A stretch of DNA of 63,993 bases, filler included, from Stramenopiles sp. TOSAG23-2 (lineage: Eukaryota), in NCBI GenBank assembly GCA_900128395.1. It is 7 parts of 7 records of this genome, joined end to end, with 100 filler letters (N's around TTAATTAATTAA, not from the genome) between each part and the next. Parts side by side here need not be neighbours in the genome. Positions count along the whole stretch, not along the records: positions 9,335 to 18,540 come from LT650116.1; 6 more parts are not named here. One strand, given 5' to 3'. The position numbers were made by a program, and so were the translations under genes. Position 1 is the first letter of the stretch, and each line of letters opens with the position of its first letter. Below the pieces are notes generated by a model. It was not told the origin of the DNA, did not search any database, and was given only the letters and a program-made list of their open reading frames with translations. Of the stretch, positions 1 to 63,993 are shown one piece after another.

Positions 1-1725
1 TTCTAATTATACAGTACATGTACAGTAGTAACTCTTTTTGCGTAAGCTGGTAAGCACGAAACACGCACTAGAGCTAGCTCTAGTTTAAGTTCTTACAGTA
101 TCATCAGCTGATACAGTAAATGAATAAAGTAGCTCTATAGATATACAGGACAGTACAGGACAGACGACAGCACGACTGTACAGTATACATACAGGTACAA
201 CAGATAAAAGAAAAATTTTACGAGGATGAGAAGATGCGCTGCAGCTGCAGATCGCAGCAGTAAGATACAAACTTATGGAAGGATCTTCCATATACATTTC
301 TGGTATTCTTATTATGAATTATTATATGAAAAATATAATATATATCATTATAAATATCATCATGAAGTATCGGATATTTGATTTTAGTTTTCAAATTTTA
401 ATCATTTTCACATTATACGTGTATATAGACAAAAACTACCAAAATTTTCGTGGAGTTGGATGGATATTTAGCATGGATTTACTATTATTTAAGGTAAAAT
501 ATAAAGAGTAAAGTTTTTTGGATATTATTAGAATTATGAGAAAATAAATAATATGCACCATATAACGATACAGAATGGGCATATTTTTGAGAATAAAATA
601 GATCTTCTTGTTTATAAAATAAATACAGCGTATAACACATATATATCCTGATATATTGATCAAGCAAATACAAAGCACAATCCTTATATGTGTATATATA
701 TATTTATATACAATAAATATATATAAATATATATAAATATCCATTGATAGTTTCACAAAGATTTAATAATGGATCAAGATATGTTGTTAAAAAAAAAAAA
801 TACGAAACGTATTGTTTTACAAAACAAATCTTTAAGAATACGACTGAAGAAATACCATGGTGGTAGGAGTGAGTGAAATCTAATAATATTGTGAGAGATG
901 AAAAAAGAACAAAACAAAAGAAAAAAGTTATATCTAGTCTATATATATATACTTACTATTTATATAGAAATAAAATCAATACAAAAGAGAGATAAAAAGT
1001 GAAAAATTAAAAAAAGGATAAAAATGTACCTGTAAAAGTTGGTAAAATAAATGCAATTTTTACAGCATTTATTTTATTTTGTATTGTACTATGTATAAAA
1101 TTTCCTATTAAATATTAATTGCTTCGGCACCACACAATACACAATGTATTAACATCATATTATGACTATTACGAGATCTGGGAGATCTAGCATTAGGGCA
1201 TAGATATAGGTACTGTACATTCAGGCTTCTCCCTGGTACATTGATAGTTGATTTCTAGAAGGTTCGGTATGAGATAGAGAGAGTGGGATAGGTAATATTG
1301 AAATTAGACTATAAAAATATGTACTGTACTATTTGAAGAGTGCATCCTGACGACAAGCACGACACACATATGCTACTGATATCGTTAAATCTTTGTTTGC
1401 ATTAATATTGAAATAACATTACAGATCATGTAAGTTTCACCTCGCAGAGAGGCCAGTATTATTCCATCGAGGCAGCATTGCCAGAAGATTGCCAGATTGC
1501 CTGGCCTTAGCTGGATGATGCCTGGATTAGCTATACCAGATTACCATTATATTCCTGCATTTTATTCAAATATTACTTTTTAATAATTACTAATAAATCT
1601 ATGTGGAGATGTATGATATATATGTAAACTAAAACGAATTGGAATATAATACAAATCAAACAAAATAAGAAACATATTAAACATACTAGTCAAACAAATA
1701 AAGTAAAAAAAAGTTAATAAATAAA

Positions 1726-2755
1726 ATGGATCCACGCGAAGAACACGTATACATGGCAAAGCTTGCTGAACAAGCTGAGCGTTACGACGAAATGGTTGAA
1801 CATGTAAGTAAAACATATGTACATAATATATATATATACACACACTTACTATATGTTGTTTTAGTTGACTGATATATATATTGTTATTACGTTTCTCTTC
1901 TCGTAGGCAACAACGATTCCAATTTAAAATATATATATATATATATAGGATGATTGGATATAATATAATAGATATAAAGATATATATATGTCACCAAACA
2001 ACTATAAATTTCTTGATGTCATGAGTCATAACTAACAATATATTTTACACCCTTTACTATACTATAATATGATACAGATGAAAGCAGTTGCTGAGGCAGG
2101 CAAAGACCTTTCCGTTGAAGAACGTAACTTATTATCTGTAGCATACAAAAATGTTATCGGTTGCAGACGCGCATCATGGCGTGTACTTTCTTCCATCGAA
2201 GAGAAAGAAGCAAACGGCAACAACGAAGCTTTGATTAAAGATTACAGGGAAAAAGTTGAAGCTGAACTCGAGAAAATCTGTAGTGATATCTTGACCGTCA
2301 TTGATGAATACCTTGTACCAAATGCTGGTACACCAGAAGGACGTGTATTTTACTTTAAAATGAAAGGTGACTACTTACGTTATTTGGCTGAGTTCCAAGT
2401 TTTGGACAAAAAGAAAGATAGTGCTGCAAAAGCATTAGATGCATACCAAAATGCACAAGATGCGGCTGGTAATAGTGACAATGGCTTACCACCAACCCAT
2501 CCAATCCGTTTGGGTCTTGCACTTAACTTTTCTGTTTTCTATTATGAAATCCAGAATAACCCAGAGCAAGCATGTCAACTTGCTAAAAAGGCATTCGATG
2601 ATGCTATTGCAGAATTGGATACACTTTCAGAAGAATCATACAAAGATTCAACACTTATCATGCAATTGTTACGTGATAACTTGACTCTTTGGACATCTGA
2701 TAATGATGATGGTGGTCAAGGTGAAGGTCAAGATATGCGAATTGAAAATTTGTAA
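1726..2755 (+). CDS. 14-3-3 protein, two exons (1726-1803, 2078-2755), 251 aa
   Basis: Exon 1 reads [26 protein letters not shown], then a GTAAGT donor at 1804, an ACTAAC branch point and a CAG acceptor at 2077. Exon 2 has [36 protein letters not shown] and [19 protein letters not shown]. Confidence 0.98.
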
Positions 2756-3377
2756 AAGGTTAGCCAGGTTGGTTAGCCAAGTTAGGAAAAAAAAATAGGT
2801 TTTAAATTTTTATTAAAATATTAGAAAAATAAATATTTTATTACGCTCGTAAAGAATATTTATCAGTGGTGTGTGTATGTGTGTGCGTTTACATTACTTG
2901 ATTTTAAATTTTTACGAGTGTTATACATGGTAAAAAAAAAGTAGTGTATATATGTACACATGTACGACGTAAAATATTTTATTATATATTCATATATGTG
3001 ATATAAAAAATTCTCTTACTTAAAATTTAAAAAGATTTTATTTACTCATAAATATATATAATATGTAAACACTAAAAACGATGAATACTTATAATAATAT
3101 GTCAAAAGTAATTTCATAAAATGGAAAAGATATAACCGTATCCTCATGCAATTCCTTATATTGATTTCCGTATTTAAAAAATCCCGTTATGCTTATGCCC
3201 CGGTCCTCATCATGGAAGTTCTCAATTCTTATATGTGATATATATTAACGTACTTCGTAATATACTTCGTACTTCATACGTATCATATATCTCATTATTA
3301 ACTGGTTTGTTATATCAATATATATATTGATGCAACATTGAATTCATATTATATCTATAAGCGCACCCTCTTCAATA

Positions 3378-3543
3378 TTTTTCATCAACAGTAGGTTGAT
3401 AACACATCTATTTTTACCTCATCGGTAATTTCTGTTACAGAAATTATTGACACATCTTGTGAGATAGATGTTAATATTGGCTCAGTCACTGTATTCTTTT
3501 GAGAGTACTGAATTGTCATGAGTAGGAATAAAGAATTAAAATA
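3378..3543 (-). repeat. Dispersed repeat family, copy 1 (related copies at 18894-19048, 43004-43074, 53876-53926)
   Basis: Shared core CTCAAAAGAATA...AGCCAATATTAA...ATCTCACAA.ATGTGTCAATAA...CTGTTGATG aligned by eye across different contigs. Confidence 0.75.
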
Positions 3544-3977
3544 CCATTTTATATATAATATTATATTATTTCTACGCGTATATTTTATAAAATTTTATAA
3601 TAAATAAAAGATTGAAAATGATTTTTATTTTTTTTATTAAACACACACGGTATGATATCATATACTATTTTTAAAATTTAACAATTTGGGGTATATGTGC
3701 CCTCCTTGTTTCTGACATTTGTAACACGCGCACATATTTTTCCTTCGATAAAAATAGTAAATTTAACTAGCTACCGGGTATGCTGAATGATATGACAGAG
3801 GAAAAACTTTGACCCAACCAATCGTTCAGATTATCTCTCATTTGTTTCATTAAATATGTTGCATCAGCATATCTATCTTCATCTAATTTATCTATCCATG
3901 CAACTGCAGCATCAAATGCTTGTTTACAATGACCAGCAGCTCGTCTTTTTTCATTTTATATATGTTTCAATTTTTTT

Positions 3978-5989
3978 TTACACCGCTAAATCTCTTGTCG
4001 ATGGTTGGTTGTTGCTATTGTTGGAATTATTTCTTTTGTTCATTCCTCCTACATAAATCATTTTCTCACGCTTTGACAATTTACGATAAAAATACAAGAA
4101 ACATCGCTTTATACACGATATGATTAAAAATAATTTCGAAAATGCAAGGAGTGATATTACAATGAAATCAATTAATTTATTGCATTTAAATATACAAAAA
4201 ATATAGATCAATAATGTTAATAGTAAGGCCAAGGTGAAGAATAAATGTTCCAATATAGTTAGCTCCTCTCCAGAACGTATAATTTCATATTTTAACTTTG
4301 TTTTATCTGCCGCTTGACTATTTTGATAATATTCAATATTATCATCATTTAATAATGGACGAGCATTGACATGTGGTTTATCTAATACAAAATTCTGTAA
4401 TTTGGAATATTCATTTAATAAAAAATACCAATAGCATATTTCTGCATCAGGTGATAAATATTCTGATGCAAATGTAGAACTATCTATTGCCAGTTTTCGT
4501 ACAATTCCATCGTTTCTTCTAGCCCATAAAACTTTTTCGCGAAGATTTGACAAATTTTTAGCGACTGGAATATAATGTACATCTTCCTTTAAAAATTCTA
4601 TTGTAAAATCAGTGAAATCATTATCTACTCTGAAAACCGCCATGTCTAAATTTATAATTTCTTTCATACGTGAACTCCAACTAAATCCTTCTATATCAAG
4701 CATATATTTATATTCATTTTGTTGTATTGCATATGGAAGAATCAATAAATTTGGATTTTTTTTACCTATAGGATCACTAATATTACAAGGTATTTTCCTT
4801 TCTGGCCATAAAATCATCATAGGCGATGAAAATGCATAGTTTATTAGATCAGTGTTTGCGCCACTAAATACGCATGCATAAGACCGAGGATTAAAATCTT
4901 TACTATATGGTTGTTTATCTTCAATGGCTTTCCAAGAAAAAAAATTACCTGTCGGGGCGCCTCTCCAAACCAATTTGCCTTTTCGATTTCCCCATTTTTG
5001 TGGAATACCAAGTCCAAGTCCGTGTCCATGTTGAAGGGCTGCACCATCTGCGGAATACGGTACTGCAATGCCACCTTTACATGTATCACATTTTTGAATA
5101 CTATATGAAAAGACAGGAATATCTAAATCAGTACCTTTAGTTGAAATATCCTGTGTATTAAGTAGAAAATCAACGTTTGGTATAATATTTTCATTATTCA
5201 CATTATGATTATTGCTTCGCATATCATTATTATTAAATATATTAACAACTTGCCATAGTTGTGCAAGTGTATATTTTTCTCGTAGGCCTAGATCTGGAGT
5301 ACAACACGTTGAGCTATACTTTGGAGAATATGGACAACACGATGCCGGAATACCATAAACAATTCCATCAATTATTTGTATTCTTATTTGAATGCCACCC
5401 GCTAAACTAGATTTTCCTGCTACCTTTTTATATGCATTTTCCATATCATCGCTTGATATACTACCACGATCATGGCTATTTAAAATTTTTACATTAGTTT
5501 CATCATCATCATCATTATTATTATTATTATTATTTTGACGCTCCTTCTTCAATCTCTCAAAATTTTTACATTAGTTTCATCATCATCATTATTATTATTA
5601 TTATTATTTTGACGCTCCTTCTTCCAAGGTTTTAACATTTCACGTATCTTTTTTAACTGCAACTCTTTTGTTGCTTTACATTTAATTGCAGGATTGAAAT
5701 TTAAACTCATTCCTTCCTGTAGTGGATCAGACGGCATCCATGCATTGATTCGCTTTGGTGCTAATAAATCAATTGGATATAATTTTTTAAATACACACGA
5801 TCTTACGTTTTTGATTGATAAAAGATGATATTTTTTATCTATTTCTGTACAACCAGAACTTCCTACTCCAATATAAAGCGCAAGTGGCAATATGGAGAAA
5901 AAAATAGAAAATAAAATTATATATATAACAAATTTAATTTTTTGATTTATCATTGGTAATATTGTAGTATCATGTGTTTTCATGTTCAT
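3978..5989 (-). pseudogene. Glycosyltransferase family 90 (CAP10/KDELC/POGLUT-like) membrane protein, interrupted by an out-of-frame tandem duplication
   Basis: ORF 5549-5989 holds the N-terminal TM anchor. ORF 3978-5552 holds IPNVDFLLNTQD, KLVWRGAPTG, YKYMLDIEGFSWSSRMK, HYIPV and YWYFLLNEYSKL plus C-terminal TM segments. Both ORFs share the duplicated KKERQN7D3-4ETNVKIL segment. This could be an assembly artefact. Confidence 0.75.
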
Positions 5990-6654
5990 TTAAACTATAT
6001 ATACAATTATTATTATTATTGCATCAATTACATCTATGTATATATATATAGATAGATAGATATCGCACTCTACTCAGGACCCCAGAGATTTTCCTTGCCA
6101 GTACCCTGAAAAGGAAAACAAACGCGTATCTTTTCTTGTTTCCATTTATTACATGTGTTGCTTTACATATTATATATAATAATAATAATTTAAATGAATT
6201 AAAAAAAAATTAATAATAATAAAGCGATTAAGGAATTAGTGCAATATGATACATTAATGTAATTGTATTAGCTTACGAGTATATAAGGACACAGCATTAC
6301 AGGAGCTAGAAAAGACTGCCCCCTTAAAAAGGTCAAATATTATATACCTTAACCTGGTATTATATTAATACGTACTGATTGATGTGTATCATCAGAGAGA
6401 TGATGATATAGACGTTATTAATTACTCTGATGTACACATCTCCTTTGCATAAATATATAGATGTTAATAACAAAATATATACTGTAATGTACAAGCATTG
6501 TATCATCACGAATCGACTATCCTATAGACGACTGTAGAAATTTACAATATACTGTCCACTATATATCCTTTTTGCATTGGATCATCACGAATCAAGCCTG
6601 TAGAAATTTACATATCTAAATATATATGTACGTGTACTTACTATAAAGAGAAAG

Positions 6655-7545
6655 ATGGATTCGTATCAAGGAAAATCGTTGATATCTAATATTAAAAACC
6701 AAATGAATATGGAAGCAAATGAAAAACGTAAAGTGACATTTAATCCAGGAGATTTAGTGAAAATTTTACCGACATCCATTCGTCCAGAACATGGTTGGTT
6801 GGCACGAAAAGGTGAAATTGGAACAGTAAATAAAACTATCATGTTAGATAAAAAGAAAATGGTTTATGTAGAGTTTCCACGTTACATGGTACATATGACA
6901 TATGATAACTATGTACATTTAGAAGATGTTAATCGTGAAGAATTATTAGTTCAAGCTAATTTAGCAAATGTTACAAAGCGCCATATGGATTGCTTAGGCT
7001 ACGTTGAATCATTATGTGTTCCACAAGGGCCAGATTTTACATTAGAGGAAAGAAGAATTTATGCCATTGCATATAAAAATGTATTTAATGGTTATAGAAA
7101 AAGTTTGAAAAAACTATTGTCCAAAGCAGAATTGTCATTAGCAGATAGAAATTCAAATATAAATAAAAAGAAAACATATGCAAATTTTGTCTTTAATAAA
7201 GTGGAAGAGTTTAGTGATATGGTTGAAGAAGCTATTTTTTTAATTGAAAAAGTATGTTTGCCTAATTGCCATCGGACACATAATAGCGAAAATATTGTAT
7301 TTTTTTACAAATGCAAAGGTGATTTTTTGCGTTATTTACTGCATTTTAAAACTGGAGAACCAAAAAATAAATTAATACGTAGAAGTGGCCAAGCTTATGT
7401 TTATGGTTATAGGCTTGCTCAACGTGGGGAGGAAAATTTATGTGAAGGTTTGATCCCGAGTCATCCTATAAGATTAGGGTTATCATTAAATTACAGTGTA
7501 TATCTATATCAAGTAATATATATGATTTGTATCTTTAAATTATAA
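6655..7545 (+). CDS. Divergent 14-3-3-like protein with a ~90-aa N-terminal extension; C-terminal helices missing or on an unresolved exon
   Basis: FTLEERRIYAIAYKNV, FFYKCKGDFLRYL and PSHPIRLGLSLNYSVYLYQ align with 14-3-3 helices 3, 5 and 7. Confidence 0.8.
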   Translation: MDSYQGKSLISNIKNQMNMEANEKRKVTFNPGDLVKILPTSIRPEHGWLARKGEIGTVNKTIMLDKKKMVYVEFPRYMVHMTYDNYVHLEDVNREELLVQANLANVTKRHMDCLGYVESLCVPQGPDFTLEERRIYAIAYKNVFNGYRKSLKKLLSKAELSLADRNSNINKKKTYANFVFNKVEEFSDMVEEAIFLIEKVCLPNCHRTHNSENIVFFYKCKGDFLRYLLHFKTGEPKNKLIRRSGQAYVYGYRLAQRGEENLCEGLIPSHPIRLGLSLNYSVYLYQVIYMICIFKL

Positions 7546-8047
7546 ATAAGAGAAATTTTTATATGATTTGTACACGAAGCTTCTCGGAATGTATTAAAAT
7601 ACGACACAGGAATTTTTTGGGGAGCGTTGAACATGTAGGTGTAGGTGTAAATGTAGTGTGCGCGTGTTAGTGTGTGTGTGTATATTTTTTAAATATTGGA
7701 TTAACATAAATCGAAGAGTAATATCAAAATATAATACATGTACAAAAGTTAGTAAAATTATGATATACTCCTCTCGTAAAAATATTCGGTACGAAATATT
7801 AGAATATATGACGATAGTTTTTTATTTGCCCTTTTAAATATATTTATAAAAAAAATACATTTTGACAACATTAAAATATGTTCTATTTTTTCTTTATGCC
7901 ATACATATACACTCTTCGTTGTCTCTCGCTTTCTCCCCTCTTTTTTGACAATGTATTTTAATTTGTATTTATAGCTATATATATATGTGTGTCTGTGTGT
8001 GTCCTTCTTCTTTTTCTTGTGTCTTACATTTCAAAAAACTAAATTAT

Positions 8048-8785
8048 TTATGCTAAAGAATCCAACAAGGATTTTCTCATCTTGTCGGACATTTCTGTAT
8101 TTTGTTGTTTTTGTAATTTTAAAATCGATTCAATCACAGATATTTCTGTAGATGTGGTATCCAAACCACAAAATGCACTCCAATCATTTGCTACTAAACC
8201 TGCTCCAACTACATCACTACCACGATTTACCGTACCTGCAACAAGTGGAATTTGTAATAATGAACTCAATTCTTCCATATCTTCCACGGAAGTTTTTGGA
8301 TGTACAATACCACCTTGATTAGTAAAACGTGAATAACTTCCAACTAGTGCATTTCCAGCAATAGTTTGCCTAAAAGCTTCTACTCCTAATACATCACATA
8401 CTATATCTTCTGTTTCCCGATCGATATCAGCATGTATTAATGCCACGTGATCATTAGTAGCGATACAATTTCCAAGTGCTGATAAACGCTCATCGATACG
8501 TTGTACTTTAATCTTATCTGGTAAAGCATTGCGAATATGCTGTAACTCTTGATCTGTTGCTGTACTAGGTAACAATAGACCATTTTTATTTCCAACAACA
8601 ACTCTTCCAACAAATCTACAATCTGCTATTGATGTATGAACGACTGGTATGTGATCTGATAATTCACTTTCAAAAACAGAATAAAAATTCTCACTTCCAC
8701 CTTGACATACCAAGCAATAACTATTTGTTAAACATGCAAATACACCAATTTCATTAGAGTTCTCAAACTGTACACGCGTAGCCAT
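8048..8785 (-). CDS. EIF6: Eukaryotic translation initiation factor 6
   Basis: 245 aa. [41 protein letters not shown] and [12 protein letters not shown] are typical eIF6 motifs. Confidence 0.98.
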
Positions 8786-9234
8786 TTTTGTCTTGTTTTA
8801 TATAATATTCTTCTCTCTTTTTTTTTTAAATCTCTCTCTTTCTTTTATTAATTTTAAACTCTCTCTACTATATATAAATATGTATATGTATATATAATAT
8901 AACTCTATTTCTAATTAATATCTATCACTGTATATATATGTTCTGTATATGTAAATATAATCTATATTCCCTGTGTTTACTTTCTTCTTTTATGTTTCCA
9001 TCATATATAACTTTATATCTATGATATATTTGATAAATCATTATACTGGTATATGTTTCATATCTGTGTGTGCTAATATTCGTGCATGCTTCTTCTTCGA
9101 CATCGACCTTTTTTTTTTCTGGTCATCTCCATCTTCTCTCTCTCTTCTCTCTCTCTGTGTGTGCGTACAATTTTTTTTTATTGTATCTGCCCTGACATAT
9201 GTTCAATTAAACACAAACTTGTCTGTATTTTACC

Positions 9235-9334
9235 NNNNNNNNNNNNNNNNNNNNNNNNNNNNNNNNNNNNNNNNNNNNTTAATTAATTAANNNNNNNNNN
9301 NNNNNNNNNNNNNNNNNNNNNNNNNNNNNNNNNN
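9235..9334. other. Artificial contig-joining linker
   Basis: N44-TTAATTAATTAA-N44 (stops in all six frames), identical at six places. Confidence 0.99.
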
Positions 9335-10676
9335 TTACGTTCTCTATCGTATCAGATGGTTCAACATCTAACGTGATAGTTTTACCAGTTAAAGTCTATA
9401 TATATGAATATTTGTTAGTTAGTTATAGCTATTATATAAAGTTTTGTTATTATAGTGGTGAAAGAATCATGTATCAATTTACTTACTTTGACGAAGATTT
9501 GCATGATTGTTTTGTTTTTTGTTTCTTGTTTTGTTGTTTCTTTTGTTTTGTTTTGTTGTTCTGTATCGTTTTCTTTTTGTTGTTTTGTTTTCTTTTCTTT
9601 TGTTGTTATATTTTTCTCTATGTCTGTTCTATCTATCTATCTACATGTATGTGTGTTATTACTATCTATGTATTTGTAAAGTGTTGGTTTATTTGAAAAC
9701 ATGCACCATATTTTGATATCCGAAATCAATGCTATTCCCATGTTAAATCTTCATTCGATTCACGCCGCCAAAAACTACTAAGATTGTTCCATCATACTTT
9801 AACTTCTTTTATTTGTTGATCCTTTCTCTTGTCATTTTTTAGATTAAGATGATAGATGGATTCGAGAGTGCGTTGTAATGCTATGTTCATGCTATTTGAT
9901 GAATATAGCAAGGGTCAAGAGTCAAGAGACGATTTTAAATAGGTAGGTATAAATCTGCTGTATATAGTAGTTTTATACATACAGTTCATATTACAGTACG
10001 CGCGTAGTATAGTAGTCGTCTAAAATGGATTTTTTTAGTTTTTGTTTTGATGGATAGTTTGTGATACAGAGATATACTCGATTCCCTTCGTTCTTCCCTG
10101 CTACAGCCCATACCTTAAAATATGAGAGATTAAGATGCATTTAAGTGCATACTATGTACTAAAAGTAACACACAAGTACAATATTATCCTATCAAAGAAA
10201 ATTTAGAAAGGAAATAGCACAGAGGTGCCACAAAGAAATTTCATTACTTAAATTCGTGTTATTACTGACGACAGTATTAGTGCTATCCAGCTACTGTATG
10301 TACTCTGTTACTCTGGGTACTCGTGCTACAGTAATACTATTTTGATTATTAAGGTTATTATAAAATCACATTTTTGGAAAAACGGAAAACCCGAAAGAAG
10401 AAGTGCAATTTTCAATCAATTCAATTCAAAAATATATACATTTACTATTACATTCGAATTTACAGAAACACAATAGAAGGAAGAATGGCATAGACTATCC
10501 ACAACATCAAATTAAAAGAATAATATTAAAACATATACATTACTGTGATAATCAATATCGTTTGCCAGATTTTATACAAAGCTATATAATAAATCTTACA
10601 AATATACAGTATAATCAAGATACTATATATACAAAAATAAACACACACACAAATTATATAAATATACATACCAAGA

Positions 10677-11786
10677 ATGTCATCCATACTAACTGAAAAT
10701 ATAAAGAAAACACCACCATTAATTTCTGAAATAACGAAAAATAATGATACCGAAGAAGAAGAAGATGGAAATAAAATAGTTATTGAAGATGTAACGAATC
10801 TACAACAGCAACAGCAACAAAGCAGTAGTAAACCATTATCAGCTGATACTATTAGTAAGGAATTGCAAAATTTAGATTTCAATACTGAAAATACTGAAGA
10901 ACAAGGACGTTATGAATTTACATATGTACCTTCTCAGTTCAGTTTAAAAAAAGATACAGAAGGGAAAACGCTATTGAAAAAATGGGGATTTGAATTCGAT
11001 ATGGTATACGAAGAGTTTCGTTTTGATGAATCGTTTAAACCGGAGAAATTGGATCATTTTCTATTAGATTTTTTCAATTCAAGAAGTGTCCAAGGTACCG
11101 TTAAAGTTAGTAGCAAACGTAGTGGCTTAGTCAATATGATGGGAAAAGCAACTAAAGTGGAAAGTGAAATGTTAAAAACAAATGTTTTAAATATGTCATT
11201 TTTTGACAAATTAAAGGAAGAAAACATCATTGGTGAAAATGGTTATATTCGTGGATGCATGCCAGAACGATACAGTGGTTGTGAAGGTGGTAGTTTATTA
11301 CGTGAAATGTTCATTAATGAAGATTCAGAAAGTTATTTAGCATATGATGATGATGAAAAAGAAGAATTATTATTTCATATCATGTAAGTATTTATACATC
11401 ATATATCTCTATATATTCTTATACACGGATGCAATAATACAACAAACAGAAAAACAACTAACAATATATATATATGTTCATACAATTACTAATTTCAAAA
11501 CAATAGGCATCGTATATGTATAGGTGGAAGCATGTGTCAACCAGAGGATAATGCAAAAATATATTTAAGTACCGCCAAACAACTTTATAAAGAATTTGTT
11601 GCTGTACGTAAAAATAAAAATACCAATGCTTTATATGTAGCTAGTGTACCAATCGCAATCAATAATATTACTGGTATAAATTTATTTCCAGATGCAGATT
11701 CACCACATAACTTTTGTTATTTAATTGTTGATCCACAACGTCGTGCTGTGAAATATTGGTCTGCAGCTTTCGTTGATTTTTGGTGA
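10677..11786 (+). CDS. CFAP300: Cilia- and flagella-associated protein 300 (C11orf70/DNAAF17, dynein arm assembly factor); exons 10677-11383 and 11507-11786
   Basis: Motifs LKKWG, FLLDFFNS, MSFFDKL and KEELLFHIM|HRICIGGSMCQPED...YLSTAKQLYKEFVAVRK...NFCYLIVDP. The intron GTAAGT(11384)...ACTAAT...TAG(11506) restores the frame. Confidence 0.9.
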
Positions 11787-12735
11787 AAAAAAACAAATAT
11801 TTGCACTGTGTGTGTGTAATGGTTAAATGGTGTGTGATGATAAAATATGATGGTTGAAGAAAAGTAATTTTACAAAAGCGTATGACGTCAGGGAGTGTAT
11901 TATACGACTCGTACGAGAGTAGCTTCTTACTACTTCGTACGTACCTTATGTAAAAGTGGCGTTCGTAAAATATATACGAAGCTCGTAATTTTTATAAAAT
12001 GATTACGTTTAAAATATTATTGTGTTAAAAAGAATTTTTTTAATGCACGCACTAAAACATATGCTATATTGCAATAGATATATCTGCCGTCTGTGCGTCT
12101 CTCACTTACAAGGATACATCTCTTTGATTATGTCTCTGTGTTCATTCCAAAACACGTACATGTATCACATGAACACGCACCAACTCTATATAATATATTT
12201 TAAATTAAAACAACAATACGAAAACATTCGAAGAGGGTCATATATATATTTATTATACATGTTTATAATTACGGGAGTACAGTAATATTTACTCCTCGTA
12301 CAAAAACGAATTTTGTGATATGAGAGAGAAAAAGTGTAAAAAAATATATTGAACAAATAATAATTTTCACTAAGAATTCTATTTGTCATCCATTATATAC
12401 TAATAACTACCTCTTCCCTATTAAAAAAACTTATCAGGTTAATAATAACGGCACATCAACAAATGACGAACGAAAAAATTTTGAATGAAAAAATGAATAA
12501 TTTTTCATAATTTCAATTTCAATATAATTCGACGACTATAAGTTGCATAGCACTATAATCAAAACTAATAATAATGTGCTATAATAATTCATAATATGTA
12601 TATCAAAATCATTCACACTGTGTGATGGATAGATACAATAGATAGATGCATTATATATCCCCCTGATCAACAAATTATCATATACAACCATATATACAAC
12701 CATATATATATATACATATATATAAACAAAAGATC

Positions 12736-15201
12736 ATGTCGTCGGCATCATCCACAATAACAACCGACAATAATAATAATAACAATAACAACAATGATAT
12801 GATCGATTTAACAACAACGACTACTACCACCACCACCACCACCTCTTCGTCATCATCCTCATCCTTCTCGTCAACACCATCCTACGATAACAACAACAAT
12901 CAACCACCAGACCATTTTATATGTTGCATATCTGGTGAAATATTTAAAGATCCAGTCTTTGCTGCTGATGGACAAACATACGAACGTGAACATATATCCA
13001 AATGGATCAAAACGAAAGGCCATAACGCAACTTCGCCGTTGACTAGTGTGTTGCTTCCTAATAGGAAATTAGTACCAAATCATGCTATGAAGTCACAAAT
13101 TGCAGAATGGCATCAAAATAATAAAAATGGTATTAATTTTGAAAAAAAATTAAAAATAGTTGCTGGAGAATTAGTTTGTGCAACAACGACAAATGAAGTC
13201 TTGCAAACGATTGTCAAAATTTCCAATTTAATCAAATCTAGTCCTAAATTAATAGTGACAAATGATATGGTGGAAAAATGGAAAAAAATATTAAATCTTT
13301 CATCCCTTTTAACACCAACGATTATTACCCATTTTAATAATCTTCAAGAAGAACTATCTTTTTTAACATCGAAGAAACAAAATGATTTAAATAAATTAAT
13401 TGAAATCAAACAATGCCAATTATTGCTGTTAAATAAAGAAGAAGAAAATAATGAAAAATTAAAAGCTGAATATGAATCGATTGAACAGAAATATACGAAA
13501 ATGAAAGAAGAATATCAAGAAATTGAATCGAATTATCTTCTTATAAAGAAGTCCTTTGAAAATAATAAAACAAAAATAGATTTATTAAAAAAAATGAATC
13601 AAGTTATCGAATCAAAAATGAAATATATTGGTGTTTTGAATAGTAATCAAAATGCCATGCAAGGTGTTGTATTGAATTTGGATAATGGTGGTCAATTGGG
13701 CGATGATATTGATAATAATAATAATAATAAGAAGAAGAATGGTAATAGTAAGAAGAAGAAAATGGAGAATGGTAAAAATGTCATAACAAAAACAACGAAT
13801 CAAGAAAAAAAAGGAATAAAACGTAAAAGTTCAACAAACACTAACAATAATAATACGTCTACTGGTAGTACAACAACAAATGCAACAAAAACAACAACAA
13901 CAACAACAACAACAATGAAAAAACGACGTAAAGTAGTACAACAACAACATATTTTAAATGAACGGGAAAAAAATAATGATAATATGATATTAACATCATC
14001 ATCCTTATCAAAATCTGTTGGAGCACGTGATTTATTTTTAAAAGGTTTGAATCATTTTAATTATGAAAAAATTTCCAACAATGATGATAATAATAACAAC
14101 AAGAAAAATACAAAACAAAATACAATCAAAATTTTCATACCTATGCAATATCAAACAATGATAGAAGCATCTGCACATAGTGGATTTCAACTTGCAATTG
14201 CATTTTGTCATGTGTATGGATTTGGTGATTTTGTAAAAGATGAAAAAAAAGCATTTAATATTATAAGTAAATATCATAAAAATAATACATTTGATAGTTT
14301 AGCACAATGCATGGTTGGTGAAATGTATAATTGTGGTTTTGGTGTGGAAGAAAATGAAAAAATGGCATTAAAATTTTTCACAGATGCTGCCATAAAAGGA
14401 GATCCATATGCACAACATAGTGTTGGTGCAATGTTAACAGCAATGGCATATGAAAAACAAAAACGAGGTTATAATAGTAATAATTCCTCCTCCAATAGTT
14501 CATCGTCCTCATCATTAGCCACGCGTAATGATGTAGAAACTCGTAAAATGTTTAAAAAAAGTTTTGAATGGTATTTAAAAGCAGCAAAACAAGGAATTGC
14601 ATGTGCTGCATGTAGTGTAGGTACATTTTACGAGACTGGTACTTTAGGAATCTCACGGAATAAAAAAAAAGCGTTTGAATGGTATACAAAAGCTGCTGAA
14701 CAAGGAAATGCAAGAGGTGAATTTCTTCTTGGTGAACTTTATTTAAATGGTTTTGGATCTGGTACAAAAAATGAAAAGAAAGGGTTGGAATGGCTTAAAA
14801 AATCATCAGAACAAGGATTTGAAGAAGCTATAAGGAGGCTTAAAAATATGGAAAATGTCAATAAGAGCCGTCATGATTATTTACGTAGTTTAGGTTTAGG
14901 TAGTAGTGATTTAGGTGATGTACATGATCAGATAATGCGTTCTGGTATGTATAGCATCCTACAGAATAATCCTAGCCTGGATCCTCCATCACCAATAGAT
15001 TTTCAACCAACCCCTACCATGGGTAGTAGTGCTAGTAGTAGTAGTAGTGATAGTAGTATTGATAGTTCTGATAGTAGCAGTAGTAGCGATAGTGATGATA
15101 TTAGCAGTAGTAGCAGTAATAGCAGTAGTAGCGATAGTGATGATAGTAGCAGTAGTAGCGACGATAGTGAGGATAGTTGGGAGGAGGAATGGATATTTTA
15201 A
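12736..15201 (+). CDS. U-box E3 ligase domain + coiled coil + Sel1-like repeats, with low-complexity N/T/S tracts
   Basis: U-box PPDHFICCISGEIFKDPVFAADGQTYEREHISKW...SPLT...PNHAMKSQI. Sel1 repeats include AFEWYTKAAEQGNARGEFLLGELYLNG. Ser/Asp tail. Confidence 0.9.
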   Translation: MSSASSTITTDNNNNNNNNNDMIDLTTTTTTTTTTTSSSSSSSFSSTPSYDNNNNQPPDHFICCISGEIFKDPVFAADGQTYEREHISKWIKTKGHNATSPLTSVLLPNRKLVPNHAMKSQIAEWHQNNKNGINFEKKLKIVAGELVCATTTNEVLQTIVKISNLIKSSPKLIVTNDMVEKWKKILNLSSLLTPTIITHFNNLQEELSFLTSKKQNDLNKLIEIKQCQLLLLNKEEENNEKLKAEYESIEQKYTKMKEEYQEIESNYLLIKKSFENNKTKIDLLKKMNQVIESKMKYIGVLNSNQNAMQGVVLNLDNGGQLGDDIDNNNNNKKKNGNSKKKKMENGKNVITKTTNQEKKGIKRKSSTNTNNNNTSTGSTTTNATKTTTTTTTTMKKRRKVVQQQHILNEREKNNDNMILTSSSLSKSVGARDLFLKGLNHFNYEKISNNDDNNNNKKNTKQNTIKIFIPMQYQTMIEASAHSGFQLAIAFCHVYGFGDFVKDEKKAFNIISKYHKNNTFDSLAQCMVGEMYNCGFGVEENEKMALKFFTDAAIKGDPYAQHSVGAMLTAMAYEKQKRGYNSNNSSSNSSSSSSLATRNDVETRKMFKKSFEWYLKAAKQGIACAACSVGTFYETGTLGISRNKKKAFEWYTKAAEQGNARGEFLLGELYLNGFGSGTKNEKKGLEWLKKSSEQGFEEAIRRLKNMENVNKSRHDYLRSLGLGSSDLGDVHDQIMRSGMYSILQNNPSLDPPSPIDFQPTPTMGSSASSSSSDSSIDSSDSSSSSDSDDISSSSSNSSSSDSDDSSSSSDDSEDSWEEEWIF

Positions 15202-15561
15202 AACCGTGTAAATATTAGATCACGCGGCGGGGATTGTAAAATTATATATATCTCAACATTACGAAGAGTGTAACACACTAAAAATCACACTTTAAGATTT
15301 TAAGCTTCGCACAAAAATATGCACACAAATAAAATATACATACGAACCGTACGAATTTTTTTTTACTTAAAATACACTCTCAATTACTTCGTAAAATAAT
15401 ACGAACGTATAAAATTACACTCTCAAGAGGAAACAAATATTTTTTGTTTTAATATTAAAAAATTAAAAAATTAAATATATCTCCCCCTCTAGTCCCCTAG
15501 AATTCCTACCTAATACCTATCATACTTCGTAGATCCTACCTAGATGGATACCTACTATAGA

Positions 15562-18540
15562 TCAACCAACAACCTTCTTTGCTTGCCCTAATTTTGTTGC
15601 TCTGCATCGTTGTGCAAATTGTAAACTACACATTGTCTCGTTTGTACACATCAATGTTGGGGATACGCATACTAACATTAAAACTTTAGAATTGCCAGAT
15701 AAACTATTACTTAATAACCATGTTAATTTTGAATTACGATACGGGACATGTTTTTTATTGTTACTATTTTTCTTCTTCTTCTGCTGTGATGTTACTCCTA
15801 ATGCACCGATCACATCACCAAGTGCTGATAAACTTTTATTAATATTTTGCGCTTCTTTTAACCTTTCACCAGATGCACCAGTTTTATCCAATCGTTCACT
15901 ACCAGCTAAATCAATTAAATGTAACTGTGATCTTCTTCTTCTTCTTCTTCTTGGATCTTTTTGAGAAACATCATCACCACCACCTTCAGTATTATTAATA
16001 TTATCATCATCATCAATTATCATTCTATGATCAATATATACTGTAACAACTAAATGACTACGACTACTATGTTCATTAAAATTATGAGAACCAGTACTTC
16101 TATTTTGTTGTCCCAATTTCATAATACGTTCAATATCTTGTACGGAGTTGACATCGATAATACTTAATCCTTCTGCAAATACTTTTCTTTTCTCCCCTTG
16201 TCGCAATTTAATTTTTGGACGTATACCATTTTCACTTTTATCACCAAGTAAATCATAACATTCTTCATTGTAAATTTCACACATACTGATTTGAAAATTA
16301 TATAATGTATTAAAACTTTCTTTTCGTAATTTTGCTTCATCAAACATAGCATTTAATGCCCTTACGTTGACACCACGATTTTTTAAAGGCCCTTGCATTG
16401 TAAATGTTTTTCCACTACCAGTTTGCCCATATGCAAATATACAAGCATTGTAACCATCCATTGCACTTAAAATAAATGGTTCAACTCTATCAAATACTGC
16501 TTGTTGGGAAGTCTCAGGATGAAACCCGGCATCAAATTCAAAATTCGTATGTATATGCCGTGTTTTAGTACCCAATATATCTGCATTGATATTAACAATT
16601 CCATCTTCTTTTTTGGAATCTGTAGTAACTACAATAGATCCATTATCGTTGTTGTTGTTATCATTATTATCCTTTTGGGGCGACAATTCGGTTTTATTTG
16701 GTGGTCTAATTCTACAATATACACGTATATTACCTTCATATTCCATAACTTTTTTATGTAATTTTCTTCTAGTTTTAATTTCATTTTGTAATAATTCCTT
16801 TAATTCATTTTGTGTTTCATTAAATTTTTCTAATTTTTTTGTATATTTATTTTCATATTCATTTATTAATTTATCAATCGTTTCCGTTTGTACTGCTTTC
16901 ATTTCAATCATAAGACTTTTACATTTTCCTAATTCATCTGTTACCGCTTTTAAATCATTTTTATATTGAAAATTCTCATTATTCTTTTCATTTATTTGTA
17001 AAAGTTGTAAATTCATTTGATTTTTCATTCTTTCCATTTCAGATGTTTTCTCTGTTAATGATTTTTGTTCTTGATTTAATTTCTCCTGCGTTTGCTGCAA
17101 AATAATGCTCATAGATTTTATTTTAGCACGTTTCTCTGAATTTACATCCATTACTTTACTTTCCGCATCTTTCCAACGTTGCTTGTACTCTTCCAATTCT
17201 TTCGCATTTGCTTGTTTTTGCAAAGTATTTGAATCAGGTATTTGCGTTTTTAAATGTTTTATTTCTACATGTTTGTTCGATATATTTGTTTTTAATTTGA
17301 TTATTTCACTTTGTGCTTCTTTCAATATAAAACGTAATTTTTCATTATCGTGTGATAATTCATTTGATAATTTTGTTAAATTTTCACTTTCTTCTTTAAT
17401 TTTTCTTGCCTCCATTTCATGTTGTTCTTTCTTCTGTTTATTTTCGTTTATTTCATTTACAATACCTTCTTTCTCTTTTTCTAACTTTTCTGTATGTTGT
17501 TTTAATTTAGAGGAGGATGCAACAGCAGCTGCAACTGCTAATTGCGCCCGTTCACGGTGTTTTTCCACAGAATTATGTTCATTTTTTAATGTTTTCAACT
17601 TCAGTTCATACAATCGCAATTCCTCTCGAAGAGATGCTAATTTTTTTGCATCATCTTTCCCTAATTTTACAATATGTTGGCGTAATAATTCATTTTCATT
17701 TTCCAATGAAGCAATAATTTTATTTTTCGCATTTATTTTCATTTCCATTTCTTCCATTGGAACTAATACATTGTTGTTGTTATTATTATCATTATCATCC
17801 TTGTCACCCCCATCCCCACTGCTACTGGTATATTTTAAAGGTGAAACTTGTAATTTTGATGTACCTTTTGATTCTTTCAATAAAATATCCTTATAATATT
17901 CATCAACTGTTTTTTCATTCAGCATTAATAATTCTTCCTCGCTTAATAAATCTTTTCGTTTTTTCTCCAACTCCAACATATATTTATACATATCTTTTAA
18001 TAACATATCTTTTGAATTTAATTTTTGATACATTTTTTCTTTTAATATAGCTGCTTTGTTTTTACTCATTAACATTAATTTATCCAATAAAGCTTGTGTT
18101 TCTCGTTCTCGTTTGGCTATAATATGGATATCGGATAATGCAATATTATAATCTTTATGTAATTGTTGATATACTTTGATTGAAACGAAGTTGTTATTAT
18201 TATTGTTGTGCTTATTATTTTTGTTATGTTTTTTATTTTTATATTTTTCATTCTTCCAATTATTATTATTATTATTATTACTAATACGGTTTGTTTTTGT
18301 AAAATTATTATTATTATTATTATTATTATGATCAAGATCTTCATCGGATGATGATGATGATGATGAATCAGAACTATTGTCATAGTCTGTACTACTATTT
18401 ATGTTGTCATCATCATCTCCAGACGATAAACCAAGTTCTTCTTTTAATTTTTTACGTTTTGCCTTTTCTTTTGCAAGTTGTTCAAGGAAATTTGGATCAT
18501 ATTCCACTTTCTTTGCTTTTTTAAATGCATTCGTTCTTTT
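15562..18540 (-). CDS. Kinesin-14 (C-terminal motor, KIFC3-like); 5' end runs off the contig
   Basis: Long coiled coil, neck RRKLHKKVMEYEGNIRVYCRIRP, P-loop FAYGQTGSGKT, NEHSSRSH, DLAGSER, HVPYRNSKLT. The frame is open to the linker. Confidence 0.95.
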   Translation of the reverse strand, partial: KRTNAFKKAKKVEYDPNFLEQLAKEKAKRKKLKEELGLSSGDDDDNINSSTDYDNSSDSSSSSSSDEDLDHNNNNNNNNFTKTNRISNNNNNNNWKNEKYKNKKHNKNNKHNNNNNNFVSIKVYQQLHKDYNIALSDIHIIAKRERETQALLDKLMLMSKNKAAILKEKMYQKLNSKDMLLKDMYKYMLELEKKRKDLLSEEELLMLNEKTVDEYYKDILLKESKGTSKLQVSPLKYTSSSGDGGDKDDNDNNNNNNVLVPMEEMEMKINAKNKIIASLENENELLRQHIVKLGKDDAKKLASLREELRLYELKLKTLKNEHNSVEKHRERAQLAVAAAVASSSKLKQHTEKLEKEKEGIVNEINENKQKKEQHEMEARKIKEESENLTKLSNELSHDNEKLRFILKEAQSEIIKLKTNISNKHVEIKHLKTQIPDSNTLQKQANAKELEEYKQRWKDAESKVMDVNSEKRAKIKSMSIILQQTQEKLNQEQKSLTEKTSEMERMKNQMNLQLLQINEKNNENFQYKNDLKAVTDELGKCKSLMIEMKAVQTETIDKLINEYENKYTKKLEKFNETQNELKELLQNEIKTRRKLHKKVMEYEGNIRVYCRIRPPNKTELSPQKDNNDNNNNDNGSIVVTTDSKKEDGIVNINADILGTKTRHIHTNFEFDAGFHPETSQQAVFDRVEPFILSAMDGYNACIFAYGQTGSGKTFTMQGPLKNRGVNVRALNAMFDEAKLRKESFNTLYNFQISMCEIYNEECYDLLGDKSENGIRPKIKLRQGEKRKVFAEGLSIIDVNSVQDIERIMKLGQQNRSTGSHNFNEHSSRSHLVVTVYIDHRMIIDDDDNINNTEGGGDDVSQKDPRRRRRRRSQLHLIDLAGSERLDKTGASGERLKEAQNINKSLSALGDVIGALGVTSQQKKKKNSNNKKHVPYRNSKLTWLLSNSLSGNSKVLMLVCVSPTLMCTNETMCSLQFAQRCRATKLGQAKKVVG

Positions 18541-18640
18541 NNNNNNNNNNNNNNNNNNNNNNNNNNNNNNNNNNNNNNNNNNNNTTAATTAATTAANNNN
18601 NNNNNNNNNNNNNNNNNNNNNNNNNNNNNNNNNNNNNNNN
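18541..18640. other. Artificial contig-joining linker
   Basis: N44-TTAATTAATTAA-N44. Confidence 0.99.
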
Positions 18641-18893
18641 CGAGGAGGGTAGTAGCGTATTTTTAAATTATCACAAAAGGTTTGTGAATTTAAAAGAAAG
18701 CACATCGCTTTTAAATATCATACACATAGATTACTTCGGAAAAATTCCTCACACAAATTATAATGATATGCATACATTTTATTTTTATTATACGATTCGT
18801 ATTTAAATTAAAAATAAATTTTTTTAATAAAATAAAACACGCGTATTTTAATGACTAGTACGACCTTTTTGCTGTACTGTACCAGAGAGTTCG

Positions 18894-19048
18894 TATTCTC
18901 AAAAGAATAACTCAGCCAAAGCCAATATTAATATACGAAGTACAAAGTATCGATCTCACAATATGTGTCAATAACTATCTCATAATTACGAATAGGAATT
19001 ACTGATTTGAGGTAAACAGATGTTATTAACCTTCTGTTGATGTAAAAA
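18894..19048 (+). repeat. Dispersed repeat family, copy 2
   Basis: Aligns with the reverse complement of 3378-3510: CTCAAAAGAATA, AGCCAATATTAA, ATCTCACAA.ATGTGTCAATAA, GAGGTAAA, CTGTTGATG. Confidence 0.7.
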
Positions 19049-19185
19049 GGGCATTAATTATGACGAGAGTTGGGAAATTAAAATATATGAGCATATCACA
19101 CGAATATTTATATATATATGCGCATTTTAATTAATACTACGAGTATATTTTAAATATACGACATCTTCATATTTAAAATATTTTT

Positions 19186-21222
19186 TTACAAATTTAATTT
19201 ATTAACTATTCCCAATATAAACTCCTCAAATTTTTTTGCGAATGCATTAGAAGAGACTTTACGTCCAGACGGCGTTGACATATTGCCTCCTTTCTTTTCA
19301 GCAATATGGTCAATTTCGGACAAACGTGCTAATGCTTCTAAAAATTCTGGATAGCATAAGGTTTTTGAATCGTCGCGCAAAGATGAATCTTTAGACCGTT
19401 GAAATTCATCTAATGTTGTATTTTGTGAATAAATAAAAACTCTAAATGCATCTTTCTTTAAACGTCTACGATCATCAAAAACACCGCCAGCATGTAATAA
19501 TTCAACAAATTGTATTTTTGTTAGACAATTCGGATCATCCGCGAATGCAATTCCTCCAGTTTTGATTGTATGCTTTCTTGTATATTTATCTTTTCTACTT
19601 TGAAATTTTGCATATGTTTTGAATGCTAATCTTATACTGCGTTCATTTTCAGCTATTATTTTATTTGTACTAGGATGATATAATTTCAAGCGGCGGAATG
19701 TATTTGCATCCATTGATTTATAATGTTGTTTTATATTTGCTTCGATCAATGTATCTACCGCGCTAGATACCGCGCGTGCTTCTCCTGCATCATTCAGTCC
19801 ATATTTTGCAACTGCAATGCGAATAATAGCTTCTAAAAATTCAAATCGACTTAAGTAACGAATATGGTGGCTTTTTACCATATCATTATTTTCATGGCAA
19901 TTTACAAGAATCCAAATACTATCCAAATCAGTAAATGTAAATCCACCATGTTCCTCCTCGGCTGGATCAACAATTTTGCAATGCTTTGCAAATGTAGTGA
20001 AATCCATCCATGACATTTCGAACGAATCACTAGCAGATTCTGCAACGTGATATCTGAAAGCCTCGCGGACGTAACGGTAGCTATCAGCAATAGTATGTTT
20101 AATTTTCTCATAATCACTTGGATTATCTTCAACCATCCTACGAACTCGTGGGCAATAATGAAAATCAGCTTCACAGACTCTTTCATAAAATTCATCTGTA
20201 TCAAAAAAACCTTTGGAATCGGCTACATTCGCTCTTTCAGAAAATACGGAAGTAGGAAGATCAAGCTTTTCCTCTGCTATATTCTCTTTCTTCTTTAGTA
20301 TTTTTACTTGTTGTTGTAATTCTTCTTCCTTTTTTTTCTCCTCCTCTTCTATCAATTTATCTCTATTATTATCTTGTATGACTATCTCTGGAAATGGCGA
20401 TTTTGATAATGTTTTACTTCGTTTCATTTTTACAAATGCTTGATATTTTTTTACTTTCTCTTTATTCTTCTCAGATTTATGATTACTGCTTACAAACAAC
20501 GGTACTTGAATTTTACTATTTTCATTCCCAGCAAATAATCCCATTGGCACCCCTTTACGAAAATGCACATATACATCATCACCATCTTTTAAATGTTTAT
20601 TCAATAGCGATGCATCAACAATAATTTCTGTAGATTCTTTTTTAAATCCATCACGTTCACCAATTTTTTCTAGATATATTTTTTTTGGCAAAAATTGTGC
20701 GCGAGACCCAGCTCCGTACTCCCTTTGCCTTAAACGGCCATGAGGGCGATAACCGGCGCGAAATCGCTTAGTAGCAAGCATGCCTAACCATCTGAAATCT
20801 TGCTTGCCTTCTCCTATATTTTGTACAAAGGTTAATTGTGGTGGCCTACTCCATTTTGTGATGTATTTACTGCTTGATGGTGGAAAGTTAGTGTCATATA
20901 AATGTATATTTAGGCGAATGCCTTGTCTTTCCCTCTCTCCAGGACTAGGCACTCTGTCATCGTCATCTCTAGCTTCATTATCCATCATTTGTTGCCACAC
21001 ATCTGTTACTCTGTACTTTACTTTTATTTTCTTCACTTTGCCACCCGTATCTACATCCTTACTAACGTGGCTTTTTAAATCTGCCCACCGTGCCTTTGCA
21101 GCTAATCCAATTGGGACATTTTTTGTATTTAATAGTCCTGGAGTTACTTTTTCAGGTTCAACAATTTGTTTTGGAGGTGGTGCTGGTTTGACCTTCTTCT
21201 TCTTTTTCTTTTTACGAAACAT
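19186..21222 (-). CDS. Uncharacterised protein with a degenerate EF-hand-like helical C-terminal region
   Basis: 678-aa ATG ORF with repeated EF-hand-like exit helices: MSWMDFTTFAK, LSRFEFLEAIIRIA, LTKIQFVELL, LCYPEFLEALARL. Confidence 0.75.
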   Translation of the reverse strand: MFRKKKKKKKVKPAPPPKQIVEPEKVTPGLLNTKNVPIGLAAKARWADLKSHVSKDVDTGGKVKKIKVKYRVTDVWQQMMDNEARDDDDRVPSPGERERQGIRLNIHLYDTNFPPSSSKYITKWSRPPQLTFVQNIGEGKQDFRWLGMLATKRFRAGYRPHGRLRQREYGAGSRAQFLPKKIYLEKIGERDGFKKESTEIIVDASLLNKHLKDGDDVYVHFRKGVPMGLFAGNENSKIQVPLFVSSNHKSEKNKEKVKKYQAFVKMKRSKTLSKSPFPEIVIQDNNRDKLIEEEEKKKEEELQQQVKILKKKENIAEEKLDLPTSVFSERANVADSKGFFDTDEFYERVCEADFHYCPRVRRMVEDNPSDYEKIKHTIADSYRYVREAFRYHVAESASDSFEMSWMDFTTFAKHCKIVDPAEEEHGGFTFTDLDSIWILVNCHENNDMVKSHHIRYLSRFEFLEAIIRIAVAKYGLNDAGEARAVSSAVDTLIEANIKQHYKSMDANTFRRLKLYHPSTNKIIAENERSIRLAFKTYAKFQSRKDKYTRKHTIKTGGIAFADDPNCLTKIQFVELLHAGGVFDDRRRLKKDAFRVFIYSQNTTLDEFQRSKDSSLRDDSKTLCYPEFLEALARLSEIDHIAEKKGGNMSTPSGRKVSSNAFAKKFEEFILGIVNKLNL

Positions 21223-21768
21223 ATGTTATGTGGTGGATATAATAATGATTTACATGAAAACGGTTGTAATATGGTTTTTGTATATTTGTTTTTGTAAGTG
21301 ATTATATTCTTTACAATATATATATTATTATTATTAATCTTTTTTTTTAGTATTTATTAGTATCATATATTATAGTACTGCAACTACTATGTAATGTTGG
21401 TATATTTTATTATAGTAATGTAAGTGGCGTAACAGTATAATTTCAATAAATACTATTAAATACTCTAACTCAGGAAGAAAAGAAACAAGAAACACAGGAG
21501 GAGGAGGAGAAAAAAGAAAAAAAAAGGCTGTGTGCCTGTAATTAATAAATATTTATAATTAATAAATATAGGTAGAGTGTTAAGGTGAAATTATTGATAG
21601 GAATTATTTAATAATATTGGTAGTGTAATAGTACAGGTTTTAGGATATAAGAACTAATAATAAGAAAACTCCATTATTGAAATTATTTTAGCAGAGAGAA
21701 TTTCTCTCTGATTTTAGGTGCTTAGAAAACTTATTAGCACATTATGGACTCTGTCCCCTATTAGACGA

Positions 21769-23121
21769 CTAAACACCGCATTTTATAAGGACATTATCAC
21801 GAATGTCACTTGGTACTTTTTTCTCAATATCTTTTAATCGAACAAGTGAACAATTTTTACAAGAAAGATAATGCATTTTATTGCATTTCAATAAAATCTT
21901 TATCACATCATTTGAGTGGAGTCGTCGACAATGATTACAAATTAATTCTTGTAAACTTTTAATTTCACAGAGAAACTCAAAATCTTTTCCATGTATTGAG
22001 TTACACCAACTTATATTTAAATGATAAAGTGTATGTGAAAATACAGAACTGATCAAACGTAAAGATTTTCCACTTATACTAGATTGAGCTAATAAAAGTT
22101 TACGAAGATTCATATTACTTATCATTGTTTTGTCATCATCCATTGTCATGCCTAATAAAAAGGCATGGTCATCCATTTTGGGACAACCTAAACCTACTTC
22201 ATTTATGGATGTATTGTACTTCGAAAAAAATTCATACATATCAGCACTTTTTATAATATTACAATTGCTTACATTGATTGCCTTTAAATTCATCATCATA
22301 TATTCATGGCAATCAATTAACATTTTAAAAATGCTGTTGGTGATATTTTTACATAAAATCTCTAACCGTTCTAACTTCATCAGTATTATTGCCTTATTGC
22401 TAATACTTCCATCCTTGTTTTTTTTAAACGAATCATTTTTTTGTTGAATTAATTTCAATATATATGATAATGCCAAATCAGTAATTGGAAGATTTTGTAA
22501 TTTTAAATGTCGCAAATTAAATAATATTGGTTCCAATTGATTTATAGATGAATTACCAAAATCTAATATATTCGATATACATAAGACCTTTAGGTGTGGT
22601 GTATGTGATAATAAAGCACCAATATATGTCACTTTTGAATCATGTATAACCAGTTTTTCTAAGGCTAATTCACCAGCAAAGCAACAATTCCATAAATTTA
22701 TTTCGCTTTCTATTGAATAAAGTTCTAAACATTTTAATTTGGATAATGAATAATCAGAATCTTCCAAGCTAGCTAAATGACTTGATTGGAGTTTAACTTT
22801 ATGCAGTTGCAAAGTTTGCAATGAACGTAATTTCTGAAGAAATTGAAAAAAATTATCTATTCGCATTCCACTATTCATATTTGAAACATTCACTTGAAAC
22901 GTCTCCGTCAAAAATTGATCATAGTAATACTTAGATATCAAGGCAATACTGTTGAATATTTCACATATATCACCTACAAAGGCACATATCTTGTAAAGAC
23001 ATGCATATGGAACTGCGTGAAACGATGGTAATACAGCAATTTCATCTCCTACATCTTCTTCATCAACAACAACTTTACCAGCATTATTTTTAATTTGATG
23101 CAGCAAAATAAGTGATGCCAT
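21769..23121 (-). CDS. Leucine-rich repeat protein (F-box/LRR, FBXL-like)
   Basis: LxxLxL repeats with Cys-containing subtype (LYHLNISWCNSI, LQELICNHCRRL) and an F-box-like segment VPYACLYKICAFV. First ATG at 23121; an upstream exon is possible. Confidence 0.75.
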   Translation of the reverse strand: MASLILLHQIKNNAGKVVVDEEDVGDEIAVLPSFHAVPYACLYKICAFVGDICEIFNSIALISKYYYDQFLTETFQVNVSNMNSGMRIDNFFQFLQKLRSLQTLQLHKVKLQSSHLASLEDSDYSLSKLKCLELYSIESEINLWNCCFAGELALEKLVIHDSKVTYIGALLSHTPHLKVLCISNILDFGNSSINQLEPILFNLRHLKLQNLPITDLALSYILKLIQQKNDSFKKNKDGSISNKAIILMKLERLEILCKNITNSIFKMLIDCHEYMMMNLKAINVSNCNIIKSADMYEFFSKYNTSINEVGLGCPKMDDHAFLLGMTMDDDKTMISNMNLRKLLLAQSSISGKSLRLISSVFSHTLYHLNISWCNSIHGKDFEFLCEIKSLQELICNHCRRLHSNDVIKILLKCNKMHYLSCKNCSLVRLKDIEKKVPSDIRDNVLIKCGV

Positions 23122-23678
23122 GTGAGTGTAACGCCGACTGTATTGCACTTGATAAATAAGATACTTTTATATATAAATTAATACGTATGTCTTACGTAAG
23201 TATGATACGTAGTTTAAGATAGATTGGCGACACTATTTTTGTCTCCAATATGTAGATGATATAATATATGATATACAATACAAAATGAATACGTTCGTAA
23301 ATTTCTTGTTGATTATGGGTATATTATTGAGATGTGTCTATATATATCGATGTGTATTATTATCCTAGATGACATGTGCTCTTCCATCACAAAAACAAGT
23401 GTAAGTATATATATTATATATATATATATACAGGTGTATTGTAATATTTAGAAGATGATAGTATAGTTTAATATGACATTACATATTATTTTTATTATGA
23501 TATAATAATAATATATAGCTCTCACACACACATACACAGGTATAGTTTTAGTAAAAATAAAAAGATAATATATACATATCATGAAAATATTCTCATTTCT
23601 CTCTCTCTCTCTTTCTTCGTCTTTTTTACTTCTCTTATATATCTACTACATATACATATATCTATATACATACATTTT

Positions 23679-24140
23679 TTACGCATTTTGTTTATCTTTA
23701 ATGTCATGTATTGCAGCTTTTATTGCATCTTCTGCAAGCATACTACAATGAAGTTTGACAGGTGGTAATTTCAGATGGGCAGCAATATCCTTATTTGTTA
23801 CAGCTAAACATTCATCCATAGTTTTACCTTTGACCCATTCAGTTGCTACGGATGATGACGCAATAGCTGAACCACATCCAAATGTTTTAAATTTACTTTT
23901 CACGACACGACCTTCATCATCTACTTCAATTTGTAGTTTCATAACATCACCACATGCAGGTGCACCAACTAATCCCGTGCCAACATTTTTATTATTTTTA
24001 TCCAAACTTCCAACATTTCTAGGATTTTCGTAATGGTCGACTACCGCTTCATGATACCTAGCCGTTGCTAAACGTATGGTAGGCTTCAAAGCGATAGTAT
24101 TTCTTGGTTTTAAAACAGTTTTCGTAATGGACAATAGCAT
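23679..24140 (-). CDS. ISCU: Mitochondrial iron-sulfur cluster scaffold
   Basis: Basic presequence, then YHEAVVDHYENPRNVG, GAPACGDVMKLQI, FGCGSAIASSS and LPPVKLHCSMLAEDA. Confidence 0.98.
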   Translation of the reverse strand: MLLSITKTVLKPRNTIALKPTIRLATARYHEAVVDHYENPRNVGSLDKNNKNVGTGLVGAPACGDVMKLQIEVDDEGRVVKSKFKTFGCGSAIASSSVATEWVKGKTMDECLAVTNKDIAAHLKLPPVKLHCSMLAEDAIKAAIHDIKDKQNA

Positions 24141-24600
24141 TATTGTTGCTCGTGTGTATTTGTATGTATATATATATATATCTTACTATATAGTTCTGAG
24201 GTTACAATATGAAGTCACTATTCTACATGTATCGTTATATCTATTATTATATTTATATTATAAATAGTAGAATATTAAAATAATGAACTAAGATCATCAA
24301 TAATATTCTTCCATCTCGTCGTCTCCTCTCTCATGTCAAAGGCATATTGGTACTGTATTAATTACTGTACAATGCTATGTAGTGTATATTGTACAGTATC
24401 TTCCGGGACGGGAGTGCTGGAGTGTGGAGCCAGGAGTGCCTGGAGTGCTCACACGTGCTTATGCTCACCATTTAGAATTGGTTCATCTACGTAATGAATT
24501 ATAATGATGCCAGAACACCTAACAGAATTCCTATAATATGGGCTTAGGCTGTAGCAGGCGAAGATGAGAGGATCGAGTACAGTATTATAACAGCTTACTA

Positions 24601-24911
24601 TAGTCGATCAGGGGAAGATCGAGAATCAAACCCCTTTCCGATATTTTACAAAAAAAATAAGTGCAATATTAGTATACTGTAATTTTAACTACTTGATAGG
24701 AAATCGACAAAAAAATGTAAAAAATGGAACAAATATTGTACTTTTTTGGTTCGAAATTTTATTCTATCAAATTTGTTGCATTTTTTACATTTTTTTGTCG
24801 ATTTTCTATCAAGTAGTTAAAATTACAGTATAGTAATATTGTACTTAGGTTTTTTTTTTTTTTTGTAAAATCGGAGGGGGGTTTGATTCCAGATCTTCCT
24901 CTGATCGACTG
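24601..24911. mobile_element. MITE / foldback element with ~135-bp imperfect terminal inverted repeats and TA flanks (Tc1/mariner-pogo-like)
   Basis: Left arm TAGTCGATCAGGGGAAGATC...GGAACAAAT (24601-24734) pairs with right arm ATTTGTTGC...GATCTTCCTCTGATCGACTG (24771-24911). TA at 24599-24600 and 24912-24913. Confidence 0.85.
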
Positions 24912-25194
24912 TAGGTCCTATACATTATAATTAATTCAATTAAAAACATGTAGACTTTTACTTTTCATTACTCTTTGCTGGTTTGGCATATATTGTTAAA
25001 TGTAAACTGGTACAAAGTTGTACAAAGTATTTATATTGTAAACATTATTATTATTATTATTTCAATTTTATTTAGCGAGATTGGTTTTTATTACTCTAAT
25101 TATTATAACAAACAGCAATTATTTTTTATTAAGTTACACTAGCGATGCACTAGTAATATAATCATTTTCACTTTTTTTACAATATTGAATAACA

Positions 25195-27633
25195 ATGGAA
25201 ATGATTGCCCCTGCCTCTGCATCCAAGGTCCATGATTTTATCATTGATGCTGTAGAAAGATATTTAGAAGTTGTGCGAAGTGACCGAGTCAATTCATATT
25301 TTGATGTTATCATTTTGACTGCCACGGATGAAAAGCAAAAGATATTATATGAACATTTTGTTCGTCAACGTGTTGGGCTTCGTCAAATACCACGCTCAGC
25401 AAAAGTCATTGTAATTGCTGACCCACCACCCACAACTCATAGAGTGGGGAATGGTGGAGCTGTCTTGAACTGTTTACGTGTGTTAAAAAAAATGGGATTA
25501 AACTGGAATGAAAAACGCATATTATTAATTTTGTCAGGTGGGTATAGCAAACGCTCCCCTAATTTGGCAGCTGCTGGAAAAGCATTTGCACCAATACCGT
25601 ATAATTTGCCTTTGGGATGCCCTGTGCCAACGATTGTCGACTTGAAATTAGCATTGTTACTGCCGTATGGAAGCAAAACAAGTCCAGCTGGGATTTATGT
25701 CGCTGCTGGAGATGTATATGACGTTATGGATGGACGTAATTTTCCTGTATCATCAACTGGCATAACTGGGTTTGCTCATCTTGATACTTGTGAATATGGA
25801 AGTAATCATGGTGTTTTTGAAATATTGTGTACTACTACTGCTACTACTACAACCACTAGCACTTATTTAAAAACGGTTGCAAATTATCATCAAAAGGAAA
25901 AAGTGGAAAATCTTCAAAGAATTGCGAATACAAATCAATGTGTTCTGACCGATGGAGATTTTTTCATGGCAAGCGATGTCTGTGAAGCATTGTACCAAAC
26001 AACAGCATCCTGTGCCCTTCCATTGCCAGGAGGTGAACTTTGCTCTTGGACACATTTTTTTGATGCTTGCATACCATTTGATGTGCAAAGAAATAAGCGG
26101 AAAGATATTGAATTGATGTATGTTGCACTGAATAAATTTCAACTTTTTGCTTTGGATGTAACATCAGACCCTTCGCATTTTTTTTCGCATGTTGGGACTA
26201 TGCCTGAATATTTGGACTTGTTTATTTCTGCAAATGTCAATTTGATAGGATCTGTATTAAAAGGAAGTACTACTTGTCCAAAAACCTCCCTAGTAGAATA
26301 TAGCAATCTTTGCGATTGCATTATAGGTGAACGTGCCATAGTCAGCGGTGTTGTTGCATCCAAACGCAATTTTCCCCAGGATACAATAACACTAGGGTTG
26401 CACTATAATAAAAATGACATTGAAGAATATGTTCTTTTTCAATATCCATTGAAAGAGGATATGAAATCCAAGTTCGCTTCGCAAAGTGCCATTAACAACC
26501 CGATAACAATAGCAGAGGCATTAATGTTCAAATCTGTGCATCCAACGCTGGCCAGTTTCTCGGTCGCGTTTGATACAAAAGCAGTCATTGTGGCAGCTGC
26601 CAAACAATTGACTCGTCCTATCATCCTTCCTGAGCCAGAAAAAACAAAAGACTGGAACAAGATGCGTCCAATAGAAATCAATCTGCCGGTGAGGCTTATC
26701 CTTGCAGGTGGATGGAGTGATACACCCCCTATGTCTCTTGTGCATGGCGGTGCCGTCTTTAATATAGCTGTCAAAGTAAACGGGGAGTTGCCCCTTCGAA
26801 TTCTGGTACAAGGTGCAGATTCTTGGTATTTTGAATGCGACGGCGAATCGTCAAACAGTTTAACAATTGAACCAAATGATCCATGTGCATTGATTAAGGC
26901 TTGCTTGAATATTTTAGGCCCACAATTTACCATACGACCTTTGAAAATTATCACACGGAGCAATGTCCCAAATGGAAGCGGGCTTGGAACGTCCAGTATT
27001 TTAATGCTGGGCGTCTTGCGAGCCGTGCTCCAAGTGTACGAATTGTCGTTTTCCCTCGATGAGGAAAGTGACCTTGTATTGGCCACGGAACAAGCGCTTG
27101 GAAGTGGTGGCGGATGGCAAGATCAAATCGGAGGGGGTATTTCAGGAGCAAAGTTTGTATCAGGTAACACAGGAGGGAATTTAACAGTTGTGCCGATACC
27201 AATTAAATCAAATGTCCGATTCTTATGTTTGAATTCACAAATCAGGCGACGAGCCAAAGTTGTGTTAGACCGGGTAGTAGAAGGTTATAAAGAAGGTCGT
27301 AATGTTGATGTATTTGCCATTGATTTGCCTGAAAATGCAAGGAAAATGAAAGAGGCGTTTGAGTCTGGGGATCTAGAGGCCGCTGGACAAGAATTAGGTA
27401 GATATCGAGATTTGTGCAACACTTTGGCACCAAACTTTCTGCCTCAGGAATTAGAGCCAATAATGGCATACTGCGCAAAGTTTTGTTACGGTGAAGGGGT
27501 TAATTTAATGGGCGCTGGAGCAGGTGGTTTTATCGTTGGTTTTTTAAAGAAAGATTTTAATCTTGCAGGAGCTATTAAAATTGCTAATGAAGTTGGTGTG
27601 GATGTTGAAATATCCGAACTAAGCATTGCTTAA
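25195..27633 (+). CDS. FKGP: Bifunctional L-fucokinase / GDP-L-fucose pyrophosphorylase (salvage pathway)
   Basis: N-terminal pyrophosphorylase: IADPP..RVGNGGA, LLILSGGYSKRSP, GSNHGVF. C-terminal GHMP kinase: PVRLILAGGWSDTPP, PNGSGLGTSS, GGGWQDQIGG, GAGAGGF. Confidence 0.92.
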   Translation: MEMIAPASASKVHDFIIDAVERYLEVVRSDRVNSYFDVIILTATDEKQKILYEHFVRQRVGLRQIPRSAKVIVIADPPPTTHRVGNGGAVLNCLRVLKKMGLNWNEKRILLILSGGYSKRSPNLAAAGKAFAPIPYNLPLGCPVPTIVDLKLALLLPYGSKTSPAGIYVAAGDVYDVMDGRNFPVSSTGITGFAHLDTCEYGSNHGVFEILCTTTATTTTTSTYLKTVANYHQKEKVENLQRIANTNQCVLTDGDFFMASDVCEALYQTTASCALPLPGGELCSWTHFFDACIPFDVQRNKRKDIELMYVALNKFQLFALDVTSDPSHFFSHVGTMPEYLDLFISANVNLIGSVLKGSTTCPKTSLVEYSNLCDCIIGERAIVSGVVASKRNFPQDTITLGLHYNKNDIEEYVLFQYPLKEDMKSKFASQSAINNPITIAEALMFKSVHPTLASFSVAFDTKAVIVAAAKQLTRPIILPEPEKTKDWNKMRPIEINLPVRLILAGGWSDTPPMSLVHGGAVFNIAVKVNGELPLRILVQGADSWYFECDGESSNSLTIEPNDPCALIKACLNILGPQFTIRPLKIITRSNVPNGSGLGTSSILMLGVLRAVLQVYELSFSLDEESDLVLATEQALGSGGGWQDQIGGGISGAKFVSGNTGGNLTVVPIPIKSNVRFLCLNSQIRRRAKVVLDRVVEGYKEGRNVDVFAIDLPENARKMKEAFESGDLEAAGQELGRYRDLCNTLAPNFLPQELEPIMAYCAKFCYGEGVNLMGAGAGGFIVGFLKKDFNLAGAIKIANEVGVDVEISELSIA

Positions 27634-27844
27634 AAAGAAAGAGATAAGAAATTACGCTTCGTAGCATGTACTAAAATAATGATTTAATACGAGTCGTACC
27701 AAATATTTATTCAATCTCATGCATATATAAATTATTTATATGAAACAAATAAAAATACGAGTATAATTTTAATACGAGTAATAACTCAAATCTTTGCCGC
27801 CATCATACTTTTCTTCATTAAAAATTGAATTTTTCTTTCTTTAT

Positions 27845-27944
27845 NNNNNNNNNNNNNNNNNNNNNNNNNNNNNNNNNNNNNNNNNNNNTTAATTAATTAA
27901 NNNNNNNNNNNNNNNNNNNNNNNNNNNNNNNNNNNNNNNNNNNN
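27845..27944. other. Artificial contig-joining linker
   Basis: N44-TTAATTAATTAA-N44. Confidence 0.99.
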
Positions 27945-28264
27945 AGCACCAAAATCAGCTAACTTGACTATTCCAGCTTCGTTTACCAAAACATTTGCCG
28001 GTTTTATGTCACGATGAATTATATTTTTTTCATGTAAATAAATCAATCCAGACACCATTTGTCTTGTATAATTTTGTGTCATGGATTCGGAAAAATTACC
28101 ATATTTTTTCAATAACGTTAACAATGATCCTTGTGGCATCAATTCAGTAAAAATATGTATAACGCAATTATTCGTATCAGGTGGTATTTCTGCACCAAAA
28201 TATTGTACAATATGCGGATATTTTGTAGATTTTGTGGTAAATTCAATGACGCACCAGCACCCAT
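27945..28264 (-). pseudogene. STE11/MAP3K-like kinase fragment (subdomains IV-VII); N-lobe missing, 3' end cut by the contig edge
   Basis: One frame reads [11 protein letters not shown]...[13 protein letters not shown]...[19 protein letters not shown]...VKLADFG. An MGAGAS start at 28264 is in another frame. No Gly loop or VAIK motif lies upstream. Confidence 0.7.
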
Positions 28265-28852
28265 GATATGGCTAAATCTTCGTTTTCTTTCTCGTTCTTT
28301 ATATCTGTCTATGTATTTATATATTAGATATGTTTACTTCTCATGTTCCATTTAGATACATTTACATATAATTATACAGTACATATATATATTTAAAAAT
28401 GCACAAGATTTGGCACATAAAATATGTAACAGCTTTTCGTGTGCCAGTGAGTGTGCTTTCGTTTTTTTACATGTTTTTTCACTTTTTTTCTCCGGCAAAA
28501 AATACCTTACCGTGGACATCTTCTAGATTTGTACTTAATTACACATCATTCGTAGTGTGTACCAGGTATATTGAGGCTGTTTGGGAATTATTTCTGACTT
28601 CTTTTTGCTTTTTCATTATTTTTTCCCACATTTTGGTATTGTTATTAATTAATACATAGTATTTGACACCTATCTAATTTGTGCTTATCCAGTTTTCGAT
28701 ACAAAAACTGGTACTGGTGTGGCAAAAAAACCCCCTCCTCATCATCAAAAAACAAAAAATGCACACACATATTTATCAGAGAGAGATGATACATGTGATA
28801 AATGTGAAAGAGAGAGAGACAGATAAGTATATACAAAAATAAAAAAAAAACA

Positions 28853-29920
28853 ATGAATAACATCATAAATTATTTAAAACAAAATAAAAATATTTATTAC
28901 CCAATTGCTACTTTGACCTTCGGGTATCTTCTATATAATCGGTATCAAAATTGGAATATTAAACGTAAAACATTAAAGCCAAAAAATTATAAGGCAGATA
29001 AAAAAAATAATACTGAATATATAACATTAAGAAATGGATATAAAACCTTTTATCGTATATTCAATAAACATAACTTTAATAAAATGCCTACTTTATTATT
29101 GGTTCATGGTTTTGTAGGCTCATCAGAATATTTCTTACCTTTAATCAATGAAATAAAGAAAAATGGCAGGCCATGTATCGCAATTGATTTGTATGGACGT
29201 GGAGGTTCAGATTGCCCAGATTTGGCGTATTCGCCTGAAAATATGCGAAAGCAAATTGAAGAATTTATTATCATGTTGAATGTACCAACTCCATTTGATA
29301 TACTTGGTTATTCCATGGGTGGAGCTGTTGTTGCGGAATTTGCGTCGCAAAATTTACATTTAGTTCGTTCAGCAGTATTTTTATGTCCAATGGGGTTGAA
29401 ACCTGTTACATCATCATTTATTCCACCATTATTGTATTTATTAAATTCATTAAGTAAAATTGTAGCTGGAAATTATTTTGATTGCTACCTAGGTGAATTG
29501 GTAGTTGATTATGTATTAATGAAAGGATTTCGAAGTAAAAAAGGTATTGCAAATCAATGGGATGATACATCATCAAAAAGATACAAAGATTATGAGAAGC
29601 ATACATTACTTCGAAATAAAAATGAGAAGCATACATTATTTCGATCTGTATGCTCATTGGTAATGCATTTTAATCTGTGGGCGAATATGCAAAAACGATT
29701 GATTCAACTCCAAGGGGAAAAAATTCCTGTCTTATGCTTATGGGGCGATAAAGATACAATATTACCGATGGAAACAAATCAATTTCAAGAATTAATACCA
29801 CATGCCAAAGTTCAAATATACGAAGGTTTTACACATATGTTCCCAATCGAATTTGCTGAAAAAGCAGCTGTATCAATACAACAGTTTTGGGATGAATCTT
29901 TAATGGCATCTATTCTTTGA
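28853..29920 (+). CDS. Alpha/beta hydrolase with an N-terminal membrane anchor
   Basis: LLLVHGF oxyanion motif, DLYGRGGSD, nucleophile elbow GYSMGG, LWGDKD acid, and a His in GFTHMF. Confidence 0.92.
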   Translation: MNNIINYLKQNKNIYYPIATLTFGYLLYNRYQNWNIKRKTLKPKNYKADKKNNTEYITLRNGYKTFYRIFNKHNFNKMPTLLLVHGFVGSSEYFLPLINEIKKNGRPCIAIDLYGRGGSDCPDLAYSPENMRKQIEEFIIMLNVPTPFDILGYSMGGAVVAEFASQNLHLVRSAVFLCPMGLKPVTSSFIPPLLYLLNSLSKIVAGNYFDCYLGELVVDYVLMKGFRSKKGIANQWDDTSSKRYKDYEKHTLLRNKNEKHTLFRSVCSLVMHFNLWANMQKRLIQLQGEKIPVLCLWGDKDTILPMETNQFQELIPHAKVQIYEGFTHMFPIEFAEKAAVSIQQFWDESLMASIL

Positions 29921-30283
29921 TATAAATAAAAGAACCAGCCGCCGCCAGGAGGTTTTTTTTTTTATTTTTTTATTAATCTAAGAATTAATCGCTTTTCTTC
30001 TTTATCTTACCAGGTATCTTTTCTTATCGTATCTCTGAGCTCTGAGGCGGGAAATCCACAGGTTAAGGTATTATATGTGATACGACAACAAATGTTTCAG
30101 CGAATACCAGATACCAGAGAACGAAAAGATACAACAACAAGATATATCGAAATTATATATTGATAGAAGTAATATCTCGTAGTACACAGACAACTTTTGT
30201 GTGTGTTTCATTTTTTAAACCACAACTACGTATATATATCACATATATTTTATATAACACAATATATACATTTCAACGACATC

Positions 30284-33200
30284 ATGTCTAGTATTATCAA
30301 TTATTTCGTTCTTGCAGTAGCAGCTTTATCGTTATTGCTTATCACGTGTAACAATGTACATGCTTCTGATACAATAAAACAACCACCTCATATCATTTAC
30401 ATTTTAGCAGATGACTTAGGTTACAATAATGTTGGCATTCAACAACAACGGCATAATACAGAGCAAAACACTTCTGAGGTAAAAACACCAACAATTGATG
30501 AGTTGACAAAAAGTGGTCTAGAGTTATCTAGAATGTATTCGTATAAATATTGTTCACCATCTCGCTCCTCATTTTTATCCGGGAGATTACCGATACACGT
30601 CACACAAAACAATAAAAATAATTTAGTAACAAACCCAGGAGGAGCAGATTTAAGAATGAAACTACTTCCAGAAGTATTAAAAGAACGCTTGAATTATAAA
30701 ACCCATATGGTAGGAAAATGGCATGTTGGTGCTAGATCGACATCGAATTTACCAATTAATCGCGGATTTGATTCACATTTTGGATTTTTAAAAGGTGGAG
30801 AAGATCATTTAAATCAACATTCAGGTGATGCGGGAATTACTTTTGTTGATTTATGGCGTGATCAAAAACCAGCGTTTAATGAAAATGGGACGTTTTCAAC
30901 AATTATATATACAAACGAGGCAGTTAAAATTATAAAGCAACATAGCCATCTTGAAAAAAATAAAGGTACAAAGCAACCGTTATTTATGTTTTTAGCGTAT
31001 CAAGCAACACATACACCATTAGAGGTTCCACCATCATGGAATGTAAAGCCTGTTCCTGATGATACAAAAACAAATGCACGTTCTCATATGAATGCATTAG
31101 TAGAAATTTTAGATTCAGGGGTAAAAAATGTAACTGATGCATTAAAAGAAACTGGAATGTGGGAAAACACTTTATTGATTTTTCAAGCTGATAATGGAGG
31201 ATGGGTAACAGATCCAAGTTTAGGTGGTAACAACTATCCTTTAAGAGGAGGAAAAGTGTCTGATTATGAAGGTGGTGTAAGAAATTTTGCGTTTATCAAT
31301 GGAGGATACATGCCAGATAATTTAAAATCTACCACCTTTTCCGGATTAATGCATATTTGCGATTGGTATGAAACGTTTCAAAACTTAGCGCCAAATTTCA
31401 ATGAAGAAGAAAAGAACAACCACGACCAAATCAACAATGATGTACCACCACTTGATTCCATCAATCAATGGAATTCATTACTTGTTCCAAATGGAGAAAT
31501 ATCAAAACGGCATGAAGTACCATTAGCGTTTTGCACACTTGAAGCACAATGTGATAGTCCAGGTGGTGTATTTCACAGTGTCGGCGATGCTGCGCTCATT
31601 GTTGGGAAATGGAAAATTATTAACGGGACACAAAATAAAATGGGTATATGGCAAGGTCCTTTATATCCAAATGCATCTAGTTTGCCAGCAAATGATGCTG
31701 TTGGTTGTCCAAATGGATGTTTATTTAATATATTTGAGGATCCAGGTGAACGTTTTGAGAAAAAGGAAGAATATCCCGATATATTTAAGAGACTTATGGA
31801 ACGATTAAAATATTACGGTACAACCGTTTATCAAACAAATTATACAGATGCAAAAACTTGTATTGGTGCATCTGAATCTTATAGAATGAATCATGGATTT
31901 TTGGCACCAAGATGTAGTACTGATAATAATGATGAAAATATTGTTAATGAGAATAAAATCGAACGTCTATCATTAGATACTGAACTTCCAAAACCATATG
32001 AATTAAGAACGGAATTTTTAAAAAGTGATTATTCTTTATCCTTGTCGACGTTTCATGCGCCTCGTTTCAGTTGGAAATTGCCACTGTTACCTGGAGATAA
32101 AAATAGAGGAAAAGATCAAGCAGCATATCGTATCATTGTGAGGGAGCGGTATAACACTGGTGTTATTGTATGGGATTCAAACATTGTAAGTTCGAATGCA
32201 TCAAATTTAGTAGAGTATAATGGTGATATGAACTTACTAGTTCCAGACAAATCTTATTCATGGACTGTACAATATTTTTATCAAAATAAAGAAAATGATG
32301 ATGATTTGATTCCATCTGGCATATCATCTACTTCTTCTTTTGATATTGGTTTGATGGTTGAAAAAGATTGGGAAAATGCAAAATGGATTGGTAATGAAAA
32401 CCATCGTTTGATACGTGTAAATGTATTGCCTTTGTCCACTAATATCGTACGTGCACGTGTGCATTTATCTGCGCCAGGTTGTGCTGTTTTAAGTGTAAAT
32501 GGGAAAACACATCCATTTAGTGCAGGAGGTGTCTGCCCATGGACAAATTTTAATAAAACTATTTATTACCAATCATATGACATTTTGAATATGTTGGTCT
32601 TTGAGAAAGATAAAAGTGCAAAAATGGAAAAACAAACCTTTGGATTTATGTTGGGCCATGGTATGTATTACAAATACGGTTTACCCGGAACGCATCCAAC
32701 AATAAAAGTAAAAATTGTGTTGGAGGATGACAAAGGAATGCGTACATTATGTGTTAGTGGTAGTAGCAGTAGTAGCAGCAGCAGAAACAACGCCAATTTA
32801 TGTCATTGGTATGGTACAGAAGGCCCTTATATTTCTGATGATCCATTTGATGGTACAGAAATAGATTGGAACCGTTTACCAGATCAATGGGATACACCAA
32901 TGTTTGATCCTCTTACACGTGGATGGTCATTAGTGCCAACATCATCAAATGTACCATCTAGTAGCGCATTAATTAAAGGAATGGCAATGCCTCCGACAAT
33001 TGATAAAAGAACCTACAAACCTCTTTCGGTAAAGTATTTCAAAAATGAATATGGTGGACCAGTATATGTTTATGATATTGGTACAAACATAGTTGGAACA
33101 TGTTCAATATTGCTGCATTACCAAAAAAAAATAAAAAAAGCTGCTGTAGATAAGGAATTTATGAAGGTAAATAATGCTGCTCCTACAATAGCTTTACGTC

Positions 33201-35011
33201 ATGGTGAAATGCTTTTAAACAATGGTTCTATAAATTTTAATTATTCAGGTCATTCTTCTGGCGTAAAAGCTACATTTCAAAAAGACTTGCATCATTTACC
33301 GACAAATATGAATGAAGGTGAAACAATTCGATTGAGATCTTCCTTCGTTTGGTTTGGTTTCCAATATATATCCGTAGAAATTTCAAATGGTGCAGAGGCA
33401 TATTTCGATGCAAAGGATCTTCAGAATTCAATTGAATGTTATCAAAAATATCCTGATTTTGATGTTAGTGGTGAGTTTTTTGCCAGTGATGATAAGGAAT
33501 CGAATGAAAGTGGTTCAAAATTAAATGCACTTCAAAAGATTATTACAACAAGTCAACTTGGTAACTTGGCAGATTATGCACCTACAGATTGTCCAACTCG
33601 AGAAAAGCATTTTTGGCTTGGTGATTCATTAAGCGTTGCAGAAGAAGCAATGTTAAATTACCATGTTCCAACATTGTTTAATAACTTTTTAAATATTATT
33701 GCCGATGAACAAGGAAATGCAAATGCGGTGACATATGAATGGGATTTTCCAGGAGTTGTTCCTGTATTAACTCATAAATCTTCTTTGTACTCCTCTAAAT
33801 CTATTGCAGGGCCAAATTCTTTTGGGATTACGGATATATCATGGACTGCGGCGTTTCCAATTATATTGAATTGGATGCATCGACATTATGGTGATGTGCA
33901 AATAGTTAAAGATTTGTATGGAAATGCAAAACAATATGTAGATGGTTTATCGAAAGAGGCTAATATATTGTTAAACTCAACATTACCCACATTTTTTATA
34001 TGGGGTGATTGGTGTTCAAATCAAAGTCGCGCTGTTGCTACTCCGGAAACCGGTCCGACTGCTTCAGCATTCAATTACATATTATCATTAGATGCAATGG
34101 CTGATATGGCAAGTGTCTTGGGTAAAGACAACGATTTTGAAAAATATAGCACATTAAGTAAATCATTACGTATTACCTGGGCTAAAACATTTTATAATTC
34201 AAATCATGGTTTATACGGCTATGAAGCTGAAGATGGTTTTGTATCTCAAACGTTGACATCAGCTTCATTTGTTATGAATAATGTTGTTCCAAATGGTGTG
34301 TCTTATGAAAATGTATTAAACAACTACCAGAAGGATATTATTGATATACGTAAAAACCACGTCACATTTGGTTCAGTTGGGGCAAAAAACTTTTTCCAAC
34401 AAACTTCTAAAAATTCAGGCCATGATATAGCGTTAAATGTTGCATTGCAAGATACTTATCCTTCATTTGGTTATTGGATAAAACAAGGTGCAACAAGTTG
34501 TTGGGAGGACTGGACCGGTTATGCAGATCCTACCCATCCTCCTCAACCTACCCATAATCATATATTTTTATGCGGTGGACTTGGAGAATGGTTGTATACC
34601 AATGTTGGTGGAATCGCATTACCTGAAGAAATTGCATTTAAGAAAATTTTAATTGCACCAAAAATTTCTGAACTTGTTGGTCCTGCATCAGTACGTACAA
34701 GTTTTAATTCTCCATATGGTTTAGTGAAAATGGAATGGAATCGAACACTTAGTGCTGGTGAGATTAAAGCACTAAGTATTTCTATAAATTTGCCTAAATA
34801 TGGTACGATAATTATTCCATTAAATAATAATAATAGGAAAGAAGAATATCAACTTATGGAGAGCGAACGTGTAATTTTTAAACATGGAAAGTTTATTGGA
34901 CCAAATATTATACCTGGCATTATGAATGTAGTTTATGATAATTCAAGTAATAGCTTGATTGTTGAATGTAGTAGAGGTATTTATATGTTTGATTTGTTAT
35001 CATCAGCTTAA
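30284..35011 (+). CDS. Secreted arylsulfatase (S1, ARSB-like) fused to GH78 alpha-L-rhamnosidase, ~1575 aa
   Basis: Signal peptide. Sulfatase motifs ILADDLG, CSPSR (FGly), GKWH, DNGG and PLRGGK. GH78 motifs PRFSW, YDIGTNIVG, GFQY, PTDCPTRE..WLGD, WGDW, GATSCWEDW and HNH. One uninterrupted ORF. Confidence 0.93.
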   Translation: MSSIINYFVLAVAALSLLLITCNNVHASDTIKQPPHIIYILADDLGYNNVGIQQQRHNTEQNTSEVKTPTIDELTKSGLELSRMYSYKYCSPSRSSFLSGRLPIHVTQNNKNNLVTNPGGADLRMKLLPEVLKERLNYKTHMVGKWHVGARSTSNLPINRGFDSHFGFLKGGEDHLNQHSGDAGITFVDLWRDQKPAFNENGTFSTIIYTNEAVKIIKQHSHLEKNKGTKQPLFMFLAYQATHTPLEVPPSWNVKPVPDDTKTNARSHMNALVEILDSGVKNVTDALKETGMWENTLLIFQADNGGWVTDPSLGGNNYPLRGGKVSDYEGGVRNFAFINGGYMPDNLKSTTFSGLMHICDWYETFQNLAPNFNEEEKNNHDQINNDVPPLDSINQWNSLLVPNGEISKRHEVPLAFCTLEAQCDSPGGVFHSVGDAALIVGKWKIINGTQNKMGIWQGPLYPNASSLPANDAVGCPNGCLFNIFEDPGERFEKKEEYPDIFKRLMERLKYYGTTVYQTNYTDAKTCIGASESYRMNHGFLAPRCSTDNNDENIVNENKIERLSLDTELPKPYELRTEFLKSDYSLSLSTFHAPRFSWKLPLLPGDKNRGKDQAAYRIIVRERYNTGVIVWDSNIVSSNASNLVEYNGDMNLLVPDKSYSWTVQYFYQNKENDDDLIPSGISSTSSFDIGLMVEKDWENAKWIGNENHRLIRVNVLPLSTNIVRARVHLSAPGCAVLSVNGKTHPFSAGGVCPWTNFNKTIYYQSYDILNMLVFEKDKSAKMEKQTFGFMLGHGMYYKYGLPGTHPTIKVKIVLEDDKGMRTLCVSGSSSSSSSRNNANLCHWYGTEGPYISDDPFDGTEIDWNRLPDQWDTPMFDPLTRGWSLVPTSSNVPSSSALIKGMAMPPTIDKRTYKPLSVKYFKNEYGGPVYVYDIGTNIVGTCSILLHYQKKIKKAAVDKEFMKVNNAAPTIALRHGEMLLNNGSINFNYSGHSSGVKATFQKDLHHLPTNMNEGETIRLRSSFVWFGFQYISVEISNGAEAYFDAKDLQNSIECYQKYPDFDVSGEFFASDDKESNESGSKLNALQKIITTSQLGNLADYAPTDCPTREKHFWLGDSLSVAEEAMLNYHVPTLFNNFLNIIADEQGNANAVTYEWDFPGVVPVLTHKSSLYSSKSIAGPNSFGITDISWTAAFPIILNWMHRHYGDVQIVKDLYGNAKQYVDGLSKEANILLNSTLPTFFIWGDWCSNQSRAVATPETGPTASAFNYILSLDAMADMASVLGKDNDFEKYSTLSKSLRITWAKTFYNSNHGLYGYEAEDGFVSQTLTSASFVMNNVVPNGVSYENVLNNYQKDIIDIRKNHVTFGSVGAKNFFQQTSKNSGHDIALNVALQDTYPSFGYWIKQGATSCWEDWTGYADPTHPPQPTHNHIFLCGGLGEWLYTNVGGIALPEEIAFKKILIAPKISELVGPASVRTSFNSPYGLVKMEWNRTLSAGEIKALSISINLPKYGTIIIPLNNNNRKEEYQLMESERVIFKHGKFIGPNIIPGIMNVVYDNSSNSLIVECSRGIYMFDLLSSA

Positions 35012-35369
35012 TATAACAAAATAAAAAAAAAGAATGTCAACGGGGGTGGTGAAGCTTACTGTGTAATAAAAATACGAGGTAGACAAAGATTAAAAGAATA
35101 TGATAATAAAAACTAGGTACGAAGTCGTATACACGAAAAGTCGTATGATACACAAGTATTTTTTTTATAAAATAAATAATATAAAAATATGTATTAAATT
35201 ATATATCATATACACTATGTTTATTTTTATAAATAAAAAATACCAGAAATAAAAAAACAAAATTTATTTTTTATTAATATATAAATAACATATGATACTC
35301 GTATATACGAGTCGTATATTATAATAATTGTTAATATGCACACCAGCACACACACACACAAATAAACAA

Positions 35370-36806
35370 TCAATTTTTTGTTAATGTGTAAATCCACATT
35401 GACATCATACCAAACGGATTATCATCGTTTGTAGTTGTTGGAGTTTCTTCCTCCTCTTTCGTTTTCAATTCATAATATTCAATTTTCCAATCACATCTTG
35501 CAGATTCAAGCATTCCTAAATAAATCAATTGTGGGATACTTGAGACTACAATGAAAACACCTTTTGGAGCTAATACTCGATATACTTCTGTTAAAATACT
35601 TTTAACCATTTGTAACCCAGTTTTGCCAGACATCACTGCATCGATTGTACCTTTATCAAATGCACATGAAAAAAATTCATCTTTGAAATGCATTTTTGTT
35701 GCATCCATAACCATATATGATAAACCTTCAATTTCATCTTTATCTTTCATAGTATTAATAGCATTATATGAAAAATCAACACCATAAACATTTTTAAATT
35801 TACCTTCATAAATTAATTCTTCACATAATTTTGATGTACCACAACCAACATCTAAAGCTGGTTTGTCACCCCGTGGTATATTTGTTAAATATTTTTCTAA
35901 ATCGCTAAATTTTAAATACCAATCATCCACATGTAAATCAGCATTTCCATCTTCCCCGGAATATCTTTTTTCCCAATAACTTTTTTTCCCATAGTCCGGT
36001 GCACTTGTTTTATTATTATCATGATCATCAACAGCAGCAGCAGCACCGTCACCATCCTCCTTCATCTCATTATCATTATCTAAGCCAGCACCTTGTCCAT
36101 CTAAGCCACCTTTTTGTAAATTTTCCATTGCTTTTTCCATATTTAACTTTGCCTCATCTTCTTGCTTTTTTACTTTTTCATGTGCCGTCTTTGCTTTGCT
36201 ATAAAGTGCCATTTCTCTATCCACTGTTGCGCGTGCATCTTCAGCAACTTTTGCAGCTGCTGCCATTTCAGCTCTTATTTTTTCAATTTCTCGCTCTAAA
36301 TCTGATTTTTCTTGATCTAACTTCGTTACTCTTGCATTTTTAATTTTTTTACCTTTTTTCTTTTTATTGCCTTTTTTCCTGCTGCGTGGATTTCCATTTG
36401 GTGGTATATTTTTTATATTTTTTGTTTTTAACTTGGAACGTGTTGTTTTCAATAAACGTTTCAATGATTTGTCATCTGGGTTGATTTGCAAAGCTTTCTC
36501 ATATTGTTCAATGGCTTCGTTCAAACGGCCTAATGCTACATATGCACTAGCAGCACGATGATATCCTTTGACCCATTTTGGTTCAAGTTGAACAGACATT
36601 TGAGCATCACTTAAAGCGTTGTCAAACCGTTCCATTTTTAAACATGCAGCTGCACGGTTACCGTATAATATATGATTTTCACTATCCAATTCAAGACCTT
36701 TAGTATATAATTCAATTGCTTCTTCATATTTACTAGTAGCAAACTTTAAATTTCCTTCTTTTTTATATGCATCTGCATCTTGTGCTTTAATTGTTATCGA
36801 TGTCAT
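35370..36806 (-). CDS. TPR domain + coiled coil + class I SAM methyltransferase (EEF1AKMT4/METTL13-like)
   Basis: Three TPRs (YKKEGNLKF...YGNRAA...WVKGYHR). MTase motifs DYGKKSYWEKRY, DWY, LDVGCG, VDFS, MDA and DKGTIDA. Confidence 0.9.
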   Translation of the reverse strand: MTSITIKAQDADAYKKEGNLKFATSKYEEAIELYTKGLELDSENHILYGNRAAACLKMERFDNALSDAQMSVQLEPKWVKGYHRAASAYVALGRLNEAIEQYEKALQINPDDKSLKRLLKTTRSKLKTKNIKNIPPNGNPRSRKKGNKKKKGKKIKNARVTKLDQEKSDLEREIEKIRAEMAAAAKVAEDARATVDREMALYSKAKTAHEKVKKQEDEAKLNMEKAMENLQKGGLDGQGAGLDNDNEMKEDGDGAAAAVDDHDNNKTSAPDYGKKSYWEKRYSGEDGNADLHVDDWYLKFSDLEKYLTNIPRGDKPALDVGCGTSKLCEELIYEGKFKNVYGVDFSYNAINTMKDKDEIEGLSYMVMDATKMHFKDEFFSCAFDKGTIDAVMSGKTGLQMVKSILTEVYRVLAPKGVFIVVSSIPQLIYLGMLESARCDWKIEYYELKTKEEEETPTTTNDDNPFGMMSMWIYTLTKN

Positions 36807-37113
36807 CTTTGTTTCTATTTATAATAATAATTATTATTATTATTCAATACATCCTATATATATTTTATCACACACACACACACACACACACAAAATTAAT
36901 TTTTATCTATTTATTTTGAAATTTCATTAATTCAAAACGCAAGGCAAACTATATATATGAGCACCATGACTATATGTTCAAAATAATAATAAATATAATA
37001 CCTCCAGAATATAGTCTAAGAATATCCGATTTTTTTGTCATTTAAAGCCCGTTCATAACCATAGTCCTGTGTGTTAAATGTGTGTTAAATTTAGTGCATC
37101 CTACGCAAAACAT

Positions 37114-37213
37114 NNNNNNNNNNNNNNNNNNNNNNNNNNNNNNNNNNNNNNNNNNNNTTAATTAATTAANNNNNNNNNNNNNNNNNNNNNNNNNNNNNNN
37201 NNNNNNNNNNNNN
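37114..37213. other. Artificial contig-joining linker
   Basis: N44-TTAATTAATTAA-N44. Confidence 0.99.
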
Positions 37214-37528
37214 GCTTCGAAGGTGTAGATACCTACACCTTCTAGCGACAAAATCACTCTTCAAAAATTGCCTAATGGTATGTCAGCCTAGTTTTTCTTC
37301 ACATAACTCGATAACAGGTTTTATATAAAATAAATATTTAATAGTGTATTGTGTTATTTGGTTGGTTTTTTGTGATAGTAAATTTTGGTTGGTTCGGTTG
37401 GTAATAAAAGAAGCAAGAAATTTCTCACCTTATCTCACACCATATCACTTCTTAAAATAGAAGCGAGATGAGAAGGGGGCAGACCAAAAAAGGGTTTAGT
37501 AGGAAGTTTTTATTTAAACAGTGATCAA

Positions 37529-38201
37529 TCACGCCGGCAGATATTTTAGCGAGAGCACAAATTCACCTCCTTAACGAGAGCACAAATTCAGGCATTTAAA
37601 ACTTTACAATCAGTGTATAAATATCATTGCTTGTTTTACATTCCCTTAGATAGATAGATAGATAGATACCTGACAGAAGAGAGCGAACTCACCATCCCCT
37701 GCTTCAAATGATAAGACATATATATCCTTTGAAAATTTAGTTTATATATGTGAATGGGGGTAGCATAATTTTTACATACTGTGCTATTCCAATGTTAAAT
37801 TATGTATCCAATTCGACAAAAATAAATTTTCTAAATGGAATCTATAGAAATAATGTTGAAGTATTTAGCATTAAATAGCACTATAAATATTTAGTTTTAA
37901 ATGGAATTTGTGCTCTCGTTAAGGAGGTGCGAATTAGTTATATATGTATATGTCTGTGGATATGTATGTATTTGTGATATAGTTTTTTATTTAATATTTT
38001 CAATTGTTTTTCAATAAAAAAGAGCATGACCCTCTCCTTTTTTTGTCGGAAAAAATTTACTTTTGACACTTTTTTTTTCCCGTTATGCTGTGTCACACTA
38101 AATACCGTTGATGCTGTGTGTGTACTAAATCGAAATTTTGACGCAAATGCCTGATTTTGTGCTCTCGCTAATCTGCCGGCCTTAGCCTTGGGCCGGCGTG
38201 A
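37529..38201. mobile_element. Composite non-autonomous inverted-repeat element(s)
   Basis: Perfect 26-bp IR CACCTCCTTAACGAGAGCACAAATTC at 37564-37589 and 37904-37929. Related outer IR (GCCGGCAGAT..TAGCGAGAGCACAAA..CAGGCATTT) at 37529-37597 and 38145-38201. Confidence 0.7.
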
Positions 38202-38523
38202 GAAGGTTAATAAGTTTTAGTATAGAAAACCTGGTATTTTTATTATTTTTGGGCACTTGGGGAGCGAAATAATAATCCATTGCTAATGCTAATCATCAAA
38301 TTTTTACATTTTTTGAATAACAGTAGTGCAATACACACTATTAAAATAAAAACCCATACCTTTGTCTGGCGGATATATATATAGTCTTACCTTTTAACGG
38401 TTTACAAAACAGAGCAAGGCAAATAGTTTTGGTAGATTTGCGAAAGAAATCATCAATAATATCAAAGTCGTATTAACTTCTTTGCTTCAACATTTGCCTT
38501 TCGATTTAATCGTATATTTCTAA

Positions 38524-39406
38524 ATGGCGAAAGGAAGTGCAACGGTTTCAAAGTCAATAATGGCAGGGTTTGCAGGAACTTTCGGCTCGCTTTTAGCAAC
38601 TGCGATGGTTTTTCCTCTGGAGCGGTTAACTGCAGAATGTCAATCTACAACAAATGAAACGTATTCTACAATAGTGAGGAAGTTACTTCAAAATCCTTAT
38701 CAGGGTTTACGTACAACAATGTTAGCGCAGCTAGTGGCGCAGTATATGTTTTTTTCCTTACGCCAGCTGTTTTTGGGTTTAACGGAAGTTTTGAAGAAGG
38801 GTTTACTTAAGGATTTTCTAGTCGCAACATGTGCAGGGTTAATAACATGTATTGCTAGCAATCCAGTTTGGTTGCTTAATTCTAGAATGATTCTGAAAAC
38901 AGACAAAATTGATGATGTAGACATTTCCATTGTAGAAGCAGTTAAGGAGATATACGTAGAGGGTGGCTTACCTGCCTTTTTTAAAGGCTCTTTGTCTTCT
39001 TCTGGAACTGCATTCGCAACTGGACTTCAATTCATGTTTTATGAAAGTTTACGACGAATTTTTGTTGTATTTCGTGGGGGGGTTGCTTCTCAATTTCATG
39101 GGATCGATGTTGCATTTGCTGCATTGCTTTCGAAAGGTTTTGCTGTTTTAATAACATACCCGTTGGAAACTTTGACCAGAAGATTACAAGTAGATAAATC
39201 AAATACCGGAACCATTGCATTTCTGGGGAAAATTCTGTCAGAAGATGGGTAAGTACTGCTATAAATTAATTTTCTCAAATTGTGCTAACTTCTTTTTCAG
39301 TTTTTTGTCACTTTACAATGGTCTCATGCCCAGAATTACTCAAATGATACTTCAAAATGGAATTAGGCTATATGGATTTGAATATTTTCAAAGCTGGCTT
39401 AGTTAA
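38524..39406 (+). CDS. SLC25 mitochondrial-carrier-family protein (resembles peroxisomal PMP34/ANT1 type); exons 38524-39248 and 39301-39406, 276 aa
   Basis: Three carrier signatures: FPLERLTA, NPVWLLNSRM, YPLETLTRRLQ. A 52-nt intron GTAAGT...GCTAAC...CAG joins EDG to FLSLYNGLMPRI. Confidence 0.88.
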
Positions 39407-39454
39407 ATATAAATTGGAACTATAACATATTTTGTAGAAGATAGAGTACGAGTT

Positions 39455-40149
39455 TAGCTGAGTTTATAATTAGTAACTACGAAGTATAAAGTAAACTATT
39501 GTTATCCAATATATATCGTCTCTCCTCATAACTCTATGGAGTCCCTACGGTAGCTAGTTTTGAAAATATTCAAATCCATATTAGCCTAATTCCATTTTGA
39601 AGTATCAGTTGGGTAATTCTGGATCAAATATCAAAAGAATAATGGTGTATTTATTTAATTATTACGTAAAACGCGTGGATTTTTCCCTTAAATACTTCTC
39701 TCCGCCTTAACTTTATATTCGGCACATTTAGAACTACTTACCAGCTTATAATACCAGCTTAACTGCCTTACCAGCTTACAGTAACATAAAATTGTGGTTA
39801 GTATTTGCCAGCTGCTGGCTAGCCAGCTAGGTTTGCCTGCCTGGCAGATCCTAAATTTGCCTGTATTATGCCACATCAATGCTGGAGTGCTGCTACCAAA
39901 AAAAGAAAAAAATCATGATCAGGGCTGCCATCATCAAACCAGCAAAAGTAGAGCGGATCCTCTCAATACTCAAAAGCCACTACACACAGCATGGAGATAA
40001 TAGAGTATAATAGTACGCTGCGACATACTGTATATAATATTTTGAACGATATAATTGTACGAGATGCACTTTGCGTACAACAAGACAAGCAACAATTTTA
40101 GTATTAATAAGTAAAGTTAATCTACACTCTTATTTTTTCACCTAAGCAA
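39455..40149 (+). repeat. ~0.7-kb direct repeat, copy 1 (intergenic/promoter module upstream of GMD)
   Basis: Highly similar to 42877-43615 in two blocks, ending in both copies at TTTTTTCACCTAAGCAA. Confidence 0.9.
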
Positions 40150-40183
40150 CAAAGACCAGATATATAATACACTTCAAGCCGGA

Positions 40184-41248
40184 ATGGAAGTTGCCAAGCG
40201 GAAAACTGCACTAATTGTGGGAATCACAGGTCAAGATGGGTCATACCTTGCAGAGTTACTTTTAGAAAAACGATATGTTGTGCATGGGATTATCCGTCGT
40301 TCGTCTAGCATTAATACGGGTAGGATAGAACACTTATATAATGAGTCCTCGAATACATATGCTAGCAATAATATGCATTTACATTATGGGGATTTGACAG
40401 ATTCGTCAAATTTGATTGATATAGTTACAAAAGTTAAGCCAAACGAGGTTTATAATTTAGGTGCGCAAAGTCACGTTAAAGTCTCGTTCGAGTTGCCTGA
40501 GTATACTTCAAACGTAGACGCAATTGGTACACTACGGTTATTAAACGCAATACGTATTGCAAATATTGCCGATAGCTGCAAATTTTATCAAGCATCCACG
40601 AGTGAGCTATTCGGAAAAGTGCAAGAAACGCCCCAAAAAGAGACCACACCGTTCTACCCAAGATCACCGTACGCTGTTGCTAAACAATATGCTTATTGGA
40701 TAGTTGTCAACTATCGGGAGGCTTATGGAATGCACTTAAGCAATGGCATACTGTTTAACCACGAAAGTCCTCGACGTGGACTGGCTTTCGTCACTCGTAA
40801 AATTACAAGAGCTGTGGCTAACATTAAATGCGGCAACCAAAAAACTTTGACACTGGGAAATTTGGATGCAAAGCGGGACTGGGGACATGCAAAAGAATAT
40901 GTATATGCCATGTGGTTAATGCTTCAACAAGAATTACCAGGAGACTATGTTTGTGCAACTGGAGAAACGAATACTGTGAGATATTTTGTCGAAATGTCAT
41001 TCGCAGTCGTTGGAATTGATATCGCTTGGTCTGGGGAGGGAGTTAACGAAATTGGTGTAAATAAATCAACTGAGGAAGTTTTAGTGAAAGTAAGCCCAAA
41101 GTATTACAGACCAACGGAAGTGGAGTTGTTGATTGGGGACCCGACAAAAGCTTTTGAAAAGTTAAAATGGAAAACAAAAATTAATGTAGCTGAACTTTGT
41201 AAAGAAATGGTGTTAGCCGATTTAGCATTAGTTCAGCAGAGGGTTTGA
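40184..41248 (+). CDS. GMD: GDP-mannose 4,6-dehydratase
   Basis: [62 protein letters not shown]. Confidence 0.98.
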
Positions 41249-41430
41249 GCATAGTATATTTTATGGCTCGCCTTATGGGAGACGTACCTTTCAGCCCAGA
41301 TCTCTCTGGAAAATCAAATATGATGTGGTGTAACCATTTCAAACCAAAAAATGAACAGGAAATGTATATTACTGCGCCTAGATGAAGAAGTATCGTAAAA
41401 AGTATTATTTGATAAAACATATATATATAT

Positions 41431-42734
41431 GGACCCGTAAAAGATCAGCTGCGCCAATTAGCACTAAATCTATCCCAATTATAGGAAAATAATTTGTACT
41501 AATTACACTATAATAATAAGGTATTTTTATATAATGTTCCCCCATCCTTCATACCATGTCTAGTTATTTCCCATACCTTTGCAATGGAATCAATCAATGC
41601 TTGGTGGTCATCAGATGGTGCTGAATTTAAGTTTGCATTTAAAGCTTCCAGCTGGTGTATCTTATCATTCAATGCAGCGGCTGATAACACACCAGCAGTT
41701 AAAACATCATCAATGATCTCTGCACTCATTAATCTTGTCGTCGTTGACCCGTGCGAGCCGTTCTTTTTTAATTTAGATTTATTCTTTTTTAATTTAGATT
41801 TATATCTCCCTTCAGCAGAATAGCACTCGTTACAAACAAAAATATTTTCATTAAATAAAGACTTTTTTTTACTAGCTTTTGATTTGCATCATTTATTCTA
41901 CCCCATTTATCTTTTGCTTTCTCTTTTGTAATTAAATTATTTCTACAGTCATCCTGCGTCGTATTCTTGACGGGCACATATTTTGCTCAACGTCCAAATT
42001 AAAATATTCTAGATGAGAATATTCTTTATCAGCAGCATTATCAGTTTCATCTACGGTCAAACACTTTTCCCAACTATCTACACGCCGTTGAAACAAACTA
42101 TTGACAGCATTGACTTTGTTTGTAAAATTATTAAATGCATTGATTATAACAGATACATCAACAGTAGATCCATGTTTTCTTACAATCTTTGACATAGAAG
42201 CGTATAGTTGACTAGAAATCTCTTGCGCATTTACCATTATATAATAATATGTACCAAAATACAAAATTAAAATTAGAACTTCAAAGCAAACGTCGAAATC
42301 TACTTGAGGACAAATGGGGAGTGGTATCTTGGGTGTTTAACAACTCTCCTTGGATGTATATGTATCTACCCAGATGGGTCTGGTAGATGCATCCAGTTGC
42401 AAAAGTTGATTTTTACACCATGCGCAGAAACCCAAACGCGCGTCGTGGTCGAGGTGTAGGTGTACATGTCACGTGGGTAAATTATTCAATTATTATTCAT
42501 GTTATTTATTACATTATTATATCATCTTCGACGCCGACAGAGAGAATGAATATTCGGTAGCCAGCCGAATGAAAATAAAGACACAGTATGGTAAAAAATA
42601 TTATAAAAGTAAAGTATATAGGTATATTAATCATAAGTTGTACTTATTCTACGCCAACACTACCATTCCTCGCTAACCCTAATTTTAAATTCGATAAGGG
42701 TCTAAAAGTGGCGCAGCTGATCTTTTACGGGTCC
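41431..42734. mobile_element. 1.3-kb DNA transposon relic with perfect 26-bp TIRs, inserted in an (AT)n microsatellite, with a decayed internal ORF
   Basis: GGACCCGTAAAAGATCAGCTGCGCCA at 41431-41456 and its reverse complement at 42709-42734, with ATATAT on both sides. Minus-strand ORF pieces 41932-42264, 41789-41977 and 41508-41729 lie inside. Confidence 0.88.
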
Positions 42735-42876
42735 ATATATATATATAATTTACGCATATAATTTATTGTTTTTATTTAAACAATAATTTGGAGCAGATCT
42801 GAATAACTTTTTACAATAGATAATCGAATATATTTTCATAATTAACATCTAATTATACATATATATTATTAATTAA

Positions 42877-43615
42877 TAGCTGAGTTTATAAATATTGGTA
42901 GTATAACTAATAAAGTAAACTATTTTTATCCAATACATATCGTCTCTCCTCATAACTCTATGGAGTCCCTACGTTAGTTATGCGTAAATTAAATTAAATA
43001 ATATTAATATTGGCTCAGTCATTGTATTCTTTTGAGAGTAGGAATTGTCATGGGTAGTAATAAAAAATTAAAATATGTGTACATTTATTTACCCATGACA
43101 ATTCCTACTCTCAAAAGAATATTTATTTAATTATTACATAAAACGCGTGGAGGATTTTTCCCTTAAATACTTCTCTCCGCCTTAACTTTATATTTGGCAC
43201 ATTTAGAACTACTTACCAGCTTATAATACCAGCTTACCTGCCTTACCAGCTTACAGTAGTAACATAAAATTGTGGTTAGTATTTGCCAGCCTAGCTAGGA
43301 TCCTCCTAGTGTCAAAAGAGAAATTTGCCTGTATTATGCCACATCAGTGCTGGAGTGCTGCTACCAAAAAAGAAAAAAATCATGTTTAGGGCAGCCATCA
43401 GCCATCATCAAAAGTAGAGCGGATCCTCTCAATACTCAAAAGCCACTACACACAGCATGGAGATAATAGAGTATAATAGTACGCTGCGACATACTATATA
43501 TAACATTTTGAACGATATAATTGTGCGAGATGCGCTTTGCGTACAACAAGACAAGCAACAATTTTAGTATTAATAAATAAAGTTAATCTACACTCTTATT
43601 TTTTCACCTAAGCAA
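42877..43615 (+). repeat. ~0.7-kb direct repeat, copy 2 (no downstream gene; internal 32-bp perfect hairpin)
   Basis: Matches 39455-40149. The internal segment is replaced by a dispersed-repeat copy with IR arms at 43025-43056 and 43090-43121. Confidence 0.9.
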
Positions 43616-43911
43616 TACTAATTTAACTAACTATAGATTAAAAAATGAACTACAGCTACTGCCAAATTGCTGTTGTTCCTGTTCAAATGTTATTTATATT
43701 AAGTACATATTTGTATATACTAAGAACACTATTTGATCAAAAATCGATGCAGAATTAGTGCTGGAGCCTGCTGTGGTTTTTCACAGCCCGCCGCAAAGCT
43801 GCGTTGCTATTTGTAACAGTCGATCAGATCTGGATCAAGAATCACCCCCCCCCCTGTGTATAATATATTATCCTAAATACTACAAAGCGCGTGTAGTGGT
43901 ATTATATATTC

Positions 43912-44814
43912 TTACAATGCTTTTTCTACTGCGTATATTTTCTGACTCATGTACTTTGTAAGATTATCTTGAAAAGTTATAACAGTTTCTATATTTACCA
44001 AATTATGCTTCAGTAGCGGGTGCACCTTTTGTATAAAGATCTTTAGGCTATATGACATTGCTCTAGGAATGATGTCAACCACTTTCTTGGATGACCTATC
44101 TTTTGTGATAATCCATTCAAAAACAGCAAGAGCTTGTGTATAAGATTGCTTGCAAAATTCAACATCAATTTCCTGGCAGATTTCAGCTATACCATTATTT
44201 CCTACAAGATGTTTTGCGTGTATTGATACAATCTTTGAATTTAAATAAAGAAGTGGGTTGTACGTGCTTGCAGAAGCAGTTAAGGAAAAAGTAATGCTGG
44301 TATCATCAGCAAAGAAGTAAGGTACCCACTCTTCTACAAAACCAGCTCTTCTGTATGCTGCGATAGCAGCTGTGTTGTTCCTAGCCACGCCGAGTACAAT
44401 CTGATTAACATTTCTGTATAAATATAGCCCAGTGCTCATATACTGTATAACTTCTCGAAAAACCCCTTTCTTACGCCATTTAACCTCACCTATTAGCACC
44501 CCCACCACAGTATAACCTAGACAAACGTTGACTGGATCAAACTTTATATTACCAATATGTAATTCATTATAGAATATTTCAAAGAATAAGACATCCTTTT
44601 TCGCACAATTTGTTTTTACGAATTCCTTAATTTGATCCTTGTTTGTCGTAGTTTTCGCTGATTGAATAAATTCTAACACTAGCGGATCTTTCATCCACCC
44701 CAAATATGTATCGCTTACATCATCTACCGTTAGAGTGCGAAGAAAGAATCTGTCTGTTTTCAGTCGTATTTCGTCCCTCTGTTTTTGTACATCTTTCGCT
44801 ATTATTTTATCCAT
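43912..44814 (-). CDS. GNAT N-acetyltransferase (RimJ/RimL type, bacterial-like) with an unknown C-terminal extension
   Basis: LKTDRFFLRTLTVDDVSDTYLGWMKDP, HIGNIK, GVLIGEVKWRKKG, LGVARNNTAAIAAYRRAGF. First ATG at 44814. Confidence 0.85.
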   Translation of the reverse strand: MDKIIAKDVQKQRDEIRLKTDRFFLRTLTVDDVSDTYLGWMKDPLVLEFIQSAKTTTNKDQIKEFVKTNCAKKDVLFFEIFYNELHIGNIKFDPVNVCLGYTVVGVLIGEVKWRKKGVFREVIQYMSTGLYLYRNVNQIVLGVARNNTAAIAAYRRAGFVEEWVPYFFADDTSITFSLTASASTYNPLLYLNSKIVSIHAKHLVGNNGIAEICQEIDVEFCKQSYTQALAVFEWIITKDRSSKKVVDIIPRAMSYSLKIFIQKVHPLLKHNLVNIETVITFQDNLTKYMSQKIYAVEKAL

Positions 44815-44991
44815 ATCATGCAAGAAGCAATAGGTTTTTATTTGTATAGTATATTGAAAGATACAGTGGTTTCAAGTAATCAGAACAAAGCTCTGCTTGA
44901 AAAATATATAAATTAGTATGTTGCTCTTTTCTACTCATGAAGTCAAATTATGGATAATATTTAACTATTACAGGTGTAGTTTAAACTATAG

Positions 44992-45501
44992 ATAACTAAT
45001 ATTGTACTTAATATAAAATCAGTTGTAGAATTTGGCGCTAGTTTGGGGTGCTACTCTCATTACTTTGTGGAGAAAGGTATCAATGTAAACGCGTACGAAG
45101 GGGCGAAAAATATTAACGAGATAACAGATGGTTTTGTAAAACACTTGGATTTAACCGAAGCAAGCGATGGTGTTGAAATATCTGATTTTGTAGTATGTCT
45201 TGAAGTTGGCGAGCACGTTCCAAAACAATTTGAGGACAATATGTTTAAAATAATCAACAATAGCAATAAAAAAGGGGTTATTTTGAGTTGGGCATGGTCG
45301 ACAAGGGGGGAGGGTCATGTCAATGTTCATGATAACAAGTATATTAAAAATAAAATGCGCTCGTACGGCTACGTAAATGATATGGCTGGTGAAAAAATGT
45401 TGCGAGATAGCGCAACGTTATCTTGGTTTAAAAAAACATTGATGGTATTTAAAAAGGCGGAGAATGTAATGGGCACAACAGATGCAAGCCAAATTGATTA
45501 A
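44992..45501 (+). pseudogene. Class I SAM-dependent methyltransferase fragment with no ATG start (5'-truncated or unresolved upstream exon)
   Basis: The frame opens after TAG at 44989 and reads KSVVEFGASLGCY (motif I), VVCLEVGEHVP, GVILSWA and GEGHVN. Confidence 0.65.
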
Positions 45502-46382
45502 AACCACGGCTTTTCGCCAGAACCGCGACGTTCAAGTTGTTTTACCGAACGCGTGAGGATTCGTATTAATGGTTAAAATCTAAGTTATAATAATAATCTT
45601 ACATCCGGTGATGAATACTATGCTCAATACTCTATCTCAGAAATAATAGTCAATCCTACTATAGTAAAGCTCTAATGCACGTCTGCACTCTAATACTCTA
45701 CAAGCATGAGTAGGTTTCTACCCTTCCCCGCGCACTCGTTGAACGCGCTGGACGTCGGGTTCACTCGAAAACGGTGAGGCTATCGATGTGAAAGATCCTC
45801 CTGTGTACAACAACTGGTAACTAGCTGGATTCGTATTATATAATTTAGATTTTAACCATCATACTCTCCAAAATATTTTCAGAATATTCGTACACGAATA
45901 ATAAAAAGCTATATGCAAATTACAATGTATAATGTTGGGGCACGTTTCGCGGACTATGATATACGATGTATCATCTGTCTTCGATTTCAGTGAGATAGAT
46001 ATTATTATATTCTTGCCTCAAGAGAGACGAAATTTGATGCATACCTCATTAACTGGAGCCAAGACAGGCTGGGCATTGTTCCATCCCTCAAATCGACCGA
46101 ATTGGGAACTCCGCAACTCACGTACTTTTTGGCATGCCATGGACATGAAATTTCAACACTTCTTGAAAGAATATCGTGAACTTCGCATACTTCGTGAAGA
46201 GAGGAGTAGCTTAGGCTTTTACCCCGGTGCAACCCATGCTGCCGCGGCTCACCCGAGTGCACGCCAAAATGCAAGAGGCGGCAGATGCCTAAACAACTGC
46301 ACAGCTTGCAGCTTCCAATTGGATTTCTACTACATGTAGAGATATACAAACTGCGATTATTAAAACTTGCGCTTACAATAAT

Positions 46383-46482
46383 NNNNNNNNNNNNNNNNNN
46401 NNNNNNNNNNNNNNNNNNNNNNNNNNTTAATTAATTAANNNNNNNNNNNNNNNNNNNNNNNNNNNNNNNNNNNNNNNNNNNN
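46383..46482. other. Artificial contig-joining linker
   Basis: N44-TTAATTAATTAA-N44. Confidence 0.99.
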
Positions 46483-46484
46483 AT

Positions 46485-49400
46485 TATTATAAGATTGTGG
46501 TAAAACCAAAAAAAATGAAACCAAAAAAATCCAAAATTAAAGTCAACCAAGAGGAGTCCATAGAATTGATTGGTGATTCATTTTCTGTTACTCAAGGAAT
46601 TTACAACGATCTCCTGGACGAGCGGGTATTACACAGCGGAGGCAAAGGTGGTGAGAAACATGGAGCACATCATATTGAATATAAGGATAACTTGGAGCTT
46701 GTATTACTGTGCAAATCTGGGCCACCCGAAGCACCAATGGACTATGTAGACCCTAAAGGTGGGACGAAAAGAAGGAGACTAGATACTTCTACTGCAATTG
46801 TCTTAAAAGGGCCAGCTCCAACTGTGGATACACCTAAAGCAGACGATTGCTATACAGTACATGTAGAACATTGTCAGCAATGTGATCATTACGAGGATAG
46901 ATCCAACAAAAATTACTGTGGAGACCATGATAACGGTGAATTCTATTCCGTAGTACACTTTGAAGATGATGAAGGCCTAATGAAATCTGAAAAATTTCGA
47001 TGTTCATTTACAGACGTAGAACATTGTAACAATGCGCAAATAGAAACTACAACGAGCTTGGTTATGGATGGCTTGGTTGAGCATAAAGAAAAAGTATCGT
47101 ATATAGACGGTGACTCTGGTAGATCCAGTGAAACATCGACTCTAGAAGTTGAAGACACCTCTTGGGAGAAATGGTTAGACAAAAACGGAAATGAAAGAAG
47201 AAGAAGGCTTGTAACAACCGTAGACAACGGTGATTCTCACGACAAAAACGATTGGCACAGTGCAACGCCAAAGGAACAAATTAAACAACTAGGTTACGCA
47301 ATTGATGAACATAATGATGTAATTACTGATGACTCAAAAAAAGATCCTGTAATTATATCTCACGAAGAGGGTACACAAAAAGGTGAAGATGAACTGCATA
47401 TGAAGGATACATTTTCACACATTCATGGTTGTATTGGAGTACCAGAAGACAAGTGGGAAGAAGAAGGTGAGAAAAGACGATTAAAAAAGCAAACACTCCT
47501 TGGACAATCATCAAAATTCCATAAAAGTAAAACTATGCGAAAATTAAAAAGAAACGATATTAAGTCTCCTTTTGAATTGATGCATGCCCATTTTCATGCC
47601 CGTAAGTTGAATAGTGCAGAAGATATTCATCTATATGAAACAGGCGACACTCGTATCTGTGAAATTTGTGAACATTATAAAGCAGAAAGTGAAAAGATGC
47701 AAGATGCATTGCACGAAATTGAAACAATAAAAACGGAGGAGGAAGAAAAATTTGAAGAAGAACGGTTTGGAGAAGAGATAGGGTTACCCGAAACGAAAGG
47801 CAAAGGAGAGGAGAAGGATATGGGTTTAGACTATATCGATGATATGAGAGACAGGAAAAAACGTCGTTTGACACATAAAAAAAGATTATTAGCAGTTCAT
47901 GCAAAAAGAAAGAGTATTAAAAAAATCGGGCATAGACGTTTACGTGTTCGCAGATTAAGGAAAAGATTGAAACGAAAAGCTGTGCATCATCTTACTCACC
48001 ATGCGCGTAAGACTGGGCGAAAATTAGACGTAGTTGTCGATGGGTTGGAAGGAGATGAAAGGTTTGATGTGACAGTGGAACCATACAGAGAAGAGATGAT
48101 GAAAGAATTAGGCCTAGAAAAAACAATCGGCAAGGAAATGAAAGCAACAAGTGATTTAAAAAAAGAAATAGAAGCAAATATTGTAGTTATTGAAAAGGAA
48201 TTGGAAGATTTTTATAAAATGTTTCCGGAAACATCTGATGCAAAACGGTTACTGATGAATACGGTTATGACTGAGAGTGAAAAAATTGCGGAAAAAAACG
48301 AATATATACGTGACCAAATGATGAATCTAGAAGCTCATAATTTGGAACTTCAATATGCAAAAGATGAGGAACAGCACCTTGAAGACATTGTAGTTGATAT
48401 AAAATATGCTGAAGATATTTTAGAAAAGGTCAAAATGGAAATTTCAGGAAGTGCAACTGGAGGCAGACGTTTAAATTCAAAGTCACTAAAAGAAACCGTG
48501 GAACAGTGTAACTTAAGCTTAGATAATATGTATAAACAAACCACTTTGATCAAAGATGAATACGTTTGTGATTACGTATTAGGTGTAGGCGAAATTGATA
48601 GTCGCGGCAACGTAGTTAGTACGCCACGTGAGTCATTTGGTTCCCACGAAAATCCTGATTTATTTGATAAGCAACTTGAATGTTGTGTAGCGGAGGAAAA
48701 TTTACATGAACTTGAAGATATTGTAACTCGTGCAGAGGCTGAGATTGAATCTTATAAAACGGAACCAGAAAGTTGCGAATATTTGGAATCCCAAAAAAAA
48801 CCAAATGAAGACGGCGGGAAAGAATATACGTACTATACAGATATTATTCTTCCAAGGGGAACTACAGCAAGAAGACTAAGATATGACGATAAGGACAAAC
48901 CAAAAACAGAAATGTCTGATCAGTTGGAAATTGATATCATCGAAGGTTTAACCGAAACACCCAAAACTGACTCAACTTTAATGGATAACATTCACAAGCC
49001 AGCTTACGAGGAGAAAAGTAAATATACGGAAGAAGCAAAAGTAGAAGAGTATTCAAGTGCTGAATGGCAAGATGAATTTGAAAGATGTGCCTGCGAAACT
49101 GCAGTCCAAACTACTTTGTTCCCCAAAGATGGAAAAGGTGATGCTAAATGCATGGTTCATTGCTCCATTGATTATCCTAAATTCGTCCAAAGTGAAATCA
49201 AGCTGGTCACAGACAGTTGTGAACAGGTGATTGAGACATCGTATAAATTGGATGGGACAGGTCAATATAAGCTTGCAAATAATGATATGGATTCATGTTT
49301 AGCAGGAAAAGCTAATGATGGTAGTGTGAGTTCTACTACTAGACGTCGACTTATCCGTAGTCGACGCAGACTTAAGGCAATGCATGATGCAGATGGTAAC

Positions 49401-52400
49401 CTTATATACCCTGCTGGGGCATCTGTGGATAACGGTTCTGTGAAAACGACTGCTACTGGTGCTGTTGCACCGAGTGATGCAGACGGTAAACCGGCTGCAT
49501 ATAACAAGCATGTGTCTGATAATGCCGGGGTGCAATGTGTCAATGGAGAGCCAGAAAATCCACCTGGATGCAGTCTCACAACAGTTACGCCAGAAAGTGC
49601 TGGAAACATGTTTACAGTTATCTGTGAGCGTAATATTCCTGGCATAAGTGATTTGACAACTTTACCTCCAGATACTATTGTAGATAAAGTTTCCTTTGTT
49701 TCTTCCATGAGCGATGGTGCAATTTACGTAGGGAAGTCATTCGAGGTCCATCAAAAAACGCAAGATCGCATGTGTGTTACCAGAGATAATGATGGTACCA
49801 TCCAAGGACATGTAGAATTAGAAGTTACTGTTTCTATTCCGATATCTACAGTACAAGCAGCCGTGGATCAATGCCTTCTTATGAGTCCTAGAGCAGACAG
49901 GGATAGAGCGGCATTTTGCTGTCCAGGTGGAAAAGTTGAAGTGCAAAGACTACCAGGGAAAGACCAGATGAATTGTAAGATTAATGAAGCCGATTATCTC
50001 AGCTCCACCGAAGATAGGACCTTTACCGTATTTGGCCATGTGGAAAATGAAATTGAAACTGAGGAGACACTATTGGTAATAAAACAAGTTCCAGATTCAG
50101 GAAATAAATTTCATGTTAGCGAAGGAGTATATTTCACATTCGAATTTGAGCAACGTGTCTTTTTGGAAACCTGTACCGTGGAACCAGCATATGCCTCAAT
50201 CGTTGCACATTCGAACGAAGAAACTTACGCACTTTCCCAAGATCCTGCTAATACAGTTGGCGGTGATGTTACATCAGATCCATGTACTATTAATACAAAA
50301 ACGCTCTGCGCAACGGTACAGAGCTGTAAGTGGAACGACAATACGGATCAGTGCATTTCAAAAATCCCTACTTCAACCTTAACCGTAACAGATACTGCTC
50401 CCGTTGCCCCTTGTGAAGACGGTAAAGCATATTGCACAAGTGGTCCAAACGCAAATCTCTGCGTAACTTTGTGTAATAACAGGGATTACCCTGAAAGAGG
50501 TTGCGGGGAGAATAAAGCGACAGTTTTTGTTCCGATGAATCCTGATACTTTAATGCCGGGATATCAAAAATGTGTTAAACCAGGTCCTATTCAATGTGCT
50601 ACTAATAGTAAATACTACTGCCCAGGAAATAATTCTGTAGGAGAATGTGTCGAAACTTGTGGAAGTTGTACCAATGCTAATTATCCTTCTGGATTAATAT
50701 CCGATTCTATAAGTGGGGTTTGTAAAGAACCGAGTCTTGCTTTGTGCGCCGCACAGGGTCGGATTTACTGTGATATTACGAAGAACTGCGTAGATTATTG
50801 TGCATACGATACATGCGGTAGGTACAGTCATCAAGTTTATGAAAAAAATGTGACTGAAGGAGACAATAATATGTTTTATCCATCATGCGAAGTAATAGAC
50901 CAGGATTATTGTAATTCAAATGATATGAAATTTTGCCCTGGTGACGACGTAAATGAACCTAGCTGTGTTGCAGTATGTTCTGTAGAAACTGGCAACGGGG
51001 CGTATGAAAAGTGCAATAGAAGGCCAGCAAATGATGGCGGTGTGTGTAAATCTCCTACAGACTTGTCCAGCGGGTATTATTGCTTGGGAACGGGGGTAAC
51101 AAACAATTGTAATGGTTGTACATATGCTGGTGTGAGTCACACTGAGGAAAATGCGACAACTGGACTCTGTGAAATGGCTACAGTTCCTGCCGACCCACCA
51201 CAAAATTTGTTTTATTGTGAGATCGAAGAATGGTACGATACTGACACTTTTAAATCAAAAAAGATCCTTGTAGAAAGTTGTTGGGATAATTGTACATTGA
51301 GCTATAAAGAAAAGGATTGGAATAAATATATTGCAGATCCTGGCACACATAGGTGTCTTCAACCAAGTGTTACAACTTGCCAAGAAATGAATTTAGTTTA
51401 TTGTCCTGGTGGCGATACTTTACCATACGGAGCATGTGTTCCATCATGCGAAGATTGTTATATCACTGTGAATGATATAGACACAAGTGGTGGAGTCATC
51501 TACGAACCACAATTTATAAATGAATTTATAAATGGTGATTATACCGACATTTGTATTAGTGAAGAAACTGCAAAACATAATTGCTTTAATAATGGTAAAC
51601 ATTGGTGTGGAGTTTTGGGCAAATGTATGCCAAACTGTAATTCATGTATTGATGCTGAATCCCAAACTGCATTCAAACTTAATGTAATTGCAGGTTCTGG
51701 GTATGAATGCGAGATTTCTTGTAACGCAGATGAAACTTATTGTCCTTCAACAGGGGAATGCGTTAAATGTGAAGCAAGTTATTGCAAAAACAATTGTGAT
51801 CACTGTTGGGATTACCCAATGCAAGAAACGATAAGTGGTGCGCCTTATGGATCCACTCAATGCAAAACAGCTTCCGAAGAAAGTTGCCGAAGTGAAGGTA
51901 AGGACTATTGTGAGATTGACAAGACATGTAAAGATCGTTACCATGAGAAAGATGGTACCGGAAATACATGTTTAAGTTGCGGTGCAAATGGTACCATGTG
52001 GTGGTCACCAGGTCACATTGGAAAATGCACAAATAGAGCTGCTGCTATCACTCAATGCAATGGAATGAATTATTTGAGATTGCCGGAAGGTAAAGCACAA
52101 TGTGTTCCTAATTGTGCAAACCACCACTACTGTGCAGACATATCTGACACTACCACGTGTCAAAATCTTGTAAATCCCGCTACCGGTACCGATGCTATTT
52201 GTGATATTGCGCAAGCAACGGCCGCCGAAACACATGTTGTAACAACAGTAAATGCTGGTGTGAACTCTACCGCTGCTGGTACAGTTGTTTCTAGTAGTGG
52301 CTCCGGTATGGGCTATGGCAGTGGCACTACTTCTGGCAGTGGCACTACTTCTGGCAGTGGCACTACTTCCGGCAGTGGCACTGGTTCCGGCAGTGGCACT

Positions 52401-53108
52401 GGTTCCGGCAGTGGCACTGGTTCTAATTCATGTCCATCTGGTATGTCGTATTCAGATTGCTATCAATACGATATGTACGATCCTGGTTATAACTATCCGG
52501 ACCCTCACAATGATGATCCTGCATCAGGATTTGGTTCTGGCTCTGGTTCCGGTGGATCTAGCAACAGTGGCGGTAGACGACGCCGTCTTCAAGCAAGAAA
52601 TGGCAGAAGACTAGCTAGTGGTGATAATCAAATGCCCTCAGCAAAATTTACAGGTTTAATATCACCTGTGAAATATGATGACCCTGAACCAATTGATTGC
52701 ACGAAGTATGAGGAAGTTGCACTAAGTGTAACTTGCAATGAAGATGGTCACCTACCAGAATGTGTTTGTCCACACAAAAGTATCAATGACGTGCCATTGA
52801 CTTATGAAGAGCAGCCAAAGCCATTCTGCCATTCAAAAAACATGCCCGTTGATAATTGTGCCATAGATTGTGGATGTGAAAGAGGAACAGATGTAACAGA
52901 TGGTGTATATACATGCATAAACTTGGATACACAAACGTACGCCTGTGACGATCCTATGGCATTAAATTACGATAGTTGTGCATCTTTACCAAGTGAGGCG
53001 GAAAGATTATATCGCTGTGATTACCACTATGCGGATGCACATCTTACTCCTATGAATGTTCCATTGTATACGAACAATACATACAATCTTACTGCTACCA
53101 GGTTGTAA
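46485..53108 (+). CDS. Giant (>2200 aa) Cys-rich, probably extracellular protein with many RRL motifs; 5' end runs off the contig
   Basis: Uninterrupted 6.6-kb ORF, open to the linker. Acidic N-terminal half split by RRL/RKL/KRL motifs, a ~1000-aa Cys-rich repeat block, a GSGT linker and a Cys-rich tail. Confidence 0.9.
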   Translation, partial: YYKIVVKPKKMKPKKSKIKVNQEESIELIGDSFSVTQGIYNDLLDERVLHSGGKGGEKHGAHHIEYKDNLELVLLCKSGPPEAPMDYVDPKGGTKRRRLDTSTAIVLKGPAPTVDTPKADDCYTVHVEHCQQCDHYEDRSNKNYCGDHDNGEFYSVVHFEDDEGLMKSEKFRCSFTDVEHCNNAQIETTTSLVMDGLVEHKEKVSYIDGDSGRSSETSTLEVEDTSWEKWLDKNGNERRRRLVTTVDNGDSHDKNDWHSATPKEQIKQLGYAIDEHNDVITDDSKKDPVIISHEEGTQKGEDELHMKDTFSHIHGCIGVPEDKWEEEGEKRRLKKQTLLGQSSKFHKSKTMRKLKRNDIKSPFELMHAHFHARKLNSAEDIHLYETGDTRICEICEHYKAESEKMQDALHEIETIKTEEEEKFEEERFGEEIGLPETKGKGEEKDMGLDYIDDMRDRKKRRLTHKKRLLAVHAKRKSIKKIGHRRLRVRRLRKRLKRKAVHHLTHHARKTGRKLDVVVDGLEGDERFDVTVEPYREEMMKELGLEKTIGKEMKATSDLKKEIEANIVVIEKELEDFYKMFPETSDAKRLLMNTVMTESEKIAEKNEYIRDQMMNLEAHNLELQYAKDEEQHLEDIVVDIKYAEDILEKVKMEISGSATGGRRLNSKSLKETVEQCNLSLDNMYKQTTLIKDEYVCDYVLGVGEIDSRGNVVSTPRESFGSHENPDLFDKQLECCVAEENLHELEDIVTRAEAEIESYKTEPESCEYLESQKKPNEDGGKEYTYYTDIILPRGTTARRLRYDDKDKPKTEMSDQLEIDIIEGLTETPKTDSTLMDNIHKPAYEEKSKYTEEAKVEEYSSAEWQDEFERCACETAVQTTLFPKDGKGDAKCMVHCSIDYPKFVQSEIKLVTDSCEQVIETSYKLDGTGQYKLANNDMDSCLAGKANDGSVSSTTRRRLIRSRRRLKAMHDADGNLIYPAGASVDNGSVKTTATGAVAPSDADGKPAAYNKHVSDNAGVQCVNGEPENPPGCSLTTVTPESAGNMFTVICERNIPGISDLTTLPPDTIVDKVSFVSSMSDGAIYVGKSFEVHQKTQDRMCVTRDNDGTIQGHVELEVTVSIPISTVQAAVDQCLLMSPRADRDRAAFCCPGGKVEVQRLPGKDQMNCKINEADYLSSTEDRTFTVFGHVENEIETEETLLVIKQVPDSGNKFHVSEGVYFTFEFEQRVFLETCTVEPAYASIVAHSNEETYALSQDPANTVGGDVTSDPCTINTKTLCATVQSCKWNDNTDQCISKIPTSTLTVTDTAPVAPCEDGKAYCTSGPNANLCVTLCNNRDYPERGCGENKATVFVPMNPDTLMPGYQKCVKPGPIQCATNSKYYCPGNNSVGECVETCGSCTNANYPSGLISDSISGVCKEPSLALCAAQGRIYCDITKNCVDYCAYDTCGRYSHQVYEKNVTEGDNNMFYPSCEVIDQDYCNSNDMKFCPGDDVNEPSCVAVCSVETGNGAYEKCNRRPANDGGVCKSPTDLSSGYYCLGTGVTNNCNGCTYAGVSHTEENATTGLCEMATVPADPPQNLFYCEIEEWYDTDTFKSKKILVESCWDNCTLSYKEKDWNKYIADPGTHRCLQPSVTTCQEMNLVYCPGGDTLPYGACVPSCEDCYITVNDIDTSGGVIYEPQFINEFINGDYTDICISEETAKHNCFNNGKHWCGVLGKCMPNCNSCIDAESQTAFKLNVIAGSGYECEISCNADETYCPSTGECVKCEASYCKNNCDHCWDYPMQETISGAPYGSTQCKTASEESCRSEGKDYCEIDKTCKDRYHEKDGTGNTCLSCGANGTMWWSPGHIGKCTNRAAAITQCNGMNYLRLPEGKAQCVPNCANHHYCADISDTTTCQNLVNPATGTDAICDIAQATAAETHVVTTVNAGVNSTAAGTVVSSSGSGMGYGSGTTSGSGTTSGSGTTSGSGTGSGSGTGSGSGTGSNSCPSGMSYSDCYQYDMYDPGYNYPDPHNDDPASGFGSGSGSGGSSNSGGRRRRLQARNGRRLASGDNQMPSAKFTGLISPVKYDDPEPIDCTKYEEVALSVTCNEDGHLPECVCPHKSINDVPLTYEEQPKPFCHSKNMPVDNCAIDCGCERGTDVTDGVYTCINLDTQTYACDDPMALNYDSCASLPSEAERLYRCDYHYADAHLTPMNVPLYTNNTYNLTATRL
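52315..52424 (+). repeat. 18-bp coding tandem repeat (GSGTTS x3, GSGTGS x3)
   Basis: GGCAGTGGCACTACTTCT / GGCAGTGGCACTGGTTCC units. Confidence 0.9.
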
Positions 53109-54491
53109 CGTGTATTGATGGTAACTATGCTAGCGAATTATATAATGCAGCATTCTGGTCTTCTTTGTACGTAGACTGATTCATTCATAGTGGCACTTAC
53201 CGGACAAAAAAATCACCCTTATATTACATGTTAAATGTTTTACCAGAGAAAAGGAGTGACAGAAATCTCTGATTTCATATTTCCGCGTTATATATATATA
53301 TTTACGTGCATGTATATATACACGAGATTCGTGTTTATATATACATACAATACATATATATGTATCATGCACACAGAAATTGTGAAAAATCAACAACACA
53401 AAATTTAAAAGAAAAAGAAAAAATTAGAATTTTAAATATTAAAAAAAAGGGGTATGTATATTAATACTTTCTGAAAGAAAGTGTCTGTGATACCAGACTA
53501 TGGGTATTATACATAGCATAAATAATTAAATTTAAAAAAAATACCACATCACACAATATCCATATAATATTATAAATATATTATATGCGTTAAATTACAA
53601 AACACACATCATTTGATGCCAAGAATAATTGATAAGGGAGGAGAGAGTCTTTTAAAAAAAAATGTTTTGTATAAAAATATTAATCTCATTATTAAAAAAA
53701 TTTTATGTCACACAGTGAAAAAATCCTTCTTTTTTAACACACGATGAAAAAAAATATTTTATTTATGTGTTCTCATAAAATACGTTTGGTATTACTTTGT
53801 AATATTCGGTGCATCTATTAATACCACTAGCACAAAAGGCAGTTGTTGTCCCGGCAACTTGATGGCCTAGCTCCTAGCCAAATATTATAATATCTTAATC
53901 TATCTCACAGTATATTGTCAATAATTCCAATAATAACAAGAAGACAACTTGTCATATTTGGAATATAACCCCAGCCTTTTTTTTTAAGGCAGATTTCAAC
54001 AAAAAGGCCACACTAACACTGTATACACAGTACTATAGTACACAGTACACAGTACTAGTACACAGTGTAGCTCTAGTGTAGTCTATGCGTGTAGTCGTGT
54101 ATAGTGTATGATGATAGTAGCAACTAATTCAAAAAAACTATTATAAAACATCATCAAACCATTGTTGTGCCATTATAATTATATATAATAATACAACTTT
54201 CTAATAATAATGTAATAACAACGATGATTTTTTTTCAAACAACAACAACTATATACTATATTAATATTATGATCTATGATACTAATAAAGCTGTTGTTAA
54301 TATTATATACCATAGCACAATGCAATTAATAAGTTCCATTGCATGTATCAAAAACTTGTATTGTTATCATAAACTTGCATTGTCTAAAGTTATATTGATT
54401 ATATTGAAATAATAAAACAACACACTTTCTTGCAAGACACAATAATTATAACACATACATAAAACATATAATAATACATAAATATACTACC

Positions 54492-55319
54492 ATGCCCAGG
54501 GATAGGTCTAAAGCTCGGGAATTACAAGAAAGGAAAAAGAAAGGTTCAGTTGATGAGCTTCAGTTGAGATTAGAAAAAGAAAGCGAAGAGCTGAAACAGT
54601 CACGATTAAATCAGAAAGCAAAGATACAACGTATCAAAGATAGAAAGAAACAAGCCTTCTTAGAAAAAGTGGAAAAGGATCTTCCGAATTTATATCTCGG
54701 GATCTTCGTACCATGTATCATGGCCGTTATAACAATTTGTACAGCAACAGTTGCTACGAGCATTGGTGGTAATGGTTGTAACGTTGGATTAAACGTAGGG
54801 TTTCCATTTACTTTGCAAGTTTATTTGTGGTGTTCCTCGATTGTAGCATATACATTCTTGTTCGGTTTATCGATGATGTTTATAGGTTCTGAATTGGAAC
54901 TTCCAACTTGCTGTGGTAAATTACCATGCCCGGATTGTCGGTGTAAAAAAATGTCATCCGTTTTGAAATTTTATGGATTCATTTTTTTCTTTGCACTTCT
55001 TTTTAATATTTTCGGATTAGTTGCATTCTTAGAAGCTGGTAGTTGTGTCGATAATCCAAGTGCAGACAATTACGAACCGCTACTTTATTACTCCGCACTT
55101 CTTCAAGTCATATTCTTTTGGGGGGCATTATTTGTATTAATAATATTTGGTATAGATACGGCCATTAAAAGAACAAAACAAGCAGCAAAACAACTTGAAG
55201 CTAAAAGGCATGCGGAGATGGAAAAAAGAGTCGCAGAAGAATATGATGGTTTTGAAGGTGAAGAGGGTGAATATGAAGAAGGTGAATATGAAGAGGAAGA
55301 GGAAGATGGCAAAAAGTAA
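54492..55319 (+). CDS. Uncharacterised four-TM membrane protein with charged termini and Cys-containing loops
   Basis: 275-aa ATG ORF with four hydrophobic segments, a PTCCGKLPCPDCRC loop and an acidic tail. Confidence 0.8.
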   Translation: MPRDRSKARELQERKKKGSVDELQLRLEKESEELKQSRLNQKAKIQRIKDRKKQAFLEKVEKDLPNLYLGIFVPCIMAVITICTATVATSIGGNGCNVGLNVGFPFTLQVYLWCSSIVAYTFLFGLSMMFIGSELELPTCCGKLPCPDCRCKKMSSVLKFYGFIFFFALLFNIFGLVAFLEAGSCVDNPSADNYEPLLYYSALLQVIFFWGALFVLIIFGIDTAIKRTKQAAKQLEAKRHAEMEKRVAEEYDGFEGEEGEYEEGEYEEEEEDGKK

Positions 55320-55648
55320 AAAAAAAAAACTGAAAACTGGTGTTAAATTATATGTTTTAAAACACCACTCTACCTCTAGATTTTTATGACAATGTGTGTA
55401 TTAATTCGAATTATTATAATATATATCTGCTCTCCATTAAATGATCTCTCAAACTATGCATAGATTTCCTTTTATTCTCTGCGATTTAGTTATCATATCA
55501 TATGATATCATATATATATTTTTCTCTTACTCATATGTTATATAAAATTCTTTTACTCCCGTTTATTAACATCTCAAATCAAAAATGATTTATAAATTTT
55601 AGTAAAAATTATTTAGTATTCAAAAGATGTTTCCTCTGTCTGTGATTC

Positions 55649-55748
55649 NNNNNNNNNNNNNNNNNNNNNNNNNNNNNNNNNNNNNNNNNNNNTTAATTAA
55701 TTAANNNNNNNNNNNNNNNNNNNNNNNNNNNNNNNNNNNNNNNNNNNN
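55649..55748. other. Artificial contig-joining linker
   Basis: N44-TTAATTAATTAA-N44. Confidence 0.99.
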
Positions 55749-55806
55749 GCATTAAATAGCATAGATAGAGCATTAAAAATCTGATAAATTCCAGAAACAG
55801 CGTTCC

Positions 55807-56229
55807 TCCTTGTAAATGGAGAATAGGATTAGTAGTGGATTTCAAAACCGGGGTTAATTTAAGTACTAATATAGTATACTAATTTATGTATATTTGATAG
55901 AGAGATATTGGATATTACAAAAAATCCAAAAACAGCCAATAGTTATTTTGATGAATAAACTAAGAATATCCGATTTTTGGCCTCAACAACTGCCAGACGA
56001 CTGGAAGACTTCGATTTTGTGATTGATTCAATATTATTTATAATTGCAAGTGCAATCCAAAAACAGCCAATAGTTATTTTGATGAATAAACTAAGAATAT
56101 CCGATTTTTTGTAATATCCAATACCTCTCTATCAAATATACATAAATTAGTATACTAAATCAGTACTTAAATTAAGCACCATTTTGAAATGCACTATAAC
56201 ACTATAACAATCCTTCTCATTTACAAGGA
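55807..56229. mobile_element. Foldback/MITE-like element with ~120-bp imperfect inverted arms and an internal ~55-bp direct repeat
   Basis: TCCTTGTAAATG...AGTATACTAATTTATGTATATTTGATAGAGAG.TATTGGATATTACAAAAAATC pairs with 56103-56229. ATCCAAAAACAGCCAATAG...CTAAGAATATCCGATTTTT occurs twice inside. Confidence 0.75.
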
Positions 56230-56553
56230 TAGGAAGGAAAAGTCGTCCCTAGAAAATACCGGAACACATTTTGTGATTTTTTTAGATGATTGAACGAAAA
56301 TTGATGAAAATAAATTGAAAATTGAAAATTGAAAATAAAAAATAGAAAAACTACTTAAAACTAATAGACGATGTATGTGCATAGTGCATATATATATACA
56401 TACGTAATAGAACAGTTTGTTTGTTTATATAAAACAAAATCAAAGAAACGTATATACGACGATTTATATTATATTATATATATATATATATATTGATTAC
56501 GATAGTGATATTTCGTTACATCATATAGTATTATTATTATATTTATCACAATC

Positions 56554-56868
56554 ATGGCAAAAGTTACAATTGGTCAACATTGTGTAAATTTAATCCTGTC
56601 GTTAAAAGAACATATTTTAAAACATGAAAACAATCATAACAACGCAACAAATGACGGTAAAACAAATGATCGTGCATGGGAGGAAGAAACATTACGTTTA
56701 TGCAACGTTACATTACAATACATTAACAAACGGCACGAACAAACTGAGAACAGAGTCAATATGCAGGTGGAGAGGTGGAGAGAACCGAGAGCCGCGTACA
56801 TAATAAATACGAGCGTTAATAAAAAAAATATATTTAATCACATTTTTATCGCAAGAGAGGGGTATTAA
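56554..56868 (+). CDS. Small hypothetical protein (104 aa) or gene fragment
   Basis: ATG in an ATCATGG context after an AT-rich leader, with protein-like composition. No recognisable motif. Confidence 0.4.
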   Translation: MAKVTIGQHCVNLILSLKEHILKHENNHNNATNDGKTNDRAWEEETLRLCNVTLQYINKRHEQTENRVNMQVERWREPRAAYIINTSVNKKNIFNHIFIAREGY

Positions 56869-57662
56869 GAAAGTTTTTTGATATAAAAAAAATATTAAAA
56901 AATATACTCGAACGGTACAAAAAGCGGCACTACCGGGTACAAATACAATTATTTTATGAATTTTCGAGTACTTCCGGTATTTTTGTGTTCTATTTGTGTG
57001 GTAAAAAATGTACGAAAATCATTTTATGTCAAAAATATTTTATTTAATGATGCATATAAAAATAATATTTTTTCTATCATAATCACGTAATCGGTAATGT
57101 GCTAACTGGCTAACTTAAAAACTGGCTAATCTGTATATAATTTCAATTGCACAATTCATTCAATAATCGGATCTAAAAATCTTAAAACAATGCAGTTTAT
57201 AATTAAGTACACTTTTTGATAGCATTAAAAGAAAATAACAATACAATTTTTAAATATTTTTATAAAGATTTTCACGATTTTTTCAAGATTTTGGAGATGT
57301 GGGAGGGTTGGCTGTTTTGCCAGGTGGCCCCATATTGATCGCAAACTATTTGCATTATAACAGATTGATTAATATAGTTTTAACATAATTCAATAATGCC
57401 TATATATTAAGCACCCTATTCTATGTGCGTAAATATGCACCAAATGTTGTTGAAAGTTGAAAAATATATATATCTACTATGTATGTATATATATATATGG
57501 GATAGAAAAAATCGCTTACATCAACAATATAATTTATATATTCATATGCATATTTATTTTTCCCATACTTTTTGGAAACAAATTCAAAAGATTAAGATTT
57601 TTATATAGTATTTCGATACAAGTCCAAGAGATTGCGTATACACACACATATATATACATAAC

Positions 57663-60479
57663 ATGGATCCGAGGAATGCAAACAAACAGCTTGATGAGTC
57701 TATCAAAGATAATCGCAAAGAATTAGCGAAAGGAAATCACGAACAGCTTGATACTCGTATCGAAAATTACGAGTTTCTCGAAAGACTCGGGAAAGGGGGT
57801 CAGGGAACAGTGAATCTTTGCAAAAGAAAAACAGATGGTGAAAGATATGCTATTAAGCACTTCTCAATTGATAAACAGCAGTTCTCAATTGATAAACAGC
57901 GAGCAGTAAAAGAAGCGGAGCTTTTGATGTTACCACCTGAGCATGATAATATTGTGCGTTGTTTTGGTAGCTGGAGGCAAGACGATACGTTCTACATGCT
58001 AGAAGAACATTTAAAAGGGATGGATTTACTTGAATATCATCAAACACACGGACAAAGTATATCACAAACAGAGTTATTGTCAATTATAATTGGTAGTTTA
58101 AGTGGCGTTGCGCATTTACATGATTATAATATATGGCATAGAGACTTAAAACTCGAGAACCTATTTCGTACTGATTCTGGTACGATCAAGTTGTTTGATT
58201 TAGGTTTAGGATTACATGCAAGTGGTGAATTTACAAAGTCATTAGTAGGTACACCAATTTATGCATCGCCAGAACTAGTAAATTTAATGTACAACAAAGA
58301 TTCTTCCGGATATTCCAGTAAACATGATATGTTTCAACTTGCAGTAATATATTTTATTCTTGTTGCTGGTTATCACCCTTTTGTACCCAAAACAGGCAAT
58401 GTCAAATTGAGAAATACAAAAACATTTGAAAATATTCGCGGTAAAGAAATTCGCCTTCGACAAAACAAAACCATACCGTACGATCAACGAATCCTGAATT
58501 TGATTAAGAAATGTGGGGCAAAAGATCCAAAAGCACGCCCAACTGCTAAGGAAGCTTTAGGTATGGCAATTGATATTTCCAAAGAAATTGAAACTGAAGG
58601 ACGGATTGAAGGTGCAAAGCAGGTGAGCGTTCTTGTAGAAAATTATTTTTTGAGCTGTTTGAAGGACAAATTTATCGGTTGGGTAAAAAGTTTGAAAAAA
58701 GATATCAAGTTTGAAACCATGAAACGCGAAAAAAAGGTGAACGAGACGCGAAAAAAGGTGAACGAGAAGCTTGTAAGAGAAGAATTGAAGAAGAAAAAAC
58801 TAGCATTAGAGGGTTTACGTCAGCAAGTCATGGAAGATCAGAGAAACCTACAAGAACAGCGGGATCAATTGAGGAAAAGAGAAAAACAACTACAGGAAAA
58901 GGAAGAGAAAGTTAAAAGAGACGATTTAAAATTGAAAAAAACACTTTGGAATGCAAAATGGAATGCTAATAATATTATCCATGTTACTAATATCCAAACA
59001 TTCATTCGAAAAGTACTTGCTACAAGGCGATACAGAAAAGATCTACATGATATCATTGTTATACAAAGATTTATTCGTAAGAAATTGGTCCAACAAAAAT
59101 GGTATGCAAATCAAATTCCAAAAATTGAAAATCGATATGCTGAACATTATGCAAATTCGGTAAGACATGCCTTCGATTCTAAAGTTGCAAAAGAAAGTAA
59201 TATTATTTTGCAAAATCGTAATAATGAACTTGCGTTGGAAAAAGTGCAAACGGAGAATCACAACCATGCACTTTTATTAAATATGGAACAACTACAGGAA
59301 GAGTATGCTACACTTGTACGTAACGTTGAAGGTATCCACAAGGATTTAATTTGTCCCATCACGTTAGAACGTTTCGTTGATCCTGTTATTGCACGTGATG
59401 GATATGTCTATGAAAGTGAAGCAATTCAACAATGGTTTGATAATCACAGGATTTCACCTATGACCAATGGCCCATTAACGGATACAAGATTAACACCATG
59501 TCACAAGATGAAGACGATAGCTCGAGCTTTTGATGATGTTGCAGGAAATAATAATAATGTGCAAGAATTGGATACTCAGTTGAAAGTAGTCCGTGAAAAT
59601 TATCAACGACGTTTCGAACAAAGCGTTAAGAAAAATGAAGATCTTCAAGACAGATTAAATGATTCTAAAAAAATTATTTGTGAACAAACCTTGGAATTAG
59701 CAAGTGAAAAGATAACAATTCAGGAACAAAACGTGGAATTGGCGAGGGAAAAGAAAACAATTGATACACTTCGCTTTGCTGCGAAGCAAAGGGATCGTGA
59801 AATCGAACGCCTAAAAAAAGAGACAAGAGGTAGGCAAACCATTATTAATCAAAATCGTCTTGAAATTGAACGCCTGACTAGTACACTCGGTAATCGTGAA
59901 CTTGATATCAAAAAAAAAGACGACCAAATTAAATCACTTTATCAAAATGTTGGTGCAATGTTATGTAAAAAGGATAGAACATTTGGTCCAATCACACGCA
60001 AAAAAAGTATTGTAAGGAAAAAGATTGGAGATAGTCAATATGCAGGCCAAATGGAAAGTGGTAAACGCCATGGATTTGGTGCAAATACATATGCTAATGG
60101 CAATACTTATGTTGGTGAATGGAAAGATGATAAGAAAGATGGAAACGGTGCATATACATATGCTAATGGCAATGTATATGTTGGTGAATGGAAAGATGAT
60201 AAGAGAAATGGAAAAGGTAAATTGACAGATAAAAATGGAAAATTAATCCATGAAGGGACGTGGAAGACATATGCTAGTGGTAATGTATATGTTGGTGACT
60301 TTAAAGATGATAAATTCCATGGAAAAGGTACATTTACATGGAATAGTGGATCGCTTAAAGGTGAGGTATATGTTGGTGAATGGAAAAATAATAAACAAAA
60401 TGGATATGGTAAACACACTAATGCAGATGGTTCTATCTATCATGATGGAATGTGGAAAGATTGTGAACGAGTGCGATGA
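57663..60479 (+). CDS. Ser/Thr kinase - coiled coil - 2x IQ - U-box - coiled coil - MORN repeats
   Basis: Kinase GKGGQGTV, AIK, HRDLKLEN, DLG, GTPIYASPE. IQ motifs IQTFIRKVLATRRY and IQRFIRKKL. U-box LICPITLERFVDPV..DGYVYE..AIQQW..SPMT. MORN repeats YVGEWKDDKKDGNG. Confidence 0.92.
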   Translation: MDPRNANKQLDESIKDNRKELAKGNHEQLDTRIENYEFLERLGKGGQGTVNLCKRKTDGERYAIKHFSIDKQQFSIDKQRAVKEAELLMLPPEHDNIVRCFGSWRQDDTFYMLEEHLKGMDLLEYHQTHGQSISQTELLSIIIGSLSGVAHLHDYNIWHRDLKLENLFRTDSGTIKLFDLGLGLHASGEFTKSLVGTPIYASPELVNLMYNKDSSGYSSKHDMFQLAVIYFILVAGYHPFVPKTGNVKLRNTKTFENIRGKEIRLRQNKTIPYDQRILNLIKKCGAKDPKARPTAKEALGMAIDISKEIETEGRIEGAKQVSVLVENYFLSCLKDKFIGWVKSLKKDIKFETMKREKKVNETRKKVNEKLVREELKKKKLALEGLRQQVMEDQRNLQEQRDQLRKREKQLQEKEEKVKRDDLKLKKTLWNAKWNANNIIHVTNIQTFIRKVLATRRYRKDLHDIIVIQRFIRKKLVQQKWYANQIPKIENRYAEHYANSVRHAFDSKVAKESNIILQNRNNELALEKVQTENHNHALLLNMEQLQEEYATLVRNVEGIHKDLICPITLERFVDPVIARDGYVYESEAIQQWFDNHRISPMTNGPLTDTRLTPCHKMKTIARAFDDVAGNNNNVQELDTQLKVVRENYQRRFEQSVKKNEDLQDRLNDSKKIICEQTLELASEKITIQEQNVELAREKKTIDTLRFAAKQRDREIERLKKETRGRQTIINQNRLEIERLTSTLGNRELDIKKKDDQIKSLYQNVGAMLCKKDRTFGPITRKKSIVRKKIGDSQYAGQMESGKRHGFGANTYANGNTYVGEWKDDKKDGNGAYTYANGNVYVGEWKDDKRNGKGKLTDKNGKLIHEGTWKTYASGNVYVGDFKDDKFHGKGTFTWNSGSLKGEVYVGEWKNNKQNGYGKHTNADGSIYHDGMWKDCERVR

Positions 60480-60789
60480 ATGAAAGAGAATCCCTTAAAA
60501 ACATATTAAATAATAATAATATATATTTATACTTATTACTATACATAAACATAGGAACACACATTTCACACACCACATTTTGGACTCTCTATATTTATTA
60601 TTTAGCTATAATGCATTTTGTTATTTTGTTATAATACAACATTGAATACATTTTTTGAACCACATTGAAATACCAAACCAGATCGACTTTTCACAAACAT
60701 ATCATTTTTGATTTCACCATTCACCATTATCCATTTGTAATAGAGAAAACACTTCGTTTGTCAGTGTGCGGTAATATTTTTGAAAAGGT

Positions 60790-61133
60790 GATGATAAGAG
60801 AAATGGAAAAGGTAAATTGACAGATAAAAATGGAAGATTAATCCATGAAGGGACGTGGAAGACATATGCTAATGGTAATGTATATGTTGTGGTGAATGGA
60901 AAAATCATGAGAGACATGGAAAAGGTACATTTACATATGCTAGTGGTGATGTATATGATGATGAATGGAAAGATGGTAACAGACATGGAAAAGGTACATA
61001 TACATAGGCTAGTGGTGCTGTACATGTTGGTGAATTCAAAGATGATATCAGACATGGAAAAGGCAAAGAGACTCTCGCAAATGGTTCGATCATTCACAAA
61101 GGAATGTGGAAACATGATAAACCAGTTCGATGA
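60790..61133 (+). pseudogene. Degenerate duplicate of the MORN-repeat C-terminus
   Basis: 60790-60889 nearly equals 60195-60294. Different MORN units follow, with one frameshift (GTTGTGGTGAA) and an in-frame TAG, ending at GMWKHDKPVR*. Confidence 0.8.
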
Positions 61134-61425
61134 ATACATATATTATATGTAGACTGACAAGGAAAAAAACACAAATTGTCTTTCAACTCGATTGACCATG
61201 AAGCAAGAAGTACAAAAAAAAGAAACAAAATTTTGATACTCGTATTATTACCAAGAAAAAAGAAAAAAGAAGGAAGAAAAAAAGTAAAAAACAAAAAAAC
61301 AAAACAGGAAAAAAAAACGGAGTGCTGGGAGTGAATATTAAACGAAAAGTATATGATATTAAATATTACACTGTATATTACGTGTGTGTGTAATTTAAAA
61401 GTACACATCATTGATATAAGTCTTT

Positions 61426-63993
61426 TTACTGTGCAAATTTGACTGTTTTTTTCTGGTTCTTTTTCTTTTCTCTAATAGCTGCTATAGCTGCTTTATCCCT
61501 TTCCCGCTTTGCTTTCTTTTGTTCTTTCTTCAATCGATAGGCTTTTTCTGCCGGTGTTTCTTCCGGAATTTTCGCTGGTAAATCATAAAATATCCTTACA
61601 ATGTCTAGCCCTGAAATAACAGCTCTGAGAGATAGATCTTCGCTTACAACTACTATACTTGTCAATTCTTCAATATTGTCTTCACTCAATTCATACAAAC
61701 GCGTTAATATCCTTGCCGCGTCTAAACTATCTTGTCTTTCTGCTTTGGCTTCCAACTCTTCCATATTTTCTTCCTCTTCTTCCTTCTCATCTCGGTTCAA
61801 ATTATATGCATTCTTTTTATCGTCCATTTCATCGTCTTCATCAGAGTCTTCCCAACCTTCATCAACTGCTTTTTGTATAAATCGCAACATTTCTTCAACG
61901 TCATCCTTTATCGTATGTCGTATACTTAAAATGAACGATGCGATTGCACCAGGATGGCCAAACAGCCAAGCTAGCCATTCTTTAATCGTAGTCATTGGTT
62001 TTGCAGAACCATCTTCCTCATTCAAATTATACGAGCAATTAAAATAGCGATTTAATAACTTAAACATGCCAGGATACCTCATACTTGCCCGATTACCCCG
62101 AACATAACGTATTAGCATCGATAAATACTTTTGCATTGTAGAATTTGTTCGACCTTGCATTGTTGGTGCACCAGTAGGATCCATCAATCTACGCCCAAAT
62201 GACTCGGTACAATCAAAATTACAATACAAAGTTGCTTTTAGATAATGAGATAAGGATCCCATGTTTAACAATGCCATATCTCGACCTAAATCACCTTCAC
62301 CAAGAGAATATGCCTGTTGCAAACCTTTTACAGTCAAACCAATACCAACATCAGCTACTTTTGAATCGAAACGATCCTCTGCAATAGAATCCATATACTC
62401 TTTAGGTGTTTCGAATAATGGATTCCTGCATGCGGCATTTAACCTATTTATTTCCCGATATGACAGTCCTTTATCTTTATCTTCGTCAAAAAGCTTATGC
62501 ATGGCAATAACACATGTTTTTGCTAAACCGGATAACACTGGTGCCAATGGACCCTTCGCGTCTTGCTTTTCCCATTTCACGGTATTTGTATGATGCTCAA
62601 CAAATGGCAACGTTAAATCAAAGATTTCACCAATATCGACGTTTACTTCCAGACGCGTATTAAATAATTGGATGCCACCATTTTCTGCACCACGCCTTTT
62701 ACTATTAAAACTGCCTGGTATTCCAGTCGGCAATTCTTCACTGAACAATTCACCAACTTTTAATCCTGCACCTCGTGCAAATGCTACAAACGGATCTGCA
62801 TCTTTGTACAGCAAAAATCCAATACGTATGCACACTTCGCCATAAGATACAACCCTTTCTACCGATGGACTGTGTGCAAATGCGCTATACGCTTTTGAAA
62901 TGGATGGAATTTCAAGGAACGCGGCGATTGAATCAGCTATTAAATGCACATCTTTCACTTTGGCTGCTTTATTGCATTTGATTTCGATATAAAATCCAGC
63001 ACGTCGATCTGCTATCATATCGCTCTCTTCCATTTCATCATCTCTATCTCCAGCTTCCATTATTGCACTATATTCGCCAAAATGTTTGATTTTATCACTT
63101 TCCGTTTTTCGATTTGTTTTTTCATCTGGCATATTATGTTGAATTGGCAATTTTCCATATGCCCTCATCAACAACGTGCGCAACGAAAATAACGTTCGGT
63201 TTTTCTTACGTCTACGGTCTTGAAATAAGTCATGTGTCCCATCATCCCCAATCGGTTGTTCTTTCTTCTCTTTATCCATCTGTTCTAATACACCTGTTGC
63301 ATCTGGATTTCCACGGTTTAAATCAATTTCAATAACAAGTTTTGGCTTTGGAGGTGGAGGAGGTAAATCATCATCATCCGATTCACTATCTTCAGAAAGT
63401 ACAATTTCTTCTTCTAGATTCTCATTTTCATCGCCAGAATTTTCTTCATCCTCACTTTCACTTACTAATGCATTGTCTGGATCATCAATATCTTTTTTTC
63501 CATGGCCAGGTATGTGAAATGTTTTATATGGTGGATCAATTTGCGCAGTTAAAGACCATTTTCTAGGCCCGCATGTATGGTCACTTTGATCATCCTCTTG
63601 ATATCGCGTAGTCGTTTCAGCCTCAAACTCTGTTGGATAATCCTCCCATCCCAATGCAATTCGTTTATAACGCCTACGCCATTTATTGAAATCAGACCGA
63701 TCTAAAGACCATGACATATATGACAAAGCTTTTCGACGTGTTTCCATTTGCATCCAAACAGCTCGTCGTTCTAATGACAATGACATTTTCCAATCTAAAT
63801 GCTTGGCTACTTTGGAATCATCATCCTCATCATCTGTATCGTATTCCCAAACTTTCTTTTTTTTGGTTTCTAATTCTTGCAAATACTTTCTATTTTTTTC
63901 ATCTTGCTCTGCTTGTCTCTCTTCAAGCACCTCTAAAGCAGTTTTCCCTTCGTTATTTTCACCATCATCGTTTTCTATTGCATATGTTCCCAT
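61426..63993 (-). CDS. Large uncharacterised acidic protein with one EF-hand-like motif; 5' end probably beyond the window
   Basis: 855-aa ORF reaching the window edge, with LFDEDKDKGLSYREI, D/E-rich tracts and a basic C-terminus. Confidence 0.8.
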   Translation of the reverse strand: MGTYAIENDDGENNEGKTALEVLEERQAEQDEKNRKYLQELETKKKKVWEYDTDDEDDDSKVAKHLDWKMSLSLERRAVWMQMETRRKALSYMSWSLDRSDFNKWRRRYKRIALGWEDYPTEFEAETTTRYQEDDQSDHTCGPRKWSLTAQIDPPYKTFHIPGHGKKDIDDPDNALVSESEDEENSGDENENLEEEIVLSEDSESDDDDLPPPPPKPKLVIEIDLNRGNPDATGVLEQMDKEKKEQPIGDDGTHDLFQDRRRKKNRTLFSLRTLLMRAYGKLPIQHNMPDEKTNRKTESDKIKHFGEYSAIMEAGDRDDEMEESDMIADRRAGFYIEIKCNKAAKVKDVHLIADSIAAFLEIPSISKAYSAFAHSPSVERVVSYGEVCIRIGFLLYKDADPFVAFARGAGLKVGELFSEELPTGIPGSFNSKRRGAENGGIQLFNTRLEVNVDIGEIFDLTLPFVEHHTNTVKWEKQDAKGPLAPVLSGLAKTCVIAMHKLFDEDKDKGLSYREINRLNAACRNPLFETPKEYMDSIAEDRFDSKVADVGIGLTVKGLQQAYSLGEGDLGRDMALLNMGSLSHYLKATLYCNFDCTESFGRRLMDPTGAPTMQGRTNSTMQKYLSMLIRYVRGNRASMRYPGMFKLLNRYFNCSYNLNEEDGSAKPMTTIKEWLAWLFGHPGAIASFILSIRHTIKDDVEEMLRFIQKAVDEGWEDSDEDDEMDDKKNAYNLNRDEKEEEEENMEELEAKAERQDSLDAARILTRLYELSEDNIEELTSIVVVSEDLSLRAVISGLDIVRIFYDLPAKIPEETPAEKAYRLKKEQKKAKRERDKAAIAAIREKKKNQKKTVKFAQ

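Follow-up and report, generated by a model that had tools for sequence, protein, structure and literature searches.

The 3′ flank of the CFAP300 gene raises two questions: why do short TACG/CGTA palindromes gather behind its stop codon, and what could read them there? The gene lies at 10677–11786 on the plus strand (coding exons 10677 to about 11384 and about 11510 to 11786, covering PF14926 positions 1–157 and 160–244), and 11 TACG or CGTA words fall within 11879–12007 in its 3′ flank. An inward-facing dyad, TACG-ACT-CGTA, occupies 11903–11913, 117 bp past the stop codon, with its right half overlapping a TACGAG half-site at 11912. Further on, a TAC-TTC-GTA dyad merges into an overlapped TACGTA (11931–11943), and a TTCGTA half-site precedes a second inward dyad, TACG-AAGCT-CGTA (11962–11987 together; the dyad itself at 11975–11987, 189 bp past the stop). 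The stretch 11787–12100, which holds this focal cluster, is single-copy in the genome. A preliminary description had taken TACG-N(1–5)-CGTA palindromes to be a candidate code for gene 3′ ends, and had offered three mechanisms: a site for a dimeric DNA-binding protein, a small RNA hairpin and a target for CpG modification.

The window, by which we mean the whole stretch of 63,993 nucleotides that was analysed, consists of seven contigs of ∼9 kb each with N-spacers between them. Its first contig is G000:C2281 of the assembly behind our genome-wide counts, which is incomplete and comprises 32.8 Mb in 9146 contigs. The 18S gene of the assembly (L081) includes the exact MAST 4 probe listed in PMC4234645, and we treat the source organism as a MAST-4-type stramenopile on the basis of this one probe match. 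For eIF6 from the first contig, the best named stramenopile relatives are Tribonema, Peronospora and Pylaiella (78–79%). Twenty-four sequencing runs contain part of window positions 1700–9200, and 16 of these are recorded as RNA. For the positional analysis, 80 further stretches minus eight of 703 bp left 72 contigs, which together with the window's seven give 79 contigs and 725,750 bp. Coding segments were called with our own ORF and 5-mer model, which misses some genes, and gene 'ends' are stop codons, not transcript ends. The dyad expectation in the window comes from 100 dinucleotide shuffles, and genome-wide pair and word counts were made by pattern search.

Dyads in the window

The window contains 15 TACG-N(1–5)-CGTA dyads, against a mean of 1.72 in the shuffled sequences (n = 100; maximum 6), and 12 of them stand 20–385 bp beyond a stop codon, taking ORF ends as gene ends. 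All 13 sites of the preliminary description were recovered with matching coordinates; no strand is assigned to any of the sites given here. Behind the 14-3-3 gene, which stops at 2755, TACG-CT-CGTA (2842–2851) and TACG-A-CGTA (2963–2971) follow at 87 and 208 bp. The convergent gap between the U-box/Sel1 and kinesin genes (15202–15561) holds two dyads, at 15341–15351 and 15400–15409, together with half-sites, and the gap between the convergent sulfatase and TPR genes (35012–35369) holds two more, at 35118–35129 and 35306–35316. The fucokinase/fucose pyrophosphorylase gene is followed by two dyads within 27653–27698, at 20 and 55 bp from its stop, and then by TACGAGTA at 27756 and 27773. At 18791–18801, TACG-ATT-CGTA is 385 bp past the stop of a minus-strand ORF ending at 19186. 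TACG-TT-CGTA at 23290–23299 is ambiguous, lying 380 bp past the ISCU stop and also about 170 bp before the start of the next gene.

The remaining three of the 15 dyads lie elsewhere. That at 801–811 has no identified gene end nearby, as had been noted. Two that were absent from the preliminary description are TACG-CG-CGTA at 9997–10006, which is in intergenic DNA, precedes the CFAP300 start by about 680 bp and also has no identified gene end nearby, and a dyad at 45364 within an ORF. No N(1–5) dyad stands at a 3′ end in the last three contigs of the window. A zero-spacer dyad, TACGCGTA at 3573–3580, is another newly found site: the C-terminal piece of a 14-3-3-like gene has its stop at 3767 on the minus strand, and the dyad follows it at 187 bp. 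Outward-facing CTCGTA and TACGAA half-sites occupy 7771–7797 in the eIF6 3′ gap.

The 14-3-3-like gene itself is divided between two places. Its plus-strand part at 6655–7500 covers Pfam positions 2–170, its C-terminus (Pfam positions 177–222) is found at 3770–3955 on the minus strand, and the window is apparently inverted over about 3960–7510. In the conspecific metagenome contigs L082 and L083, unlike in the window, the eIF6 3′ gap is joined to the 3′ end of a glycosyltransferase gene. The apparent inversion is probably an assembly or amplification chimera. Short duplicated stretches, possibly assembly artefacts, interrupt the start of the glycosyltransferase ORF (5487–5610) and the end of the kinase/U-box/MORN ORF (60300–61150).

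Position and strand relative to genes

Across the 79 contigs, dyads with spacers of 0–6 bp number 57 in 37,651 bp of convergent gaps (88 gaps; 1.51/kb), 13 in 37,758 bp of tandem gaps (53 gaps; 0.34/kb) and eight in 60,160 bp of divergent gaps (71 gaps; 0.13/kb). Short same-strand gaps, which are mostly introns, contain one in 7,285 bp (44 gaps; 0.14/kb), and coding segments contain 29 in 509,438 bp (0.06/kb). Dyad density is 11-fold higher in convergent than in divergent gaps, and both the 3′-end association and the scarcity in divergent gaps, first claimed from the window, hold on 726 kb. The half-site, TACGAR/YTCGTA, occurs at 5.2/kb in convergent, 1.6/kb in tandem, 1.1/kb in divergent and 0.3/kb in short same-strand gaps, and at 0.9/kb in coding segments. 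Such a half-site is present in 67 of the 88 convergent gaps, and in 33 of the 71 divergent gaps, which are longer.

To call the dyad a code, as was done at the outset, captures its positional enrichment but overstates its reach. Of the 88 convergent gaps, 36 hold at least one dyad, as do 8 of the 71 divergent ones, and coding DNA carries it at a chance number, the 29 copies found comparing with about 27 predicted from half-site density in a hand estimate. Because coding DNA shows no depletion, one core dyad alone cannot be a strong terminator and is tolerated within genes.

Behind the 79 non-convergent stop codons there are 0.9–2.4 dyads per kb in the first 200 bp, compared with 0.0–0.2 upstream of starts, and density reaches its maximum 50–100 bp past the stop. 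This result bears on the possibility that the dyad is a DNA-binding site with some other job at gene ends, such as a replication origin, a cohesin or condensin anchor or a downstream enhancer. All of the sequence evidence for a DNA dyad would apply equally to such a site, and yeast general regulatory factors act in both transcription and replication (PMC5052057). However, because density follows the stop codon even at non-convergent genes, a role at transcription ends fits better, and we consider these other jobs very improbable.

The half-sites have no strand bias, with 46 copies of TACGA and 47 of TCGTA in non-convergent 3′ flanks, and the orientation independence proposed from the window is thus upheld. 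The test is able to detect a bias, since GAGAGA just past stop codons is clearly strand-biased (69 versus 7). As a separate observation, the first 120 bp after stops (164 flanks) show a strong sense bias for the purine-rich words GAGAGA/GAAGA and for GTGTG; these words are candidates for an RNA-level 3′ UTR signal distinct from the dyad.

Half-site geometry and candidate readers

The unit of the element is a TACGA(A/G) half-site in which the outer TAC is most constant. Between 59 kb of 3′ regions and 60 kb of divergent gaps, the counts are about 182 versus 40 for TACGAA/TTCGTA and 85 versus 23 for TACGAG/CTCGTA, and TACGTA is also a top CG context. At a distance of about 7 bp from the T, base composition no longer departs from background. 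A general CpG enrichment at 3′ ends was rejected, since CG in contexts other than TACG/CGTA is no denser in 3′ gaps (12.1/kb) than in 5′ gaps (12.7/kb). The intergenic DNA had been described as CpG-poor; this is mostly a matter of low GC, the CpG odds for the window being 0.89.

The CpG at the core of the motif suggests that 5mC or another base modification could label gene ends and be read by a chromatin or termination factor. The assembly has seven C5-methyltransferase matches on six contigs. One of them, an 887-codon ORF (L164:865–3528, G000:C749, minus strand), carries a C5 cytosine methyltransferase domain as its sole Pfam hit. Among four C5 matches inspected by eye, two resemble DNMT2 tRNA enzymes, and a compact enzyme encoded in L161 resembles those of bacteria or viruses. 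C5-methyltransferase genes are present, and nothing ties them to the motif. Against a modification signal, the enrichment is limited to the TACG context, methylated CpG is expected to decay rather than accumulate, and variable spacing is atypical for a methylase site. We give this explanation a slim chance.

The half-sites are paired in a preferred orientation. In the 3′ regions, inward pairs at spacers of 0, 1, 2, 3, 4, 5 and 6 bp number 11, 8, 12, 20, 15, 11 and 7 (84 in all, with one site entered twice in the list), against about 2.6 per spacer at 10–40 bp. Other pairings at 0–6 bp amount to 21 outward and 26 and 27 direct. Overlapped forms are frequent as well, TACGTA being the commonest class (58) and CGTACG occurring 34 times. 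The spacer of 1–5 bp first assigned to the element falls within the real range, which is wider and extends from overlap (TACGTA) to about 7 bp. Genome-wide, inward TACG..CGTA outnumbers outward CGTA..TACG by 6966 to 2826, whereas the reversed control words are unbiased (4916 and 5158). For 6-bp half-sites, there are 973 inward versus 150 outward pairs at separations of 0–4 bp and 257 versus 249 at 5–9 bp. In the site lists, dyad symmetry extends to central positions that would be unable to pair in a hairpin.

Of the three mechanisms offered originally, a small RNA hairpin directing cleavage and polyadenylation is the worst fit to this geometry. In the Mimivirus hairpin rule, polyadenylation is directed by a hairpin with a long stable stem and a short loop at each 3′ end; here the arms are 4–6 bp. 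As many as 31 of the 84 inward pairs have spacers of 0–2 nt, the overlapped TACGTA is more common than any of the spaced classes, and the inward excess is gone at loops of 5–9 nt. Outside the dyad, pairing does not depart from chance at any of six positions tested (80 sites). The short, variable spacers and the lack of stem extension argue against an RNA hairpin. Clustered half-sites in both orientations are foldable, and two of 10 tested 3′ stretches have z < −3, including a long stem behind the 14-3-3 gene, but the other eight fall short of z = −2, among them both that cover the focal cluster (+0.98 and −1.18). Dense half-site clusters can still form stems, and folding may contribute at some genes, but hairpins are very unlikely to be what defines the element.

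Two further structural candidates were rejected. The tetraloop consensus is cUNCGg, and for a cUACGg loop the flanking bases are rare, with C before TACG in 7% of cases and G after it in 5%. Long inverted repeats built on the motif were also discarded: among the five longest listed for each of five gaps, the arms are AT-rich and 70–83% complementary.

A dimeric DNA-binding site is the best geometric fit among the original three mechanisms. Inward dyad symmetry that includes an unpairable centre, combined with strand-neutral half-sites, is the expected trace of a dimeric protein that binds double-stranded DNA. The explanation that we tentatively prefer, with a little less than even confidence, is that the dyad is a site for such a protein and bounds transcription from both sides. 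From the geometry and position of the sites we infer protein binding, a dimeric state and an effect on termination. Recognition would be of double-stranded DNA through two inward TACGA(A/G) half-sites, overlapping or up to about 7 bp apart, with additional single half-sites clustered nearby in AT-rich DNA 50–400 bp beyond stop codons. The protein on these clusters would be encoded by the host, be either dimeric or made of two domains, and have a flexible linker; the clusters it occupies would mark the 3′ boundary of the transcription unit for a polymerase arriving from either side. The effect might be a pause or roadblock, a nucleosome-depleted boundary or both, which would aid cleavage and termination. 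Several points weigh against this reading, among them the undepleted coding DNA and the convergent gaps that carry no dyad. The 'ends' in our analysis are stop codons, so the sites may fall within 3′ UTRs, at cleavage sites or beyond them, and an unbroken series of spacers from overlap to 7 bp would be unusual for a rigid dimer.

Companion words, turnover and comparison with known systems

A second strand-symmetric word is found at 3′ ends. TATCATA/TATGATA, often in the form ATAT-S-ATAT, occurs 238 times in 3′ flanks versus 31 in 5′ flanks, with each convergent gap entering the count twice, once from either side. Genome-wide it occurs 11826 times versus 6159 for the reversed control; examples in the window are at 35099–35105 and 35290–35296. 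The 5′ side has a counterpart in TAC(A/T)GTA, at 0.90/kb in 5′ gaps versus 0.21/kb in 3′ gaps. The promoter-side words enriched in divergent gaps include TACAGTA/TACTGTA and TACATGTA (for example at window positions 11–17 and 24351–24400), and TACATA/TATGTA is enriched on the 5′ side (109 versus 195).

The companion words bear on the main rival to a DNA-bound dimer, which is a palindromic RNA element for 3′ processing: UACG/CGUA words in single-stranded RNA would be read by an RNA-binding factor and, like yeast UAUAUA, would serve both strands. In yeast, termination zones of about 120 bp are built around a palindromic word that serves as their central signal in both directions (bioRxiv 10.1101/2022.11.02.514956), and TACGTA and TATCATA/TATGATA resemble the yeast words. 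As in the yeast UAUAUA/UACAUA/UAUGUA zones described there, short palindromic TA-rich words are gathered in the convergent and tandem gaps that follow genes and could serve either strand, and the peak of dyad density at 50–100 bp past the stop would suit such an element. Downstream of stops AATAAA is not clearly biased to either strand, and a search of the incomplete assembly gave no CFIm25 hit; together these make a non-canonical 3′ signal plausible. However, a reader of single strands would not explain why tight pairs face inward 6.5 times as often as outward, unless a two-part self-reverse-complementary motif is required, and TAC(A/T)GTA, which is equally yeast-like, is enriched in 5′ gaps. 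The enriched 3′ words are TACG-cored, not the UAUAUA, UACAUA or UAUGUA by which the yeast element is recognized. The yeast efficiency element is a single hexamer read on RNA, 30–100 nt upstream of cleavage sites on each strand, unlike the CpG core, two inward halves and 0–7-bp spacing seen here. In our estimation an RNA element is unlikely, though less so than the other rivals.

Related genomes were compared at eIF6. Our sample contains 79 eIF6 loci, among which only L085 is a sister species with a full 3′ gap. Its eIF6 protein identity is 97%; L134 is at 91% and has 87 bp of the 3′ gap. A dyad with a spacer of 0–6 bp occurs anywhere in six of the 79 loci and in none of L082–L085 and L134. At L085 the convergence of eIF6 and the glycosyltransferase gene is retained, although the gap is no longer alignable, and six TACGAR half-sites are found against 2.0 expected, two in the 3′ gap (TACGAGTA twice) and four outside it. 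The check on sister genomes that had been called for thus gives, at this one locus, half-site enrichment and no full dyad, and conservation of the element is suggestive only. In the conspecific L082 and L083, a TTCGTA and a TACGAG half-site are kept in the eIF6 3′ gap despite many indels. CGAAG is present in one of the pair and absent from the other within a TA run (L082:2035–2043 versus L083), such that a TAC-GAA-GTA site is made or lost in one step; this word fits the C-GNA-G pattern of DNA mini-hairpins.

The CGAAG polymorphism points to fast turnover and keeps alive, at a low probability, a transposon origin for the element. The shape TA-short-TA is that of Tc1/mariner excision footprints, and all of the enriched words have it, TA-CGAAG-TA in one conspecific contig standing opposite TATA in the other. 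The sites could on this account be debris of a TA-targeting transposon of this type, whose footprints would read TA-(end bases)-TA, or functionless mutational by-products. Footprint words were counted by hand against a zero-order expectation (80 loci of this genome, L001–L080, 668 kb), and those predicted for a transposon end CGA(A)G are at or below chance (TACGATA 113 versus about 155; TACGAATA 53 versus about 53). Words with an imperfect half that close as TAC..GTA are instead enriched 2–4-fold (TACGAAGTA 32 versus about 8; TACGAGTA 52 versus about 25). Bases beyond position 7 are at background, the focal flank has no second copy in the genome and short same-strand gaps are not enriched. An origin in fragments of a transposon family, of which the preliminary description had itself warned, is therefore unsupported, and we regard it as highly improbable.

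A dimer bound to CpG-cored half-sites at variable spacing has parallels among known factors. GMEB, a SAND-domain factor related to DEAF1, has variably spaced CpG half-sites. DEAF1 itself binds variably spaced CpG half-sites (PMC4274154), and its sites, as presented there, share with ours two CpG-cored halves, flexible spacing and informative flanking bases. They differ in having TTCGGG half-sites, 6–11 nt between CpGs and a promoter function, in place of TACGAR, 0–7 and 3′ ends. No SAND domain was found in the incomplete assembly by a search that matched no control genome either. Yeast Reb1, Rap1 and Abf1 block Pol II without a preferred orientation (PMC5052057), and like the dyad they use sequence-specific, orientation-independent DNA sites, although ours are placed against stop codons and the yeast sites at transcript ends. 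In that account, Reb1, Rap1 and Abf1 act at tens of sites each (77, 34 and 20), for the most part in promoters, where they halt transcripts that are non-coding or read through; here, thousands of sites lie at 3′ ends, avoid divergent promoters and are unrelated in sequence. A stramenopile palindrome of the TAC..GTA type is also abundant in Phytophthora infestans, where the promoter motif M93 is TACATGTA, with 4150 promoter copies (PMC3597505). TACATGTA is itself one of the 5′-side words described above, and M93, as characterized there, is unlike the 3′ dyad in being promoter-associated and without a CpG core.

TACG does not appear in the main text of PMC3597505 or of the P. infestans binding-specificity paper PMC11267843, whose figures or supplements could contain a matching motif. 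We found no description of a TACG/CGTA element in the literature on stramenopile or MAST-4 motifs, palindromes, polyadenylation and termination, a scope that leaves out most subscription papers, figures and supplements. The element appears to work like known bidirectional end signals but does not show all of the features that define them.

Signals for transcript 3′ ends are known from a few model lineages, in which sequence-specific proteins that bind DNA work largely at promoters and serve only as a back-up for halting polymerase. If the proposal of a DNA-bound dimer is correct, a dyad that prefers 3′ ends and avoids promoters genome-wide would give this marine grazer, which is abundant and uncultured, an end signal at the level of DNA. 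A more ambitious version, which we regard as improbable, is that MAST-4 has a dedicated DNA-encoded 3′-boundary system. A flexible dimer on thousands of CpG-cored dyads, together with a second dyad, TATSATA, would then be the main determinant of Pol II transcript ends, replacing the canonical AAUAAA/UGUA RNA signal and mirrored by the CpG-free TAC..GTA word on the promoter side. In that case methylation of the CpG core could act as a switch for termination. For the annotation of MAST-4 assemblies, the dyad can already serve to flag the 3′ ends of genes.

Other repeats in the window were noted by eye. One contig carries two copies (39440–40120 and 42860–43620) of a non-coding block several hundred bases long, one upstream of a GDP-mannose dehydratase-like ORF and the other downstream of an ORF ending at 43912; part of the block resembles window positions 3480–3545. 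The divergent gap between ISCU and the fucokinase gene contains a long imperfect inverted repeat with arms at 24560–24720 and 24730–24920.

Follow-up and report, generated by a model that had tools for sequence, protein, structure and literature searches.

A giant protein of an uncultured marine eukaryote with conserved RRL motifs at module borders, the probable cut sites of a precursor

The stretch of DNA analysed here (the window, 63,993 nucleotides, filler included) holds the 3', and larger, portion of a gene that lacks introns and is expressed in an AT-rich, uncultured marine eukaryote. The encoded protein of about 2548 residues belongs to an undescribed family, since no relative was found in Pfam, the PDB or the Atlas. 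The part of the protein encoded in the window carries a real excess of the tripeptide RRL, and the motifs at module borders probably mark the cut sites of a precursor, by analogy with diatom shell proteins and secreted proteins of Toxoplasma. With a little more confidence than doubt, we read the protein as a type II secretory proprotein whose maturation involves cuts at R-[R/K]-L by a protease of the RXL/TEXEL type.

Extent and expression of the gene

Contigs of about 9.2 kb, with joints of the form N44-TTAATTAATTAA-N44, make up the window, and the reading frame studied (46485-53105, 2207 codons; translation P0001) begins at a contig end (46483). The locus has the following features:

46383-46482, N-linker, contig border
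46483..46531, strand not assigned, artefactual contig end; 49 bases absent from transcripts and from the other DNA-derived copies of the gene
46532..53108, + strand, coding sequence, 5'-truncated, no intron; open frame, colinear RNA contigs, orthologues P0035 and L001
53109..53390, + strand, probable 3' UTR; RNA contigs of X8, X14 and X15 end at 53390, 53370 and 53353, respectively

The N-terminal YYKIVVKPKKMKPKKS described in an earlier note on this DNA turned out to be an assembly artefact, because bases 46483-46531, and with them the first 16 codons, match neither RNA contigs nor database copies. The RNA contigs of X8, X14 and X15 all depart from the window before 46532 and have in common a 30-nt loose end with the in-frame reading PMGDEFCDQ, residues that are also found in P0015, P0024, P0027 and P0030. 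As judged by database fragments and RNA contigs, the gene extends 357 residues upstream of the frame, and the part inside the window encodes residues ~358-2548, followed by the stop codon at 53106-53108. RNA contigs that run colinear with the frame cover it in three polyA metatranscriptome runs; joints were absent from all RNA runs, and at least half of the words sampled from the stretch were found in 20 of the 24 runs listed, 11 of those 20 being recorded as RNA. The ends of the RNA contigs give a weak hint of the probable 3' UTR; a DNA contig of X5 continues past them to 53573.

Excess and conservation of the RRL motifs

P0001 contains 12 RRL (aa 97, 240, 331, 460, 484, 489, 661, 796, 954, 961, 2033 and 2041) together with three RKL and three KRL, which bears out an earlier count of 12 RRL and about six RKL/KRL. 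Two more RRL lie upstream of the window frame, so that the whole protein has up to 14. When P0001 was shuffled 5000 times, the shuffled sequences had 0.18 RRL on average and three at most, and 12 were reached in 0 of 5000. Leucine comes next after 12 of the 13 Arg-Arg runs, the exception being NRRP (binomial P = 9e-15 at the Leu frequency of P0001), compared with 6 of 29 in the 23 other ORFs of the window (11,270 aa; Fisher P = 1.8e-5). A similar bias is seen in the orthologue P0035, where Leu follows 11 of 17 such runs. Both the Arg and the Leu codons vary among the 12 sites, and the motifs are therefore not a DNA repeat. The earlier observation that RRL is lacking from the Cys-rich block of ~1070 aa is true of aa 964-2032 but has little meaning, because these 1070 aa contain 22 Arg and 0.01 RRL would be expected there. 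The sites and segments of the frame are:

46773..46781, + strand, RRL at aa 97 (KRRRLD), conserved; RRL in 6 of 6 close variants, P0035 and P0040
47202..47210, + strand, RRL at aa 240 (RRRRLV), conserved; RRL in 3 of 3 close variants
47475..47483, + strand, RRL at aa 331 (EKRRLKKQT), conserved; 6 of 6 close variants, RRL in P0035, RKL in P0040
47853..48029, + strand, stretch rich in His and strongly basic, aa 457-515; one 50-aa block has a net charge of +22
48465..48473, + strand, RRL at aa 661 (GGRRLNS), lineage-specific; 5 of 5 close variants, alignment gap in P0035 and P0040
48870..48878, + strand, RRL at aa 796 (TARRLRY), unstable; absent from P0035 and P0040
49344..49373, + strand, paired RRL at aa 954/961 (TTRRRLIRSRRRLKA), immediately before the 1072-aa Cys-rich block
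49530..50384, + strand, non-repeat, mostly beta domain, aa ~1016-1300; conserved with P0035, AF2 strands at pLDDT < 50
50412..52184, + strand, ~11 Cys modules of ~45-70 aa each, aa ~1310-1900; no Pfam match
52317..52418, + strand, 18-bp tandem repeat, 5.7 copies, coding for a Gly/Ser/Thr linker; natural length variation
52581..52613, + strand, RRRRL at aa 2033 and RRL at aa 2041 (GGRRRRLQARNGRRLAS), located after the linker and ahead of the last Cys module
52614..53105, + strand, C-terminal module, 164 aa, 12 Cys; kept in P0035 (168 aa, 12 Cys), P0004 and P0008, partly in P0011

The positions of the motifs are largely conserved. In P0035, a full-length orthologue of ~39-42% identity, six of the 12 RRL are in place (binomial P = 1.5e-4 against a tripeptide conservation of 7.9% overall); of the others, three have degenerated (RRYL, RRI, RRWL) and three have disappeared. 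RKL352 and KRL493 read RRL in this protein, RKL373 and RKL512 are unchanged, and the RRL, RKL and RRL following the membrane anchor (see below) are kept, 3 of 3. The arginines are conserved at 16 of 24 positions within motifs versus 18 of 62 outside (P = 0.0027). Identity of the flanks was 0.30 around the motifs compared with 0.39 on average, which is a trend only (P = 0.064); the proposal that RRL is conserved amid diverging flanks was largely borne out, the divergence of the flanks being no more than this trend.

With regard to single sites, the close variants (at least 80% identity) keep every RRL that they cover, except the one at aa 796, which is already gone in a strain of ~90% identity; P0014 and P0039 (2 of 2 close variants), like P0023, have an RKRY... 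indel variant in its place. In both P0035 and P0040, the motif at aa 240 appears as RRRRL one alignment column off, RRL 954 appears as RRRL and RRL 961 as RRWL; within aa 457-515, the same two proteins keep RRL460 and RKL512, RRL484 has become RRYL, RRL489 RRI or RRV, and KRL493 RRL. The motif at aa 2033 reads RRRL or RRRRL in P0035, P0040, P0004, P0036, P0008 and P0013, whilst RRL 2041 recurs beyond P0001 in the close variant P0013 only. Three lineages, with identities down to 35-39%, retain RRRL ahead of the last Cys module (P0035, P0040, P0004 and P0008), with ~40 residues on each side of it unalignable. The distant relative P0011 has no RRL ahead of its C-terminal part; it has KKRRRL near its called N-terminus, upstream of the Cys-repeat region, which no alignment placed opposite aa 954/961.

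The sizes of the pieces between RRL sites are conserved as well. In the two orthologues they measure 255 and 266 aa (12 Cys each), 143 and 145 aa, 91 and 87 aa, 1072 and 1042 aa (79 and 80 Cys), and 164 and 168 aa (12 Cys each). Within the 1072-aa block, the beta domain is preceded by a Thr/Ala/Gly-rich linker, itself located after the paired RRL 954/961, and the Cys modules that follow have the unit C-x5-6-[YFW]C-x3-9-C-x3-C-...-C; it is this array that P0004, P0008 and P0011 have conserved. The linker before the last module is acidic in P0035 and another, unalignable one in P0008, and contigs of X5 and X15 carry an 18-nt insertion at 52297.

Predicted topology and structure

The recovered N-terminus (P0024, P0035) starts with ~99 hydrophilic residues, and hydropathy gave no cleavable signal peptide, the feature for which the earlier note had suggested looking. 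Instead, the sole hydrophobic segment (P0024 aa 100-122) is internal and is therefore taken as a signal anchor; five Lys/Arg are found in the 15 residues before it and a net charge of 0 in the 15 after. A single anchor of this kind, preceded by five basic residues, predicts, by hydropathy and the positive-inside rule, the two grounds of this call, a type II topology in which the whole RRL/Cys part is lumenal or extracellular. The first RRL is located at P0024 aa 155-157, 32 residues past the anchor, and RKL and RRL follow; the ectodomain has 112 Cys and 10 N-x-S/T sequons.

In the head, the loop DRDGDGEISLLE (P0024 aa 68-79), which reads DKDGDGEISLLE in P0035, presumably agrees with the EF-hand loop pattern. 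Pfam EF-hand_6, EF-hand_1 and EF-hand_5 scored 12.6-14.1 bits (E 0.04-0.1), below their cut-offs of ~25. The cytosolic head is predicted to be EF-hand-like with one canonical loop. The Atlas gave a score of 0.86 to EF-hand-bearing hypothetical clusters, mostly from diatoms, a lone hint at the affinity of the organism.

No protease domain, nor any other Pfam domain, was found. The results lend no support to the strict sense of the term 'polyprotein' used earlier: viral or organellar polyproteins have their own protease domain or repeated mature units of one kind, whereas the modules of this protein are unlike each other, and viral contigs held no relative. When the N-terminal half was modelled with AF2, 11 of the 14 [RK][RK]L sites fell in 10-residue blocks of pLDDT 21-43 in a model that is poor overall; RRL 97, for instance, is in coil (block 24). 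Placing the sites in disordered linkers is therefore weakly supported, confidence in either AF2 model being low (mean pLDDT 45.8 and 41.0).

Proposed processing and alternative explanations

The predicted order of the protein is a ~99-aa cytosolic EF-hand head, a signal anchor and a short basic stalk (RRL, RKL, RRL), then a 255-aa module with 12 Cys, acidic modules, the basic His-rich helix and long helical (coiled-coil-like) segments, and finally the 1072-aa block (beta domain and ~11 Cys modules), a fast-evolving, disordered linker and the 164-aa module with 12 Cys. We infer that R-[R/K]-L in the connecting segments would act as a short linear motif for an endoprotease of the early secretory pathway. 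Candidates for the enzyme are the diatom RXL protease and an aspartyl protease like plasmepsin V or ASP5, a type that cuts after Leu. A cut near the anchor would release the ectodomain and leave the EF-hand/membrane stub behind, cuts in the N-terminal half would give pieces of ~90-260 aa together with short, very basic peptides, and a cut at the C-terminal RRL would part the large Cys block from the last module. The products may contribute to an extracellular or surface structure; their co-assembly into a scale, coat, extrusome or flagellar hair, as proposed in the earlier note, gained no support from the analysis.

It is conceivable, if unlikely, that RRL is instead left uncut and serves as a basic element for docking or binding, its partner being a sorting receptor, another protein or a polyanion (sulfated polysaccharide or silica, for example), and that the giant type II surface protein stays whole. 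The stretch aa 457-515 fits such a role: it contains six of the 18 [RK][RK]L (RRL 460, 484 and 489, KRL 466 and 493, RKL 512) and is predicted to be helical (pLDDT blocks 43-64), and flank identity is 0.50-0.57 at RRL484, RRL489 and KRL493 versus 0.39 on average (0.37 at RRL460 and RKL512). RRL 484 and 489 in particular (0.53-0.57) count against cleavage, and resemble a binding element more than a linker because they are helical and better conserved than average. The single sites, however, lie in acidic or Gly/Ser-rich, poorly conserved segments in which the motif alone is kept (GGRRLNS, SGGRRRRLQ), and they lie at the borders of size-conserved modules. Moreover, the first RRL follows the anchor by ~30 residues, as do known cleaved RXL/PEXEL motifs in the available text of PMC5525289 and PMC4764566.

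We give little credence to kexin/furin-type dibasic sites, at which a late-Golgi, subtilisin-like convertase would cut after Arg-Arg with Leu merely preferred next; the protein would still be a multi-site proprotein, and the enzyme and the exact bond would change. Such proproteins would be alike in that a secretory precursor with several basic sites yields separate products. Classical convertase sites are KR and RR pairs, the consensus being dibasic K/R-R with the following residue not fixed, and Arg-Lys is a poor kexin site. All sites carry the dibasic pair. A further Arg precedes five of the 12 RRL, and Lys two (KRRRL, RRRRL, TRRRL, SRRRL), giving R-x-[K/R]-R-like strings. Against this, Leu after the pair is almost invariant (12 of 13) and is retained in the degenerate RRYL and RRWL of P0035, several sites have no basic residue upstream (G-G-R-R-L, T-A-R-R-L), and RKL is kept (373, 512) or exchanged with RRL (352). 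A Kex2-processed fungal wall protein in the available part of PMC6258133 is an example of this type of processing.

Hardly credible, and rejected, is an excess due to chance or composition, or a frame that is no real gene or a chimeric assembly: the first 49 contig bases are artefactual and the window chains unrelated contigs, but the shuffles, the varied codons, the motifs kept by orthologues from independent assemblies, the colinear RNA contigs from three runs and the viral contigs scanned, which held no relative, all argue against it.

The closest parallels to the proposed maturation come from diatoms and apicomplexans. In diatom Sin1, 30 aa that follow the signal peptide and end in RRL are apparently removed by an unknown protease (available text of PMC5525289), and RXL is described at repeat-unit ends in silaffins, frustulins, cingulins and silacidins (PMC4557024, in part). 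In these biosilica proteins, to which silicanin-1 and SAPs are added, the tripeptide is often exactly RRL and is located ~30 residues past the ER-targeting segment and at the ends of internal units, and the proteins are secretory, often acidic or very basic, and partly membrane-bound, according to the available parts of PMC5525289, PMC5647440 and PMC4557024. They differ from the present protein in having a cleavable signal peptide where it has a signal anchor; it measures ~2548 aa with up to 14 RRL, and its sites delimit distinct folded modules instead of tandem repeats. Searches of Pfam (no match at E<=1 to these proteins) and the PDB found no sequence relation to them, and it has no known link to silica.

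With regard to TEXEL (RRLxx), the available text of PMC4764566 reports that Toxoplasma ASP5 needs R-R-L at P3-P1, is loose after the cut and acts soon after the ER signal as well as deep inside proteins, far from the N-terminus, as in MYR1. The present protein likewise has R-R-L in a chain predicted to enter the ER, 12 times in the frame and twice upstream. The E/Q/D at the fifth position of PEXEL (RxLxE/Q/D; Plasmodium plasmepsin V) is generally missing, the 12 RRL of P0001 having no preference for these residues two past Leu. The TEXEL/PEXEL proteins serve intracellular parasites as effectors and mostly have a single site, whereas here a dozen sites occur in one protein of a free-living marine plankton protist. 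Oomycete RxLR effectors, secreted stramenopile proteins with an R-x-L-containing motif shortly past the ER signal, are unlike it in being small, with one N-terminal motif and Arg as the fourth residue; in P0001, Arg follows Leu at three of the 12 RRL.

Extent, expression and predicted topology of the RRL protein

The open frame at 46485-53105 (P0001, 2207 aa, truncated at its 5' end) was covered colinearly by RNA contigs from three polyA runs, and no joint was found in any RNA run. In 20 of the 24 listed public runs, half or more of the words sampled from the stretch were present, and 11 of these 20 are recorded as RNA. The listing is of marine runs from 11 studies and comprises small DNA runs, seawater metagenomes and polyA metatranscriptomes. 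Two joints seen in the DNA run X5 (46541>53410 and 47218>48853) had sides of 21 letters and one contig each, and were taken as repeat or foreign matches. Downstream of the frame, RNA cover was near zero at 53521-54438, although DNA contigs of X5 span this region.

Upstream of 46532, all three RNA runs diverged from the window and shared a loose end, which in frame reads PMGDEFCDQ. These residues are also found in the database fragments P0015, P0024, P0027 and P0030, which are 93-95% identical to P0001 where they overlap it, and the frame is unbroken at this point in the source DNA contigs of P0024 and P0027 (5.2 and 7.0 kb). Since the RNA loose end and the fragments agree, and the frames in the DNA contigs are unbroken, the first 49 bases of the contig represent an assembly artefact and not an intron. 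The missing 5' end was reconstructed from database fragments; as P0024 supplies 357 more upstream residues, the full protein is estimated at about 2548 aa.

P0024 and the full-length orthologue P0035 have in common a hydrophilic head some 99 aa long, whose loop (DRDGDGEISLLE in P0024, DKDGDGEISLLE in P0035) gave sub-threshold Pfam EF-hand scores (E 0.04-0.1). The sole hydrophobic segment of the protein (P0024 aa 100-122) is shared with P0035; the 15 residues before it contain five Lys/Arg, while the 15 residues after it have a net charge of 0. A basic stalk with the motifs SRRRLG, RKRKLT and TLRRLQ follows the anchor in both proteins. A single hydrophobic segment with a basic N-terminal flank predicts a type II signal anchor, which would place all downstream sequence on the lumenal or extracellular side. 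The window part has 112 Cys and 10 N-glycosylation sequons, consistent with such a location. The protein has no cleavable signal peptide, an absence that the earlier note had counted against processing, but a secretory route is still supported by the predicted signal anchor.

Frequency and conservation of the RRL motif and the modules between its sites

The motif count of the earlier note was borne out, the frame having 12 RRL, 3 RKL and 3 KRL at the places it had named. Shuffled versions of P0001 contained on average 0.18 RRL, and none of 5000 reached 12. Leu ends 12 of the 13 Arg-Arg runs of P0001 (P = 9e-15 at the protein's Leu frequency), compared to 6 of 29 such runs in the 23 other ORFs of the window (Fisher P = 1.8e-5). 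The same bias is evident in P0035 alone, where Leu comes after 11 of 17 RR runs. Codon use differs among the RRL motifs. The Cys-rich block is indeed free of RRL, as had been noted, but this carries no weight as evidence of non-random placement because the block has only 22 Arg in 1070 aa (0.01 RRL expected).

Identity between P0001 and P0035 is 34% for aa 17-965 and 42% for the Cys block, and 7.9% of all tripeptides are fully conserved between them. P0035 retains six of the 12 RRL at the corresponding positions (aa 97, 240, which is shifted by one column, 331, 460, 954 and 2033; P = 1.5e-4), has three in degenerate form (RRYL at 484, RRI at 489 and RRWL at 961) and has lost three (aa 661, 796 and 2041). 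The earlier expectation that RRL positions are kept is largely borne out; the divergence of the flanks is a trend, with an identity of 0.30 around the six conserved sites against 0.39 at random positions (P = 0.064). P0035 has RRL at the positions of RKL352 and KRL493, and the same motif as P0001 at RKL373 and RKL512; all three post-anchor motifs are kept. Arg is conserved at 16 of 24 positions within motifs versus 18 of 62 elsewhere (P = 0.0027).

The clearest conserved case is the RRRL preceding the last module, which is aligned in P0001, its close variant P0013, P0035, the metagenome variant P0040 and the more distant relatives P0004 and P0008. The linker ahead of it is rich in Gly/Ser/Thr in P0001 and acidic in P0035, and P0008 has yet another kind. 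In the window an 18-bp tandem repeat (5.7 copies, within 52297-52418) encodes this linker and varies in length in nature, contigs from two runs having an additional 18-nt unit at 52297. Close variants keep all the RRL sites that they cover (at aa 460 and at aa 484, for instance, in 11 of 11), with aa 796 as the one exception, lost in 2 of 2; KRL is retained less strictly, in 5 of 10 at aa 493 and in 2 of 7 at aa 587. At aa 796 (48870-48878), TTARRLRYDDKDKP is replaced by a longer acidic variant starting with RKRY in a strain of about 90% identity (P0014, P0039 and P0023), so that the species complex is polymorphic at this RRL site.

Modules were defined by cutting the sequence after each RRL in P0024/P0001 and in P0035. 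The sizes and Cys counts of the pieces match across the two orthologues:

Pieces between RRL sites in P0024/P0001 and in P0035
255 aa in P0024/P0001, 266 aa in P0035; 12 and 12 Cys
143 aa in P0024/P0001, 145 aa in P0035; 6 and 8 Cys
91 aa in P0024/P0001, 87 aa in P0035; 1 and 3 Cys
1072 aa in P0024/P0001, 1042 aa in P0035; 79 and 80 Cys
164 aa in P0024/P0001, 168 aa in P0035; 12 and 12 Cys

The majority of the pieces are acidic (pI 4.3-5.5) and are separated by short pieces of pI 12. In the large block, a beta-rich domain precedes about 11 modules of the type C-x5-6-[YFW]C-x3-9-C-x3-C-...-C. AF2 models were poor (mean pLDDT 45.8 for the N-terminal half and 41.0 for aa 1016-2207). Of the 14 [RK][RK]L sites in the poor N-terminal model, 11 fall within blocks of pLDDT 21-43, the exceptions being two sites in a basic helix (57-64) and RRL661 (51). 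Foldseek gave no match of either model to the PDB at E<=0.001, and the rows it did list carry no meaning.

Taken together, the excess of RRL, the Leu after nearly every Arg pair, the in-place conservation where linkers diverge, the placing of a motif about 30 residues beyond the ER-targeting segment and the conserved module sizes point to selection on RRL as a short linear motif in a putative secretory precursor.

Relatives and possible processing

A homologue search with aa 956-2032 against 1.84 billion representatives (E<=0.001) yielded 12 proteins. Eight of them (78-96% identity) are partial copies of this protein or of a very close one, P0012 aligns solely to the Gly/Ser/Thr low-complexity linker, and the remaining three are P0004 (50%), P0008 (39%) and P0011 (30%). 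P0035 (2464 aa) was found within the cluster of P0004, and a metagenome scan with alignment A2 gave a single locus, L001, coding for P0040, a 93% variant of P0035. Pfam gave no match to P0001 at E<=1, and merely sub-threshold EF-hand and chance DUF matches to P0024, P0035, P0008 and P0011. No protein was found by a whole-length search restricted to similar lengths, and the N-terminal 110 residues of P0015 retrieved P0015 only. An Atlas search with aa 960-2207 gave no usable match; with P0024 the best score was 0.86, to diatom-dominated EF-hand clusters, which is a weak lead. A PDB sequence-profile search (alignments A3 and A4) returned no match at E<=1, and no relative was present in the viral contigs scanned. 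The literature searches gave no description of the family, and the mastigoneme papers among their results had nothing connectable to it; on RXL cleavage in stramenopiles and on RXL with signal anchors in diatoms, they brought up oomycete RxLR papers alone. Since the Pfam, PDB, Atlas (C-terminal half) and viral searches were empty and the relatives are few, the family is, as far as these searches reach, undescribed and narrow. That a family with no Pfam, PDB or Atlas relative occurs in 20 of 24 listed runs reveals a gap in plankton metatranscriptome annotation.

By analogy, we lean towards reading the protein as a type II proprotein that undergoes maturation at R-[R/K]-L sites, because endoproteolysis is the known function of the exact RRL tripeptide in a secretory setting. 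In Sin1, a diatom biosilica protein, the RXL domain comprises the 30 residues following the signal peptide, has RRL at its end and is apparently removed; its protease, like that of diatom cell-wall RXL sites, is reported as unidentified (PMC5525289). RXL is reported to terminate units in silaffins, frustulins, cingulins and silacidins (PMC4557024; PMC5647440), and RXL processing is described there as specific to biosilica proteins (PMC5647440). Toxoplasma ASP5 is reported to cut TEXEL RRLxx after Leu, also at sites distant from the N-terminus (PMC4764566). The RRL protein is probably not a member of the silaffin, cingulin or silicanin families: it lacks a cleavable signal peptide, showed no sequence relation in the Pfam and PDB searches and has no known silica link. 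It appears to work like RXL and TEXEL substrates as far as its sequence tells. The motif logic is known; new are the undescribed giant family that carries it, predicted to be type II, and a density of sites not described in the literature covered.

It is unlikely that RRL instead serves as a binding motif that stays uncleaved, an explanation that best fits the helix at aa 457-515, which is conserved, basic and His-rich. A convertase cutting after the Arg-Arg pairs, nearly all of which run on into Leu in P0001, is less probable still. Maturation at R-[R/K]-L sites would release products that plausibly form an extracellular or surface assembly, as the modules are Cys-rich and glycosylatable. We give little credence to a wider proposal, in which RRL-directed early-secretory cutting would be an ancient system common to diatoms (RXL), apicomplexans (TEXEL/PEXEL) and this protist, and about a dozen cuts would convert one type II precursor, tethered by a Ca-sensing membrane stub, into fixed acidic, basic and disulfide-rich parts building an undescribed extracellular structure. 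If true, the RRL protein would be the most extreme natural substrate of that system and its conserved sites a ready substrate panel for finding the RXL protease. The RRL protein of this uncultured marine protist is giant and widely expressed, with the motif conserved at module borders and directly after the anchor. The results suggest a broader occurrence of RRL/RXL-type maturation of secreted proteins than model organisms show, and the approximately 10 conserved RRL sites make up a natural test set for substrate assays.

Window make-up and neighbouring genes

At six places (9235-9334, 18541-18640, 27845-27944, 37114-37213, 46383-46482 and 55649-55748), spaced by about 9.3 kb, two 44-N runs flank TTAATTAATTAA. 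The window is a chain of separate contigs of about 9.2 kb, and genes on either side of the N marks are therefore unlinked. The RRL gene is on the contig at 46483-55648. Other contigs code for kinesin, U-box/Sel1 and kinase/U-box/MORN proteins, a fucokinase-type enzyme and a 14-3-3 protein, which marks the source as eukaryotic; proteins of the window also bear the database source label 'eukprot'. The G+C content of the window is 28-39%, that of the coding part of the RRL-gene contig being 37-39%; contigs of 28-30% G+C code for long Asn and Thr homopolymer runs (12736-15201 and 3978-5552). Four further genes were noted:

54492-55319 (+): gene downstream of the RRL gene, 275 aa, Lys/Glu-rich at the head, acidic at the tail and containing hydrophobic segments
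12736-15201 (+): U-box protein with Sel1 repeats as unusual partner
57663-60479 (+): U-box protein with a protein kinase and MORN repeats as unusual partners
30197-35011 (+): 1604-aa ORF with a sulfatase domain and a complete bacterial-type alpha-L-rhamnosidase (GH78-like) domain set

RNA contigs span the downstream gene, whose product belongs to a 29-member 90% cluster with uninformative names. In a synteny check this product was unrelated to that of the ORF (7678-8562) next downstream of the L001 orthologue, and the two other ORFs of L001 had no Pfam match. A bacterial promoter and terminator scan of 53000-54600, a type of scan irrelevant to a eukaryote, gave signals at shuffle level. The sulfatase/rhamnosidase fusion is unusual in a eukaryote and could target sulfated rhamnose-containing polysaccharides.
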